Shown here: piece by piece, positions 1-64,000 of the stretch
How the letters are laid out: each line of letters opens with the position of its first letter
Position numbering within the stretch: position 1 is the stretch's first letter
From: Chiloscyllium plagiosum
Lineage: Eukaryota
DNA: 64,000 nucleotides
Assembly: GCF_004010195.1 (NCBI RefSeq)
Contig: NC_057753.1
Coordinates: forward strand, 101,439-165,438
Direction of reading: 5' to 3'
Made by a program: the position numbers and the translations under genes
Notes under the pieces: generated by a model
Databases searched by the model: none
The model's input: the letters and a program-made list of their open reading frames with translations, nothing else
Told to the model about the DNA's origin: nothing

Positions 1-300
1 ACTGGTCACAGGCCTCCAGTCTGAAAAACAACCCTCCACCACCACCCTCTGTCTTCTACCTTCGAGCCACTTCTGTATCCAAATGGCTAGTTCTACCTGT
101 ATTCCATGAGGTCTAACCTTGCTAATCAGTCTCCCATGGGGAACCTTGTTGAATGCCTTACTGAAGTCCATATAGATCACATCTACTGCTCTGCCCTCGT
201 CAATCTTCTTTGTTACTTCTTCAAAAAACTCAATCAAGTTTGTGAGACATGATTTCCCAAGCACAAAGCCATGTTGACTATCCTGAATCTGTCCTTACCA
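1..300 (-). mobile_element. CR1 LINE RT fragment
   Basis: Reverse complement matches the GRAVDVIYMDFSKAF..VP and DWRPVT region seen in other copies. Confidence 0.85.
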
Positions 301-1134
301 GTCAAGTCCATATAATCTTTTGTAAATGCCACTTTGGAAATGGAACCAGTCTGACTGAAGATTGGGACACAGACAGACTCTGACCCCACACCTTTAAGGC
401 ATTGCCTGAGCTCAGATGTCATCTTGTGCCATAAAACCTTGTTATGTCGAGAATGTGACTTCAAGAAAGTTCAGATATTTACATATTAATGAACTGAAAC
501 CTGCAACCCATTCTAAAAGATGAAAGACTTTACAGCAATCTAGGTTCGTTCAATATACCATTTCAGTTGCATGACATTGTAATCTTTTGCTAATCATCAG
601 TCTGGGTCTAACGGTCCTGTTGCACATCTACCTGATGAGGGAGAGGTGCTCTGAAAACGAGTGCTTCCAAATAAACCAGTTGGATAATAATCTGGTGTTG
701 TGTGATTTTTTGCTTTGCTTAACATTGCGTTACTTGACCAGTCGTATTGTATCTGGAGCATAGCACTTCACATCTACCTATAAAATAAGAAAACGTTCGG
801 GTCTGGGCCACCTTCTTAAAATATTTCGAGGGGGGTCTGGTCTGGCCTGGTCCATCACTGAAGGCAATGAGATTAGATTGACATCATGGTCAGCACAGAC
901 ATGATGGGCTGAAGGGCCTGTCCCTGTTGTCTATCCTGAAAGAAAAAAAATTATCCAGGTGGAAATGCAGAGGGAGGTGGGCTGTCCGAGTACATGAATC
1001 ACAAAAAAGATATAGCAAGCAATTAGAGTAGGTAATATAATATTATTTACTGCAAGGGAATTCAATACAAATTGATTCAATTATACACGGCATTAGGGAG
1101 ATCACATCTGGAGTATGAGTACAGTATTGATCAA

Positions 1135-1450
1135 TCCCTGAACACTAAGGGGCAATTTAGCACGGCCAATCCACCCTCACCTGCACATTCCAGAACACTA
1201 AGGGGCAATTTGTCATGGCCAATCAACCCTAACCTGCACATCCCTGGGCACTATGGGTAATTTAGCACGGCCAATCAACCCTAACCTGCACATCCCAGAG
1301 CACTATGGGTAATTTAGCATGGCCAATTCACCCTAACCTGCACATTCCTGGGCACTATGGGTAATTTAGCACGGCCAATTCACCCTAACCTGCACATCCC
1401 TGGTCACGATGGGTAATTCAGCTTTGCCAATTCACCCTAACCTACACATC
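1135..1450. repeat. 52-bp tandem array (about 6 units) inside a minus-strand V-SINE
   Basis: Same monomer as the large satellite; continues into the SINE body at 1450-1510. Confidence 0.9.
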
Positions 1451-1511
1451 TTTGGACTTGGGAGGAAACCAGAGCCCCCAGAGGAAACCCACACAGACAT
1501 GGTGGGGGAGG

Positions 1512-2660
1512 GGAATGGAATTTATTGTCACATGTACAGAGGCACAGTGAAAACCTTTTCTTGCGAGCAATACAGGCAGATCACAGAGTTAAATAGCACA
1601 GATAAGTAAATAATAGGGAAACAGCAGCAAAAACAAAAACACGGGTACAGGCAAATGTTAACAGTAGGGTAGAAACTGTTTTGAAACCGGCTGGTGTGTG
1701 TGTTCAGGCTTCTATACCTTCTCCCCGATGGTAGAGTTCGTAGAAAAACATTGCCAGGGTAGGATGGATCTTTGAGAATGCTGGCCTTTCCTTGACAGCG
1801 GGGCCTGGTAGATGGATTCTGTAGATGGGAGATTGGCCTTTGTGAGTGTCCGGGCTGAGTTCACCACTCTCTGTAACTGTCTCTGAATGGTACAGTTGCC
1901 ATACCAGGTAGTGATACATCCAGACAGAATGCTCTCGATGGCGCATCTATAAAAGTTGGTAAGGATATTCACCATCGTGCCAAATTTCCTCAGGTGCCTG
2001 AGGAAGAAGAGACATTGTTGGGCCTTTGTATCCAGTACGTCCACATGAAGAGTCCAAGAAAGCTTGTTGTGGACGACCACTCCCAGGAGCTTGACACTGT
2101 CCACTTGTTCCACCTCTGTGCTGTTAGTGTGTGGGGGGCATGAGTAACATGCCGCCGAAAGTCAATAATGAGTTCCTTGGTTTTGCCGGCGTTAAGAACG
2201 AGGTTGTTCTCAGTGCACCATTTTTCCAGGTTTTCCACCTCCCGTCTGTAGTCTGTTTCGTCACCATCTGAGATTCAACCGGCTATGGTGATGTCACCGA
2301 CGGACTTGTAAATGGTATTAGTCTGGTATTTGGCGATGTAGTCATGGGTATACAGTGAGTACAGTAGGGGGCTGAGTACGCACCCCTGGAGGGCTCCAGT
2401 GTTAAGTGTTGGTGAGGATCAAATATTGTCCCCAGTCTTCACTGATTGTGGCCTGTGGCTCAGGAAACTGAGGATCCAGTTGCAGAGAGTGGGGCTTAGT
2501 CCGAGATCACTAAGTTTAGTAATCAGTGTTGAGGGGATAATAGTGTTGAAGGCTGAACGGTAGTCAATGAGCAGGATTCTTACATAGCTGTTCTTGGTGT
2601 CAAGATGTTCTAGGGAGGAGGGAAGGGAAAGTGATACGGAATCTGACGTGGATCTGTTGG
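1512..2660 (-). mobile_element. Rex1/Babar-like non-LTR retrotransposon, 5'-truncated RT fragment inserted into a V-SINE
   Basis: LEHLDTKNSYVRILLIDYRSAFNTIIP...LCNWILSFL.HRPQSV; WCTENNLVLNAGKTKELIIDFRR; KAQQCLFFLRHLRKF..NFYRCAIESILSGCITTWYG; the SINE body ends about 1510 and its head resumes at 2660-2765. Confidence 0.85.
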
Positions 2661-3037
2661 AAAATATGCAAAATCCACACAAACAGTTGCCCTGAGGCTG
2701 GAATGGAACCCGGGTCCCTGGTGCTGTGAGGCAGCAGTGTTAACTACTGAACCACCATGCCATCCATGTTGATTTGATGACTGAGCGAATCCCTTCACAC
2801 ACCTAATGCAGGTGAACGTCCTCTCCCTGCTTTGAGCTGGCTGGTGTTCTTGCAGATCCCATCATATCAGAGAATTCCTACAGTGTGGAAACAGGCCCTT
2901 TGGCCCAACAAGTCCACACCGACCCTCCGAAGAGTAGCCCACCCAGACCCATTCCCCTACCCTATTACTCTACATTTACCCCTGTCTAATGCACCACACC
3001 TACACATCCCTCAACACCATAGGACAATTTAGCATGG

Positions 3038-3601
3038 AGAAAGTGAGGACTGCAGATGCTGGAGATCAGAGCTGAAAAATGTGCTGCTGGAAAAGCGCAG
3101 CAGGTCAGGCAGCATCCAAGGAACAGGAGAATCGACGTTTCGGGCATAAGCCCTTCTTCAGGTCGATTCTCCTGTTCCTTGGGATGCTGCCTGACCTGCT
3201 GCGCTTTTCCAGCAACACATTTTTCAGCTCTGATCTCCAACATCTGCAGTCCTCACTTTCTCCTCCGTTTCGGGCATAAACCCTTCTTCAGGAATGGCAC
3301 AGATAATCAGGCAGGCAAAGATAATCCTCATTCCTGAAGAAGGGCTTATGCCCGAAACGTCGATTCTCCTGTTCCCTGGATGCTGCCTGACCTGCTGCGC
3401 TTTTCCAGCAACACATTTTCAGCTCTGATCTCCAGCATCTGCAGTCCTCACTTTCTCCTCCGTTTTGGGCATAAACCCTTCTTCAGGAATGGCACAGATA
3501 ATCCTCATTCCTGAAGAAGGGCGTATGCCCGAAACGTCGATTCTCCTTCTCCTTGGATGCTGCCTGACCTGCTGCGCTTTTCCAGCAACACATTTCTAAG
3601 C
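3038..3601. mobile_element. Penelope-like element family 1 terminal-repeat cluster (inverted and tandem copies) with hammerhead-like motifs
   Basis: Several copies of ggagaaagtgagg...gctggaaaagcgcagcagg...cttcttcagg on both strands; duplicated flank gacaatttagcatgg (3023-3037, 3602-3616). Confidence 0.8.
3334..3361 (+). ncRNA. Minimal hammerhead-ribozyme-like motif, PLE family 1 (second copy at 3511-3538)
   Basis: CTGAAGA-A-GGGC(TTAT)GCCC-GAA-ACGT-C: core boxes, helix II and palindromic helix III; helix I is weak. Confidence 0.6.
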
Positions 3602-3665
3602 GACAATTTAGCATGGCCTAGCCACCCAAACCTGCACAATTTTGGATTGTGGGAGGAACGCCACG

Positions 3666-4320
3666 CACTGAGTTCCTTCCTGCCTCGGAGCAGATGAACA
3701 GCCTCTCCTGAGTGTGAGCCCGATGGTTGGGCAGCTGAGGAAACGCCTCCCCACATTCCAAGCAGGCGAACAGCCTCACCCTGGTGTGTGAACCGTGGGT
3801 GTACCTTGCAGGCTGGGGTGAGTGGTCTGCCCCTAGTGTGGGTTGGGGGGAGGGGGGGGGGGGTGTGTGTGAAATCCTTCCCACACTTGGCACACGGAAA
3901 TTAGATTGGAATAGATTCCCTACAGGAGGGAAACTGTGGCCCTTTGGCCCCACACCGGCCCTCTGAAGAGTTACCCACTCCCCTAGCCTATATTTACCCC
4001 TGCCTAACGCAACTGGCATTATGGGCAATTTAACTGACCTGCACATCTTTGGCTTGTGGGAGGACACAGGGAGAATGTGCAAACTTCACACAGACAGTCG
4101 GTTAAGGCACCTCATCCTGGTGCTATGAGGCAGCAGTGCTAATCGAACGGTCTCTCTCTCTTTCTTTCTGGTGCAAAGCTGGTCGCGTTGGTGAATTTCT
4201 CCCCACACTCAGCGCAGGCGAACCATCCTGTTCCAGTCTGAGCTTGGAGCTGGGGATGTGTGTGGAGCTAGTGCGTGCACACAGGGCACTCGACCGGCCT
4301 CTCTCCAGTGCGAGGTGATG
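3666..4320 (-). pseudogene. Decayed C2H2 zinc-finger remnant interrupted by a SINE
   Basis: Minus-strand translations give HTRVRLFACLECGEAFPQL..HRAHTQERLFICSEAG (3666-3815) and RTGERPVECPVC / FACAECGEKFT (4165-4315), with stops, frameshifts and lost Zn ligands. Confidence 0.6.
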
Positions 4321-4668
4321 CTGGCCCCCTGGGTCTATCCCGTTGCAAAGTGCTGCCCTTCCAAACAAGACTGCCTCAGTCTGCAGCCAAACCTTCGCCT
4401 GGGGATCCGGGGAGAGCTGGGAGGACTGCGCGTGTGCCTGGGTGGGCGGCCGTGTCGTCACAATGGGCTGCGCCTCGACGGACCAATAAGAAACCTCGGA
4501 GGACCGGAAGGAGTTCGGTCCTCCTGCCAATCAGAGCCCCCCCATTGTTTGAATGCGGAAGTTGGGCCATGAGCTTCTGAAGTTGCTACTGCCCCTCTCT
4601 CTCTGAATGAAGATTGAGCTTCAGCCCAGACTGCAGCTTCCCCCTTTCTCCGTCCAACATCTGTGAGT
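4316..4668 (+). promoter_or_regulatory. ZNF promoter / first-exon cassette, copy 1 (no intact downstream ZNF exon seen)
   Basis: CCAAT at 4483 and 4527, CCGGAAG and GCGGAAGT ETS sites, CpG-rich, donor GTGAGT at 4663; clearly homologous to 38612-39174 and 54.7-54.9 kb. Confidence 0.7.
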
Positions 4669-5231
4669 GCAGCACCCTCCCCTCCTTTTCTCATTTCTGG
4701 GATCAAACTATTGACTTGCAGCAGCTGATCAGGGAAAGGAGGTGAATCCAAACTCTGGAAAAGTTTGGCCACGACCTCCTTCTTTTAAAGACATCCTTTA
4801 CTCCCTCGGTTTGACACTTTTATTTGTTTGACTCAAAGGATGGCCTCTCTTTACTAATGGAAGTGGTGGTTTGGCAGGAAATAGCTGACATTCATGTGGT
4901 GAGCAGATGACATGGAGCAGAGGTAAGTTAAATGCTATCCTATTGTACATATTACATTTCTTAATGCTGCCGCAGTGCTGAATTAGATTTATCATTAATC
5001 TTAATCTTCCAATGTCATTCTTCAAGTACACCGTATAGTTCATGTCATGGAATCATTAGGGATACATTCAGCAGCTCCCATCCAAGCTGGTTTTCTGTGG
5101 AGCATGCCAGTCAGCCCTCTTCTGCCTTTGTACCCCTGTGGTATCACGGGTTTATCTTCTTAAAACACTCATCCTATTTCATTTTGACGTCACCTCTGCT
5201 TCCATCACCCTTACAAGTAGAGACTTCCAGG

Positions 5232-5960
5232 TCATAGAGTCATAGAGATGTACAGCATGGAAACAGACCCTTCGGTCCAACCTGTCCATGCCAACCAGAT
5301 ATCCCAATCCAGTCTAGCCCCACCTGCTAGCAGCAAGCCCATATCCCTCCAAACCCTTCCTATTCATATACCCATCCAGATGCCTTTTAAATGTTGCAAT
5401 TGTACCAGCCTCCACCACTTCCTCTGGCAGCTCATTCCATACACGTACCACCCTCTGTGTGAAAAAGTTGCTCCTTAGGTCTCTTTTATATCTTTCCCCT
5501 CTCACTCTAAACCGATGCCCTCTAGTTCTGGACTATCCAGGGAAAAGACTTTGTCTATTTACCTTATCCATGCCCCTCATGATTTTATAAACCTCTATAA
5601 GGTCACCCCTCAGCCTCCAACGCTCCAGGGAAAGCAGCCCCAGCCTGTTCAGCCTCTCCCTCTAGCTAAAACCCTCCAACCCCGGCAACATCCTTTTATA
5701 TCTTTTCTGAGCCCTTTCAAATTTCACAACATTTTTCCTGTAGTAGGGAGACCAGAACTGAATGCAGGATTCCAAATTTGCCTAACCAACGTCCTGCGCA
5801 GCTGCAACATGACCTCCACACTCCTACACACAATGCACTGACCAAGAAAGATAAGCGTACCAAACGCCTTCTTCACTACTCTGTCTACATGAGACTCCAC
5901 TTTCAAGGAACTATGAACCTGCACCCCGAGCACTCCCCACGATCTTACCATTAAGTTTAT
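5232..5960 (-). mobile_element. HER1-like CR1 LINE 3' fragment
   Basis: RYKRDLRSNFFTQRVVRVWNELPEEVVEAGTIATFKRHLD plus ctctatgact tail repeats. Confidence 0.9.
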
Positions 5961-5971
5961 AATTCCTGCCA

Positions 5972-6545
5972 ATCAAAAACTGCATGAATCCATGTAAGAT
6001 TCTGTTCATTCATTTTTTAGATTAGAATCAGTCCAAACATTATGGCAGAGACAACAGCACACAGGGGCTTAACATCTTCAACACATTACCTGGGCTGACA
6101 CCAGAGAATGTAACTTTTAAAAAAAGGTTTGCGATTTACAGATGAAAGAAGTGAAACTAACATGGTCATTTTAACAGATGAGAGACTTAACAAACAATCA
6201 AGGTATTTTTCAATGTATAATTTCAGTTACATCACACTGTAAACTTGTGCTATAAATCCAGTGCCTTACCATTGTGTCCTCCACAATGAAGGAGCGTCGC
6301 TCCGAAAGCTAGTGTGCTTCCAAATAAACCTGTTGGACTATAATCTGGTGTTGTGTGACTGTTAACTTTGAGGAGAAAGTGAGGTCTGCAGATGCTGGAG
6401 ATCAGAGCTGAAAATGTGTTGCTGGAAAAGCGCAGCAGGTCAGGCAGCATCCAAGGAGCAGGAGAATCGACGTTTCAGGCATAAGCCCTTCTTCAGGAAT
6501 CTGTTAACTTTGTACTCCCCAGTCCAACACCGGCATCTCCAAATC
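5972..6545 (+). mobile_element. PLE-like family 2 fragment with nested family-1 insertion (6371-6500)
   Basis: Family-2 tail split by 12-bp duplication ctgttaactttg (6359-6370, 6501-6512). Confidence 0.7.
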
Positions 6546-7943
6546 AAGAATCGTAATAGATTAATTCTGACAACTGGGTGGCACGGGCAAGTCAGGCTGA
6601 AGGGCCTGTTTCCGTGTTGTAGCCTCCTACGGCCCTATAATTTAGAATTGGATTTATTGTCGAATGAGTACAGGCGAAAAGTCTTACATTGCTATCCAAG
6701 GTCCAAAGGTAACCAGGTACAGACTTTTCAGGACAAATTTGTAGGGAAAAGCAATTAGAGAAAGAAAGAAATAAGAGTTCAGCAGAGGAATAAATCAGAA
6801 AAATGGAGAAATAGAGTCATAGAGCTGTACAGCACGGAAACAGACCCTTCAGTCCTACTTGCCCATGCCGACCAGATATCCAGAATTAATTTAGTCCCAA
6901 TTGCCAGCACTTGCCTCATTTCCCTCTAAAACCCTGCCCGTCCACGTCCCTATCTGAATGTTTTTTTGTAAATGTTGAGGTTGTATCTCCCTCTCTGGCA
7001 GCCCATTCCACATGTGCACCAGTCTCTGCGTGAAGAAGTTACCCTCGGGTCCTCCCTAAATCATTACCCGCCTACCTTAAACCTACGCCCTTGAGCTTTC
7101 GGTTCCCCATCCCTGGGGGGAAAAAAAGATGACGTGTTCAACCTGTCCCTGCCCCTGGTGGTTTTATACACCCCGGTACGGTCACCCCTCATTCTCTGAC
7201 AAATAAAGCCCGATACTAGCCAAACTCTCCCTCTAACTCAAGCCAAGCCAAGCTCAAAACCTTCCATGCGACCTTTCCAGTCTAACTGGGTCTTCCCCGT
7301 GACAGGGTGACCGAAACTGTGCACAGTACTCCCAAGTGCGGCCTGTAACCTAATGTGCCAACTCAACGGATATTCAGAGGGAGCTGGAGAGAAATCATTG
7401 GAAGATCCGAAATGGAGTGCCGTTTTGCTGAGAGCTGAGATGGGTGAGACCTGGCTTCCAATTTTCTTTTTTTTAAAAACCCCGGTTGTTTTTTGAAACT
7501 TGAGTAATTTTGTTTCGTTTCCAGAAATAAACTTTTTAAAAATTTGCTCGTGATGTTTGATTTCCTGAACTCTTCCACGTTAGATTAACGTCTGTTTGCA
7601 CATGAGAGAGGTGGGTTGTCCTTCAACAGAAATGGAATCTCTCTCAGGTCATTGGGAAGCAAGCAATGGCGGGGCAAGAAGAGATTTGATGTTTTGACTC
7701 AACGATGTTAGAAAATGGGGGTCAGGGAGTCAGTGAACCCCCCTCTTCCACAGAATGCCAATGGTGTGGGAGCAGACTATTTGGCGTATCGACCCCACGC
7801 CAGCCCTCTGAAGGGCACCTTGCCTGCATCCACCCCGATCCCTGTGACTCTGCCTTTCCCATGGCTATACCCCCCCCCCCCCTCATCCCCAGGGGGCGCA
7901 ATTTGGCACTGGCCAGTCCACCCTTGCCTGCCTGTCTTTGGAG

Positions 7944-8148
7944 ATGGAAATGTGTTGCTGGAAAAGCGCAGCAGGTCAGGCAGCATCTAGGGAACAGGAG
8001 AATCAACGTTTCGGGCATTAGCTCTTCTTCAGGAAGGGCTAATGCCCGAAACGTCGATTCTCCTGTTCCCTAGATGCTGCCTGACAGGCTGCGCTTTTCC
8101 AGCAACACATTTCCATCTCTGATCTCCAGCATCTGCAGACCTCACTTT
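7944..8148. mobile_element. PLE family 1 fold-back insertion inside a V-SINE (7760-8280)
   Basis: Inverted arms; duplicated flank ctgcctgtctttggag. Confidence 0.75.
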
Positions 8149-8488
8149 CTGCCTGTCTTTGGAGGAAACCCACACAGATGTGTCAAGTGGAGAATGTGCA
8201 AACTCCACCCCAGGCAGTCGCCCCCGAGGCTGGAATCGAACCTGGGTCTCTGAGGCCGCGGTGCTAACCACGGAGCGGATTGGAAGCGATGGTCTGTTAA
8301 AGGAGACGATGGGCGTATTTGATTCCACGCAAACAAAACAGGACACGTGTTTAAGTCTGAGCAGAGGTATCAAAGTGGAGCGGGATGGGTAAGAGCATTC
8401 CCCAGTCAGCCCCGATAGAAACTATCGTGAAGAAGGCGTTTGGTATGCTTTCCTTTATTGGTCAGAGTATTGAGTACAGGAGTTGGGA

Positions 8489-9383
8489 NNNNNNNNNNNN
8501 NNNNNNNNNNNNNNNNNNNNNNNNNNNNNNNNNNNNNNNNNNNNNNNNNNNNNNNNNNNNNNNNNNNNNNNNNNNNNNNNNNNNNNNNNNNNNNNNNNNN
8601 NNNNNNNNNNNNNNNNNNNNNNNNNNNNNNNNNNNNNNNNNNNNNNNNNNNNNNNNNNNNNNNNNNNNNNNNNNNNNNNNNNNNNNNNNNNNNNNNNNNN
8701 NNNNNNNNNNNNNNNNNNNNNNNNNNNNNNNNNNNNNNNNNNNNNNNNNNNNNNNNNNNNNNNNNNNNNNNNNNNNNNNNNNNNNNNNNNNNNNNNNNNN
8801 NNNNNNNNNNNNNNNNNNNNNNNNNNNNNNNNNNNNNNNNNNNNNNNNNNNNNNNNNNNNNNNNNNNNNNNNNNNNNNNNNNNNNNNNNNNNNNNNNNNN
8901 NNNNNNNNNNNNNNNNNNNNNNNNNNNNNNNNNNNNNNNNNNNNNNNNNNNNNNNNNNNNNNNNNNNNNNNNNNNNNNNNNNNNNNNNNNNNNNNNNNNN
9001 NNNNNNNNNNNNNNNNNNNNNNNNNNNNNNNNNNNNNNNNNNNNNNNNNNNNNNNNNNNNNNNNNNNNNNNNNNNNNNNNNNNNNNNNNNNNNNNNNNNN
9101 NNNNNNNNNNNNNNNNNNNNNNNNNNNNNNNNNNNNNNNNNNNNNNNNNNNNNNNNNNNNNNNNNNNNNNNNNNNNNNNNNNNNNNNNNNNNNNNNNNNN
9201 NNNNNNNNNNNNNNNNNNNNNNNNNNNNNNNNNNNNNNNNNNNNNNNNNNNNNNNNNNNNNNNNNNNNNNNNNNNNNNNNNNNNNNNNNNNNNNNNNNNN
9301 NNNNNNNNNNNNNNNNNNNNNNNNNNNNNNNNNNNNNNNNNNNNNNNNNNNNNNNNNNNNNNNNNNNNNNNNNNNNNNNNNNN
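8489..9383. other. Assembly gap (others at 18464-18529, 19206-19250, 26921-27113)
   Basis: Runs of N. Confidence 1.
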
Positions 9384-10962
9384 CCCCCCCTTTGGGTCAC
9401 CATTCCTTATGCTGGAAACGTGAACTCTCCTGCTCCTCGGATGCTGCCTGACCTGCTGTGCTTTTCCAGCGCCGCACTCTTCCCCTCTGATCTCCAGCGT
9501 CTGCAGTCCTCGCCTTCGCCCAAATAATCCCTTCTCAGACTGTTTTACCAAGTCGACGGGAGAGCGATTGAATCCGGTGACTGCAGGGCTGTCCTACGAG
9601 CGGACCGATTGCAAAACCCACCGGTGAACCGTCTTGTCTCTGCCCAAGTCAGTCTAACTCTCCTTCACTCTGTCTGCCGTCCATGCTGAGCACTGCGCGA
9701 TTGGTCTCACGGGCAAGAATTGACCACTCCCTTCCCCCACCACCTGACAAACAGGAGTTGCGATGTCATGTTGATGAGGACTCTTCTGGAGTATTGGGCC
9801 CAGTTCTGGTCGCCCTGTTGCAGGAAGGGTATTTTAACCTGGAGAGGGTTCGTGGAGGGGACGTGGAGGGTTTGAGTTATCAGGAGAGGGCTGGGACTTC
9901 TTACACTGGTGAGTAGGAGGTGACCTTACAGAGGTTTATGAAATCATGGAGTGGATAAAGTGACTGGCTTTTCCCTCGGGTGGGGGAATTTGGTGTGTTT
10001 TTAAAGCGAGGAGAGAGGGATTTAAAAAAGACACCTTTTTTTTATTATTATGGTGTGGTTTGTGTGTGGAACGAACTTGCTGAGGCAGTTATGGGCGGCT
10101 CAGGGGTGAGCGCTGCTGCCTCACAGCGCCCAGGGACCCAGGTTCGATTCCAGCCTCAGGCGGAGCCTGTGCGGAGTTTGCACGTTCTCCCCGTGTCTGC
10201 GTGGGTTTCCTCCGGCTGCTCCGGGTTTCCTCCCACAGTCCAAAGACGGTGTAGGTCAGGGTGAATTGGCCGTGCTAAATTGTCACATAGTGTGAGGTGC
10301 ATTAGTCAGAGGGAAATGGGTCTGGGTGGGTTACTCTTCGGAGGACTGGTTGGGCCGAAGGGCCTGTTTCCACGCTGTGTGAATTGATGACCATATCTCA
10401 GTAGCAGCAGTGTGTACCGTCTCCAGGTGGTGCACTGCAGAAACCCACCAAGACTCTTTAGATAGCACCTTCCAAAGCCGTGATCGCTACCATCTAGAAG
10501 GTCAAGATATATTTTTCTTCAGTCTCAGCAGCTCAGAGTTCTGAAAACTAGCCCCCCCCCCACCCTTAACAATCTTGTGGGTGTCTCTCCTGCACATGGA
10601 CAAGAGTGGCTCAAGTATATAGCTCATATGGCATCCTTCTCTAGTGGGGCATTTCAGGAACAATTACGGACCCAGCCAGCATTTCAGGAACAATTACGGA
10701 CCCACCCACCACCAAAATTGTGGTGGTCTCCTCCCTCAGGAGATGGCTGGGATTCAAGACCCTCCCGTTTCCCCTGAGCAGTTTATCTCCCGGTTCCCAA
10801 GGTGTCTGTTCTCATCTCTGCCAGCCATTTGGCCCCTTCCACAACGTTCGGATCAGTGAAACATTCGGACACCCACGAAAGCCCGGACCACGATTTCCCG
10901 CCCTGTCACCTGTCGGCTAACCGAAACACGACAGGAATAAAAGGGAAAGAAACCGGATAAAC

Positions 10963-12100
10963 TGTTATGAGGCTGAAGGTGTGTACTGTACCTTTAAGAC
11001 AGAGCGAATGCTGTTCTGCACTGAGAGCTTACAAGCACCTATCATATGACTAGCTAGCAGTCTCAGAGCACATTGGAAAATTGAAAATTGATACCTTGAG
11101 TTGAGTTTTTACAGCAATTCGAATTTAACCACAGTTTAAATGATGACCCAGGATACCAAAACCCAATTGATTTTGCATTTATTGTTTTGCCTGCATCGAA
11201 CCAAGGAGACATTCTGATGTTAGGGTAATAAAAGAGGCAAGCATTTTGAAAGTGTCGTGGAAATTAAATAGACTTGACTCAACTGTTAGCAAGAGCAAAG
11301 AAAGGAGCTTTATTTAAATTCTGCAGAATTGACCCCAGTCCACTCAGCTAGGTGCCTCAATGTAAAGGGGTACCTGAGCATTGTTCAAATGCTTGCCTTG
11401 TACTGTTTCTTAACACGCTCTCAAGGGCAAAGACTGGGAAAACTCAAGTTGTTATTCTCTCATCCCCTGGTCTTGGACATAACTGTTCTTCAGCTTGTGC
11501 TGAGTTCGACTGTGGCAAAGTCGAACTGAATGTTTACAAAGTTCAAACAGAGACGAGCTGGCTGCCAACCTCATCAAAGTGTCGTTTACAAAGCTCAGCA
11601 CAGCATTACATTTTAGAAAGGCATTCTCTTTCAGATTTCACAGTAAATTTGTTAGAAATGTAAAATTTCTTCATTTTCCATTACAGAAGTTCGACAGAGA
11701 GTAACTGCCATCGAGAAAGACTGCCATTCAAAGCACTCTCTATCAAAGGTACCTTTTTTTCACATGAAACATCTTTGCAGTTAAGGGCAGAAGACAACCC
11801 AGGGAGATCTTCAGCCGAAAGAAAGGTCACTGTGTGTGTTTGAGATTAAGTTGATGTAATTTTAATACAGGTTTTTATTGGAACAGTACATTGTTATAGA
11901 GTTGGAGGCATTGAAAAGAAAGGAGGCTTAGAGTTGTAAATGATTGTTTAAAGTTAAGGAATAAATTGATATGATTTTTCTTTAAGCAGTGGAATTCGGG
12001 GAGTTCTCCGTCACTCATATTCTAACAGATTACAAGGCAAGGTGAGTTTTTCTGGGGGTTTGGCGTAATTAGCAGAGGGGTTCCCTGCTGTGTTGTAACA
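10963..12100 (+). mobile_element. Solo LTR (family X) containing a nested element
   Basis: TGTTA...TAACA termini, flanks aaac/aagc; homologous to 21227-22742. Confidence 0.7.
11253..11696. mobile_element. Nested 444-bp solo-LTR-like element
   Basis: TGTCG...CGACA termini, flanks gaaag/gagag; absent from the paralogous LTR at 21.2 kb. Confidence 0.62.
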
Positions 12101-12240
12101 AAGCGAAATTGTAAAACCAGAACTGAACATTGTCGCGTGTTCCATTTACGTTTTGCTCAAGAAACCAGCTCCCCAGTCCACACCTTGAGGGGTCCATTGG
12201 CTCTCTGACTCTCACTCAATTTCACTTTGTTAATTTACAA

Positions 12241-12505
12241 AGTTAAAAATCACACAACACCAGGTTATAGTCCAACAGGTTTAATTGGAAGCACACTAGC
12301 TTTCGGAGCGACCCTCCTTCATCAGGTGATTGTCACAGAGTGAAGGAGCGTCGCTCCAAAAGCTAGTGTGCTTCCAATTAAACCTGTTGGACTATAACCT
12401 GACGTTGTATGATTTTTAACTTTATTAAACCTGTTGGACTATAACCTGGTGTTGTGTGATTTTTAACACTGTACACCCCAGTCCAACAGCGGCATCTCCG
12501 AATCA
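12241..12505. mobile_element. PLE-like family 2 terminal repeats in inverted arrangement
   Basis: 12241-12328 is the reverse complement of 12341-12470; ends in gtacaccccagtccaacagcggcatctcc. Confidence 0.7.
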
Positions 12506-15500
12506 TTGTTAATTTCCAATTGTGTTCTGGCCTCACATCACCACCTGAGGGAGCCATTGCATCTTCTATTCAGTTGTTCACTTTCACTCTGTCCTTATGA
12601 TCAGTTAAGTTCACTTCTCCTTCTCCCTTGTTATAAAGATCCTTTCTGCTCTTTTGATACCTGTGCGCAGGGTGACCTTATAAAGTCATGAGGGGCACGG
12701 ACAAAGTGAATGGTGGGTGTCCTTTCCCTGGGGGGGGGGGGGGGGACATTTCAAGACTGGGGAGGGGAGCACTTTTATAAGGCGAGAGGAGAAAGATTTA
12801 AATGAAGACATGAGGGTCATTTGTTGTATTTTTTTTGAACACAGAGAGTGGGTTGTGAACTTCCAGAGGTGGATGCATGTGCAGTCACAACATTTAACAA
12901 GCATTTGGATAAAGACATGGGGAGGAAAGGAGGGATGTGGACCAGGAGCAGGCAGGTGGGCCTACTTTCCTATGGGATTATGGTCAGCGTAGAATGTTCT
13001 GACCGAAAGGCCAGTTTCCGTGCTGCATGACCCTATAACTTGTCAGAACGCTGCTCTTTTTAACAAGATTATGTTGTCTTTGATTGTTTTTTCAAAGAGT
13101 TCTGATTAGATTTCCGACAGTGTGGAAACAGGCCCTTCGGCCCAACCAGTCCACACCGACCCTCTGAAGCGTAACCCACTCAGACCCATTTCCCTCTGAC
13201 TAATGCACCATGGGCAACCTGCACATCTTTGGACTGTGGGAGGAAACCGGAGCACCCGGAGGAAACCCACGCAGTCACGGGGAGAATGTGCAAACTCCAC
13301 ACAGTCAGTCGCCCCGAGGCTGGAATCGAACCTGGGACCGTGGTGCTGTGAGACAGCAGTGCTAACCCACTGAGCCACAGTGCCACCCCAGGGTTTTACG
13401 GCCAAATTGATTATAGCTAACGGACACTGCCTCAGGAAAAGGTTTTTAAAACCTTTTTTTTTGTAAAAACAAAATCACTTCTACAATGAAAGGGGAGCGG
13501 CTCAGCTTTTCTTTGGTTTGAGCTGTTCAGAGGGGCCGGTCAGTTTTAAGCTGGGGAATCCAGCGACAGTAGAACAAGGTTCCCTGCTAAATCTCTCTGC
13601 CACCTGTCCCTCCTGTCAGACCCGGTGATCAATTTTACCTCCTTGCGCCGAGGGGTGATTATAGGGATTGTTTGGAACAGCGTACTTAAGTCAGGATGAT
13701 CTGTTGGGTTTTCTGTCCTCTTCTGTTTGCCTTTCATTTGGTAATGCCAGTGGTCTCATTGAGTCTTAGAGATGTACAGCACAGAAACAGACCCTTCAGT
13801 TCAACTCCTCCATGCCGCCCAGATATCCCAACCCAATCTAATCCTGTTTGTCAGCACTTGGCCCATGTCTCTTTAAACCCTTCCTATTCATATACCCACG
13901 CGGATGCCTTTTAAACATTGCAATTGTACCAGCCTCCACCACTTCCTCTGGCAGCTCATTCCACACATGCACCACCCTCTGTGTGCTAGAGTTTCCCCTA
14001 AGATCCCTTTTATGTCTTTCCCCTCTCACCCTAAACCTATGCCCTCTAGTCTGGACTCCCCCACCCCAGGGAAAAGACTATTTATCCTATCCATGCCCCC
14101 TCATGATTTTATAAAGCACTGTTTTGTTGAAAACTGACTGGTCAGGCCTGTTACAGCACTCCGTGTTACATCTGCTTAAAACAACTAGCAAACGCAGGGT
14201 CTGGGTCATTTGCTTGAAATATTTCGGCAGGGGGGAGGGTCTGGCCCAGTCCGGAACAAACTGTCCATAGAATCGTAGAATTGCTTGAGTGCAGGAGACC
14301 ATCCGGGCCTGCGCTGGACAGTTGCTTGGTGTGAAGCTCATGACTTTGCCCCATTTCTGTTCAAGCACTCACCACTGCGGCCCTCTTGAATGGGCGGCAC
14401 GGTGGCTCAGTGGTTAACGCCACTGCCTCATGGCACCAGGGGCCTGGAGTCCATTCCAGCCTCGGGGTGACTGCCTGTGTGGGGTTTGCACGGCCCTCGT
14501 GGGTTTCCTCCCGCAATGGGAGAAAGTGAGGACAGCAGATGCCGGAGATCAGGCAGCATCCGAGGAGCAGGAGAGTCGACGTCTCGGGCATAAGCCCTCC
14601 ATCAGGAATCCCACAGTCCAAAGATGTGTAGCTTAGAGCGAATTGGCCTTGCTAAATTGCCCCATAGTGTTCAGGGGTGTAGAGGTTAGGTTCATTAGTC
14701 AGGGGAAACGTAGAGTGGTAGGGGAATGAGTCTGGGCCGGATACTCTTCAAAGGGCCGGTGACGACTTGTTGGGCCGAAGGGCCTGTTTCCACACTGTAG
14801 GGGGTGCTATGATCTACCACCACACTCTGAATGCTTCAGTTGAACCTGCCTCCACCACATTGCCAGGCAATGCATTCTATACCCTATCTACCCCAATGGG
14901 GCGGCACCGTGGTTAGCACTGCTGCCTCACAGCGCCAGGGACCCGGGTTCGATTCCAGCCTCGGGCGACTGTCTGTGTGGACATTGTATCTCCTGTTGTC
15001 CAAAGATGAACAGGTTGGGGTGCGGCAGTGGTGGGAAGGATGTGCAGATTAGGGATATTAAACGCGAAAGGGATAGGGTACTGAGTGGGCCCGGATGGGA
15101 TACTCTTCGGAGGGTTGGTATGCACCCGACGGGCTGAATGGCATCCACACTGGAGGGATTTGACGATTGGCTGTTTGAAGAAGTGTGTTTTCGCTTTGTT
15201 GGCACGTCACTTAAAATCTGTACCCTCCCCCAAATCCTCGCTCTCCTTTTTTGCTCTTTTACAAAGCGGTTATCGCTTCTCTCTGTGTACCCTGTCCCGG
15301 ACTTTGAAAACCTCTGTCAAACCCCCTTCTTGTCTCCGAGGCGGATAGTTCTCTATTTACCTGTAGCGGACGTTTCTCGTTCCCGCAGCCACTGGTGCAC
15401 TTGTTGTTTAAAAATTCACTCAGGGGACGAGGGCATCACTGGCCAGGCCTAGAATTTATAGCCCCATCCCTATAGTTGCCCAGAGGGAAGGTAAGAGTCA

Positions 15501-15821
15501 ACCGCATTGCTATGGGCCAGACCGGGTAAGGATGGCAGATTTCCTTATCTGCAGGACATTACTGAACCAGAAGACTTTTCTTTTTGGGTAATGGATTCAC
15601 GGGTCACTAGTGAATCTGTATTTTTATTGAATTCAAATTGTCTCAGTAAGGTTTGAATCTGCGCCCCCACACTGTTATTTGGGTCTCTGGGTTAATATGA
15701 TAATTCGATAGTGATCATACCACTAGGCTACAGCCTAACTCGCTCCTGTGCTCTTTCCAACGCTTTCACATTTTTCCTATCAATTAGTGCGCAGGAGACA
15801 GTGCGGACTGCAGATTCTAGA

Positions 15822-16205
15822 TTAGGGTGGTGCTGGAAAAGCACAGCAGGTCAGGCAGCATCCGAAAAGCAGGAAAAATCGACGTTTCGGGCAATAGCCC
15901 TTCATCAGGAACAGAGGCAGAGTGCCTGCAGAGTGGTGAGATAACTGAGAGGGAGGTAAGGCTGGGGAGAAAGTAGCAGAGAGTACAATAGGTGAATGGG
16001 GGTGGGGATTGAGGTGATAGCCCAGGACCTCCATGTCCTCGGCAGAGTGGGAGGGGGAGTTGAAATGTTGGGCCATGGGGCGGTGTGGTTGATTGGTGCG
16101 GGTGTCTCGGAGATGTTCCCTAAAGCGTTCTGCATACACTAGAGAGTCAGACTCGAAAAGTGTGTTACCGGGGAAAGCAGAGCAGGTCAGGCAGCATCCG
16201 AGGGG
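15822..16205 (-). mobile_element. Penelope-like element fragment with GIY-YIG endonuclease C-terminal remnant
   Basis: AERFREHLRDTRTNQPHRPMAQHFNSPSHSAEDMEVLG (about 16020-16135), flanked by family-1 terminal repeats; the RF.EH...HF motif is typical of PLE endonucleases. Confidence 0.75.
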
Positions 16206-17470
16206 TGGCTCAGTGCTTAGCACCGCTGCCTCACAGCACCAGGGATCCCAGGTTTGATTCCGGCCTCGGGTGACTGGCCGTGTGGAATGTGCACATTCTC
16301 CCCGTGTCTGCGTGGGGGTCTCCCAGAAACCAGAAAACTGCAGGTCAGGAGAATTGGCTGTGCTAAATTGCTCGTAGTGTTAGTGGGAGGAAAATGGGTC
16401 TTTGTGGGGGTTACTCTGCGGACGGTCAGTGTGGACCTGTCCCCACACTGTAGGGAATCTAATCATCCGTTGTGGGCAGGAGAGTTTTAGGCATAAGCCC
16501 TAACATTCCAGCCTCGGGGCGACTGACTGTGTGGAGTTTGCACATTCTCCCCGTGTCTGCGTGGGTTTCCTCCGGGATGCTCCAGTTTCCTCCCACAGTC
16601 CAAAAATATGCAGGTCAGGGTGAATTGGCCATGCTAAATTGCCCATCGTGCTAGGTGCATTAGTCAGGGGTAAATGTAGGGGAATGGGTCTGGGTGGGTT
16701 ACTCTTCGGAGGGGTCGGCGTGGACTTGACGGGCCGAAGGGCCTGTTTTCACACTGTAGGGAATCTAATCTAATCAGATCAAACATCTGTCCTACATCTA
16801 TCACCCCTCAGTTTAAAGCGACGTCCACTCATGCTAGCCGTCACCATCCGACGAAAAAGGCTCTTACAGTCCAACCCTATCTTACCCTCTGATAGTCTTG
16901 TATGTCTCTATTAAGTCACGTCTCTGCTCTCTAACGAACACAGCCTCGAGCCCCTCAGCCTTTTACGTAGTCTTTCGGTGTTCATCTGACCAAACTGCAT
17001 CATCTCACAGGTCTTTGCGTTGAACATGGTCTTGCCATCGATCTACCAATTTGCCGACATCCTTTTGGAATTCACAATTTCCAAATTCTTCCAGGTTTTG
17101 CATCATCCCCGACCATGGGCATCCAGAAACAGCAGGGGATTCTCCTCTCTGTCCCTTTGTAACCCCCCCACGCCTCACCCCGTCCAACCTCTGAACAGGT
17201 CTCCGGGTTCACAGTCTAAGGGATAAAGGGGTGAGCCATTCGGGACTGAGCTGAGGGAGAATTCCTTCGCTCGGGGAGATGCGAACCCACGGAATTCCCT
17301 CCCTCCCCCCCCCCCCCCAGAAAGCCGCTGGGGCCGGTGCGTTGGATATATTCAACGGGGATCTGGACATGGCCCTGGGGGCTGAAGGGATATGGGAGCA
17401 GGAATACTGAGATCGTGTGGTTGGCCAGACCCGAAGGGCTGAAAGGCCTACTCCAGCAGACAATTTTTAT

Positions 17471-20368
17471 GTTAGATTCCCTCCAGTGTGGAAATAGGCC
17501 ATTTGGCCCAATGAGTCCATACTGACCCTTTGAAGGGTAACCAACCCAGACCAATTCTCCTACATTTACCCCTGACCAATGCATCTAACCTACACATCCC
17601 TGGGCACTCTGGGTAATTTAGCATGGCCAGTCCACCCTAACCTACACATCCCTGGGCACTATGGGTAATTTAGCATGGACAATACACCTTAACCTACCCA
17701 TTCCTGGGCATTATGGGTAATTTACCTGGGCCAATCCACTCTAACCGACACATCCCTGGGCACCATATGTAACTTAGCACAGCCAATCCACCATGACCTG
17801 CACATCCCTGGGCATAGAACATGGAACAATACATCACAGAATAGGCCCTTCTGCCCTCGATGTTGCGCGAACCTGTGAACTATTCTCAGCTCCTCCCCCT
17901 ACACCATCCCATCATCATCCATGAGCTTATCTAAGGATTGTTTAAATCTCCCTAATGTGGCTGAGTTGACTACATTAGCAGGTAGGGCATTCCATGTCCT
18001 TACCACTCTCAGCGTAAAGAACCTGCCTCTGATATCTGTCTTAAATCTATCGCCCCCTCAATTTGTAGTTATGCCCCTTCATACAAGCTGACGTCATCGT
18101 CCTAGGAAAAGGACTTTCACTGCCTACCCTCTCTAATCCTCTGACCATGTCTCTGTCAAATCCCCTCTTAGCCGCCTTCTTGCCAATGAGAACAGACCCA
18201 AGTCTCTCAGCCTTTCCTCATAAGACCTTCCGTCCAGACCAGGCAACATCCTGGTAAATCTCCTCTGCACCTTTTCCAATGCTTCCACATCCTTCCCGAA
18301 ATATGGGGACCAGAACTGTACACAATATTCCAAGGGTGGCCGCACCAGCGTTTTATATAGTTGCAGCATGATATTGCGGTTCCGGAACTCAATCCTTCTA
18401 TGAATGAAACCTAACACACTGTATGCCTTCTTAACAGCACTATCCACCTGAGTGGCAACTTTCNNNNNNNNNNNNNNNNNNNNNNNNNNNNNNNNNNNNN
18501 NNNNNNNNNNNNNNNNNNNNNNNNNNNNNAACTGGACTCCAGACTGAATATTTTCCATCAACTACCACTCGCTGCCTTCTTTCAGAAAGCCAGTTTCTAA
18601 TCCAAACTGCTAAATCACCCTCAGTCCCATGCCTCAGCATTTTCCCCAACAGCCCACCATGTGGAACCTTATCAAAGGCTTTACTGAAGTCCATGTACAC
18701 CACGTCAACTGCCCTACCCTCATCCACATGCTTGGTCACCTTCTCAAAAAACTCAGAGGTTTGTGAGACACGACCTGCCCTTGACAAAACCATGTTGACT
18801 ATCTGAAATCAAATTGTTGCTGGCTAGATGATTATAAATCCGATCTCTAATATTCCTTTACAAAATCTTTCCTACAACAGAAGTAAGGCTCACTGGTCTA
18901 TAATTACCTGGGTCATCTATGCTGCCCTTCTTGAACAAGGGCACAACATTTGCAATCCTCCAGTCCTCAGGTACTAAACCCGTAGACAATGACGACTCAA
19001 ATATCAATGCCAAAGGCTCTGCTATCTCCTCCCTGGCTTCCCAGAGAATCCTCGGATAAATCCCATCCGGCCCAGGGGACTTGCCTATTTTCACTCCTTC
19101 TAGAATTGATAACACCTGTGTGTAACTAACCTCGATCCTTTCGAGTCTAATATCTCATACCTCATTCTTCTCCTCTACAATATTCTCCTTTTCCTGAGTG
19201 AAAACNNNNNNNNNNNNNNNNNNNNNNNNNNNNNNNNNNNNNNNNNNNNNTTTTATTCCGCACATACCTATAGAAAGCTTTAGGGTTCTCCTTTATTCTA
19301 TTTGCTAAAGACTGCTCGTGTCCTCTCTTTGCTCTTCTTAACTCTCTCTTTAAATCTTTCTGAGCTGATCTGTAACTCAAACTAAGGGTAATTTAGCATG
19401 GCCAATCCACCCTAACCTGCACATCCCTGTGCATTGTGGGTAATTTAGCACGGCCAATCCACCTGAACCTACACATCCCTGGGCATTGTGGGTAATTTAG
19501 CATGGCCAATCCACCCGAACCTACACATCCCTGTGCATTGTGGGTAATTTAGCACAGCCAATCCACCCTAACCTACACATCCCTGGGCACTATGGGTAAT
19601 TAACCATGGCCCATCCACCCTAACCTGCACATCCCTGTGCATTGTGGGTAATTTAGCATGGCCCCTCCACCCTAACCTGCACATCCCTGTGCATTGTGGG
19701 TAATTTAGCACGGCCAATCCACCCTAACCTGCACATCCCTGTGCATTGTGGGTAATTTAGCACGGCCAATCCACCCTAACCTGCACATCCCTGTGCATTG
19801 TGGGTAATTTAGCATGGCCCCTCCACCCTAACCTGCACATCCCTGTGCATTGTGGATAATTTAGCACGGCCAATCCACCCTAACCTGCATATCCCTGTGC
19901 ATTGTGGGTAATTTAGCATAGCCAATACACCCTAACCTGCACATCCCTGTGCATTGTGGGTAATTTAGCATGGCCAATCCACCCTAACCTGCACATCCCT
20001 GTGCATTGTGGGTAATTTAGCACGGCCAATCCACCCTATCCTACACATCCCTGGGCATTGAGGGTAATTTAGCTTGGCCAATCCAACCTAACCCACACAT
20101 CCCTGGGCATTGTGGGTAATTTAGCATGGCCAATTCACCCTAAATTGCACATCCCTGGGCATTGTGGGTAATTTACCTGGACCAATCCACTCTAACCTGC
20201 ACATCTTCGGACTGTGGGAGGAAACCAGAGCACCCGGGGGACACCCACGCAGACGCCGTGGGGGAGGGGAGAATGTGCAAACTGCACACAGACAGTCACC
20301 CTGAGGCTGGAATCAAACCCGGGTCCTTGGCATTGTGAGGCAGCGGTGCTAACCACTGAGCCACCCCA
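17471..20368 (-). mobile_element. HE1-like V-SINE with expanded 52-bp array (17585-17813 and 19381-20205), split by a CR1 insertion
   Basis: LINE-derived tail at 17471-17585, tRNA-like head at 20300-20368, about 20 monomers either side of the CR1 fragment. Confidence 0.85.
17813..19380 (-). mobile_element. CR1-clade LINE, ORF2 RT fragment plus 3' tail (two small gaps)
   Basis: KSPGPDGIYPRIL...NYRPVSLTSVVGK, VDVVYMDFSKAFDKVPH, LYKTLVRPPLEYCVQFWSP. Confidence 0.92.
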
Positions 20369-21226
20369 AATATTTCTCACTATCACTTCTCTCAAGCTCT
20401 TTTCCATCCAAATGCAAATTGTTCTCTCTTCCCACTAATTTTACTCACTCCCCGACCTTTTCCGGCAGGCCTGAACTCCCCCCAGATCGCTTGGGCTGGA
20501 AGATACGGAAACATAACTCAGCCACTCTACCCATCGTGCCTGCTTTACCATTGGGAATGATCTGATCACCCTCCACTCCACTTTCCCGAAGAAGGGCTCA
20601 TGCCCGAAACGTCGGTTCTCCTGCTCCTAGGATGCTGCCTGACCCGCTGCGCTTTTCCAGCAACACGTTTTCAGCTCTGCCTTGAATATCCTCAATAACC
20701 CAGCAGCCCCTTGCAGTGAAGAATTCCAGATTCACTCCTCCCCCTGCCTGGAGAGAGAGGAAATTCCTTGTCGTCAACAGGCCACCCCCTCACTTGGAGA
20801 TGGCGCCCCCTCTGGTCCTACACTCTCCCACACAAGGGGAAACGACCTTTCCACTCCGAGCCTCTCAAGTCTTCCCAAAGAGTCTTTTATTTTAATACGG
20901 TCGCCTCTCCTTCTAAATGCAGGCCCAAGGCACTCAACCTCTTCAAAGGCAGTCCCTCGGTATCGATCTCTGGACTGTCTCCGACGCCTGCAATAAATTT
21001 CTTTCAGAGACAAAAAAGCTGCTCATGGTATTCTCAATATGGTTGAACTAGGTGCCTCGTAGAATGCATTTCAGCAAAATCTCCTGACTTCACTATTTCC
21101 TTTGAAATAAACACACCATTTGTCTTCCCCATCACCCGCTGAATTTGAATGTTCACTTTTTTGAGATTCGTGGACGAGAATTCCCAAATCCCTTTACTTC
21201 TATGGCTTTCTGCATTTTTTCTCCAG

Positions 21227-22742
21227 TGTTCTGAAGCTGAAGGCTGTTCTAAACTGCGAGCTTACAAGCCCCTCTATGTCTGACTAGGTGGCAGTCCCAC
21301 AGTGTACTGGAAAATTGAAAAGAGGCTGTGAAAGGGATACCTGAGCTTTGGTTGCTGCTTTGACAACAATTTGAATTTAACCAGTCAGTTTAAATTATGC
21401 CCCAGAATACTAAAACCCAATCGAATTGCATTTATTGTTTTGCCAACTTTGAACCAATGAGATGATCCAATGTTGGGGATATAAAAACGCAGACATTTTG
21501 AAAATTGCTGAGAGAGCAAATGCCGTCGAGACAGAAACGCAGGGAGAGCTAACACCTTGCTCCCCAAGAAATGAGGAAACCCTCTCTATCAAAAGGGACC
21601 TTTTCATATGAAAGATACTCGCAGTAAAAAGAAAGATGATGACTCAGGGAGATCCTCAGCTGGAAGAGGGAAGACAGAAGACGACAGTGGCTGTGTGGTT
21701 TTGAAAATAAATTGACCAGATGGGCCAATGGGCTGAGAAGTGGCAGATGGAGTTTAATTCAGATAAATGCGAGGTGCTGCATTTTGGGAAAGCAAATATT
21801 AGCAGGACTTATACACTTAATGGTAATTAGGCCACTGTTGGAATATTGCATGCAATTCTGGTCTCCTTCCTATCGGAAAGATGTTGTGAAACTTGAAAGG
21901 GTTCAGAAAAGATTTACAAGGATATTGCCAGGGTTGGAGGATCTGAGCTACAGGGAGAGGCTGAACCGACTGGGGCTGTTTTCCCTGGAGCGTCAGAGGC
22001 TGAGGGGGTGACCTTACAGAGGTTTATAAAATTGAAGGGCATGGATAGGGTAAATAGACAAAGTCTTTTCCTTGGGTTCGGGGAGTCCAGAACTAGAGGG
22101 CATAGATTTAGGGTGAGAGGGGAAAGATATAAAAGAGACCTAAGGGGCAACTGTTTCACGCAGAGAGTGGCACATGTATGGAATGAGCTGCCAGAGAAAA
22201 TGGCGGAGGCTGGTACATTTGCAACATTTAAGAGGCATCTGGATGGGGATATGAATAGGAAGAGTTTGGAGGGATATGGGCCGGGTGCTGGCAGGTGGGA
22301 CTAGATTGGGTTGGGATATCTGGTCGGCATGGACGGGTTGGACCGAAGGGTCTGTTTCCATGCTGTACATCTCTATGACTCCATGTAATTTTACTAAGTT
22401 TTATTGGAACAGCATATTGTTATAGAGTTGGAGGCAGATAATAAGCAGTTACGGGAAAGAGGGGCTTAGAATTGGGAATGTTTAATGTTCAAAGAAAAAA
22501 ATAAATTGAAGTTAGTCATGATTTAGAGACGCCGGTGTTGGACTGGGGTGTAAATCACACAACACCGAAAGCTACTGTGCTTCCAATTAAACCTGTTGGA
22601 CTATAACTGGTATTGGGTGATTTTTAAATTGATGTTATTTTCGTTAAATAGTGGAATTCGGGAGTTCTCTCTCACTCACATTACGAGGCAAGGTGAGCGT
22701 TTCTGGGCGTTAGATTGAAGAGTTCCCTGTTGTGTCGTAACA
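21227..22742 (+). mobile_element. Solo LTR (family X) with nested CR1 (21712-22383) and PLE family-2 fragment (about 22515-22627)
   Basis: TGT...ACA termini with perfect 4-bp TSD ccag. Confidence 0.78.
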
Positions 22743-23249
22743 CCAGTTAAATAATATTCAGCTCCTCTATCCTTCCTGAGAAAGTGGCGGACGCGATGAC
22801 AGATACATTGAAAAGACATTTGGATAAGGACATGAATAGGAAAGGTTTGGAAGGATATGGGCTAGGAGCAGGCAGGTGGGACCAGTTTAGTTTGGGATTA
22901 TGGTCAGCATGGACTGGTTGGACCAAAGGGTTTGTCTCCAATGCTGTTGGAACTCCACGGACTTACTTGCCTATGTTGTATTCCTGGAAAAGCACAGCCG
23001 GTCAGGCAGCACCCGAGGAGCAGGAAAATCGACGTTTCGGGTTTAAGACCTTCATTAGGTTCCTGATTGAAACGTCGGTTCTCCTGCTCCTCGGATGCTG
23101 CCTGACCTGCTGTGCTTTTCGAACACCATACGCTTGGATTCTGATCTCTAGCGTCGGCAGTCACTTTCTCCTACGTTGGATTCCTCCGGACAAGTTGTTG
23201 CTCGACCTGTCGATTTCCCTTCACAGATTCTGTGCACCAGCCACAAACT

Positions 23250-23606
23250 TAGAATCTTAGAATCCCCTACAGTGCGGAAACAGGCCGTTCGCCCAACAAG
23301 TCCACACCGACCCTTCGAAGAGTAACCCACCCAGACCCATTCCCCTACCCTATTACCCGACATTTACCCCTGACCAATGCATCTTACCTACACGTCCCTG
23401 AACACTACGGGCAATTTAGCGTGGCCAATTCACCCTAACCCGCACATCTTTAGGACTGTGGGAGGAAACTGGAGCACCCAGAGGAAACCCACGCAGACAC
23501 GGGGAGAAGGGGAAAATCCACACAGACAGTCGCCAGAGGCTGGAATCCAACCTGGGACCCTGGTGCGGTGAGGCAGCAGTGCTAACCACTGAGCCACTGT
23601 GCCACC
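23250..23606 (-). mobile_element. Full-length HE1-like V-SINE (other - copies at about 3900-4145, 13105-13390, 58973-59305)
   Basis: Reverse complement of the same head/core/tail layout. Confidence 0.88.
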
Positions 23607-24094
23607 TGTCAATTTGGGTAGAACATAGATAAAATAGATATTTTTGACCAATGAGCCCAAGTGCCTCTGTCTGTGGCTGTAGGTCTCGATGACTCAGTTC
23701 CCTTTCCTCATCGAAATAATTATGGCTCCAGCGGTAATCCCAGCGGCACTTCACTAGGGGTCGCCCTTTTGAAAATGCCCCCTTTATCCCAATTCTGGTA
23801 ATCAGCCGATTTTTGAGGGACACAGAGTCCGACAGCGCGGAAACAGACCCTTCGGTCCGACCAGTCCACGCCGAACATGATCCCAAACTAAACTAGTCCC
23901 ACCTGCCTGCTCCTGGGCCATATCCTTCCAAACATTTCCTTCTTATCAAATGTCTTTTCAAAATGTTGTAACTGTACCTGAGTCCACCACTTCCTCATGC
24001 TGATCTATTCCCTCCAACACCATGGGCTCTTGTCTTGTTAAGGAGCACCCAACATAGCTGGCTTAATAAATGCTTTCCAAAAAATCCAAATACA

Positions 24095-24940
24095 CAGAGG
24101 GTTGTGTTTCAGACTGGAGGCCTGTGACCAGTGGAGTGCCACAAGGATCGGTGCTGGGCCCTCTACTTTTTGTCATTTACATAAATGATTTGGATGCGAG
24201 CATAAGGGGTACAGTTAGTAAGTTTGCAGATGACACCAAAATTGGAGATGTAGTGGACAGCGAAGAGGGTTACCTCAGATTACAACAGGATCTGGACCAG
24301 ATGGGCCAATGGGCTGAGAAGTGACAGATGGAGTTTAATTCAGATAAATGCGAGGTGCTGCATTTTGGGAAAGCAAATCTTAGCAAATCTTTATACACTT
24401 AATGGTAAGGTCCTAGGGAGTGTTGCTGAACAAAGAGACCTTGGAGTGCAGGTTCACAGTTCCTTGAAAGTGGAATCACAGGTAGATAGGATAGTGAGGA
24501 AGGCGTTTGGGATGCTTTCCTTTATTGGTCAGAGTACTGAGTACAGGAGTTGGGAGGTCATGTTGCGGCTGTACAGGACATTGGTTAGGTCACTGTTGGA
24601 ATATTGCGTGCAATTCTGGTCTCCCTCCTGTAGGAAGGATGTTGTGAAACTTGAAAGGGTTCGGAAAAGATTTACAAGGATGTTGGAGGGTTTGAGCTGG
24701 AGGGAGAGGCTGAACAGGCTGGGGCTGTTTTCCCTGGAGCGTCAGGGTTGGAGGATTTGGGGGTGGGGGCTGGAGGTTAAGATTCAGGGGCATGTTTTTA
24801 ATGGAGAGAGATTTAAAAAGGACACAGGGAGTGGGGGGGGGGGGGTGACTTTCTTTACCCAGAGGGCATGGAATGAACTTCCTGTGGTTGCAGCAGACAC
24901 GGGCACAGTTACAACGTTTGAAAGACATTTGGATCAAGGC
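24095..24940 (+). mobile_element. CR1 LINE RT fragment
   Basis: [27 protein letters not shown]...SKFADDTK; in-frame stop and frameshift. Confidence 0.92.
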
Positions 24941-25411
24941 ATTGTGGGAGATTCATTATAACTCAAGCAGCCATCTTGTCGCATACTAAAAGCCTGGAAT
25001 CCATTTTAATTTTCATGTTCGTGTCCTCTTGTACATTCCCAGGCTCAGTGTGGTGGCTGTCCTTGAGGCTGTACTAGCACCTGATAGTGAAACTCTTTCC
25101 CAGTATGGGAATGTTCTTTTTATACAAGAATCTACTGTTATACTAACACTTGGTTATCAGCTACTAACCAGCACTGTGCAGACACTCCGTGACTGAGGCT
25201 GGTGACTGGGCAAAGTGCCCAATTACTCATTATACTGCAATTAACAGTTTGCTAATTGTTAAATGATTGTAACCTGCAAAATCACGCAACTCTCTGCATC
25301 TCGTCAGAGTGGCTTGTGACCATTAGGTCAACTGGTCTCTCCCAGTGAGCTCACCAATAAACAGTCAAACTCAAGTTTTGCATGGCGCAATTCATTGCTC
25401 CCCTAAGTTAC

Positions 25412-25733
25412 GGGGTGGCCCGGTGGCTCAGTGGTTAGCACTGCTGCCTCACAGCCCCAGGGTCCCAGGTTCGATTCCAGCCTTGGGCGACTGACTGTGT
25501 GGAGTTTGCACATTCTCTCCGTGTCTGTGCGGGTTTCCTCCGGGTGCTCCGGTTTCCTCCCACAGTCCAAAAGGTGTGCGGGTTAGGTGAATTGGCCAGG
25601 CTAAACTGCCCGTAGTGTTAGGTGAAGGTGTAAATGTAGGGGTATGGGTCTGGGGTGGGTTGCTCTTCGGAGGGTCGGTGTGGACTTGTTGGGCTGAAGG
25701 GCCTGTTTCCACCCTGTAGGGAATCTAATCTAA
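25412..25733 (+). mobile_element. Full-length HE1-like V-SINE (other + copies at about 10093-10380, 14392-14810, 14897-15155, 16203-16462, 16505-16775)
   Basis: tRNA-like head with A box (tggctcagtgg) and B box (ggttcgattcc), central ctgtgtggagtttgcacattctc core, CR1-derived tail ending aatctaatct. Confidence 0.9.
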
Positions 25734-26021
25734 TTTAAATTGGACTGTTAAATTGGACAGTCACCCCACTGCATAATTTATCCCAGCCCCAACAGACGGG
25801 AACAGGAAAGGGTTGGAGGGATATGGGCCGGGAGCAGGCTGGTGGGATTAGTTTAGTCTGGGATTCCGTTTAGCCTGGGCTGGTTGGGCCGAAGTGTTTG
25901 TGCCAGAGGATGATGACATTTTCGCTTTGCTCCCCCCCTCTACAACCCTCATCTTTCAAGGCGGTCAGGTAAAGTGAGCCTCGCTTCAATACAAAGGATG
26001 CAAATACCTCCAAGAGAAATA

Positions 26022-26510
26022 ATTTGGAGGAGCCGGTGTTGGACTGGGGTGTACAAAGTTAAAAATCACACAACTGAGCTGAAAATGTGTTGCTGGAAAA
26101 GCGCAGCAGGTCAGGCAGCATCCAGGGAACAGGAGAATCGACGTTTCGGGCATAAGCCCTTCTTCAGGAGGGCTTATGCCCGAAACGTCGATTCTCCTGT
26201 TCCCAGGATGCTGCCTGACCTGCTGCGCTTTTCCAGCAACACATTTTCAGCTCTGATCTCCAGCATCTGCAGACCTCACTTTCTCCTTAAAAATCACACA
26301 ACACCAGGTTATAGTCCAACAGGTTTATTTGGAAGCACTAGCTTTCGGTGCGACGCTCCTTCATCAGGTGGTTGTGGAGAATAAGATCGTACGACACAGA
26401 GTTTACAGCAAAGATTTACAGTGTGATGTAACTGAAATTATACATTGAAAAGGACTTGGATTGCTTGTTAAGTCTCTCATATGTTAGAATGACCATGTTG
26501 ATTTGAGCTC
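26022..26510 (-). mobile_element. PLE-like family 2 fragment with nested family-1 fold-back (26075-26286)
   Basis: 16-bp duplication ttaaaaatcacacaac at 26059-26074 and 26287-26302. Confidence 0.72.
26336..26370 (-). ncRNA. Minimal hammerhead-ribozyme-like motif, PLE-like family 2 (also 12294-12328 on -; degenerate at about 628-665 and 6287-6314 on +)
   Basis: cac-CTGATGA-A-GGAGC(GTC)GCACC-GAA-AGCT-A-gtg: helix I cac/gtg, helix II, palindromic AGCT helix III. Confidence 0.62.
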
Positions 26511-27607
26511 TTCCATGTTGGAATATTGCGTGCAATTCTGGTCTCCTTCCTATCGGAAAGATGTTGTGAAACTTGAAAAGGGTCCGGAAAAGATTTACAA
26601 AGGTGTTGGAGGGTTTGAGCTGTAGGGAAGAGGCTGAACAGGCTGGGGCTGTTTTCCCTGGAGCGTCTGAGGCTGAGGGGTGACCTGAGAGAGGTTTATA
26701 AAATTATGAGGGGCACGGATAGGATAAATAGACAAAGTCTTTTCCCTGGGGCGGGGGAGTCTAGAACTAGAGGGGCATAGGTTTAGGGTGAGCGGGGAAA
26801 GATATAAAAGAGACCTAAGGGGCAACATTTTCACACAGAGGGTGTTACGTGTATGGAATGAGCTGCCAGAGGAAGTGGTGGAGGCTGGTACAATTGCAAC
26901 ATTTAAGAGGCATCTGGATGNNNNNNNNNNNNNNNNNNNNNNNNNNNNNNNNNNNNNNNNNNNNNNNNNNNNNNNNNNNNNNNNNNNNNNNNNNNNNNNN
27001 NNNNNNNNNNNNNNNNNNNNNNNNNNNNNNNNNNNNNNNNNNNNNNNNNNNNNNNNNNNNNNNNNNNNNNNNNNNNNNNNNNNNNNNNNNNNNNNNNNNN
27101 NNNNNNNNNNNNNAGGGGAGTGGGGAAGAGAGCGGGGTAGAGAGAGAGACAGAGATGGGCAGATAAGGGGGGGGGGGGTTGCTCCTTTCTAGAGAACCCA
27201 CTTTAGCCCCGATGAATGTCGGTCTTCCCGCCAACAGTGAGTGGTTGAGGGGAGCAGCGGGAATACATTTCAGGGGAAGCTGGATTCCGACAACAGAAGG
27301 ATACGCTGATGGAGGGCTGGGGGGGCCGAGGGGTGAGATAGATTGAGGCGGATACCAGGAGTCTTGATGGGACACAGACAAATGGAAAATTGATGCGCAC
27401 ATACAGGAAAACATCCCAGGTTACGCAAAATGCATTTCCTCAGTCTCTGTGGGACACAGCAGTGGGGAAGGTGCAGACCTGGGCTCATAGAATTCCCGAC
27501 GGTGTGAAAGCAGGTATTTAACCCAACGAGTCTACACCAACCCTCTGAAGATTACCCAATCCAGACCCATTCCCTCATCCCTACTGCTCTGCATTTACCT
27601 CTGACTA

Positions 27608-30600
27608 ATGCACCCTAACCTGCATATCCCTGGAGACTATGGGTAATTTAGCATGGCCAATGCACCCTAACCTGCACATCCCAGGCACCATGGGTAATTT
27701 AGCATGGCCAATCCACCTTCACCTGCACATCCCATGGCACCATGGGTAATTTAGCATGACAATTCACCCTAACCTGCACAGCCCTGCGCACTACGGGCAA
27801 TTTAGATTGGCCAATCCACTCTAACCTGCACATCCCTGGATACTGTGGGTAATTTAGCTTGGCCAATCACTCTATTATGCACATACCGGGACACCATGGG
27901 TAATTTAGCATAGCCAACCCCCCAGTCTAACCTGCAAAGCACAGGGCACTATCAGTAATTTAGCATGACTAATCCACTCTAACCCACACATCCCAGGAGA
28001 CTATGGGTAATTTAGCACAGCCAATCCACCCTAATCTGCACATCCAGGGGCACTGTGGGTAATTTAGCACAGCCAATCCACCCTAACCTGCACATCCAAG
28101 GGCACTATAGGTAATTTAGCATGGCCAATCTACCCTAACCCACACCTCGCTGCACGCTATGGGTAATTTAGCATGACCAATCCACCCTAACCTGCACATG
28201 CCATGGCATTGTGGGTAATTCAGCATGGCCAATCCACCCAAACCTACATGCCCCTGGGCATTATGGGTACTTTAGCACAGCCAATCCACCCTAACCTAAA
28301 TGCCCTTTGGCATTATGGGTGATTAGCAAGGCCAATCCACCCTAACGTGCACATCCCTGTACACCATGGGTAACTTAGCACAGCTAATCCACAATAACCA
28401 GCACATCCCAGGGCACGATGGGTAATTTGGCACGGCCAATCCACCCTAACCTGCACATCCCTTCACAGTGTGGGTAATTTAGCACAGCCAATCCACCTTA
28501 AAATGCACATCCCTGGACACTATCGGTGATTTAGCATGGCCAATCCACCCGAACCTGCACATCCCAGGGCACTATGGGTAATTTAGCATGGCCAATCCAC
28601 CCTAACCTGCACATCCCTGTGTCACTATGGGAAATTTAGCATGGCCAATCCACCCTAACCCGCACATCCCTTCACAGTGTGGGTAATTTAGCACAGCCAA
28701 TCCACCTTAAAATGCACATCCCTGGACACTATCGGTGATTTAGCATGGCCAATCCACCCGAACCTGCACATCCCAGGGCACTATGGGTAATTTAGCATGG
28801 CCAATCCACCCTAACCTGCACATCCCTGTGTCACTATGGGAAATTTAGCATGGCCAATCCACCCTAACCCGCACAACCCTTCACAGTGTGGGTAATTTAG
28901 CACAGCCAATCCACCTTAAAATGCACATCCCTGGACACTATCGGTGATTTAGCATGGCCAATCCACCCGAACCTGCACATCCCAGGGCACTATGGGTAAT
29001 TTAGCATGGCCAATCCACCCTAACCTGCACATCCCTGTGTCACTATGGGAAATTTAGCATGGCCAATCCACCCTAACCCGCACAACCCTTCACAGTGTGG
29101 GTAATTTAGCACAGCCAATCCACCTTAAAATGCACATCCCTGGACACTATCGGTGATTTAGCATGGCCAATCCACCCGAACCTGCACATCCCAGGGCACT
29201 ATGGGTAATTTAGCATGGCCAATCCACCCTAACCTGCACATCCCTGTGTCACTATGGGAAATTTAGCATGGCCAATCCACCCTAACCCGCACAACCCTTC
29301 ACAGTGTGGGTAATTTAGCACAGCCAATCCACCTTAAAATGCACATCCCTGGACACTATCGGTGATTTAGCATGGCCAATCCACCCGAACCTGCACATCC
29401 CAGGGCACTATGGGTAATTTAGCATGGCCAATCCACCCTAACCTGCACATCCCTGTGTCACTATGGGAAATTTAGCATGGCCAATCCACCCTAACCCGCA
29501 CAACCCTTCACAGTGTGGGTAATTTAGCACAGCCAATCCACCTTAAAATGCACATCCCTGGACACTATCGGTGATTTAGCATGGCCAATCCACCCGAACC
29601 TGCACATCCCAGGGCACTATGGGTAATTTAGCATGGCCAATCCACCCTAACCTGCACATCCCTGTGTCACTATGGGAAATTTAGCATGGCCAATCCACCC
29701 TAACCCGCACAACCCTTCACAGTGTGGGTAATTTAGCACAGCCAATCCACCTTAAAATGCACATCCCTGGACACTATCGGTGATTTAGCATGGCCAATCC
29801 ACCCGAACCTGCACATCCCAGGGCACTATGGGTAATTTAGCATGGCCAATCCACCCTAACCTGCACATCCCTGTGTCACTATGGGAAATTTAGCATGGCC
29901 AATCCACCCTAACCCGCACAACCCTTCACAGTGTGGGTAATTTAGCACAGCCAATCCACCTTAAAATGCACATCCCTGGACACTATCGGTGATTTAGCAT
30001 GGCCAATCCACCCGAACCTGCACATCCCAGGGCACTATGGGTAATTTAGCATGGCCAATCCACCCTAACCTGCACATCCCTGTGTCACTATGGGAAATTT
30101 AGCATGGCCAATCCACCCTAACCCGCACAACCCTTCACAGTGTGGGTAATTTAGCACAGCCAATCCACCTTAAAATGCACATCCCTGGACACTATCGGTG
30201 ATTTAGCATGGCCAATCCACCCGAACCTGCACATCCCAGGGCACTATGGGTAATTTAGCATGGCCAATCCACCCTAACCTGCACATCCCTGTGTCACTAT
30301 GGGAAATTTAGCATGGCCAATCCACCCTAACCCGCACAACCCTTCACAGTGTGGGTAATTTAGCACAGCCAATCCACCTTAAAATGCACATCCCTGGACA
30401 CTATCGGTGATTTAGCATGGCCAATCCACCCGAACCTGCACATCCCAGGGCACTATGGGTAATTTAGCATGGCCAATCCACCCTAACCTGCACATCCCTG
30501 TGTCACTATGGGAAATTTAGCATGGCCAATCCACCCTAACCCGCACAACCCTTCACAGTGTGGGTAATTTAGCACAGCCAATCCACCTTAAAATGCACAT

Positions 30601-33600
30601 CCCTGGACACTATCGGTGATTTAGCATGGCCAATCCACCCGAACCTGCACATCCCAGGGCACTATGGGTAATTTAGCATGGCCAATCCACCCTAACCTGC
30701 ACATCCCTGTGTCACTATGGGAAATTTAGCATGGCCAATCCACCCTAACCCGCACAACCCTTCACAGTGTGGGTAATTTAGCACAGCCAATCCACCTTAA
30801 AATGCACATCCCTGGACACTATCGGTGATTTAGCATGGCCAATCCACCCGAACCTGCACATCCCAGGGCACTATGGGTAATTTAGCATGGCCAATCCACC
30901 CTAACCTGCACATCCCTGTGTCACTATGGGAAATTTAGCATGGCCAATCCACCCTAACCCGCACAACCCTTCACAGTGTGGGTAATTTAGCACAGCCAAT
31001 CCACCTTAAAATGCACATCCCTGGACACTATCGGTGATTTAGCATGGCCAATCCACCCGAACCTGCACATCCCAGGGCACTATGGGTAATTTAGCATGGC
31101 CAATCCACCCTAACCTGCACATCCCTGTGTCACTATGGGAAATTTAGCATGGCCAATCCACCCTAACCCGCACAACCCTTCACAGTGTGGGTAATTTAGC
31201 ACAGCCAATCCACCTTAAAATGCACATCCCTGGACACTATCGGTGATTTAGCATGGCCAATCCACCCGAACCTGCACATCCCAGGGCACTATGGGTAATT
31301 TAGCATGGCCAATCCACCCTAACCTGCACATCCCTGTGTCACTATGGGAAATTTAGCATGGCCAATCCACCCTAACCCGCACAACCCTTCACAGTGTGGG
31401 TAATTTAGCACAGCCAATCCACCTTAAAATGCACATCCCTGGACACTATCGGTGATTTAGCATGGCCAATCCACCCGAACCTGCACATCCCAGGGCACTA
31501 TGGGTAATTTAGCATGGCCAATCCACCCTAACCTGCACATCCCTGTGTCACTATGGGAAATTTAGCATGGCCAATCCACCCTAACCCGCACAACCCTTCA
31601 CAGTGTGGGTAATTTAGCACAGCCAATCCACCTTAAAATGCACATCCCTGGACACTATCGGTGATTTAGCATGGCCAATCCACCCGAACCTGCACATCCC
31701 AGGGCACTATGGGTAATTTAGCATGGCCAATCCACCCTAACCTGCACATCCCTGTGTCACTATGGGAAATTTAGCATGGCCAATCCACCCTAACCCGCAC
31801 AACCCTTCACAGTGTGGGTAATTTAGCACAGCCAATCCACCTTAAAATGCACATCCCTGGACACTATCGGTGATTTAGCATGGCCAATCCACCCGAACCT
31901 GCACATCCCAGGGCACTATGGGTAATTTAGCATGGCCAATCCACCCTAACCTGCACATCCCTGTGTCACTATGGGAAATTTAGCATGGCCAATCCACCCT
32001 AACCCGCACAACCCTTCACAGTGTGGGTAATTTAGCACAGCCAATCCACCTTAAAATGCACATCCCTGGACACTATCGGTGATTTAGCATGGCCAATCCA
32101 CCCGAACCTGCACATCCCAGGGCACTATGGGTAATTTAGCATGGCCAATCCACCCTAACCTGCACATCAATCCACCCTATCGTGCACATCCCGGGACACC
32201 ATGAATAATTCAGCAAGGCCAATCCATTCTAACCGCAAATCCCAGGGCACTATGGGTAATTTAGCATGGCCAACTGATCCTAACCTGCACATTCCTGGAC
32301 ACTATGGGTAATTTAACATTGCCAATCCACCCTGACCTGCACATGCCACAGCACTGTGGGTAATTAGCTTGGCCAATCCACCCTAACGTGCACATTCCAG
32401 GGGACTGTGGGTAATTTTCCGTTGGCAATCCACCCTATCGTGCACATCCCGGGACACCATGAATAATTCAGCAAGGCCAATCCATTCTAACCGCAAATCC
32501 CAGGGCACTATGGGTAATTTAGCATGGCCAACTGATCCTAACCTGCACATTCCTGGACACTTTGGGTAATTTAGGATGGCCAAACCACCCTAACATGCAG
32601 ATTCCTGGACACTATGGGTAATTCAGCAAGTCCTTTCCACCCTAACCTACATGCCCCTGGGCACTATGGATAATTTAGCATGGCCCATCCAGCATAACTG
32701 ACACCTTCCTGCAAACTATGGGTAATTCAGCATAGCCAGTCAACCCTAACCTGCACATCCTACACACTATGGGTAATTTAGCACAGCCAATCCACCCTAT
32801 CATGCACATCCGTGGGCACGATGAGTAATTTAGCACAGCCAATCCACCCTGACCTGCACGTCCCTGGGCACTATGGGTCATTTAGCATGGCCAATTGACC
32901 CTATCATGCACATCCCTGGGCACAATGAGTAATTTAGCTTGGCCAAGCCACCCTAACCTACATACCTTTGGGCACTATGGGTAATTTAGCACGGCCAATC
33001 CACCCTAACATGCACATCCCTGCACACTGTGGGTAATTTAACATGGATAATTCACATTAACCTGCACATTTCTGGACAGTATGGGTAATTTAGCATGGCC
33101 ATCCATCCTGACATGCACTTTCCTGCACACTATGGACAAGTTCGCATAGCCAATCCACCTTAACCTACATATCCCTGTGATACTGTGGGCAATTTAGCAT
33201 GGCCAATCCACACTAACCCGCACATCCCTACACATAATGGGGAATGTAGTATGGCCAATCCATCCTAAGCTGTACATCCTTGGACACTATTGGTAATTTG
33301 CACGGCCAATCCACCCTCACCTACATATCCCTGGACACAATGGGTAATTTAGCATGGCCAATCCACTCTAACCTGCAAATCCCAGGGCACTATGGGTAAT
33401 TTAGCATGGCCAAACCACCCTAACATGCAGATTCCTGGGCACTATGGGTAAATTAGCATGGCTAATCCAATGTAACCTGCACATCCCAAGGCACTATGGG
33501 TAATATAGCATGGCCATCCACCCTAAGCTGCACATCCCTGCACACTGAGTAATTTAGCACAGCCAATCCACCCTATCATGCATGTCCCTGGACGCTATGG

Positions 33601-35905
33601 GTCATTTAGCATGGCCAACCCACCCTATCATGCACATCCCTGGGCACGATGAGTAATTTAGCTTGGCCAATCCACCCTAACCTACATGCCTCTTAGCACT
33701 ATGGGTAATTTAGCATGACCAACCCACCCTAACATGCACATCCCTGCACACATGGGTAATTCAACATGGATAATTCACACTAACCTACACATTTCTGGAC
33801 AGTATGGGTAATTTAGCATAGCCAATCCACCCTAACCTACATATCCCTGTGATACTGTAGGCAATTTAGCATGGCTAATCCACCCTAACCTACACATCCC
33901 TTCACAATGTAGGTAATTTAGCTTAGCCAATCCACCCTAACCTGCACTTTCCTGCACACTGTGTGGAATGTAATATGGCCAATCCATTCTAACCTGCATA
34001 TTCCAGGGCACTATGGGCAATATAGCATGGCTAATTCACCCTAACTTGCACATCTCTGGACACTATGGGGAATGTAATACGGCCAATCCATCCTAACCTG
34101 CAAATCCCTGGGCACTGTGGGTAATTTAGCAAGGTCAATTCACTCTAACCTGCAACATGCTTGGATGCTACGAGCAATTTAGCATGGCCAATCCATTCTA
34201 ACCTGCACATCCCAGGCATTCTGGGAAATTTAGCATGGCCAATCCACCCTAACCTGCACATCCCTGGGCATTATGGATAATTTAGCATGGCCAATCCACC
34301 CTAACCTGCACATCCCAAGGCACTATGGGTAATTTAGGATGGCCAATCCACCCTAACCTGCACATCCCTGTGTCACTATGGGAAATTTAGCATGGCCAAT
34401 CCATTCCATCCTGCACATCCCAGGTCACTATGGGTAATTTAACATGGCCAATCCACCCAACTGCATATCTCTGCACAGTACGGGTAATTTAGCATGGCCG
34501 ACTCACCCTAACCTGCACATCCCTGGAGATTATGGATAATTTAGTACGGCCAATCTATTCTAACCTGCACATCCCAGGGCACTGTGGGTAATTTTACATA
34601 GCCATCCACCCTACCCTGCACATCCCTTCAGTGTGGGTAACTTAGCATAGCCAATCCACGCTAACCTGCACATCCCAGGGCACTATGGGTAATTTAGTAT
34701 GGCCAATCCATTCTAATCTGCACATGCCAGGGCATTATGGCCATGCTAAATTACCCATCATGTTAAGGGATGTGCAGGTTAGGGTGGATTGGTCATGCTA
34801 AATTACCTAATTCACCCTAACCTGCACATCCCTTCACACAACGGGTAAATTTGCACAGCCAATCCACCCTAACATGCACATCCCTGGAGACTATGATTAA
34901 TTTAGCACATCCCATCACACTATGGGTAATTTAGCATAGCCAATCCACCCTAACCTGCACATCCCTGGGCACTATGGGTAATTTAACATTGCCAATCCAC
35001 CCTAACCTGCACATGCCACAGCACTGTGGGTAATTAGCTTGGCCAATCTACCCTAACTTGCACATTCCAGGGGACTGTGGGTAATTTTCCGTTGCCAATC
35101 CACCCTATCGTGCACATCCCCGGACACCATGAATAATTCAGCATGGCCAATCCATTCTAACCTGCAAATCCCAGGGCACTATGGGTAATTTAGCATGGCC
35201 AATTGATCCTAACCCGCACATTCCTGCACACAATGGGTAATTCAGCATAGCCAGTCAACCCTAACCTGCACATCCCAAGGCACTATGGGTAATATAGCAC
35301 GGCCATCCACCCTATCATGCACATCCTACACACTATGGGTAATTTAGCACAGCCAATCCTCCCTGACCTGCACGTCCCTGGGCACTATGGGTCATTTAGC
35401 ATGGCCAACCCACCCTAACATGCACATCCCTGCACACTATGGGTAATTTAACATGGATAATTCACATTAACCAGCACATTTCTGGACAGTATGGGTAATT
35501 TAGCATGGCCAAACCACCCTAACCTACATATCCCTGTGATACCATGGGCAATTTAGCATAGCCAATCCCCCCTAACCTGCACTTTACTGCACACTGTGGG
35601 GAATGTGGTATGGCCAATCCATTCTAACCTGCAACATGCCTGGACACTGAGGTACGTAGTATGGCCAATCCGTCCTAATCTGCAAACCCCAGTGCACTAT
35701 GGGTAATTTAGCATGGCCAATCCCCCCTAAACTGCACATCCCAGGGCACTATGGGTAATGTAGCACAGCCAATCCACTCTATCCTGCACATCCCTTCACA
35801 ATGTGGATAATTTAGCTCTGCCAATTCCCCAGAAACTGCACATCCCGGGACGCTATGGTAATTTAGCACCACTATTCCACCCGAACCTGCACATGCCTGG
35901 GCAGC
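27608..35905. repeat. 8.3-kb satellite of a 52-bp SINE-derived monomer (about 160 monomers)
   Basis: Consensus ccctgggcactatgggtaatttagcatggccaatccaccctaacctgcacat repeated head to tail; continuous with a minus-strand SINE tail at 27488-27607. Confidence 0.97.
28461..32168. repeat. Higher-order repeat core: 209-bp unit (4 monomers), about 17.7 near-identical copies
   Basis: Marker cttcacagtg recurs at 28461, 28670 ... 32014 (exactly 17 x 209). Confidence 0.92.
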
Positions 35906-35926
35906 ATGGGTACCTTAGCTTGGTTG

Positions 35927-36769
35927 TCACTGGTGTGTTCTCTGGTGCGTCAGCAGCACGGAGAGCAGAGTGAAGCCTTTCCCACAGGCCGGGCAGACGT
36001 AAGGCCTCTCGCCGGTGTGGACCCGCTGGTGGGTCAGCAGGTATGACGAGCGTGTGAAGGCCTTGCCGCACTGCGAGCAGGCGAAGGGCCTCTCCCCCGC
36101 GTGGACCCGCCGGTGGGTCAGCAGCGTGGACGAGTCGCCGAAGGCCTTCCCGCACTCGGGGCAGCTGAAGGGCCTCTCCCCGGTGTGGACCCGCCGGTGG
36201 GTGCGCAGGTTGGACGACTTGGTGAAGCCCTTCCCGCACACGGGGCAGCTGAAGGGCCTCTCCCCCGTGTGGACGGGCCGGTGGGTCAGCAGGTGGCACG
36301 ACTGAGTGAATCCCTTCCCGCACTCGGAGCAGACGAACGGCCTCTCCCCGGTGTGCACCCGCTGGTGCTTCTGCAGGGTGGACGAGTCCTTGAAGGCCTT
36401 CCGGCACTCGGGGCAGCTGAAGGGCCTCTCCCCAGTGTGGACCCGCCGGTGCCTCAGCAGGGCGGAGGAGTCTCTGAAGCCCTTGCCGCAGTCAGAGCAG
36501 GCGAACGGCCTCTCGCCCGCGTGGACCCGCCGGTGGGTCAGCAGGGCGGCCGAGTGGGTGAAGCCCTTCCCACAGACGGGGCAGCTGAACGGCCTCTCCC
36601 TGGTGTGGACCTGCCGGTGTCTCTCCAACGACGATGACTTAGTGAAGCCCTTCCCGCAGTCGGGACAGGCAAACGGCCGCTCCCCGGTGTGGACGCGCCG
36701 GTGGATCTCCAGCGCGGAGGGGGAGCGGAAACCGATCCCGCAGTGGCCACATTTCCAGGGTTTCTCCAT
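35927..36769 (-). CDS. C2H2 zinc-finger protein (gene A), 280 aa, 10 tandem fingers, no KRAB/SCAN/BTB domain in the ORF
   Basis: ORF from ATG at 36769 (MEKPWKC...) with ten CxxC-x12-HxxxH repeats joined by TGERP-type linkers; very GC-rich codons; the ORF-track start at 36817 is a TTG. Confidence 0.93.
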
Positions 36770-37099
36770 GATGCAGGCGCCCGTGAAGCGAGATCCTCGT
36801 CCTGAGACAGTAGCCAAGCACGCAGTCTCTGCTCACGATAAATGCTGCCTTATCAGGTTGTGCAATTGGGTAAAACTCTCCCCATCGTCAGTTCACAGGA
36901 ACGCTCTCTACGTGCACTTCAAAGCTATCCCAGGTGGTTACAACCTTTTGAAACAAACAGAACCAACAACCAGTTACTTCCTCTGGACTTAAATGCTGAT
37001 GGTAGTCACTCCCTGGTAAATCAAGCAACTCTGATGCGATGATACTACGGCCTTAAGGGATCCGTTTCGTTCTTTTTAAAGGAAAGGTTTTCAGAGAGA

Positions 37100-37345
37100 G
37101 CCAAAGTGAGGCCTGCAGATGGTGGAGAGTCAGAAACAAAAAGAGTGTTGCTGGAAAAGCACAGCAGGTCAGGCAGCATCCGAGGAGCAGGAGAGTCAAT
37201 GTTTCCAACATCAGCCCTTCAGCAGGAATGAAGGGCTCCCGGTCCTGATGAAGAGCTGATGCTCAAAACGTCAACTCTCCTGCTCCTCTGACGCATACTG
37301 ACAGGCTGTGCTTTTCCAGCACCACTCTTTTTGATGCTGACCCTC
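37100..37345. mobile_element. PLE family 1 fold-back insertion (similar copies at 22980-23172, 47890-48062, 55495-55695)
   Basis: gctggaaaagcacagcagg... followed by its reverse complement ...gctgtgcttttccagc. Confidence 0.72.
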
Positions 37346-37412
37346 CACAGTTTTTGACTTGAAGACAGAGATGCCAAAATGTCTATTTGGAAAGCCAATA
37401 AGCTCAACAACT

Positions 37413-37940
37413 TGTGAGGCCTTGTATTTTTTTTTTATTAAGAAAGTTTGAACAATAGAAGCAGCCTGAATGGGTGTGGTCCAGCTCCCACTGAAACAGG
37501 TTTTTTTTTATTTTAGCTTTCAGCAATTGCTGATGGGGTCTTGAAGAAGCAGAAGCTATTTTTTCCCCCTCTTGGTTACAACTAAAGGCTGGGGGAATCT
37601 CTTCCTGTTGCTTGAGACATAGTCTATCTTCTGAAATTGCCCGTTGCCAAGAGTATGTTTATGGGATGTTGCTATATTGGAACAGTTACTGTTTCAAAGT
37701 CAACTAATCTATTATTCTATTCAATTGTCCAATAGAATTACAGCTAAGCCAATTATTTTCTTTTGTCATATTTTAACTACAACATATGAATAAGTTGTGT
37801 TTTGCTTTAAGTCACGTACTTTAGCCAATTGAATCACATCTGGAATGCAATACCTTACACTTATCTTTAAACTAAGAAAACGTTAGGGTCTAAGCTACCT
37901 TCTCAATATACTTTGAGGGAGGTTGGCCTGGTCGATTACA
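37413..37940. mobile_element. Solo LTR (family Y, opposite orientation) within the gene A 5' region
   Basis: TGT...ACA termini; reverse-complement similarity to 44593-45246; no clear TSD. Confidence 0.6.
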
Positions 37941-38437
37941 CTTAGTTTGAGATTTGTGTCTGAAATTCCTCCCCTTAAAATATCTTGGAAATGGAACATA
38001 CTAAAAGATAGGGCAAACATTCAGAACAGAGTCTAGAATAGAGTGATACTGGTGCTGTGCTTTTCCAGCACCACTCTAATCTCGACTCTGATTCCCAGTC
38101 CTCACTTTTGCATGGAAATTCAGATCAGACCATTCCAGTTGGAGCAAATTACTGCAGATGCTGGAATCTGTACCGAAAACAAAAAAAAAACCCCTGGGCA
38201 TCTAGACTGGAAACCTCAGTTTGCACTCTCTCCCTGGATGTTGCCTGACCCGCTGTGACCTCTCCAGAATTTGTTTTGCTTTCAGACAATTCCAGTTCCC
38301 TTGCAACATTCCTTCTTCTCTCGACCCCCAAAAGCTGTAAGTCTCCACCCCACATTCCCTGCCTCCCTTCTCATTACTTTGGCGCAGCTCATATCCCACT
38401 CCCCATTGCCCTGAAGGGTCTGATCGACCCGTCCCAC

Positions 38438-39174
38438 GCTTACCTCTTCCTGTCCTGCTCAGAGAGTGAGGGCTGAAAAATCTTCGGGTAGACAAGAGCG
38501 GAATAGGACGCAAATGGGTTTGATGCAGGCGTCCAAGGAAGGAGCTGGTGTCTGGAATGAAGGAGGATAAAATACAGCAGCGTGTGTGTGTGTGTCCCAG
38601 AGGAAGTGCATTGATGCTGGTCCCCCAGTTGCAAACGCCCCCTGGGTCTATCCCGTTGCAAAGTGCTGTCCTTCCAAACAAGACTGACACAGTCTGCAGC
38701 CAAACCCTCTGCTGGGATTCCAGGGGAAAGAGTTGGAGAGGGGGACTGCGCATGGGCGGGAGGACTGGCCACTGACGTCATAAAGAGCGATGTCCGGATT
38801 GACCAATAGGAAACCTTGGAGGACCGGAAGGAATTAGGTCCTCCTGCCAATCAGAGGCCCCCCCCCGTTGTCTGAATGCGGAAGTTGGACCATGAGCTCT
38901 TGAAGTTGCTGCTGCTGCTGTCTCTCTGAAACTGCGCATGGGCGGGAGGACTGGCCACTGACGTCATAAAGAGCGATGTCCGGATTGACCAATAGGAAAC
39001 CTTGGAGGACCGGAAGGAATTAGGTCCTCCTGCCAATCAGAGCCCCCCCTGTTGTCTGAATGCGGAAGTTGGACCATGAGCTCTTGAAGTTGCTGCTGCT
39101 GCTGTCTCTCTCTGAATGAAGACTGAGCTTCAGGCCAGACTGCAGCTTCCTTCCTCTGTCCAACATCTGTGAGT
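38438..39174. promoter_or_regulatory. Putative bidirectional promoter and first exons of genes A (-) and B (+), cassette copy 2
   Basis: TGCGCATG (NRF1-like), GGGCGG, TGACGTCA (CRE), paired CCAAT boxes and ETS sites, all doubled by a 186-bp tandem duplication; plus-strand donor GTGAGT at 39169, minus-strand donor GAG|GTAAGC at 38443. Confidence 0.75.
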
Positions 39175-41074
39175 GCAGCACCCTCTCTTTTCCCACCTCC
39201 TTTTCTCGTTCTGGAATTAAACTGTTGGCTTGCAGGGAGTGAAGGGAAAGGAGTGAATCAAAGGGGAGGGGGGCAAACTTTGGAAAGGGTGGTCTGGGTC
39301 AGTTGGCCAACATGGCAGATGCAGTTCAATCCGAAGTTGAAGACGTTTGACAGAAAGGAGGAGCTTTGTTTAAAGCGTGCCAAGTGGGCTGCAAAAACTG
39401 TCCAGTCAACCAAAGTCATCAGGCAGGTCAGCAAGCAATGAGCAAGGCAAGTGCTATATATTCGCCTTCCTCGTAACAGGAATCGAGCTTCGAAGTGGGA
39501 TGTCTTCCTGCAGCTGTACAGGACCTTGGTGAGGCCACACCTGGAGTTGTTGTTTCTATTTTTCTCTTACACCCTTTTACTCCCTTGGCTTTACATATGT
39601 AAGTGCCTGTCTAAATGTAGAGGCCCATTCCTCATGTTCAATGTGAAACGGGGTGGTTTCTTCAGGAGATGGCTATCAGTTAACTGGAGAGTATAGTAAA
39701 CTCTGTCATCCCTTGTTGGTGTAAACATTGAATAGTGCTGAGTCCTAAAGTCGGTCCAACCAGTCCATGCCAACCATAATCCCAAACTAAAACAGCCTGC
39801 GCTTGCCCCACAGCTCTCCAAACATTTCTTACTCATGTACACATCTAGATGTCTTTTAAATGTTGTAACTGTACCCGTATCCATCATTTCCTCTGGGAGT
39901 ACATTCCACACACGAACCACTCTCTGTGTAAAGAAATTGCCCCTCCTGTCTTTTTCAAATCTTTCTGTTCTCACCTTAAAATTATGCCCCCTAGTCTTGA
40001 AATCCCCCACCCTTGGGAATAGATACCTGCCATTCACCTTATCTGTACCCCTCCTGACTTTATACACGCCCATAAGGTCACCCCTCAATCTCCTGCACTC
40101 CAGTGAAAAATGGCCCAGCCTATCCAGCCTCTCCTTATTTCCAAACCCTCCATTCCCAGCAATAACCCTGGTCAATCTCTTCTGAACCATCTCCAGCTTA
40201 ATATTATATCCTTCCTCTAACCAGAACTGGACACAACACTTCAGAAGAGAGTCTTGTAGAACCTCAGCATGAGCATTGTAACAAACAAGGACAGATGCAG
40301 GAATAATAAATCTGTAAGGGGACCAACCGGGTGGGGCACATCTTTTCTGAGAGCTCTTTGTGTGTGCCACTCTCCACAGTTAGATTTGGATTTACAGCAG
40401 CTCCTTTGTCATTCTCTCCTTTCATCGATGGTGCAGCGACACAGTCTCGTGAGCTTTAGAAATTGTACCGGTTTATTTTCGGACTTCTATGTAGTCAAAG
40501 AGCAGGAGAGGCAATGATTGCGTACAGACCTTATTAAATCTATGGCTTGAAATCTATAAGACGTTTTTGTTTGATGGACAAACTGAGAAATCTTTACCTT
40601 GGTATCGCAGATTACAAATAAGGTGTCTCCAGTGTGAGCTGAGGAAGTTATTCTTTCAAGAGGTTGTTAGTCTGTGGAGTGCAGAAAGCAGTGAAGGCTG
40701 GGCACCATCGAATATATTCAAGATGGAGTTCAGCTGATTGTTTTGAGCAACAAAGAAGGAGATGGTTATGGGGGGAAGGCAAGAAAATGGTTTAAAGATC
40801 ACAATAGAACAGTTCCGACCTGATCAGTGCTGGCGCAGGCTCCAAGAGACCCCTGCTCCCGATTCTGTGTCCAGGGGTGTCAGCATCAATCAGCATCAAT
40901 CCGACCCTTCAGGATGAGGTACAGCAGAGCGGGAGATTGAGGGCGAGTCTGTGGGATGGAGATTTGCAGCTTTTGAGGGAATGAGAGAGAAAAAAGGTTT
41001 TGTGGAAATTAGAATTGGCTGTTCGGAATTTCTTTGGCGTCTTCAGTACTGACAACAATGACTTCTTTTCACAG
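39169..41074 (+). other. Predicted intron 1 of gene B
   Basis: GTGAGT donor; acceptor cttcttttcacag|gattct, homologous to the gene C acceptor ccatttgcag|gatatc. Confidence 0.6.
39745..40260 (-). mobile_element. CR1 LINE 3' fragment in the gene B intron
   Basis: SLECRRLRGDL...NFFTQRVVRVWN. Confidence 0.85.
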
Positions 41075-41313
41075 GATTCTGGGAGGGGAGGATTTGCGAA
41101 TGGGGAGCCGAAACCGAACGTCTGACAGAGTAATTTGGGGCACGTTGGTCGAATTGAGTTTGGAATATCTTGGAGAGAATTGGCATGTAATCGGAACTCG
41201 GTGAGCCTAGGCCAGCGCTCTGACTTTGAAGAATTGTCAGCGAGGAGAGACTCTGGATGTGTCCTCGGAGTGAATAAGCCTCCGGCTTTCCCTTTGAACC
41301 TCTACCCCAGCCC

Positions 41314-42072
41314 ATGGAGAAGCCGTGGAAGTGTGCGGACTGTGGGAAAGGCTTCCTCTCCCCGTCGGCGCTGGAGACCCATCGGCGGGTGCACACCGGG
41401 GAGCGGCCGTTCACCTGCCCGGCCTGCGCCAAGGGCTTCGCGCAGCTCTGCAGCCTGCTCTCCCACCAGCGGGTCCACACCGGGGACAGGCCGCACACCT
41501 GCCCCGAGTGCGGCAAGGGCTTCGCCCACTCCTCCGCCCTGCAGCGGCACCGGCGGCTGCACACCGGGGAGAGGCCGTTCTCCTGCCCGGCCTGCGGGAA
41601 AGGCTTCACCCAGTCGTGCAGCCTGCAGAGCCACCGTCGGGTCCACACCGGGGAGAGGCCGTTCTCCTGCTCGGCCTGCGGGAAAGGCTTCACCCACTCC
41701 TCGGCCCTGCTGAGGCACCGGCGGGTGCACACGGGCGAGAGGCCCTACTCCTGCCCCGCCTGCGGCAAGGCCTTCAGCCAGCTGTGCAGCCTGCAGACCC
41801 ACCGACGGGTCCACACCGGGGAGCGGCCCTTCCCCTGCCCCGAGTGCGGGAAGGCCTTCAGCGACTCCTCCGCCCTGCGGAAGCACCAGCGGGGCCACAC
41901 CGGCAAGCGGCCCTTCAGCTGCCCCGAGTGCGGGAAGGCCTTCGTTCAGTCCTCCCACCTGCTGAGGCACCGGCGGGTCCACACCGGGGAGAGGCCCTTC
42001 GCCTGCCCCGTGTGCGGGAAGGGCTTCACCCGCTCCTCCCACCTGCGGAGGCACCAGCCGGTCCACAGCTAA
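41314..42072 (+). CDS. C2H2 zinc-finger protein (gene B), 252 aa, 9 tandem fingers
   Basis: ORF MEKPWKC... with nine intact fingers and TGERP linkers; good Kozak context (cccATGg). Confidence 0.93.
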
Positions 42073-42584
42073 CCAGGTTGCGCCTTTGCCAATCCGGCCC
42101 AGGGTGGCTGTGCGCCGCGTCCCATTCTGACTGTGGACGAAGTGGGAAGGGTTCCCTTCTGCTGGATTGGCTGCTGTCACTTTATTTGCAGTGAGGGCCT
42201 GATGCCCTTTGAACCCAGCGCGCTCCTGCGGAAACTAGCCGCGGAGGTGGCGGGGGGGTCCACCTGTTGCTGAGTAACGCTGTGGATGCTTCTCCCCCTC
42301 GCGTCAGGACACATGCGCAAGAATGCCAAGCCTCCGAGGGAACGGCACTCTATTCTGGGCCAAGTGAGGGCTGCTGATTGGTCCCTCCGATTGGTCGAAG
42401 TGACCACCAACAATTGTTCCCCCTGTTGTATTAAAGATGTAAAATATTCATTGTATCGTTTAGGAATGTGGATTTTAAAATGGTGACAAAAATGCACATT
42501 TCAATTTTGTGAGGGTGGCATTTTTTTGTCTCTTTAGAGACCAGGGAGCTGCTTTTTCTTTTGGGGGGGGGGGGGGAATGTCAG

Positions 42585-44592
42585 AGAATGCAGCAGAATA
42601 CAGATGGATTGCAGAGTCGAGTGGAGAAATGGGCAAATGGAGTTCAAATGTGAGGCGATGCATTTTGGAAGATCCAATTCAAGAGCGAACTATACAGTAA
42701 ATGGGAAAGTCCTGGGGAAAACTGATGTAGAGAGGGATCTGTGTGTTCAGGCCCATTGTTCCCTGAAGATGGCAATGCAGATCAGTAGAGTGGTCAAGAA
42801 GGCATATGGCATGCTTTCCTTCATCGGACAGAATATTGAGTCCAAGAGTTGGCAGGTCATGTTACAGTTATATAAGACTTTGTTTCGGCCACATTTGGAA
42901 TACCTCGTACAGTTCTGGTTGCTACATTACCAAACGTTTGGAGAGGGTGCAGAGGAGGTTCACCAGGATGTTACCTGGGATGGAGGATGCTAACTATGAA
43001 GAGAGTTTGAACAGATCAGGATTATTTTCATTGGAAAGACGGAGGTTGTGGGGGGACCTGATTTGAGGCCAACAAAACCATGAGAGGGATAGACAGGGTG
43101 GATAGCAAGCAACCTTCTCCCAGAGTGAGGGACTCAATTACTAGGAGTCACGAGTTCAAAGTGAGAGGGGAAAGGTTTAAGGGAGATATGTATGGAAAAT
43201 TCTTTACACAGAGGGGGCTGGGTACCTGGAATGCGTTGCCGGTAGAGGTGGGAACGATAGCGTCATTTAAGATGTATCTCGACAGATACACGAAAGGGCA
43301 GGGAGCAGAGGGATACAGATCCTTAGAAAATAGGCAGCAGGTTTGGATAGAGGATCTGGATTGGCGCAGCCTTGGAGGGCCGAAGGGCCTGTTCCTGCGC
43401 TGTAAGGTTATTTGTTCTTTGCATACAGAAATTGTATCTTGCTGAGATGATTGATGTTTTGTTGTGAAGAGGTGATACGGAAGATCGATGGAGGTAGGGC
43501 GATAGACGTTGTCTGTATGGACGTCAGCACAGTATTGGGCAAGGTTCTGCGTGGTGGACAGGTTAGTAAGGTTCGATCACCTGGGAGCCAAGCGCAGATG
43601 GTCATTTGTATACAGAACTGGCTCGAAGGTAGAAGACAGAGGGTGGTGCTGGAGGGTTGTTTTTCAGACTGGAGGCCTGTGACCAGTGGAGTGCCACAAG
43701 GATCGGTGCTGGGCCCTCTACGTTTATATAAAATGATTTGGATGTGAACATACAAGGTATAGTTGGAAAGTTTGCAGATGACACCCAAATTAGGTGGTGT
43801 AATGGACAGCGAAGATTATCTTAGTACAATGGGATCTTGATCAGCTGGGCCAGTGGGCTGAAGAGTGGTGGATGGAGTTTGATTTAGGTAAACGTGAGGT
43901 GTTGCATTTTGGGAAAGCGAATCATACCAGAATTTATACACTTAATGGTAAGGTCCGAGGGAGTGTTGCTGAACAAGGAGACCTTGGAGTGCAGGTTCAT
44001 AGCTCCTTGAAAGTGGAGTCGCAGATAGATAGGATAGTGAAGGTGGGCGTTTGGTTTGCTTTCCTTTATTGGTCAGAGTATTGAGTACAGGAGTTGGGAG
44101 GTCATGTTGTGTCATATTGGTTAGGACACTGCATACAATTCTGGTCTCCCTGCTACAGGAAGGATGTGTTATATTTGAGAGGGTGCAGAAAGTGACATTG
44201 CCGCGACGGGAGGGTTTGAATTATAGGGAGAGGCTGGGGCTGTTTTCCCTGGAGCGTCGGAGGCTGAGGGGTGACCTTTATAGAGGCTTACAAAATCATG
44301 AGGAGCATGGATAGGATAAATAGACAAAGTCTTTTCCCTGGGGTGGGGGAGTCCAGAACTAGAGGGTCATAGGTTTAGGGTGAGAGGGGAAAGATATAAA
44401 AGGGACCTAAGGGGCAGCTTTTTCACGCAGAGAGTGGTACGTGTATGGAATGAGCTGCCAGAGGATGTGGTGGAGGCTGGTACAATTGCAACATTTAAGA
44501 GGAATCTGGATGGGTATATGAATAGGAAGGGTTTGGAGGGATATGCGCCAAGTGCTGGCAAATGGGAGCCGGTCAAATTGGGATGTCTGGCC
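42585..44592 (+). mobile_element. Two adjacent CR1 LINE 3' fragments (42585-43420, 43440-44592)
   Basis: [15 protein letters not shown] and FFTQRVVRVWNELP motifs; multiple frameshifts. Confidence 0.9.
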
Positions 44593-45246
44593 TGTTATGG
44601 ACCAGACCAAACCCCCTCAAAGTATATTCAGAAGATAGCCTCGATCTGAACTTTCTCTGATTATAAAGGCAAGTGCCTGGCGTTGCTTTCCGGATTCAAT
44701 TCGATTGGTCAAACAGCCAACCTTGAAGCAAAACACACTTTATTCATCCACTACGTTAAAATACAGTGAATGAAAGAACACATTGGAATAACTTAACACT
44801 GTAGGAAAGCTTAACAGAATAATAGATGATTTACCTGCTAAACAGCATTTGTTCCATTATAGTAACATCCCATATTCAACTCCTTGGCGAAAGGCAAACT
44901 CTGTAAAATAGATTGTCTCACAGGCACTTCACCAGTGCAGGAGGATAAAAAAACAAGAGAAATCTGAGAGAGAGAAGAGAAGAGAGAGAGGTGTACTGCA
45001 ACTTCCAAACCCCAGCTTCAAGACCCCAACAACTGCTACCGAAAAACTAACACTCAACAGCCCTGACTCTGGGGGAGCTTGACCCCACCCATTCAGGCTG
45101 CTTCTATTGTTCCAACCCTTTTAAAAAGAAACCCCAAGGTCTCAAATAAATTGGATTCAAATAAATGACTCAGTGCCCCTATGTTAGAACTTTCTTTTTA
45201 AAACAAAAGACCTCAAATATAGCTCTTAAAGCATAATATCGTCACA
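44593..45246. mobile_element. Solo LTR (family Y) inserted in a CR1 3' tail
   Basis: TGTTAT...GTCACA termini, flanks ggcc/ggtc; the CR1 tail resumes at 45247. Related copies at about 47730-48559, 53855-54020 and, inverted, 37413-37940. Confidence 0.75.
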
Positions 45247-45769
45247 GGTCAGCATGGACGAGTTGGACCGAAGGGTCTGTTTCTGTGTTTTGTCATCATC
45301 GAAGGCATGTGTCTTAATTTGATGCGTTGAGCAGGTACCTGTGGAGTTAATTGATGAAGTGTTTTCAATGAGGATTTTATGATATAAAACAGGAGAGACA
45401 GTCCGAGACCACGAGCAGTATGTGTTTAGAAGAATCAGCTTTTTGTTCAGAGAAAGTTCAGAGTGTCATCCAAACGGGATGTCAGTCTGCTGTCATTGCA
45501 ACCACCTGGTTGGGAGAAGTTTGCAGAAGTCTCCTGGCTGTCGGAACCAAAACGGAATCCGGGTCCTCCGAACTGGAAAAACATCTCCAGGTCATCAAAA
45601 CTGGAAAGGCTCATTTGAGGAAGGAATCCTCACATTAAGATAAGAGTGATGCTTCACTTGGCTTGAGCATCTGTCAAGGATGTTGCTGGGAAATGGGTTG
45701 AATTTTTTTTAACAGAACCCCTGATGCTCCTGTTAATTTTGTTTTACACTACAGCCTAACTGTGGAACT

Positions 45770-46045
45770 GCTTATTTTTCCCCAGCACCCATGCTGTGTG
45801 TGTGCAGGTGTGAGACACGGTAGAAGACACGAGGTGTACAAATCTTTATTCCACTTCCCCCACCAGGAAGAAAGGAAACACCTGAGTGGCCAGTGACAAG
45901 CAGTGCCCTTCATATCAAACCGTGATCAAACAGTGAAGGGGAGGGCAGGGATTAAATCAAAATAGAGTAGGAGGGGGAAATAATACACTCTGTTCTCTGC
46001 AGCACCCACCTCTCCTTGAACAGCTCAAGGGTGTTGGTGGAGACC
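45770..46045 (-). mobile_element. Second copy of the Tx1-like 3' end
   Basis: Colinear with 63602-63842 (NTLELFKERW...). Confidence 0.6.
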
Positions 46046-46902
46046 AGTTGAACCTTTCCTGTGCTGTTTACGTTGAGATCTTTCAAAATTGGCATTTATG
46101 TAAAGCCTCTTGTTTTTCTTTGCTTGATTACGATGAACCTGTGTTGCTTTGGTAGAGGAATTGGCAGTCAGGCGTGGATCTGTTTGGTAACTATCCATCA
46201 ATCTCAGAAATAAAACTTATGGTCTGTCTGTCCAGGTTCCACACTGAGATCTGATTTTTTTTTTTCCCCAGGATTATCATCAGGTAGATTCATAACAAAA
46301 TAGGAAGTCTCTTGAGGACCATCTCTGAGTCTTTTCAAGAAGTGAGTGTGTGATTTGATCTGATTTATTATTGTCACATGTACCTGGGTACAGTGAAAAG
46401 CGGGAGAGAGTGGGGACTTCTGGTCAAAGTAGATTGGATTCTTGATTAACGGATATTAAATAGATGACTTTTTCTTCTGTGTTCTGCTTGGTTACACGAT
46501 TAATAATAAATGGTTATTTTTTTAAAGTGTTCTCAAACTTGGCATCCAAGATCTGGTTGGGGACAATTGGGCAATTTTGATTTGAGGGTCATTGAATGTT
46601 TTGATTCCAGGGTGTAGTGAATGCAGTGATAGCGAGCTTCACTTGGTTGAGTTTGCTATCCCCTGTGCTATATTTGTGACTTTTGCTCAGCCTCTGATGT
46701 CAAATCTCTGATGTTGTGCATTAGAAGGAGTAGTGACCAGTATTGTTAGAAACTATAAACTTTCTCGGGACTGGAAATATTGCATTGTTTCATTGGTATT
46801 GTGTCACTAAGTGACAGGCAGTACTGGGAGGTGTAGGTTATATTAATTTCAAATTAATTTGCACACGCTTAACACATTAGAGACCGCAGGGCTGGTCAAA
46901 CA

Positions 46903-47560
46903 GTCATAGAGATGTACAGCACGGAAACACTGCAACTCATCCATGCCGACCAGATATCCTAAAATAATCTAGTCCTATTTGCCAGCATTTGGCCCATATC
47001 CCACTACACCCTTCCTATCCTGTACCCATCCAGGTACCTGTTGTAATTGTACAGACCTCCACCACTTCCTCTGGCAGTTCATTCCGTACACGCACTACCG
47101 TCTGTGTGAAAAAGTTGCCCCTTAGTCTGCTTTTAACTCTTACCCCTCTCACTCTAAACCTATGCCCTCGAGTTCTAGACTCCCCCACCCCAGGGAAAGA
47201 CCTTGTGTATCAACGCTATCCATGCCCCTCATGATTTTATAAACCTCTATAAGGTCACCCCTCAGCCTCCGATGCTCCAGGGAAACCAGCCCCACACTAT
47301 TCAGCCTCTCCCTGTAGCTCAAACCCTGCAAGCCTGGCAACATCTTTGTAAATCTTTTCTGATCCCTTTCAAGTTTTGCAACATCCTTCCCATAGCATGC
47401 AGTATTCCAAAAGTGGCTTTGCCAATGTCCTGTACAGCTGCAACACGACCTCCCAACTCCTTTACTCAATGCACTGAGGCAAGCATACTAAATGCCTTCT
47501 TCACTATCCTGTCTACATGCAACTCCATCCAATTTCTAGGAACTATGAACTCCAAGGTCT
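46903..47560 (-). mobile_element. CR1 LINE 3' fragment (others at about 6812-7345, 13760-14115, 26515-26920, 51365-51860, 52050-52610, 54100-54452, 58140-58590)
   Basis: Same C-terminal CR1 ORF2 motifs and tail. Confidence 0.85.
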
Positions 47561-47729
47561 CGAAAGTGAGCTCTGCAGTTTGGAGCCCAGCACCAGTGGG
47601 ACTAGGTTAGGTTAGGATATCTGGTCAGCATGGATGGGTGTTGGACTGAAGGGTCTGTTTCTGTGCTGTACAGCTCCATGACCTAAGACTCTTGCGTGTT
47701 GAATGCAGAAGGTGGGAGATTCTGGATGT

Positions 47730-48559
47730 TGCTGTGGACCACACCAAGCCCCCTTCAGATTTGTCAAGGAGATAGCCTGGACCCGAAGCCTCTTCTTATT
47801 TAAAGGTAAAGTAGAAGATGCTGTGTTCTGAATGCAATTCAATTGGTCACACTGCTTGGATTTAAGCAAAACACATTGCATTCTGAATTGGGAGTGTGGT
47901 GCTGGAAAAGCACAGCAGGTCAGGCAGCATCCGAACAGCAGGAGAGTTGGTGTTTCGGGCTTTTACCCAAAACATCGATACTCCTGCTCCTCGGATGCTG
48001 CCTGACCTGCTGTGCTTTTCCAGCACCACACTCTCGACTCCAATCTGCAGTCCTCACTTTTGCCACACCGTATTCTTATTCTATGGTTAAAATACAGCGG
48101 GAAGAAAGAAAAATTGGTATAACTTTGCTTTATTGGAAAACTGAACACAACAATAGATTGTTTAACCATTGAACAGCAACTATTCCAATATAGTAACATG
48201 CCATAATCACGCCCTTGGCAAAGGCAAATTCAGTGAAATAAATATGCGATAGCAGGAAGGGAAGCTTTTAGGTGTAACAGAGAGAGATGTAGCAGTTTCC
48301 CCCCCCCCCCCCCCCCCAAAAAATGACTGAAAGCTAAACTAAATCCCTGGTTGTGTGGGGAGCCTGACACCACCCATTCAAGCTGCCTCTATTGTTCCCA
48401 CTTGAATAAAAAAAAACAATACACCCAGGGATCTCACAAGCTGCTTATCGGCTTGGACCAGACAGCTGGGGACCTATGGCTCAAAACCTCTCTCTGATTT
48501 TAAAAAAGAACAACCCAGGACAAAATACATCTCATAATAAATCTCATAGTATTGTCACA
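47730..48559. mobile_element. Solo LTR (family Y) with nested PLE fold-back
   Basis: Colinear similarity to 44593-45246, ending ...ttgtcaca. Confidence 0.6.
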
Positions 48560-50294
48560 GAGGAGGGCATTTTTAGAGAGTGATCCACCAGCCCACAAAC
48601 AGTAACCACAATGTGAGACAAGAAATAATGGGAGCTTCAGTTGGGTGAATAGCAGTAATTACAGGTAATTGTAATTGACGTGTAGATTGCAAAAAAGAAA
48701 TCCGATTGGCAATAGTAACGTTGCTGAAAACTACATAAAAAGATTTGCAAGACAGTCTCTCCATTCTGGAAGTGACGACACGGTGGCAGTGATATCTGGG
48801 TGTCTGCTAGGATCCCAGGCTCTCCTGTTTTATCTCCCTGTTCCCATAGAGCAAGACATCTCTCCCCAGCTCTGCTGCCATTTCTGCTGAGCAGTTCCTC
48901 CCATGAACACCGTTCAGATCAATGAAGGTTTCCAACTGAGGGCACCAAACTATGTCAATCAGAAAGAGGTGGACACAGAGCAAAACTTTGCACAGGCTGC
49001 ACTCTGCCTGCATTCACCTCCAGGCAGAGAACCTGCACTGCGTCTGCTCTGGGCAGTCGGCCCACACTGCGCCCTCCAGCCCTTTGCAAAACTCTGAAAA
49101 GTCGAGAGTAGAGTGGTGCTGGAAAAGCACAGCAGGTCAGGCAGCGTCCGAGGAGCAGGAAAATCGATGTTTCATCAGGAATGGAGGGAGGGAGCATCGG
49201 GGTGGAGAGATAAATGGGAGAGGGGTTGGGGCTGGGGAGAAGGTAGCATAGAGTACAATAAGTGAATGGGGGTGGGGATGGAGGTGATAGGTCAGAGGGG
49301 AGGGTGGGGGAAGGTAGCAAAGAGTACAATGTGTGGATGGGGGTGGGGATGGAGGTGATCGGTCAGAGGGGAGGGTGAAGAATTCTGAAGAACCTCTCTC
49401 CCCTTTTAACAGCTTTCAGTCAACGAAGGCTGGCAATTTCCCGCCTCCCCCTCACTGGTTGACCATCTGGGACACTGAGGTATAATCCCAGCAGAGAACA
49501 AAACAAGAAAAGGGAAACTAAATTCGCAATGAGTGCAGCTAGTGCTTAATATTTGTTTGTTAGGAAGTACGCCAGAAATTGGGGGTCTCCCAGTCCTCTG
49601 CTTAAAGGGGAGAAATGAATAGAAGGGTTCACACCTGGAATGATCTTCTGCAGGAGAGTGGTGGATGCGGGTACCATTACAACATTTAAAAGGCATTTGG
49701 ACAAGTAAGGAAAGGTTTGGGAAGGATACAGGCCAGGAGCAGGCAGCTGAGGACTAGTTTACTTCGGGGTTATGGTTGGCATGGACTGATTGGACCCAAG
49801 GGTCTGTTTCTGTGCTGCATGACTCTGGAAGAGTGCAACACAGGAACAAGCTCTTCTCACCCAACATTTCTATGCTGGCCCTGATGCGATTCTCAACTGA
49901 TTTTTCTCCCCAGAGTTGAAATGCCTGATACTGGGGCGCGTGCATTTAAAGTGAGGGGGTGGGGGGTTCAAAGCAGTTGTGAGAGGCAAGTTTTTTTTTA
50001 CTCAGAGTGGTAGGAGTCTGGAATGTACATTGGGGGTGGAGGGAGGTTTAAGGGACTTTTGGGTAAACACAAGACCACGGGCAGGCAGACAGGATTAGTT
50101 TAAATTGGCATCATGTTTGGCACAACATTGTGGGCTGAAAGGCCTGTTTCTATGCTGTACAGTTCTATGTTTAATCCCCACTTGTCTGCACATGCTCCAA
50201 AACTGTTCCTTTAGTGTCGTAGGGTCAAAATCCTGGAATTCCTTCCCTGATGGCACTTTCTCTCATCCGTATATAACTATCAGTACCCATCTTT

Positions 50295-50762
50295 AGATTA
50301 GATTATATTTGATTCCCTACAGTGTGGAAACAGACCCTCCGGCCCAACAAGTGCACACCGACCCTCTGAAGAGTAACCCACCCAGACCCATTCCCCTACA
50401 CATCTCTGAACGCTCTGGGTAATTTAGCATGGCCAATCCACCCTAACCTGCACATCCCTGGGCACTATGGGTAATTTAGTACAGCCAATCCATTCTAACC
50501 TGCACATCCCTGGGCACTATGGGTAATTTAGCATAGCCAATCCACCCTAACCTGTACATCCCTGAACACTTTGAGTAATTTAGCACGGCCAATTTCTGCC
50601 TGCACATCTTTGGAGCGTAAGAGGAAACAGGAGCACTCGGGGGAACCCCACACCGACATAAGGGGGAGAATGTGCAAACTCCACACACACAGTCGCTCCG
50701 GGGCTGGAATCAAACCCAGGTCCCTAACGCTGTGAGGCAGCAGAGCTAACCGCTGTGCCACT
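50295..50762 (-). mobile_element. V-SINE with about 4 tandem 52-bp units
   Basis: Complete SINE with an internal array at 50410-50605. Confidence 0.88.
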
Positions 50763-53079
50763 CCAAATGGGTCACAATATTATCTCATCATAAGTAGAGC
50801 GTTTGTTAACAGAGAAACAGTATTTGAATGGAAAGGATAAATTTAACTTGATATAGTTCATAAAACAAAGACAGGATTCCAGTTCCACAACTCTGTGTTT
50901 CCCGTGGGCGAGGGGATAAAGGGTTTTATGCTCAGATATTGGACAGAGGAGCAAGTTTCAGTGAAAGTGAAACCCTGTGCTTTGTTCGGACTCAAACTGC
51001 GTGGTTGGGAGGAGGGAGTTTTGCAAAGTGTCCTCAGCTGGAGGGCTGCGCAGTGCGGGTTCTCTGTCTGGAAGTGAATGCAGGGAGAGTGCAGACTGTG
51101 GAAGGTTTTGCTCTGTGTCCGCCTCTTTCTGATGGACAATGACACGTTTTTGCTCCTACAGTTTGTAACATTTATTTGTCTCGTTCAAAGGATGACCCTC
51201 CTCGTGTTCACCAGTACAATTTTGTTGTTTTTAAAGGAATATAATTTTATTAAACGCTAAATCAACACAAGACAATAGCATGTCTGGTATCCTATAATGT
51301 GTATCTGACTTTTACTTAAGGTTCTCTCATTTTCGTTTTCAATTATTTCTGGTCTTCTGCACAAGTTGCATTTTGGGAAAGCAAATCTTAGCAGGACTTA
51401 TACACTTAATGGTAAAGTCCTAGGGAGTGTTGCTGCACAAAGAGACCTTGGAGTGCAGGTTCATAGCTCCTTGAAAGTGGAGTCGCAGGTAGATTGGATA
51501 GTGAAGAAGGCATTTGGTCTGCTTTCCTTCATTGGTCAGGGTATTGAGTACAGGAGTTAGGAGATTGCGGCTGTACAGGACATTGGTTAGGCCACTGTTG
51601 GAATATCGATAAAAGAGACCTAAGGGGCAACTTTTTCACGCAGAGAGTGGTACGTGAATGGAATGAGCTGCCAGAGGATGTGGTGGAGGCTGGTACAATT
51701 GCAACATTTAAGAGGCATTTGGATGGGTACATGAACATGAAGGGTTTGGAGGGATATGGGTCGGGTGCTGGCAGGTGGGACTAGATTGGGCTGGGATATC
51801 TGGTCGGCATGGACAGGTTGGACCAAAGGGCCTGTTTCCGTGCTGTATACCTCTATGACTGTATTTCCAGTGATGGAGTTTAATCAACAACTCGAATCCA
51901 TCCTAACTCCGCAGGACTCTCCAGTTATCCCCAATGTATCTCCCCATAACCCTGCAATTCTCTCAAGTATTCATCCAATTTTATTTTGTTACCAATGATT
52001 GTCTTTGCTTTCACTTAGCTCACAGGGAGTTCCACGACCACCCTACGGAAAAGGCATCTTTCTCTGCCCCTCATGATTTTATAAGGCCAATTCTCAACCT
52101 CCTGCGTTCCAGTGAAAATAAAGTCCCAGCCTATCCCCATAACTCAATCCCCCATTCCTGGCAGCATCCTGATAAATTTCTTCTCCAGCATAATAATATC
52201 CTTCCTATAACAGGGTGACAAGAGCTGGACACAGTAGCCCAGAAGAGGCCTCATCAATGACCTATACAACTGCAACATGCAAAGGTCTGAGCAATGAAAG
52301 TGAGCATGCTAAATGTCTTCTTAACCATCCTGACAATATGTGATGCAAACTTCAAAGGATTATGTACCTGAACCCCGAGGTGTCTCTGTTCTATAACACT
52401 ACCAAAGACCCTACTTTTAATTATATAAGTCCTGCCCTTGTTTATTTTACAAAAAGTGCAATACCTTAGATTTATCCAAATTCAACTCCATCCGCCATTC
52501 TCCAGCCCATTGACCCAATTGATCAAGATCTCTCTGTAATCTTAGATAACCTCCCTCACTGTCCACTACACCAGCAATCTTAGTGTCATCCACAAACTTA
52601 CTAACCATGCTTTTATCAACAAATAATTCAGGATATAGTGTTTGGATTTTCAAAAAGCATTCAAAATGATGTCAAACACCAAGTTATTGTTCAAAATTGA
52701 GAGTCTGTATTTATTCAGAATTTAGAGGCTTGCTGAAAAGAGACACGTTTTATGAAAAATTTTCACCTTGTATGCATCAGTGCATTTGCAAGGTTATCAA
52801 TGTAAAGGGAAACATGATTTTATATTGGATGAGAAGTGAGTGCGAATTGATTAACAAGTGGATTGGTAGAGACACTGCCATGGAGAATGCACCAGTTCAA
52901 TGATGACTGACAACTTAACTGTCCAGCATTGTTTATACCAGGCTGCTGTACAAATGTGTGCACTGGAAGGTGCAGATATGAAGACATATAGTTTATGAAT
53001 TGCATTTTTAGAGAGAAAGAACATGTACACACATTACTCTTGTTTCAATTTAACAACTTTTCTATTGTTCAGTCATCAA

Positions 53080-53275
53080 GGGACAATACTGGCCAGAACT
53101 CCCCTGCTCTTCTGGGAAATGATGGCTTTGAAAATCTTTTAAGTCCCCTAGAGAGGGGCCAACCAATTAGTGTCTGATCCAAGAAATGGTCGCTCCTCTT
53201 TCTATTTTCAGACCTCTGGAGTGGGTTTTGAATCCCCAGTCTTCTGACTCACAGCTGAGAGTGGTTATTTGTAAC
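53080..53275 (-). mobile_element. Old tRNA-derived SINE, Deu-domain (SacSINE1/AmnSINE-like) remnant
   Basis: ctcccctgctcttc...atcttttaagtcc motif and a degenerate B-box region; recognised from memory of the family. Confidence 0.45.
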
Positions 53276-54469
53276 CGATGCAACCATTGAAATAACTGTA
53301 CGTTTCTGTGTCAGCTGCATGCCGTCCCAATTTGGAATTATTTTCCTCCACTGTGTCACTGTGTCAAAATTCCAGAAATCTCTTACTGTGACAGCATCAT
53401 GGGTGTACCTACACCAAGGACTGCAGTGGTCAAAGAATGCAGCTCACCACCACATTTTCCAGGGCAATTCGGGGTGGGCAATGAATTCTGGTGTCGGAAA
53501 TGGCCTCCACGCCCCATCAACAACTGAAATAAAAACTCTTTTTCATTTCCCCTCTGGCTTTTATGCCATGCCATGATCTGAGCTGAATATAACACTGGGC
53601 AAGCCTGAATCCACAGTGAGACCTGAATTGATAGGTCGTATGTTTCATTTTACAATCTGCTTACTGTAGCAATCAAACCCTGTAGAAGTTCTCTGGATGC
53701 TGCCAACGTAATTTCAACAATGAACAACTCTTATCACCCATAACAGAAAAAAATAATTATGTCCCCCTGATACAAGAAACACTGAAACAGTCTTACTGTA
53801 AATATCAGAAATGTAGAATCAACCTTTGTCCTGTCAGTAACAAACTTGCAGATACTATTATAGACCAGACTAGACCCCCTCAAAGTATACTGAGCAGGTA
53901 AGCCTAGAACCTTGCTTTTTCTTATTTCTAAGGTAAATGCGAGGCACTGTGTTCCAGTTGCAATCTGATTGATCATACTACTCGACATTAAGCAAAACAA
54001 TTTATTTAAACACAATAGCTAAATCCTTACGCTTGAGGTTAACAAACTGTTTTGTGCTAATTTGGTGTTACAAACAAATCCAGTGACTACCTGTATGTCA
54101 CAGAGTCATAGAGATGTACAGCACAGGAACCAGACTCTGATCCAACTTGTCCATGTCGACCTAAATTAATCTAGTCCCATTTGCCAGCACTTTGCCCGTA
54201 TCCTATTTACATAACCCATCCAGATGCCTTTTAAATGTTGCAATTGTACCAGCCTCCACCACATCCTCTGGCAGCTCATTCCATACACTCACCAGTCTCT
54301 GTGTGAAAAAGTTGCCCCTTTGGTCTCTTTTAAACTTTCCCCTCTCACACTAAACCTATGCCCTCTAGTTTTGGACTCCCCCCACCCCTGGGAAAAGACT
54401 TTGCCTATTTACCCTATCCAAGCCCCTCATGATTTTATAAACCTCTATAAGATTACTTTGCGTCAAGTT

Positions 54470-54879
54470 CACTATGCGCCAATCCCCGCAGTTCTTGAGT
54501 CCTGGGTGTTTGCCGATGGGGGGGGGCGAGGCCAGTAATGGCGACTGGAACTCCCACAAGGCCGCGCGCCACAGAAACCATTTGATCATTCGACCAGAGC
54601 ACTGTCCCGGGAGAGCGCATATGTCGCAGAGGCGAACAAACCGCGCATGCTTTCCCGCTGACCAATACGATAGTGCGCCAGGGTCCATTGTTCGCTCGGT
54701 GGAGGAGTTGACCAATGGAACTGGCCCCCCTGCCAAACAGAACCCCCCCCCCCCCCCCTATTGTCTGAATGCGGATGTTGGACCATGAGCTCCTGAAGAT
54801 GCCGCCTTCTCTGTCTCTCTGAATGGAGGTTGAGCTTTACCCCAGACTGCAACTTCCTTCCACTGTCCAACAAGTGAGT
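54470..54879 (+). promoter_or_regulatory. Promoter / first exon of gene C, cassette copy 3
   Basis: CpG-rich; ZNF143/SBS-like ACTGGAACTCCCACAAGGCCGCGC (54544-54567), CGCGCATGC, CCAAT at 54662 and 54712; 3' half homologous to copies 1 and 2; donor GTGAGT at 54874. Confidence 0.72.
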
Positions 54880-56011
54880 GCAACACCCTCTTTCCCATTT
54901 CTCTTGCTGACACTCAATTAGATTGGGTGGCACCAGCCTAAGTGAATTGAATCCAGGGAGGAGACAGACTCTGGAAAGGTTGGTCCAAGACTTTCTTTCG
55001 TGCTTACAGGGATTAATAGCCTTTTCTGTGTGTGTGTGTGTGTCTCTGTCTCTTTCTCTCTCTCTCTCTGCCTCTGTCCGTCTCTGTGTCTCTCTCTCGA
55101 CTTGAAACATTAACTCTTTTTTTTCTTCCCGAAGATGCTGCCAGACCTGCTGAGTTTCATTGGCAATTTCTTTTTGTTATTATCTGGTCCATGTGCATTA
55201 CATGCTTGTTGTAATAATGCATCTTCTCGATCATACTCTTATTTCAGTTTTTTGCTGTATTATATATTTCAGTGATGTGTTTTACAGTACAGAAAGCGTC
55301 CATTCTGAAGCTCGTGTCCATATTGACTCTTTATGCAGAAACAGTCAGTCCCATTTGCCCTTGATATTCCCGTAGCCCACCTATTTTTTGTCAAGTGCCA
55401 ACCTGGTTTCCACTTTATAATTATTAATGGCCTTTGTGTCCACCATCCTCATGGGAAAACAGTTTCAGGTCATGATCACTCACTCATTGCAGCAAGTGCA
55501 GACTGCAGACGCTGGAGAGTCAGAGTTGAGAGGTGCGGCGCTGAAAAAGCGCAGCGGGTCAGACAGCATCCGAGGGGCAGGAGAGTCGATGTTTCGGGCA
55601 TAAGCCACATTTCTGATGAAGAGCTTATGCCCAAAACATCCACTCTCCTGCTCCTCGGATGCTGTCTGACCTGCTGTGTTTTTCCAGCACCTCACTAATA
55701 AAGTACTCTGTATAATTGAGTTTTACACGAGACCGTAAACATAGGTGAGCAGCCTGTAGGATTATTTACAGGCATCTGCATTGAAGGCAGGAAGAAGCTT
55801 ATAGGTTCTGTCAATAGGATGACTTGGCACTTCGAGAAAAATGGACAGGGTGTTTATTATGTACAGCAAACTGAGAATGGAGGGAGAGTGAGTGTAATGG
55901 ATATTTACAGCTCTTTATGGAATGATAGAACGATCCACAGAAGCTAGAATTGTCTGTTCTCAATGTCTATTCTTTCCTGACAATGATAACTTTTGTAAAC
56001 TCCATTTGCAG
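54874..56011 (+). other. Predicted intron 1 of gene C
   Basis: GTGAGT donor and ccatttgcag acceptor, followed by sequence homologous to the start of gene B exon 2. Confidence 0.6.
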
Positions 56012-56337
56012 GATATCTGAAGGAGAGGATTTGCAGATGGAACTCTCAAACCAAATGCAACATCTCGATTCATCAGGACCTGAATAGCTTCCGCCTTTGA
56101 ATTGAGGAGGAGAAATGTTTGCTTGTTCTGAGCAGCTGGGTAACTGGGAAAGCACTGAAACAAACACACAAGTGGGTGCGTTCCAGTGCCCTGACTGTGG
56201 GGAGAGCTTTAATCAGTTGCTCATTCTGAAAACATTGCAACACTGTTCACCTCAGGGAGAGATTGTGCAGAGGTTCTGTGCATGGATGACTTTGTGACTG
56301 ATCATCAAGCCTAGAGATACACAAGGACGCCCACGCC

Positions 56338-57012
56338 ATGGAGAAACCGTGGAAGTGTTGGGACTGCGGGAAGGGGTTCAGTTTCTCGTCTGCGTTGGAA
56401 ACGCATCGTAACGTTCACACCGGCGAGAGGCCGTTCACCTGCTCCATGTGCGGGAAGGGCTTCACTCAGTCCTCCAGCCTGCTGAAACACCAGCGGGTCC
56501 ACACCGGGGAGCGGCCGTTCAGCTGCTCCGAGTGCGGGAAGGGCTTCTCTCAGTCGTCCAACCTGCTGCGGCACCAGCAGGTCCACACCGGGGAGAGGCC
56601 GTTCGCCTGCTCCGAGTGCGGCAAGGCCTTCACTCAGGCCTCCAACCTGCTGCGGCACCAGCGCGACCACACCGGGGAGAGGCCGTTCGCCTGCTCCGAG
56701 TGCGGCAAGGCCTTCGCCCAGTCAGCTCACCTGCTCAACCACAGGAGGGTGCACACCGGTGAGAGGCCGTTCAGCTGCGCCGTCTGCGGGAAGACCTTCA
56801 CTCAGGCCTCCAACCTGCTCATGCACCGGCGGGCCCACGCCGGGGAGAGGCCGTTCACCTGCTCCGAGTGCGGGAAGGCCTTCAATGATTCGTCCACCCT
56901 GCTGAGGCACCAGAGGGTTCACACGGGCGAGAAACCGTTCACCTGCCCTCGCTGTGGGAAAGCATTCATTCATTCATCTAACCTACTGAGACACCAGCGA
57001 GGACACAAGTGA
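56338..57012 (+). CDS. C2H2 zinc-finger protein (gene C), 224 aa, 8 tandem fingers
   Basis: ORF MEKPWKC... with eight intact fingers; Kozak gccATGg. Confidence 0.93.
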
Positions 57013-57184
57013 AGACTTGGAGGAAGGGGGTGGGCTTGGATCCTGCTGCTGTGAGTCGCCCTCGGGCCTGAGTCGGGTTCACTCAGACAATGGCTGGAGT
57101 GGGAGGGTTCCTTTCTCCTGCACAGACCCCTCTCTCCCACTTGGATTCCAGCGCGGCCGGTGCTCAAGCGATGGTAGGACCCCC

Positions 57185-57895
57185 ACCGCTTGGAAGCAGG
57201 CCATTCAGCCCGATGAGGCCACGCCGACCCTCCAAAGAGCATCCCACCCAGACCCAAACCTTCCCCCCCCGTCCCTGACCCTGTGACACTGCATTTCTCA
57301 CAGCTAACCCGCCCAGCCTGCACATCCCAGGGCACTATGGGACAATTTAGCATGGCCAATCCACCCGAACCTGCACATCCCAGGGCACTATGGGACAATT
57401 TAACACGGCCAATCCACCCTAACCTGCACATCCCAGGGCACTGTGGGTAATTTAGCACAGCCCATCCACCCTAACCTGCACATCCCGCGGCACTGTGGGT
57501 CATTTAGCACAGCCCATCCACCATAACCTGTACACCCCGGACACTGTGGGTAAATTAGCATGGCCAATCCACCCTAATCTGCACATCCCTGGGCACTGTG
57601 GATAATTTAGCATGGCCAATCCACCCTAATCTGCACATCCCTCGGCACTGTGGGTAATTTAGCATGGCCAATCCACCCTAACCTGCACATCCCTGGGCAC
57701 TGTGGGTAAATTAGCATGGCCAATCCACCCTAACCTGCACATCGTTAGACTGTCAGAGGAAACCCTCGTAGACACAGGTTGGGGGGGGGGGGGGGGTGAC
57801 TGTCTGTGTGGCGTTTGCGCAGTCACCTCGAGGGTCGAATCGAACCCAGGTCCCTGCCGCTGTGAGGCAACAGCGCTAACCACGGAGCCACCTTT
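57185..57895 (-). mobile_element. V-SINE with about 8 tandem 52-bp units, in the probable 3' UTR of gene C
   Basis: Array at 57316-57742; AATAAA at about 58007 and 58037 downstream. Confidence 0.85.
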
Positions 57896-59309
57896 GCGCC
57901 CAGGCCTACACATTTCCACTGAAATGATCCACAGAAGCTGAGGCAGGAGATTTATTTAATCTTGGACGGGGAATAGCATTTTCCCAACCTCAGGAAGTGG
58001 GACTAAAATAAATGTATTTGCACAATTCGAATCCAGAATAAATATGGATTGGGGCTTGGGATAAATAATACTCGGAACTCTCCGCAGGCTGGGAGTGGGG
58101 TAAACAGACAGCTGGCAAATCTTTAACGTCTACGTTTCTTGTTCACGATGAGTGACCCAGGAATGAAAGGCTTAACGTATGAGAAACATTTGAGGGTTAT
58201 CCACGATGGGGTTCGGAAGGTTGAGGGCTGATCTAATTGAAACCGACAGAATACTGAATGGCCAGGACAGAGTGGACGCTGGGACGATGTTTCCCTTAGG
58301 ACCCGAGGGCACAGCCTGAGAGTAAAGGGAAGACCTTTTAGAATGGAGATAAGGAGAAACGTCTTCAGCCAGACAGTGGGGAATCTATGGAATTCACTGC
58401 CACGGAAGGCTGGGGAGGCCAGGTCACTGAGGATATTTAAGACGGAGATAGATAGGTTCTTGAGTATCAAGGGGATCAAGGGCTATGGGGAGATAGCAGG
58501 AGAATGGGGTTGAGAAACTCATCAGCCACGATTGAATGACAGAGCAGACCCGATGGGCCGAGTGGCCTAAGTTCCGCTCCTGTGTCCAATGGTTTGGATC
58601 TGTTCCTCGATGCTCAGGTACCTGTGCAACTGAGAACTCGTGACGCTCGATCCAGGAGAAAAACCCACCTCCGTCTGACCCCGAACAGGAAACTGAAACC
58701 GAACTGGAAACTGACAGAGTGAAATTAAATGAGAGTCAGAGAGAGAGAGAACTGCTCCCCTTCAGGGTGTGGGCTGTTTGATTCCAAGGGAAATCCCCTG
58801 CACAGGGACCTTTTCCTGTTGATGAGCAAACCTCGATTCAGACCCGTCCACCGATTGCTGTTTAATAAATTCACTTTGGGTCAGGCGCGATGTGATAAAG
58901 ACAAGGACATAGCCAGGGTTGGAGGGTTTGAGCTAGAGGGAGAGGCTGAATAGGCCGGGACTGTTTTAATAGACTCCCTACAGTGTGGAAACAGGCCCTT
59001 TGGCCCAACAAGTCCACACCGACCCTCCAAAGAGTAGCCCACCCAGACCCAATCCCCCCCACCCCTATTACTCTACATTTACCCCTGATTAATGCACCTA
59101 ACTTATACATCCCTGAACACTATGGGGCAATTTAGCACAGCCAACTCTCCCTAACCTGCGCACCTTTGGACTGTGGAAGGAAACCGCAGCACCTGGAGGT
59201 AACCCGCACAGATGCGAGGAGGCGGGGGTGGGGGACAATGTGGCTGGAATTGAACCCGGGTTCCTGGCACTGTGAGACAGCAGTGCTAACCACTGAGCCA
59301 CTGTGTCAC

Positions 59310-62300
59310 TTTCCCTGGAGGGTTGGAGGCTGAGGGGTGATCTTATAGTGGTTTATAAAAATCATGAGGGGAATGGATAAGGTAAATAGGCAAGGTCTTT
59401 TCCCTGGGGGTGGGGGAGTCCAGAACTAGAGGGCATAGGTTGAGGGTGAGAGGGGAAAGGGACCAAAGGGGCAACTTTTCACGCAGAGGGTGGTGTGTGT
59501 ATGGAATGAGCTGCCAGAGGAAGTGGTGGAGGCTGGTACAATTGCAACATTTAAGAGGCATTTGGATGGGTATATGAATAGGAAGGGTTTGGAGGGATAT
59601 GGGCCGGGTGCTGGCAGGTGGGACTAGATTGGGTTGGGATATCTGGTCGGCATGGACGGGTTGGACTGAAGGGTCAGTTTCCATGCTGTACATCTCTATG
59701 ACTCAAAGTGCAGAAATCTCTGGATAGTTAAATTGAAAAGTTTTAAGTTTGCTGAAGGTGAAAGGTTTCCTGACAAACATTAAGGCTACAACATTCCCAG
59801 CTCTCTGCGGGGGATCAGTCCAGCCGAGTATAACCCTCTCCGGCAGCTCCAATGGCTGCAGTTCTGGTGGATTTCCGCACCAAGTGCCTCACTCCTTCTG
59901 TGAGAGTCATCCGCTCGGAGCCTCTGATCCTCGAATGAGGAAGTCCTTCAGAACATCAATGTCTATCCCCAAAGTGACCATGACCTCCTGTCCCAGGGGC
60001 CTGGAAATATTGCGTGCAATTCTGGTCTCCTTCCTATCGGAAAGATGTTGTGAAACTTGAAAGGGTTCGAAAGATATAAAAGAGACCTAAGGAGCAACAT
60101 TTTCACGCAGAGGGTGGTACGTGTATGGAATGAGCTGCCAGAGGAAGTGGCGGAGGCTGGTACAATTGCAACATTTAAGAGGCATCTGGATGGGGATATG
60201 AGTAGGAAGGGTTTGGAGGGATATGGAGGAAGTGGGGACCGCAGATGCTGGAGATCAGAGTTGAGAGTGTCGTGCTGCAGGTCAGGCAGCATCCGAGGAG
60301 CAGGAGAGTCGATGTTTCGGGCATAAGCCCTTCATCAGGAAATGAGGGATATGGGTTTAGCTCAGGGTGGTGCTGGAAAAGCACAGCAGGTCAGGCAGCA
60401 TCCAAGGAGCAGGAAAATCGACGTTTCGGGCAAAAGCCCTTCATCAGGAATAGAGGCAGGAAGCCTCTGGGGTGGAGAGATAAAATGAGGGATATGGGCC
60501 AATGCAGGCAAATGGGATTGCATTAGGTTGGGATATCTGGTCGGCATGGACAGGTTGGACCGAAGGGTCTGTTTCCATGCTGTACATCTCTATGACTCTG
60601 GTTGGTTACCAGATTAATTTAACTGGATCTGAAAATGTGTTGCTGGAAAAGCACAGCAGGTCAGGCAGCATCCGGGGAACAGGAGAATCAACGTTTCGGG
60701 CATAAACCCTTCTTCTTCGGGCTTATGCCCAAAACGTCGATTCTCTTGTTCCCTGGATGCTGCCTGACCTGCTGCGCTTTTCCAGCAACACATTTTCAGC
60801 TCTGATCTCCAGCATCTGCAGACCTCACTTTCTCCCCGAATTTAACTGGATGCCTAGTTACTTGGACTGGGGTCTCTTTTTATCTCCGATTGGAATACAG
60901 CCAATCTGCTTCGGACAATCCCTTTATCTGATTCTATACAAAGCTTTATTTAGGCAGTTTCAAATGTCAAGGCCTACTGAGGGTCGTAGAGTCGTACACC
61001 ACAGAAACTGACCCTTCAGTCATCTCGTCCGTGCTGACCAGATATCCTAAATTAATCTCGTCCTGTTTGCCAGCACCCGGCCCATATCCCTCCAAACCTT
61101 TCCTATTCATATCCCTCTTAAATGCATCTTAAATGTTGCAATTGTACCAGCCTCCACCACTTCCTCTGGCAGCTCATTCCATACACGTACCACCCTCTGT
61201 GTGAAAAAGTTTCCCTATAGGTCCCTTTTATATCTTCCACCTCTCACCCTAACCCTATGCCCTCTAGTTCTGGACTCCCCCACCCCAGGGAATAGACTTT
61301 GTCTATTTATCCTATCCATGCCCCTCATCATTTTGTAAACCTCAATAAGGTCATCCCTCAGCCTCCGACGCTCCGGGGAAAACAGCCCCAGCCGATTCAA
61401 CCTCTCCCTAAAGCTCAAACCGTCCAACCCTGGCAACATCCTTGTAAATCTTTTCTGGACCCTTTTAAGTTTCACAACATCCTTCCCAGAGGTGGGAGTC
61501 CAGAATTGCACACAATATTTCCAGGCCCCTGGGACAGGAGGTCATGGTCACTTTGGGGATCGACATTGATGTTCTGAAGGACTTCCTCATTCGAGGATCA
61601 GAGGCTCCTGAGGCCAGGCTCCGAGCGGATGACTCTCACAGACGGAGTGAGGCACTTGGTGCGGAAATCCACCAGAACTGCAGCCATTGGAGCTGCCGGA
61701 GAGGGTTTAAACTAGGCTGGACTGATCCCCCGCAGAGAGCTGGGAAAGTCGTAGCCTTAATGTTTGTCAGCAAGTGGTCCCTTTTAAATCTCTCCCCTCT
61801 CACCTTAAACCCCTCTAGTCCTGGACTCCCCCACTGTGGAGGGGAAAAGACCTTGGCTATTCCCCCTATCCGTGCCCCTCATGATTTTATCATGTGGTCA
61901 CCCCTCAGCCTCCGACGCTCCAGTGAAAACAGGCCCAGCCTTTCCCTTGAACTCAAACCTCCAGTCCCCATTTGTCTTAATCGCACATCATTCGTGTACA
62001 CATTTCTGCAGCAAATAAAACTCAGTGTTTCCGATATGCCAACTGACCCATATTTGAGTGATTGATTGCCACTGCTTGACTGGTAAGTAATAACCTTTTA
62101 ATGCATTTGGTTAACACAGGGTAATAGTGGTTCAGAAGACAGCTTATTTAATCTGAGCGAGATTCACAAGCAGTCAGCCTTATGTTTGAGCGTACAGAAA
62201 CCCGGCAGGTCTGGCAGCATCTGTGGAGAGAGAAAGCAAGAGGCCGTGAGCTGCCTCCAGACCTGAAAGCAGTCCGGGAAAGGACCTGCAGTTCCGAAGA

Positions 62301-63600
62301 AAGGATTTGAGACATTAACTCTGTTTCTGTCTTCACAGTTGCTGCCAGACCTGCTGTGTTTCTCCAGCATTGTCTGCTTTTCGTTTCATTTCAGATTGCG
62401 AGCCCCTGCAGTTCTTCGTTTTGTTGTACTGTCATAAAAGTTCATCACTGAACCATCATTCTTTTGTCTGACTGGCTTTTGACTTGAACTGTGCAAGGAA
62501 CTGTACATTAGAGTTTAACATGGTTTCCTGCTCCCGTTTCTTATCAGAATGAGAGGGCGATCTTCTGTTGTGAAACTTGAAAGGGTTCAGAAAAGATTTA
62601 CAAGGATGTTGCCAGGGTTGGAGGGTTTGAGCTACAGGGAGAGGCTGAATAGGCTGGGGCTGTTTTCCCTGGAGCGTTGGAGGCTGAGGGGTGACCTTAT
62701 AGAGGTTTGCAAAACTATGAGGGGCATAGATAGAATAAATAGGCAAAGTCTATAGGGTGGGAGAGTACAGAACTAAAGGGCATAGGTTTAGGGTGAGAGA
62801 GGAAAGATATAAAAGGGACCTATAGGGAAACTTTAAAGGGACCTATAGGCTGAACAGGCTGGGGCTGTATTCCCTGGAGCGTCGGAGGCTGAGGGGTGAC
62901 CTTAAATACGCTTTTTAAATCATGAGGGGCATGGATAGGATAATTAGGCAAAATCTCTGGGATCGTGGAATCCAGAACTAGAGGGCATAGGTTTAGGGTG
63001 ATGGGGAAAAGATATAAAAAGAGAGCTAAGGGGCAACTTTTTCACACAGAGGGTGGTACGTGTATGGAATGAGCTGCCTGAGGAAGTGGGGGAGGCTGGT
63101 ACAATTGCAACATTTAAGAGGCATTTGGATGGGTATATGAATAGGAAGGGTTTGGAGGGATATGGGCCGGGTGCTGGCAGGTGGGAGTAGATTGGGTTGG
63201 GATATCTGGTCAGCAGGGACGGGTTGGACCGAAGGGTCTGTTTCCGTGCTGTACATCTCTATGACTCTGTCGAATTACGATGGGAATCGATAAGATAGAA
63301 GTGGGGAGGTCGTTCCTACAGGCGGTTGAAACTAGAACAAGGAGGATCAGATTTAGGACCGAGTTGAGGAGGGACCACACCCATGGGATTGTGGAATTCC
63401 CTGTCCAGTGAAGCAGTTGAGGCTACCACGTTGAATGTTTTTTGGGCAAAGATACATTTTTGAACATTAAAGGAATTAAGGGTTGTGGTGAGCGGGTCAG
63501 CCAATGGAGCGTAAGCCACAGAGATCAGCCATGATCTTATTGAGTGGTGGAGCAGGCTGGAGGGACCAGATGGCCTACTCTTGCTCCTAGTTCTTATGTT
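59310..63600. mobile_element. Cluster of CR1 3' fragments (59310-59704 +, 60003-60600 +, 60985-61520 -, 61775-61950 -, 62565-63270 +, 63280-63600 +) interleaved with PLE repeats
   Basis: Repeated KLERVQKRFTRMLPG...WNELPEEVVEAG motifs and tails. Confidence 0.8.
60628..60838. mobile_element. PLE family 1 fold-back insertion
   Basis: Inverted arms; duplicated flank aatttaactggat. Confidence 0.75.
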
Positions 63601-63601
63601 T

Positions 63602-63842
63602 TTGTGTGTGTGTGTGCAGGTGTGAGACACAAGGTGCACAAATCTTTATTCAAGTTCCCACCATCAGCAAGAAAGGAAACACCAGGGTGCCCAGTGGCAA
63701 GCACTGCCCTTCACATCAAAGGGCAGTGCTGCGTGATCAAACAGTGGAGGGCAGGGGTTAAATCAAAAGAGAGTTGGAGGGGGAAATAATACACTCCACT
63801 CCCTGCGGCGCCCACCTCTCCCTGAACAACTCTAGGGTGTTG
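63602..63842 (-). mobile_element. 5'-truncated L1/Tx1-like LINE 3' end
   Basis: Minus strand NTLELFRERWAPQGVECIISPSNSLLI*, AATAAA, CA-rich tail; 12-bp TSD gttcttatgttt. Confidence 0.65.
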
Positions 63843-64000
63843 GTTCTTATGTTTATAACAGTTAATGGCGGTTTCAAACTAAATTTGATTACTTGCGCCA
63901 ATCCAGAGTTTGCGACGTTGCAACAGTGACTACATTTGGAAGCAGCTCATTGGTTGTTAAATGTTTATGGTTGTAAAAGGCGCTATAGAAATGCAACAAG

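Follow-up and report, generated by a model that had tools for sequence, protein, structure and literature searches.

How did an 8.3-kb tandem array of a 52-bp unit come to stand directly behind the stop codon of a zinc-finger (ZNF) gene, and is it a satellite that is just being born? We addressed this in a window of 64,000 nucleotides from the shark Chiloscyllium plagiosum (contig NC_057753.1); all positions are those of the window. Taken as a whole, the best explanation, in which we have reasonable confidence, is that of an old SINE-derived minisatellite that grew in place and now lies behind the stop of the spliced ZNF gene A.

The array, predicted from the sequence as a SINE segment expanded behind a ZNF stop, is present at 27607-35923 within a V-SINE-like element and consists of 160 monomers of 52 bp, 94 of which are distinct. 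It retains the SINE 3' tail (27488-27606) and lacks the tRNA head, both as predicted, and its distance to the gene A stop (TGA at 35927-35929) is 3 bp and not about 20 bp. Its parts are:

27488-27606, minus strand: SINE 3' part and LINE-shared tail of the array host, with 22 of 89 bases differing from the majority of 14 tails
27607-28443, minus strand: 16 diverged 52-bp units, on average 13.8% from the array majority
28444-32168, minus strand: four-unit higher-order block of 209 bp in about 17.8 copies (number as assembled)
32168-32303, unstranded: out-of-phase joint at 32168/32169, then an exact 136-bp copy of 32426-32561
32169-35923, minus strand: about 72 diverged units, 14-15% from the majority, with nested block duplications
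34738-34807, plus strand: 70-bp in-place inversion of array sequence

The nested duplications are recognizable from units 91-107, which resemble units 143-153, and from units 100-107, which resemble units 116-120. The inverted 70 bp were missing from the earlier account of the array.

The 52-bp unit aligns within the SINE body, which bears out its proposed SINE origin, and all arrays keep SINE ends. A tRNA-derived head, in which motifs resembling the A and B boxes can be picked out by eye when single copies are aligned, is carried by the arrays at 17-20, 50 and 57 kb and absent from the 8.3-kb array; ARAGORN found no intact tRNA. The putative central V-domain, about 80 bp long in V-SINEs, was compared through a published 20-base primer for the bivalve BivaV-SINE2, which matches six places with 1-3 mismatches (0 expected). 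The SINE tail aligns over 46-68 columns to all four LINE-like 3' ends tried in the window, which are presumably CR1/HER1 ends. The single copies that bear on the origin of the unit are:

25411-25740, plus strand: single short-form SINE, without a 16-bp piece of the array units
23257-23606, minus strand: single-unit long-form SINE with a decayed internal duplication
58970-59309, 14609-14813 and 2871-3037: further single-unit long-form SINEs

The first of these contains the copy at 25575-25625 that had been cited as the source form; it is of the short form, and the arrays match the long form. The majority of four long-form copies aligns to itself at a lag of 51 over 48 bases (score 40, with 0 of 100 shuffles as high), and the majority of six short-form copies reaches a score of 22 (1 of 100 shuffles as high). 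Copy by copy the duplication is weak, with one of three long copies at 5 of 200 shuffles and the other two non-significant, and a 30-base version of the test lies at the shuffle maximum. The unit likely comes from the long SINE form, whose decayed internal duplication has its two copies about 52 bp apart; such a spacing would set both period and phase for each expansion.

The length of 8.3 kb depends on the 209-bp block, whose copy number is as assembled. Units 17-87 are this one block, with 0 mismatches at lag 209 over 28668-32168 (3501 bp); its opening two copies differ by single bases (at 28452 and 28667), and the copies after them are identical. It is possible, if somewhat doubtful, that the whole 8.3 kb is real and that the block is a very recent higher-order amplification within an old array, which would be homogenization in progress and not birth. 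The two slightly different copies ahead of the identical ones probably mark a real four-unit repeat of at least three copies, and the base accuracy beside the array is good, with no indel against run X1 listed in 3 kb. According to PMC10702118, perfect young blocks are also known from real arrays (in the longest gecko loci similarity reaches 100%), and for snake SINE-derived satellites it reports subvariants that alternate and long loci that are more homogeneous. On the other hand, 3.5 kb without a mismatch ends abruptly and out of phase beside the exact 136-bp duplicate, which is the sole other exact repeat of at least 70 bp in the array. One unit of the block has a 65-bp exact twin at 34339, which a k-mer graph would merge with it, and the N gaps of the window (895, 66, 45 and 193) are irregular in size, which suggests a scaffold with estimated gap sizes. 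Gap closers are described in part of PMC10265787 as miscounting tandem copies, one of them giving 7.9 for 2.9. The perfect block, about 3.5 kb of the 8.3 kb, may therefore be a gap-filling product in its copy number; we lean towards taking the 17-18 copies as a gap-filling estimate, whereas three or more copies of the four-unit block itself probably exist. Because the copy number is probably such an estimate, the secure length of the array is about 5 kb; its unique part is 4.6 kb.

Arrays of the unit occur at five loci in the 64 kb. The four besides the large one are:

1134-1515, minus strand: 6-unit array (6.1 units at 1134-1450) with part of the SINE body, without tail
17469-20365, minus strand: one complete SINE with 4.4 and 15.8 units, interrupted at about 17815-19380 by a LINE 3' piece
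50298-50762, minus strand: complete SINE with about 4 units (3.8 at 50395-50593) and a young tail (4 of 88 bases differ)
57191-57892, minus strand: SINE with 8 units (8.2 at 57317-57743), antisense to gene C, its tail beginning about 175 bp past the stop (57012)

The predicted arrays at 1.1, 50.4 and 57.3 kb were thus recovered with 6.1, 3.8 and 8.2 units, the last of them some 280-300 bp downstream of the stop codon of gene C, as proposed. For the 20 units placed at 17.6-20.2 kb the number holds, as 4.4 plus 15.8, and the single stretch does not, since one SINE is split there by a 1.55-kb LINE piece with two N gaps. Beyond a decayed ZNF remnant (2772-4384), at a distance of about 1.3 kb, lies the array at 1134-1515. 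Summed contig depth in X1 is 137450 on the bin of array units and about 5-8 in unique bins, a value that is not a copy number.

Gene A was delimited as follows:

35927-36769, minus strand: gene A coding sequence, 280 aa with C2H2 fingers in tandem, its stop 3 bp short of the array
36943-38441, minus strand: gene A intron, bounded by GT..AG on this strand and spliced out in X6 and X9 contigs
38442-38700, minus strand: gene A first exon, at least this far

Contigs of X1 (35748-36032) and X9 (35738-36032) cross the junction between the array and gene A with one difference each. The spliced joint 36942-38442 is present in X6 and X9, and depth is zero in the unique intron bins of both. X6 and X9 appear to be RNA runs, their contigs showing neither strand nor RNA end, and in these RNA-like runs gene A is spliced and extends at least 185 nt into the array. 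Gene A RNA appears to enter the array, which starts its 3' UTR; the proposal that the array forms this 3' UTR is supported by the X9 contig over the junction and by the splicing in X6 and X9. No reads at the junction were found in the 2% of the raw RNA run X21 that was read, which is uninformative either way. The array contains no canonical polyadenylation signal, with five weak variants inside it, and the first AATAAA after the gene A stop is 9.6 kb downstream. Genes B and C have a common 3' UTR segment (score 46, against at most 33 in 200 shuffles), which was not found after the gene A stop or beyond the SINE tail (scores 18-31, within the shuffle range), and neither a native gene A 3' UTR nor a target-site duplication was found beyond the tail in 27114-27487 or 25741-26920. 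The SINE head and the native 3' UTR of gene A would likely both have been lost, either by deletion or by an insertion that was 5'-truncated and cost part of the target. The junction between array and gene A also occurs in a run that bears the label of a second organism.

The arrays could be selected or preferentially retained at the 3' ends of ZNF genes and influence the mRNA or chromatin of these genes, by way of repeated CCAAT sites, RNA duplexes or the seeding of heterochromatin, which we consider unlikely. Of the three intact ZNF stops, one has an array at 3 bp and another at about 280 bp, and a further array lies 1.3 kb from the ZNF remnant; the chance of an array within 310 bp of two of three stops is 0.0025 under random placement, at a distance set post hoc. 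RNA-like contigs enter the large array, where transcription of the inversion at 34738-34807 would give RNA predicted to pair with adjacent units in a long hairpin (z -8.5), and the summed unit depth relative to another repeat of the same stretch, a poor measure, is about 0.44 in X6 and about 0.11 in X9 against 0.06 in X1. However, gene B has no array, the arrays at 17-20 and 50.4 kb have no ZNF end anywhere near, and orientation is opposite at the two genes (the array of gene A is sense and that of gene C antisense, with the internal inversion in addition). The motifs also argue against selection. An NF-Y-type box GGCCAATC and one CCCTAA had been ascribed to every unit; the box is found in 84 of 160 units, CCAAT in 125 of 160, and CCCTAA occurs 73 times in the array. 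GGCCAATC is inherited from the SINE and gone from most diverged units, being kept in 31 of the 89 outside the 209-bp block. CCAAT is kept only modestly better than the remaining unit (0.91 against 0.85; rank 4 among 52 windows of five bases) and CCCTAA no better (rank 32 of 52); neither motif gave a clear signal of selection. Since 5 of the 16 SINE copies over the unit region have arrays, arrays are simply common in the window. The one behind gene A is probably a neutral passenger. A more elaborate version, in which a shark V-SINE with a built-in, self-homogenizing 52-bp minisatellite would be repeatedly captured as ZNF 3' ends in both orientations, so that ZNF mRNAs could pair with themselves and with one another and be regulated as a family via double-stranded RNA, is very improbable.

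The original prediction ordered the copies with 1, 4, 6, 8, 20 and 160 units as an expansion series, with satellite birth in progress at the large array. We regard it as quite improbable that the arrays are independent in origin, each from a local single-unit SINE, and form a time series from 1 to 160 units. A derived T is found in 71 of 86 unique units of the large array and in 4/5, 3/3, 15/15, 3/3 and 6/7 units in the other stretches, while all ten single-unit copies have the alternative base, and the locus majorities differ from that of the large array at only 2-4 of 52 positions. Because the inner units of all five arrays have in common a base that is absent from single-unit copies, the series does not consist of independent births; and as the derived change is not at a CpG, five parallel mutations would be unlikely. 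In favour of independent births, the tails of array-bearing copies vary in age (4.5% to 25%) without clustering, and the tail-side units at 1.1 and 57.3 kb retain the single-copy base. A single tail subfamily of array-bearing copies was also considered and is unsupported, since their tails form no clade (4 changes, shuffled mean 3.7, 95 columns).

Nor does a birth in progress describe the large array, whose units outside the perfect block are a median of 13/52 apart and whose tail is the second most diverged of 14. The array is old and not newborn, with a tail 25% and unique units 14% diverged and with nested older block duplications (1-5 differences per unit). For an old minisatellite grown in place, the 52-bp array would likely have expanded by unequal exchange or slippage, the derived unit type may have spread among loci via array-bearing master copies or gene conversion between arrays, and the copy behind gene A would have grown through repeated multi-unit block duplications. 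That the array and gene A adjoin only through an assembly misjoin at about 35.9 kb, as had been feared, has a negligible probability: the SINE head is missing and a target-site duplication was not found, but two independent contigs, one from each of two public runs, cross the junction with more than 100 bases on each side and one difference.

The large array is a shark case of a repeat kind already known from snakes and lizards. According to the parts of PMC10702118 used here, sSat1-3 are SINE-derived satellites of squamate reptiles (Vassetzky, Kosushkin and Ryskov 2023), in which a sub-segment of a tRNA-SINE is likewise repeated in tandem from a few to hundreds of times with the terminal unit running into the SINE end(s); the alternation of subvariants within long loci, the gradation from short internal duplications to long arrays and the dependence of counts on assembly quality are also the same. 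In the shark too the unit is a sub-segment shorter than the SINE, and at least four middle monomers with a terminal unit running into the SINE end are found at 27-36, 17-20, 57 and 1.1 kb, though not at 50 kb (3.8 units). The shark array differs, on the same portions of that paper, in its V-SINE-like host, its unit of 52 nt against about 67-290 nt, a decayed master duplication as the likely seed, and its position at the start of a protein-coding 3' UTR. It is not the very long, homogenized array of a classical satellite, having at most 8.3 kb and unique units that differ by a median of 13/52 bases.

Its host resembles HE1 / V-SINE of sharks and rays, with the partner LINE HER1, in the tRNA-like A/B-box head, the V-SINE-primer segment and the LINE-shared tail, a likeness by description; the HE1 descriptions examined in PMC3747384 and PMC4824008 do not mention an internal minisatellite. 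Human minisatellites derived from transposable elements, including Alu arrays and LTR12, also start at direct repeats and grow by slippage or unequal crossing-over, and LTR12 likewise had tandem repeats already in the master, spread by transposition; older copies of the elements have more units (PMC3389668). The human arrays described there average about 2.3-2.4 units and have flanking repeats of 5-20 bp, whereas the shark has a near-complete decayed duplicate as likely seed and at least 4 units in 5 of 16 copies. Blood clam HCD-SINE arrays, as outlined in part of PMC11481361, similarly have the head on the first unit, the tail on the last and truncated units between, many of them in genes; they differ in their near-whole SINE units, 4-15 copies and mostly intronic position. 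A literature search that lay outside Repbase, Dfam, SINEBase and the original HE1 papers turned up no account of the repeat from sharks. Three motifs of the unit, one of them shorter than the other two, are absent from the PMC11406177 supplements, whose satellite table is of the Y chromosome, and exact unit patterns had 0 matches in metagenome_contigs and viral_contigs, which need not contain shark DNA.

The array demonstrates no new mechanism or function, and its length of 8.3 kb is provisional. A SINE-derived array that starts the 3' UTR of a spliced gene is hereby on record, and the decayed duplication in one SINE form provides a concrete seed hypothesis for the shark arrays. The squamate authors regarded it as uncertain whether such satellites are restricted to squamates (PMC10702118, in the part consulted); with the present locus, SINE-derived satellites extend from squamates to cartilaginous fish.

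Tandem Repeats Finder placed the arrays of the 52-bp repeat as follows.

27607-35923, minus-strand element: large 52-bp array
1134-1450: 52-bp array, 6.1 units
17585-17814: 52-bp array, 4.4 units
19386-20205: 52-bp array, 15.8 units
50395-50593: 52-bp array, 3.8 units
57317-57743: 52-bp array, 8.2 units

Splitting the large array into units gave 160 monomers. Reading the minus strand, a SINE tail (27488-27606) comes after it, and no SINE head is present between it and gene A, a 280-aa C2H2 zinc-finger (ZNF) frame (36769-35927, minus strand). The original prediction of a 160-unit array with a tail and no head held, but the gene A stop lies 3 bp, not about 20 bp, from the array end (35923). The 20-unit array predicted at 17.6-20.2 kb does belong to a single SINE (tail at 17469, head at 20365), but a LINE piece weakly matching RVT_1 splits it into 4.4 and 15.8 units. 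This LINE 3' piece (17815-19380) sits inside one unit; because the 15.8-unit side is more homogeneous than the 4.4-unit side (91% vs 82%), the sequence suggests that expansion postdates the insertion.

Alignment of ten single-unit SINE copies separated a short form (six copies) from a long form (four copies) with 16 extra bases. The array units include these 16 bases; the single copy first offered as source of the monomer is of the short form, without them. Aligned to itself, the long-form majority gives a 48-base alignment at lag 51 with a score of 40, which none of 100 shuffles reached, so a decayed internal duplication in the long-form SINE is the likely seed of the arrays. The short-form majority scored 22 (1 of 100 shuffles), and individual long copies gave a weak signal, one of three reaching 5/200 shuffles. 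A direct-repeat model is proposed for TE-derived minisatellites in PMC3389668, and the likely shark seed fits it. The SINE head has box-like motifs in the single-copy alignment, a published V-SINE primer matches at 6 places, and the tail is common to LINE-like 3' ends. For sharks and rays, a table in PMC3747384 gives HE1 as the V-SINE, and the SINE here may be of that type.

The series from 1 to 160 units is unlikely to represent independent births, judging by one diagnostic position: all ten single-unit copies have one base there, while another is found in 71 of the 86 large-array units and in 31 of the 33 scored elsewhere. Locus majorities differ at just 2-4 of 52 bases. On a 95-column tree, no cluster unites the tails of four array-bearing copies, whose divergence runs from 4.5% to 25%. 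Either array-bearing masters were long active, an option alongside which we note that the short arrays lack TTTT, which would stop polymerase III, or units were exchanged between loci.

The large array had been read as a satellite caught at birth, and its divergence argues otherwise. Unique units diverge 14-15% from the array majority (pairwise median 13/52 bases), and in its tail 22 of the 89 sites differ from the majority base among 14 tails; the ten single-copy tails show 4-10% divergence in seven and 16-22% in three. Some runs of units recur (91-94 with 143-146; 104-107 with 151-153 and 118-120) with 1-5 differences, a record of older, nested multi-unit duplications. By these measures the large array is old, with at most a young core. 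It also contains a clean 70-bp inversion (34738-34807), in place and about 1.1 kb beyond the gene A stop, whose ends show short inverted similarity; with neighbouring units it folds as a long predicted hairpin (351 nt, -166 kcal/mol, z -8.5).

The core, units 17-87, is a single 209-bp block of four units. At lag 209 there are zero mismatches across 28668-32168, and the first two block copies differ at single bases. The block terminates out of phase at 32168, and 136 bp identical to 32426-32561 follow directly; apart from the block, this is the array's only exact repeat of at least 70 bp, and an exact 65-bp twin of one block unit lies at 34339. The window contains four N gaps (895, 66, 45 and 193 bases), which suggest a scaffold whose gap sizes were estimated. 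Gap-closing programs get tandem copy numbers wrong (GapCloser made 7.9 from 2.9 in one test; PMC10265787), and we lean towards assembly as the origin of the block copy number. The 8.3 kb is thus an unverified length as assembled, block copy number included; unique array outside the block amounts to 4592 bp.

Nor does each unit carry the NF-Y-type box and one CCCTAA that had been predicted. Of the 160 units, 84 have GGCCAATC and 125 have CCAAT; of the 89 units that lie outside the perfect block, 31 have GGCCAATC. There are 73 occurrences of CCCTAA. Conservation was scored in the 86 unique, regular units left once perfect copies and irregular units had been set aside: it is 91% for the CCAAT columns and 85% overall, which places CCAAT 4th and CCCTAA 32nd of 52 windows. 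Both motifs come from the parent SINE, with no clear sign of selection in these sequences.

We compared four of 24 listed sequencing runs (X1, X6, X9 and X21) with 35673-38700. Contigs of X1 (285 bases) and X9 (297 bases), with one difference each, cross the gene A stop and array end, so there is no misjoin at about 35.9 kb; in raw run X21, read to 2%, no read fell at this junction. X6 and X9 behave as RNA, because each has a contig that skips 36943-38441, a stretch bounded by GT..AG, and neither shows any depth in the unique bins of this intron. In X9, which carries the label of a second organism, depth was 6.9 for the junction contig, which extends 185 bases into the array, and 10.1 for the spliced contig; an X6 contig covers 35744-35902. 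The array-side contigs of X1, X6 and X9, which do not give strand, all break where a near-consensus unit starts, and therefore do not mark an RNA end. The large array holds five weak polyadenylation-signal variants and neither AATAAA nor ATTAAA, the first of which lies 9.6 kb past the gene A stop.

Genes B and C, the other intact ZNF genes, share a segment of about 90 bp soon past their stops (42110-42200 and 57068-57160; score 46, against at most 33 in 200 shuffles), possibly a family 3' UTR element. Gene A lacks it on either side of the SINE element, which suggests that the native UTR was lost along with the SINE head. The spliced leader of gene A (36770-36942 plus 38442-38700) is at least 432 nt with two upstream ATGs; the finger exon frame opens with MEKPWKC in all three genes, and the matches listed include no Pfam effector domain. 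The highest depth in the run comparison fell on 37087-37330, which belongs to another short repeat that is very abundant and whose nested and head-to-head copies at 26020-26330 and 3050-3590 form inverted repeats. Between the head-to-head genes A and B lies a motif-rich 186-bp tandem duplication (38745-39111, 98%), a stretch which we take, from its motifs, to resemble a bidirectional promoter; its copies differ mainly in homopolymer and dinucleotide length and may represent two alleles that the assembly placed in tandem.

Of the three ZNF genes that are intact, two have an array within 310 bp of the stop (0.0025 if five arrays are placed at random, at a distance picked after the data were seen), and another array lies 1.3 kb past a ZNF remnant (2772-4384, minus strand), a decayed C2H2 sequence interrupted by several SINE insertions. 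Against a ZNF link, gene B has no array and two arrays are distant from ZNF ends; array orientation also differs between ZNF genes, and arrays are present in 5 of the 16 SINE copies that span the unit region. The proximity may come from shared location, since higher GC and more tandem repeats are reported for the small chromosomes and chromosome ends of sharks (10.1101/2022.10.17.512540), and third-position GC in gene A is 91%. Any array function is putative.

No shark description of the 52-bp repeat turned up in the literature searched, which took in neither repeat databases nor the first HE1 papers. Squamate SINE-derived satellites, as described in PMC10702118, have the same structure, copy-number range, retained SINE ends and alternating subvariants. 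Judged by sequence, the shark element belongs with these known satellites as a further example, to which it adds a putative seed that can be tested and a genuine junction with a 3' UTR.

Follow-up and report, generated by a model that had tools for sequence, protein, structure and literature searches.

A shark cluster of three finger-only zinc-finger genes with a shared 5' end, probably the product of whole-gene duplication

The 64,000-nt stretch of Chiloscyllium plagiosum DNA analysed here (the window) carries three finger-only zinc-finger genes, A, B and C, together with the debris of further copies. These genes probably have no effector domain, and their shared 5' end has probably been inherited through duplication of the whole gene. 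Homology between genes B and C is highest in the core promoter (89% identity) and exon 1 (83%), and it extends through the start of the intron (75%), the end of the intron (71%) and the leader of the second exon (67–72%). From this continuity through both intron ends and the leader, we infer that the gene was copied as a whole and that repeats were inserted in the intron afterwards. The better preservation of the promoter and exon 1 suggests constraint, as judged from sequence comparison, and gene conversion may have contributed to the likeness of these parts. The coordinates of all features are collected in Table 1.

Table 1. Genes, module copies and remnants in the window
Feature	Position	Strand	Evidence
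Dead finger array on the left of c1 and pointing away from it, broken by repeats	2774..4305	-	DNA finger HMM, 9.8–26.9 bits
Module copy c1; donor GT at 4663	4324..4662	+	BLASTN, motifs
Gene A ORF, 280 aa, 10 C2H2 fingers	35927..36769	-	ORF list
Gene A exon-2 leader behind the new acceptor	36770..36944	-	Contigs; 71%, z=8.4 to the gene C dead-finger leader
Gene A intron, 1499 nt, GT..AG	36945..38443	-	Spliced contigs
Gene A first exon, seen part; donor GAG/GTAAGC	38444..38723	-	X1 record 1, X2 record 7
Module copy c2, promoter-like, with gene B first exon	38637..39168	+	BLASTN, motifs, donor; exon 39086–39168 in spliced X1 contig
Tandem duplication of c2 promoter core, 186 nt, 98% alike	38745..39111	+	Self-comparison
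Gene B intron, 1906 nt, GT..AG	39169..41074	+	Spliced contig; both ends homologous to the gene C intron
Gene B exon-2 non-coding leader, decayed spacer, 239 nt	41075..41313	+	Spliced contig, sequence
Gene B ORF, 252 aa, 9 C2H2 fingers, no other domain	41314..42072	+	ORF list, Pfam
Module relic, intron start	48953–49042	-	Homology
Module relic, exon end	50905–50980	-	Homology (z=5.7 and 8.0 among the three relics)
Module relic, intron start	51040–51200	+	Homology
Gene C core promoter and first exon (c3); donor GT at 54874	54723..54873	+	Homology; splicing predicted
Gene C predicted intron, 1138 nt	54874..56011	+	Homology, splice sites
Gene C leader, 326 nt, with decayed spacer and dead fingers	56012..56337	+	Homology, finger HMM
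Gene C ORF, 224 aa, 8 C2H2 fingers	56338..57012	+	ORF list

The promoter-like module and its copies

An initial annotation of the window had placed a promoter and first-exon module at three sites. The module is full at 4.3–4.7 kb (c1) and 38.6–39.2 kb (c2), whereas the site at 54.5–54.9 kb (c3) has only the 3' core and the start of the intron in common with them; the upstream part of c3 reaches only z=2.2, with its second CCAAT changed to CCAAA and the ETS-like GGAA to GGAT. With the module at 38.6–39.3 kb as the BLASTN query, c1 (4324–4751) was matched at 84% over 283 nt and at 81% over 296 nt, a likeness of 81–84% across approximately 430 nt, and c3 (54752–54897) at 84% over 153 nt. A pattern scan of the window for a 26-nt core found it at 4550, 38873, 39057 and 54766, always on the plus strand, while 100 shuffled controls gave a mean of 0.00 matches and a largest value of 0. 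Metagenome pattern scans returned 0 matches for the cassette core and 0 for the MEKPWKC codons, and Rfam returned 0 for the whole window. The donor GTs of the three copies lie at 4663 (c1), 39169 (c2) and 54874 (c3).

The words found in c2 are CCAAT and CGGAAG, four times each, and TGACGTCA, GCGCATG and the GC box, twice each; TATA is absent. We take them to be NF-Y, ETS, CRE and NRF1 sites, the binding of these factors being putative. A TATA-less make-up of CCAAT, CGGAAG, TGACGTCA, GCGCATG and GC-box words is that of a broad, direction-tolerant promoter. The tandem duplication of 186 nt within c2 may be an assembly artefact; its junction is spanned by no contig among those listed. The first exons (39060–39168, 4553–4662 and 54769–54873) contain three ATGs, which stand at the same places in all three copies. 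One of them opens a frame of 17–19 aa, another a frame of 3 codons in strong context, and the remaining one a frame that in gene B continues for 60 aa across the junction.

Two of the three copies counted as full stand before a finger exon, and one full copy and three relics in the window do not. The copy without one is c1: no acceptor or finger exon was found 3' of it in the window, where a gap of 895 N (8489–9383) could hide one. The left arm of c2 (38637–38720) was considered as a dead finger because of a weak tblastn stretch at c1, and was rejected, as no finger-HMM match was found there. The three relics lie within 48953..51200, all of them lacking a finger exon. The exon-end relic and the intron-start relic on the opposite strand are approximately 70 nt apart, and an inverted copy of the latter, 90% alike, lies at a distance of 2 kb. 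A weak match (E 0.2) links the exon relic to the first 24 residues of a catshark gene model.

The setting is repeat-rich, in agreement with the TE-dense surroundings described before: 62% of the non-N bases have another copy within the window, satellite and finger arrays included. Four assembly gaps interrupt it. A 52-nt unit with a CCAAT word forms arrays at 27607–35923, 57317–57743 and 1134–1450, and also at 17585–17814, 19386–20205 and 50395–50593; by eye, it is present within the SINE-like repeats of the window as well. These arrays take up 8.3 kb from the stop codon of gene A and begin approximately 300 nt past the stop of gene C, none follows gene B, and one lies past the dead array of fingers to the left of c1. 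Copies of an old repeat, several hundred bases long and approximately 70% alike, were found at 37392–37933, 44600–45131, 47767–48454, 53863–53999 and 775–845, and one of them splits the former leader of gene A.

Splicing of gene B and predicted splicing of gene C

Donors and acceptors lie where they had been predicted, with introns of 1906 and 1138 nt leading to MEKPWKC ORFs, and leaders of 239 and 326 nt intervene between acceptor and ORF. The acceptors, ending in CAG, precede 41075 in gene B and 56012 in gene C. The predicted junction 39168>41075 was seen in a public contig of 317 nt (X1 record 3), in which 39086–39168 (83 nt) are joined to 41075–41307 (233 nt), and pieces of X2 and X6 contigs start exactly at 41075. 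The spliced X1 contig of gene B contains no exon between 39168 and 41075, and hence none for an effector domain, the presence of which had been named as something that would refute the initial reading. Past the gene B ORF, the word ATTAAA stands at 42430. Four public runs were compared over 36780–41330. X1 and X2 are guessed, and not recorded, to be RNA, and the spliced contigs differ from the window by approximately 2–2.5%, so that they may come from a sister species or a very recent paralogue. The strand of the transcripts was taken from the splice sites (GT..AG) and not from reads. X10, a single-cell run recorded as RNA of which approximately 2% was read, gave no junction of the locus among the 24 pieces and 15 joints listed from a much larger number. 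A pyrimidine tract at 41285–41310 has a CAG end three bases before the gene B ATG, and is unused in the contigs shown. In the leader of gene C, positions 56179–56228 score 12.7 bits with the finger HMM, against 7.8 for the best of 10 shuffled windows.

A divergent partner of gene B

A third intact MEKPWKC gene, A, was missed by the initial annotation. It lies on the minus strand (36769–35927) and encodes 10 fingers. Contigs of X1 and X2, which represent two organisms, join 38723 or 38699–38442 to 36942–36780, and the intron, 38443–36945, was obtained by shifting this joint by two ambiguous letters. The old acceptor of the family is still recognisable inside the intron, where it now reads CAA (37987–37985); its region is 73% alike to the gene C acceptor (z=10.6), and approximately 0.9 kb of inserted repeats lie in the same intron. 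Splicing to the homologous acceptor near 37984 was considered and rejected, as the contigs use 36944. An X6 contig joins 38263 to 37719, bypassing the dead acceptor; either an allele with an indel or weak splicing may account for this joint.

Lacking a cassette itself, gene A relies on the far side of the gene B copy. The first exons of gene A (minus strand, 38723) and gene B (plus strand, 39086) are arranged head-to-head, at most 362 nt apart, which lies within the 1 kb taken as the limit for divergent transcripts, the distance being that between spliced exon ends and not between mapped start sites. Since gene A is spliced from the far side of the gene B module, the module at 38.6–39.2 kb is likely a bidirectional promoter. 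The duplication unit proposed before, made of cassette, intron and finger exon, holds in that the homology of genes B and C indicates that these parts were duplicated together; it is not a strict unit, as the cassette is missing from gene A and the finger exon from one full copy and three relics.

The finger proteins

The proteins of genes A, B and C all begin with MEKPWKC, and fingers fill the ORFs from residue 5 with a period of 84 nt. They are tandem C2H2 arrays with TGEKP-type linkers, of 8, 9 or 10 fingers, each in one terminal exon. Stops in frame with the ORF lie 36 nt (B), 36 nt (C) and 63 nt (A) ahead of the ATG. As they are inside exon 2, they close off the frame of any upstream exon joined at these acceptors. 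The six-frame translation of the window had no KRAB match (best E 0.053 over 11 aa) with a profile which was built from 56 database domains and was positive in 62 of 146 fetched proteins; Pfam searches of 16 chosen non-finger frames found no effector family, and KRAB was found in 0 of 33 shark and ray proteins. The absence of KRAB and of other effectors, as claimed earlier for these ORFs, is therefore upheld. With the start points assumed, the ATGs ahead of the ORF number 6 in the leader of B, 10 in the predicted one of C and 2 in that of A.

The residues C, C, F, L, H and H are unchanged in 27 of 27 fingers, and variability is among the highest at helix positions -1, 3 and 6. The pN/pS ratio was 0.55 in the framework and 1.0–1.2 at the contact positions, from pairs that are not independent; as GC3 is moreover 0.86–0.96, we do not invoke positive selection. 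Because the zinc ligands are invariant, the contacts variable and the framework ratio 0.55, the three proteins are probably made and DNA-binding, as far as can be judged from these patterns. No kilobases of the window are richer in CpG than the finger ORFs with this GC3 (o/e 0.66–0.76, compared with 0.39 overall), which surpass the promoters, too.

The first finger is 65–78% alike among A, B and C, compared with 50% to later fingers. In other species it has P at position 1 in 17 of 19 cases and E at position 5 in 16 of 19, in a sample biased by a search that was aimed at it. The first finger is a candidate docking finger, and its position at the end of the array could by itself shield it from shuffling.

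Relatives in other sharks and rays

The closest proteins of the family all come from sharks and rays. In a full-length protein search, generic fingers were predominant and 3 shark or ray proteins stood among the 120 listed. A profile of the leader peptide matched models of Pristiophorus, Heterodontus, Carcharodon and Scyliorhinus; it had 14 matches, 4 of which were previously known (3 as seeds), and 2 (P0185 and P0186) were unrelated and were removed. The gene C leader matched P0179 with E 2e-8 and P0183 with E 6e-11. The window genes have a WK-type first finger and a GEDL..LDSSGPE leader, as do elasmobranch EKPWKC models, and the first finger of the family occurs also in the skate Amblyraja. 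A protein of Rhinoraja longicauda (P0109) with a PR domain and a PRDM9-like layout does not have this finger and was set aside.

The lineage specificity proposed by the initial annotation stands at the level of sharks and rays and not at a narrower one, the exon and the junction being present in the catshark. Thus, XP_072360167.1 (Scyliorhinus torazame) starts with MRKLD, like the first ATG frame of the cassette, and reads PSSLQHL and then ISEEE where the gene B junction reads PSSVQHL and then ILGGE. These matching start and junction peptides indicate that exon 1 and the phase of the junction are common to the catshark. The scores of the catshark model with c2, for segments picked by eye, were reached by 0 of 500 shuffles.

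The motif EK[PL]WK[CY] occurs 20 times in 178 proteins, 9 times after M, 5 times after G (once in a mammal) and 3 times after T. Ahead of the first finger stands either an intact finger with a normal HTG linker or a dead finger that ends in T-M. The gene C leader still scores as finger-like DNA, and the start codon of MEKP thus occupies the glycine position of the TGEKP linker. It would have arisen at this place by mutation once stops had become fixed upstream. Two models of distant sharks, P0179 of Pristiophorus and P0187 of Heterodontus, both end after FQTSV, and P0183 of Carcharodon ends after GFN, the place of the last upstream stop of gene C. In some relatives (P0180, P0191 and P0192; Pristiophorus models) the spacer is in frame with the fingers, which indicates that the family has at least two forms; 'finger-only' is a description that fits A, B and C but not the whole family. 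The public models are often frameshifted, fused or chimeric with neighbours, or read through the leader, and an exact look-up of the three window proteins in the protein collection retrieved 0 of 3.

Origin of the shared 5' end

The course of events that we propose would begin with an ancestor whose single reading frame ran from exon 1 through the spacer and further fingers. Its front part would then have acquired fixed stops, and translation would have come to start at an ATG in the glycine position of a TGEKP linker. The resulting short gene, made of a promoter, one intron and one finger exon, would have been copied many times, and some copies would have died or been cut by repeats. Gene A would have lost its own acceptor and first exon and been captured by the far side of the gene B promoter. 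The TATA-less, CCAAT/ETS-type promoter would be expected to give broad, low expression, and the upstream ATGs to damp translation of the finger ORF. Arrays of 8–10 fingers could cover a long DNA site and might act by occupying it or by way of finger-binding partners.

The module had been described as a portable cassette. One alternative reading is that of a promoter and first-exon unit which moves by itself, as a mobile element or through repeated gene conversion, and lands before finger exons. Exon 1 and the core promoter are indeed 83–89% alike, compared with 67–75% for intron and leader, and one orphan copy and three relics stand without a finger exon. The summed contig depth over the module is also high (1535–5568 in X6, against 8–23 in the unique flanks; 304 in X2, against 6–10), a value that is not copy number and points to many paralogues, not to a count of them. 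However, the homology, which fades into the intron, resumes at the far intron end and in the leader, and the catshark has the identical exon-leader join. Target-site duplications are absent, with only chance-like 6-mers at two of the three copies, no defined ends or terminal repeats were found at the module borders, where homology ends without sharp limits, and no Rfam match was obtained. Moreover, the gradient of identity fits constraint on the promoter. We thus consider a self-moving unit quite improbable and do not retain the term portable.

The locus could also be a transcribed but mostly non-functional pool of finger exons that copies itself, with leaders laden with upstream ATGs and little protein made. 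Dead arrays and relics adjoin the intact genes, each leader has 2–10 upstream ATGs, the stop of gene A runs into an 8.3-kb satellite with the nearest AATAAA approximately 9.6 kb away, many public models are frameshifted or chimeric, and the collection has no exact match to any of the three proteins. Against that, three ORFs of 224–280 codons have stayed intact beside broken leader fingers, their zinc ligands are invariant (27/27) with a framework pN/pS of 0.55, and gene A is spliced through a new acceptor in two organisms, which makes this reading improbable. It is very improbable indeed that a shark effector is hidden in an acidic peptide of exon 1 and the spacer, either brought in frame by alternative splicing or made as a separate upstream peptide. 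Such a peptide would fit the ATG positions common to all 3 first exons, the 60-aa frame that one of these ATGs opens in B across the junction and in the frame of the spacer, the spacer itself, which can be traced in five shark genera and shares the frame of the fingers in Pristiophorus models, and the acceptor-like tract that ends 3 nt before the gene B ATG. But this frame is interrupted in C and A, and in B it ends ahead of the ATG; contigs of X1, X2 and X6 cross the B leader without using the acceptor-like tract, the spacer has no Pfam family (the best lead from the protein atlas, at 0.82, is under 0.9), and the N-termini ahead of the spacer differ among models.

Duplication of whole genes encoding fingers alone is thus the reading that we prefer. 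That repeats are the targets of the A, B and C proteins is plausible, though we hold it tentatively, at somewhat less than an even chance. A wider proposal would be that sharks and rays have a finger defence on the scale of KRAB but without an effector, built from hundreds of copies of one small gene, in which the conserved, atypical first finger (WKC..Y-P-S-x-L-E) docks a corepressor and later fingers turn over and so track repeats, all under one inherited promoter and held in check by upstream ORFs that survive from the front half the protein has lost; on present sequence evidence we think this rather unlikely.

Comparison with known systems

The finger-only class is already known, shark finger expansions have been counted and members of the family are present in public models; duplicated promoters within a gene cluster are ordinary in themselves. 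In a literature search whose scope left out most subscription journals, no description of the gene structure of this shark family was found. What the locus adds is the spliced structure of a gene from a family that occurs across sharks and rays, and the three members described here are without an effector.

Head-to-head gene pairs on bidirectional TATA-less promoters are a known arrangement. Genes A and B resemble them in that first exons on opposite strands lie close together (at most 362 nt), and CCAAT, ETS-like, CRE and GC-box words stand between or beside these exons. In contrast to the usual pairs, gene A looks secondarily captured, with a new exon 1 and acceptor and a dead old acceptor.

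As in ZNF-only polydactyl genes, there are tandem C2H2 fingers without KRAB, SCAN or BTB, lineage-specific copies and pseudogenes mixed in; no KRAB, SCAN or BTB exon was found upstream, and the gene B contig has no extra exon. The survey of that class, which covers tetrapods only, lists 212 such genes in human, 1026 in zebra finch and 473 in frog (PMC3971581). The shark family differs in its common first exon, its dead-finger leader and its start derived from a linker. The public models named 'zinc finger protein 239/271/850-like' and 'gastrula zinc finger protein-like' from Heterodontus, Carcharodon, Cetorhinus, Scyliorhinus, Pristiophorus and Amblyraja are the family itself: they have the EKPWKC finger and remnants of the leader and no KRAB, and they carry automatic names borrowed from tetrapods. 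Fusions and read-through of the dead leader are frequent in the public models, which calls for caution in their use.

The cluster shares clustered paralogues, repeat-rich DNA, a single terminal finger exon, variable contacts and dead copies with tetrapod KRAB clusters (PMC5363842 and PMC10380595), but it has no KRAB and no upstream exon in frame. In one mouse KRAB cluster, promoters were reported to be markedly divergent (PMC5363842), whereas in the shark cluster the promoter is the best-kept part. Gene families lost in cartilaginous fish were found to be enriched for KRAB (PMC8455134).

The cyprinid FiNZ genes are likewise a KRAB-less expansion in fish with a common 5' end, as described in PMC10547256. 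There, the 5' end encodes a translated acidic N-terminal domain of 28 aa, whereas the shark 5' exon is out of frame, a comparison made by description only. The supplement of that study counts 475–3586 ORFs of at least 5 fingers in eight cartilaginous fish assemblies; its main text contains none of the shark terms looked for, and the link between fingers and transposons rests there on correlation across species (PMC10547256). Knock-down gave evidence that FiNZ genes repress transposons, and it also sets a precedent for the use of a shared 5' end as a target (PMC10547256). By analogy, the common first exon of the shark genes is a practical handle, in that one probe could find the copies and one knock-down reagent could reach many of them.
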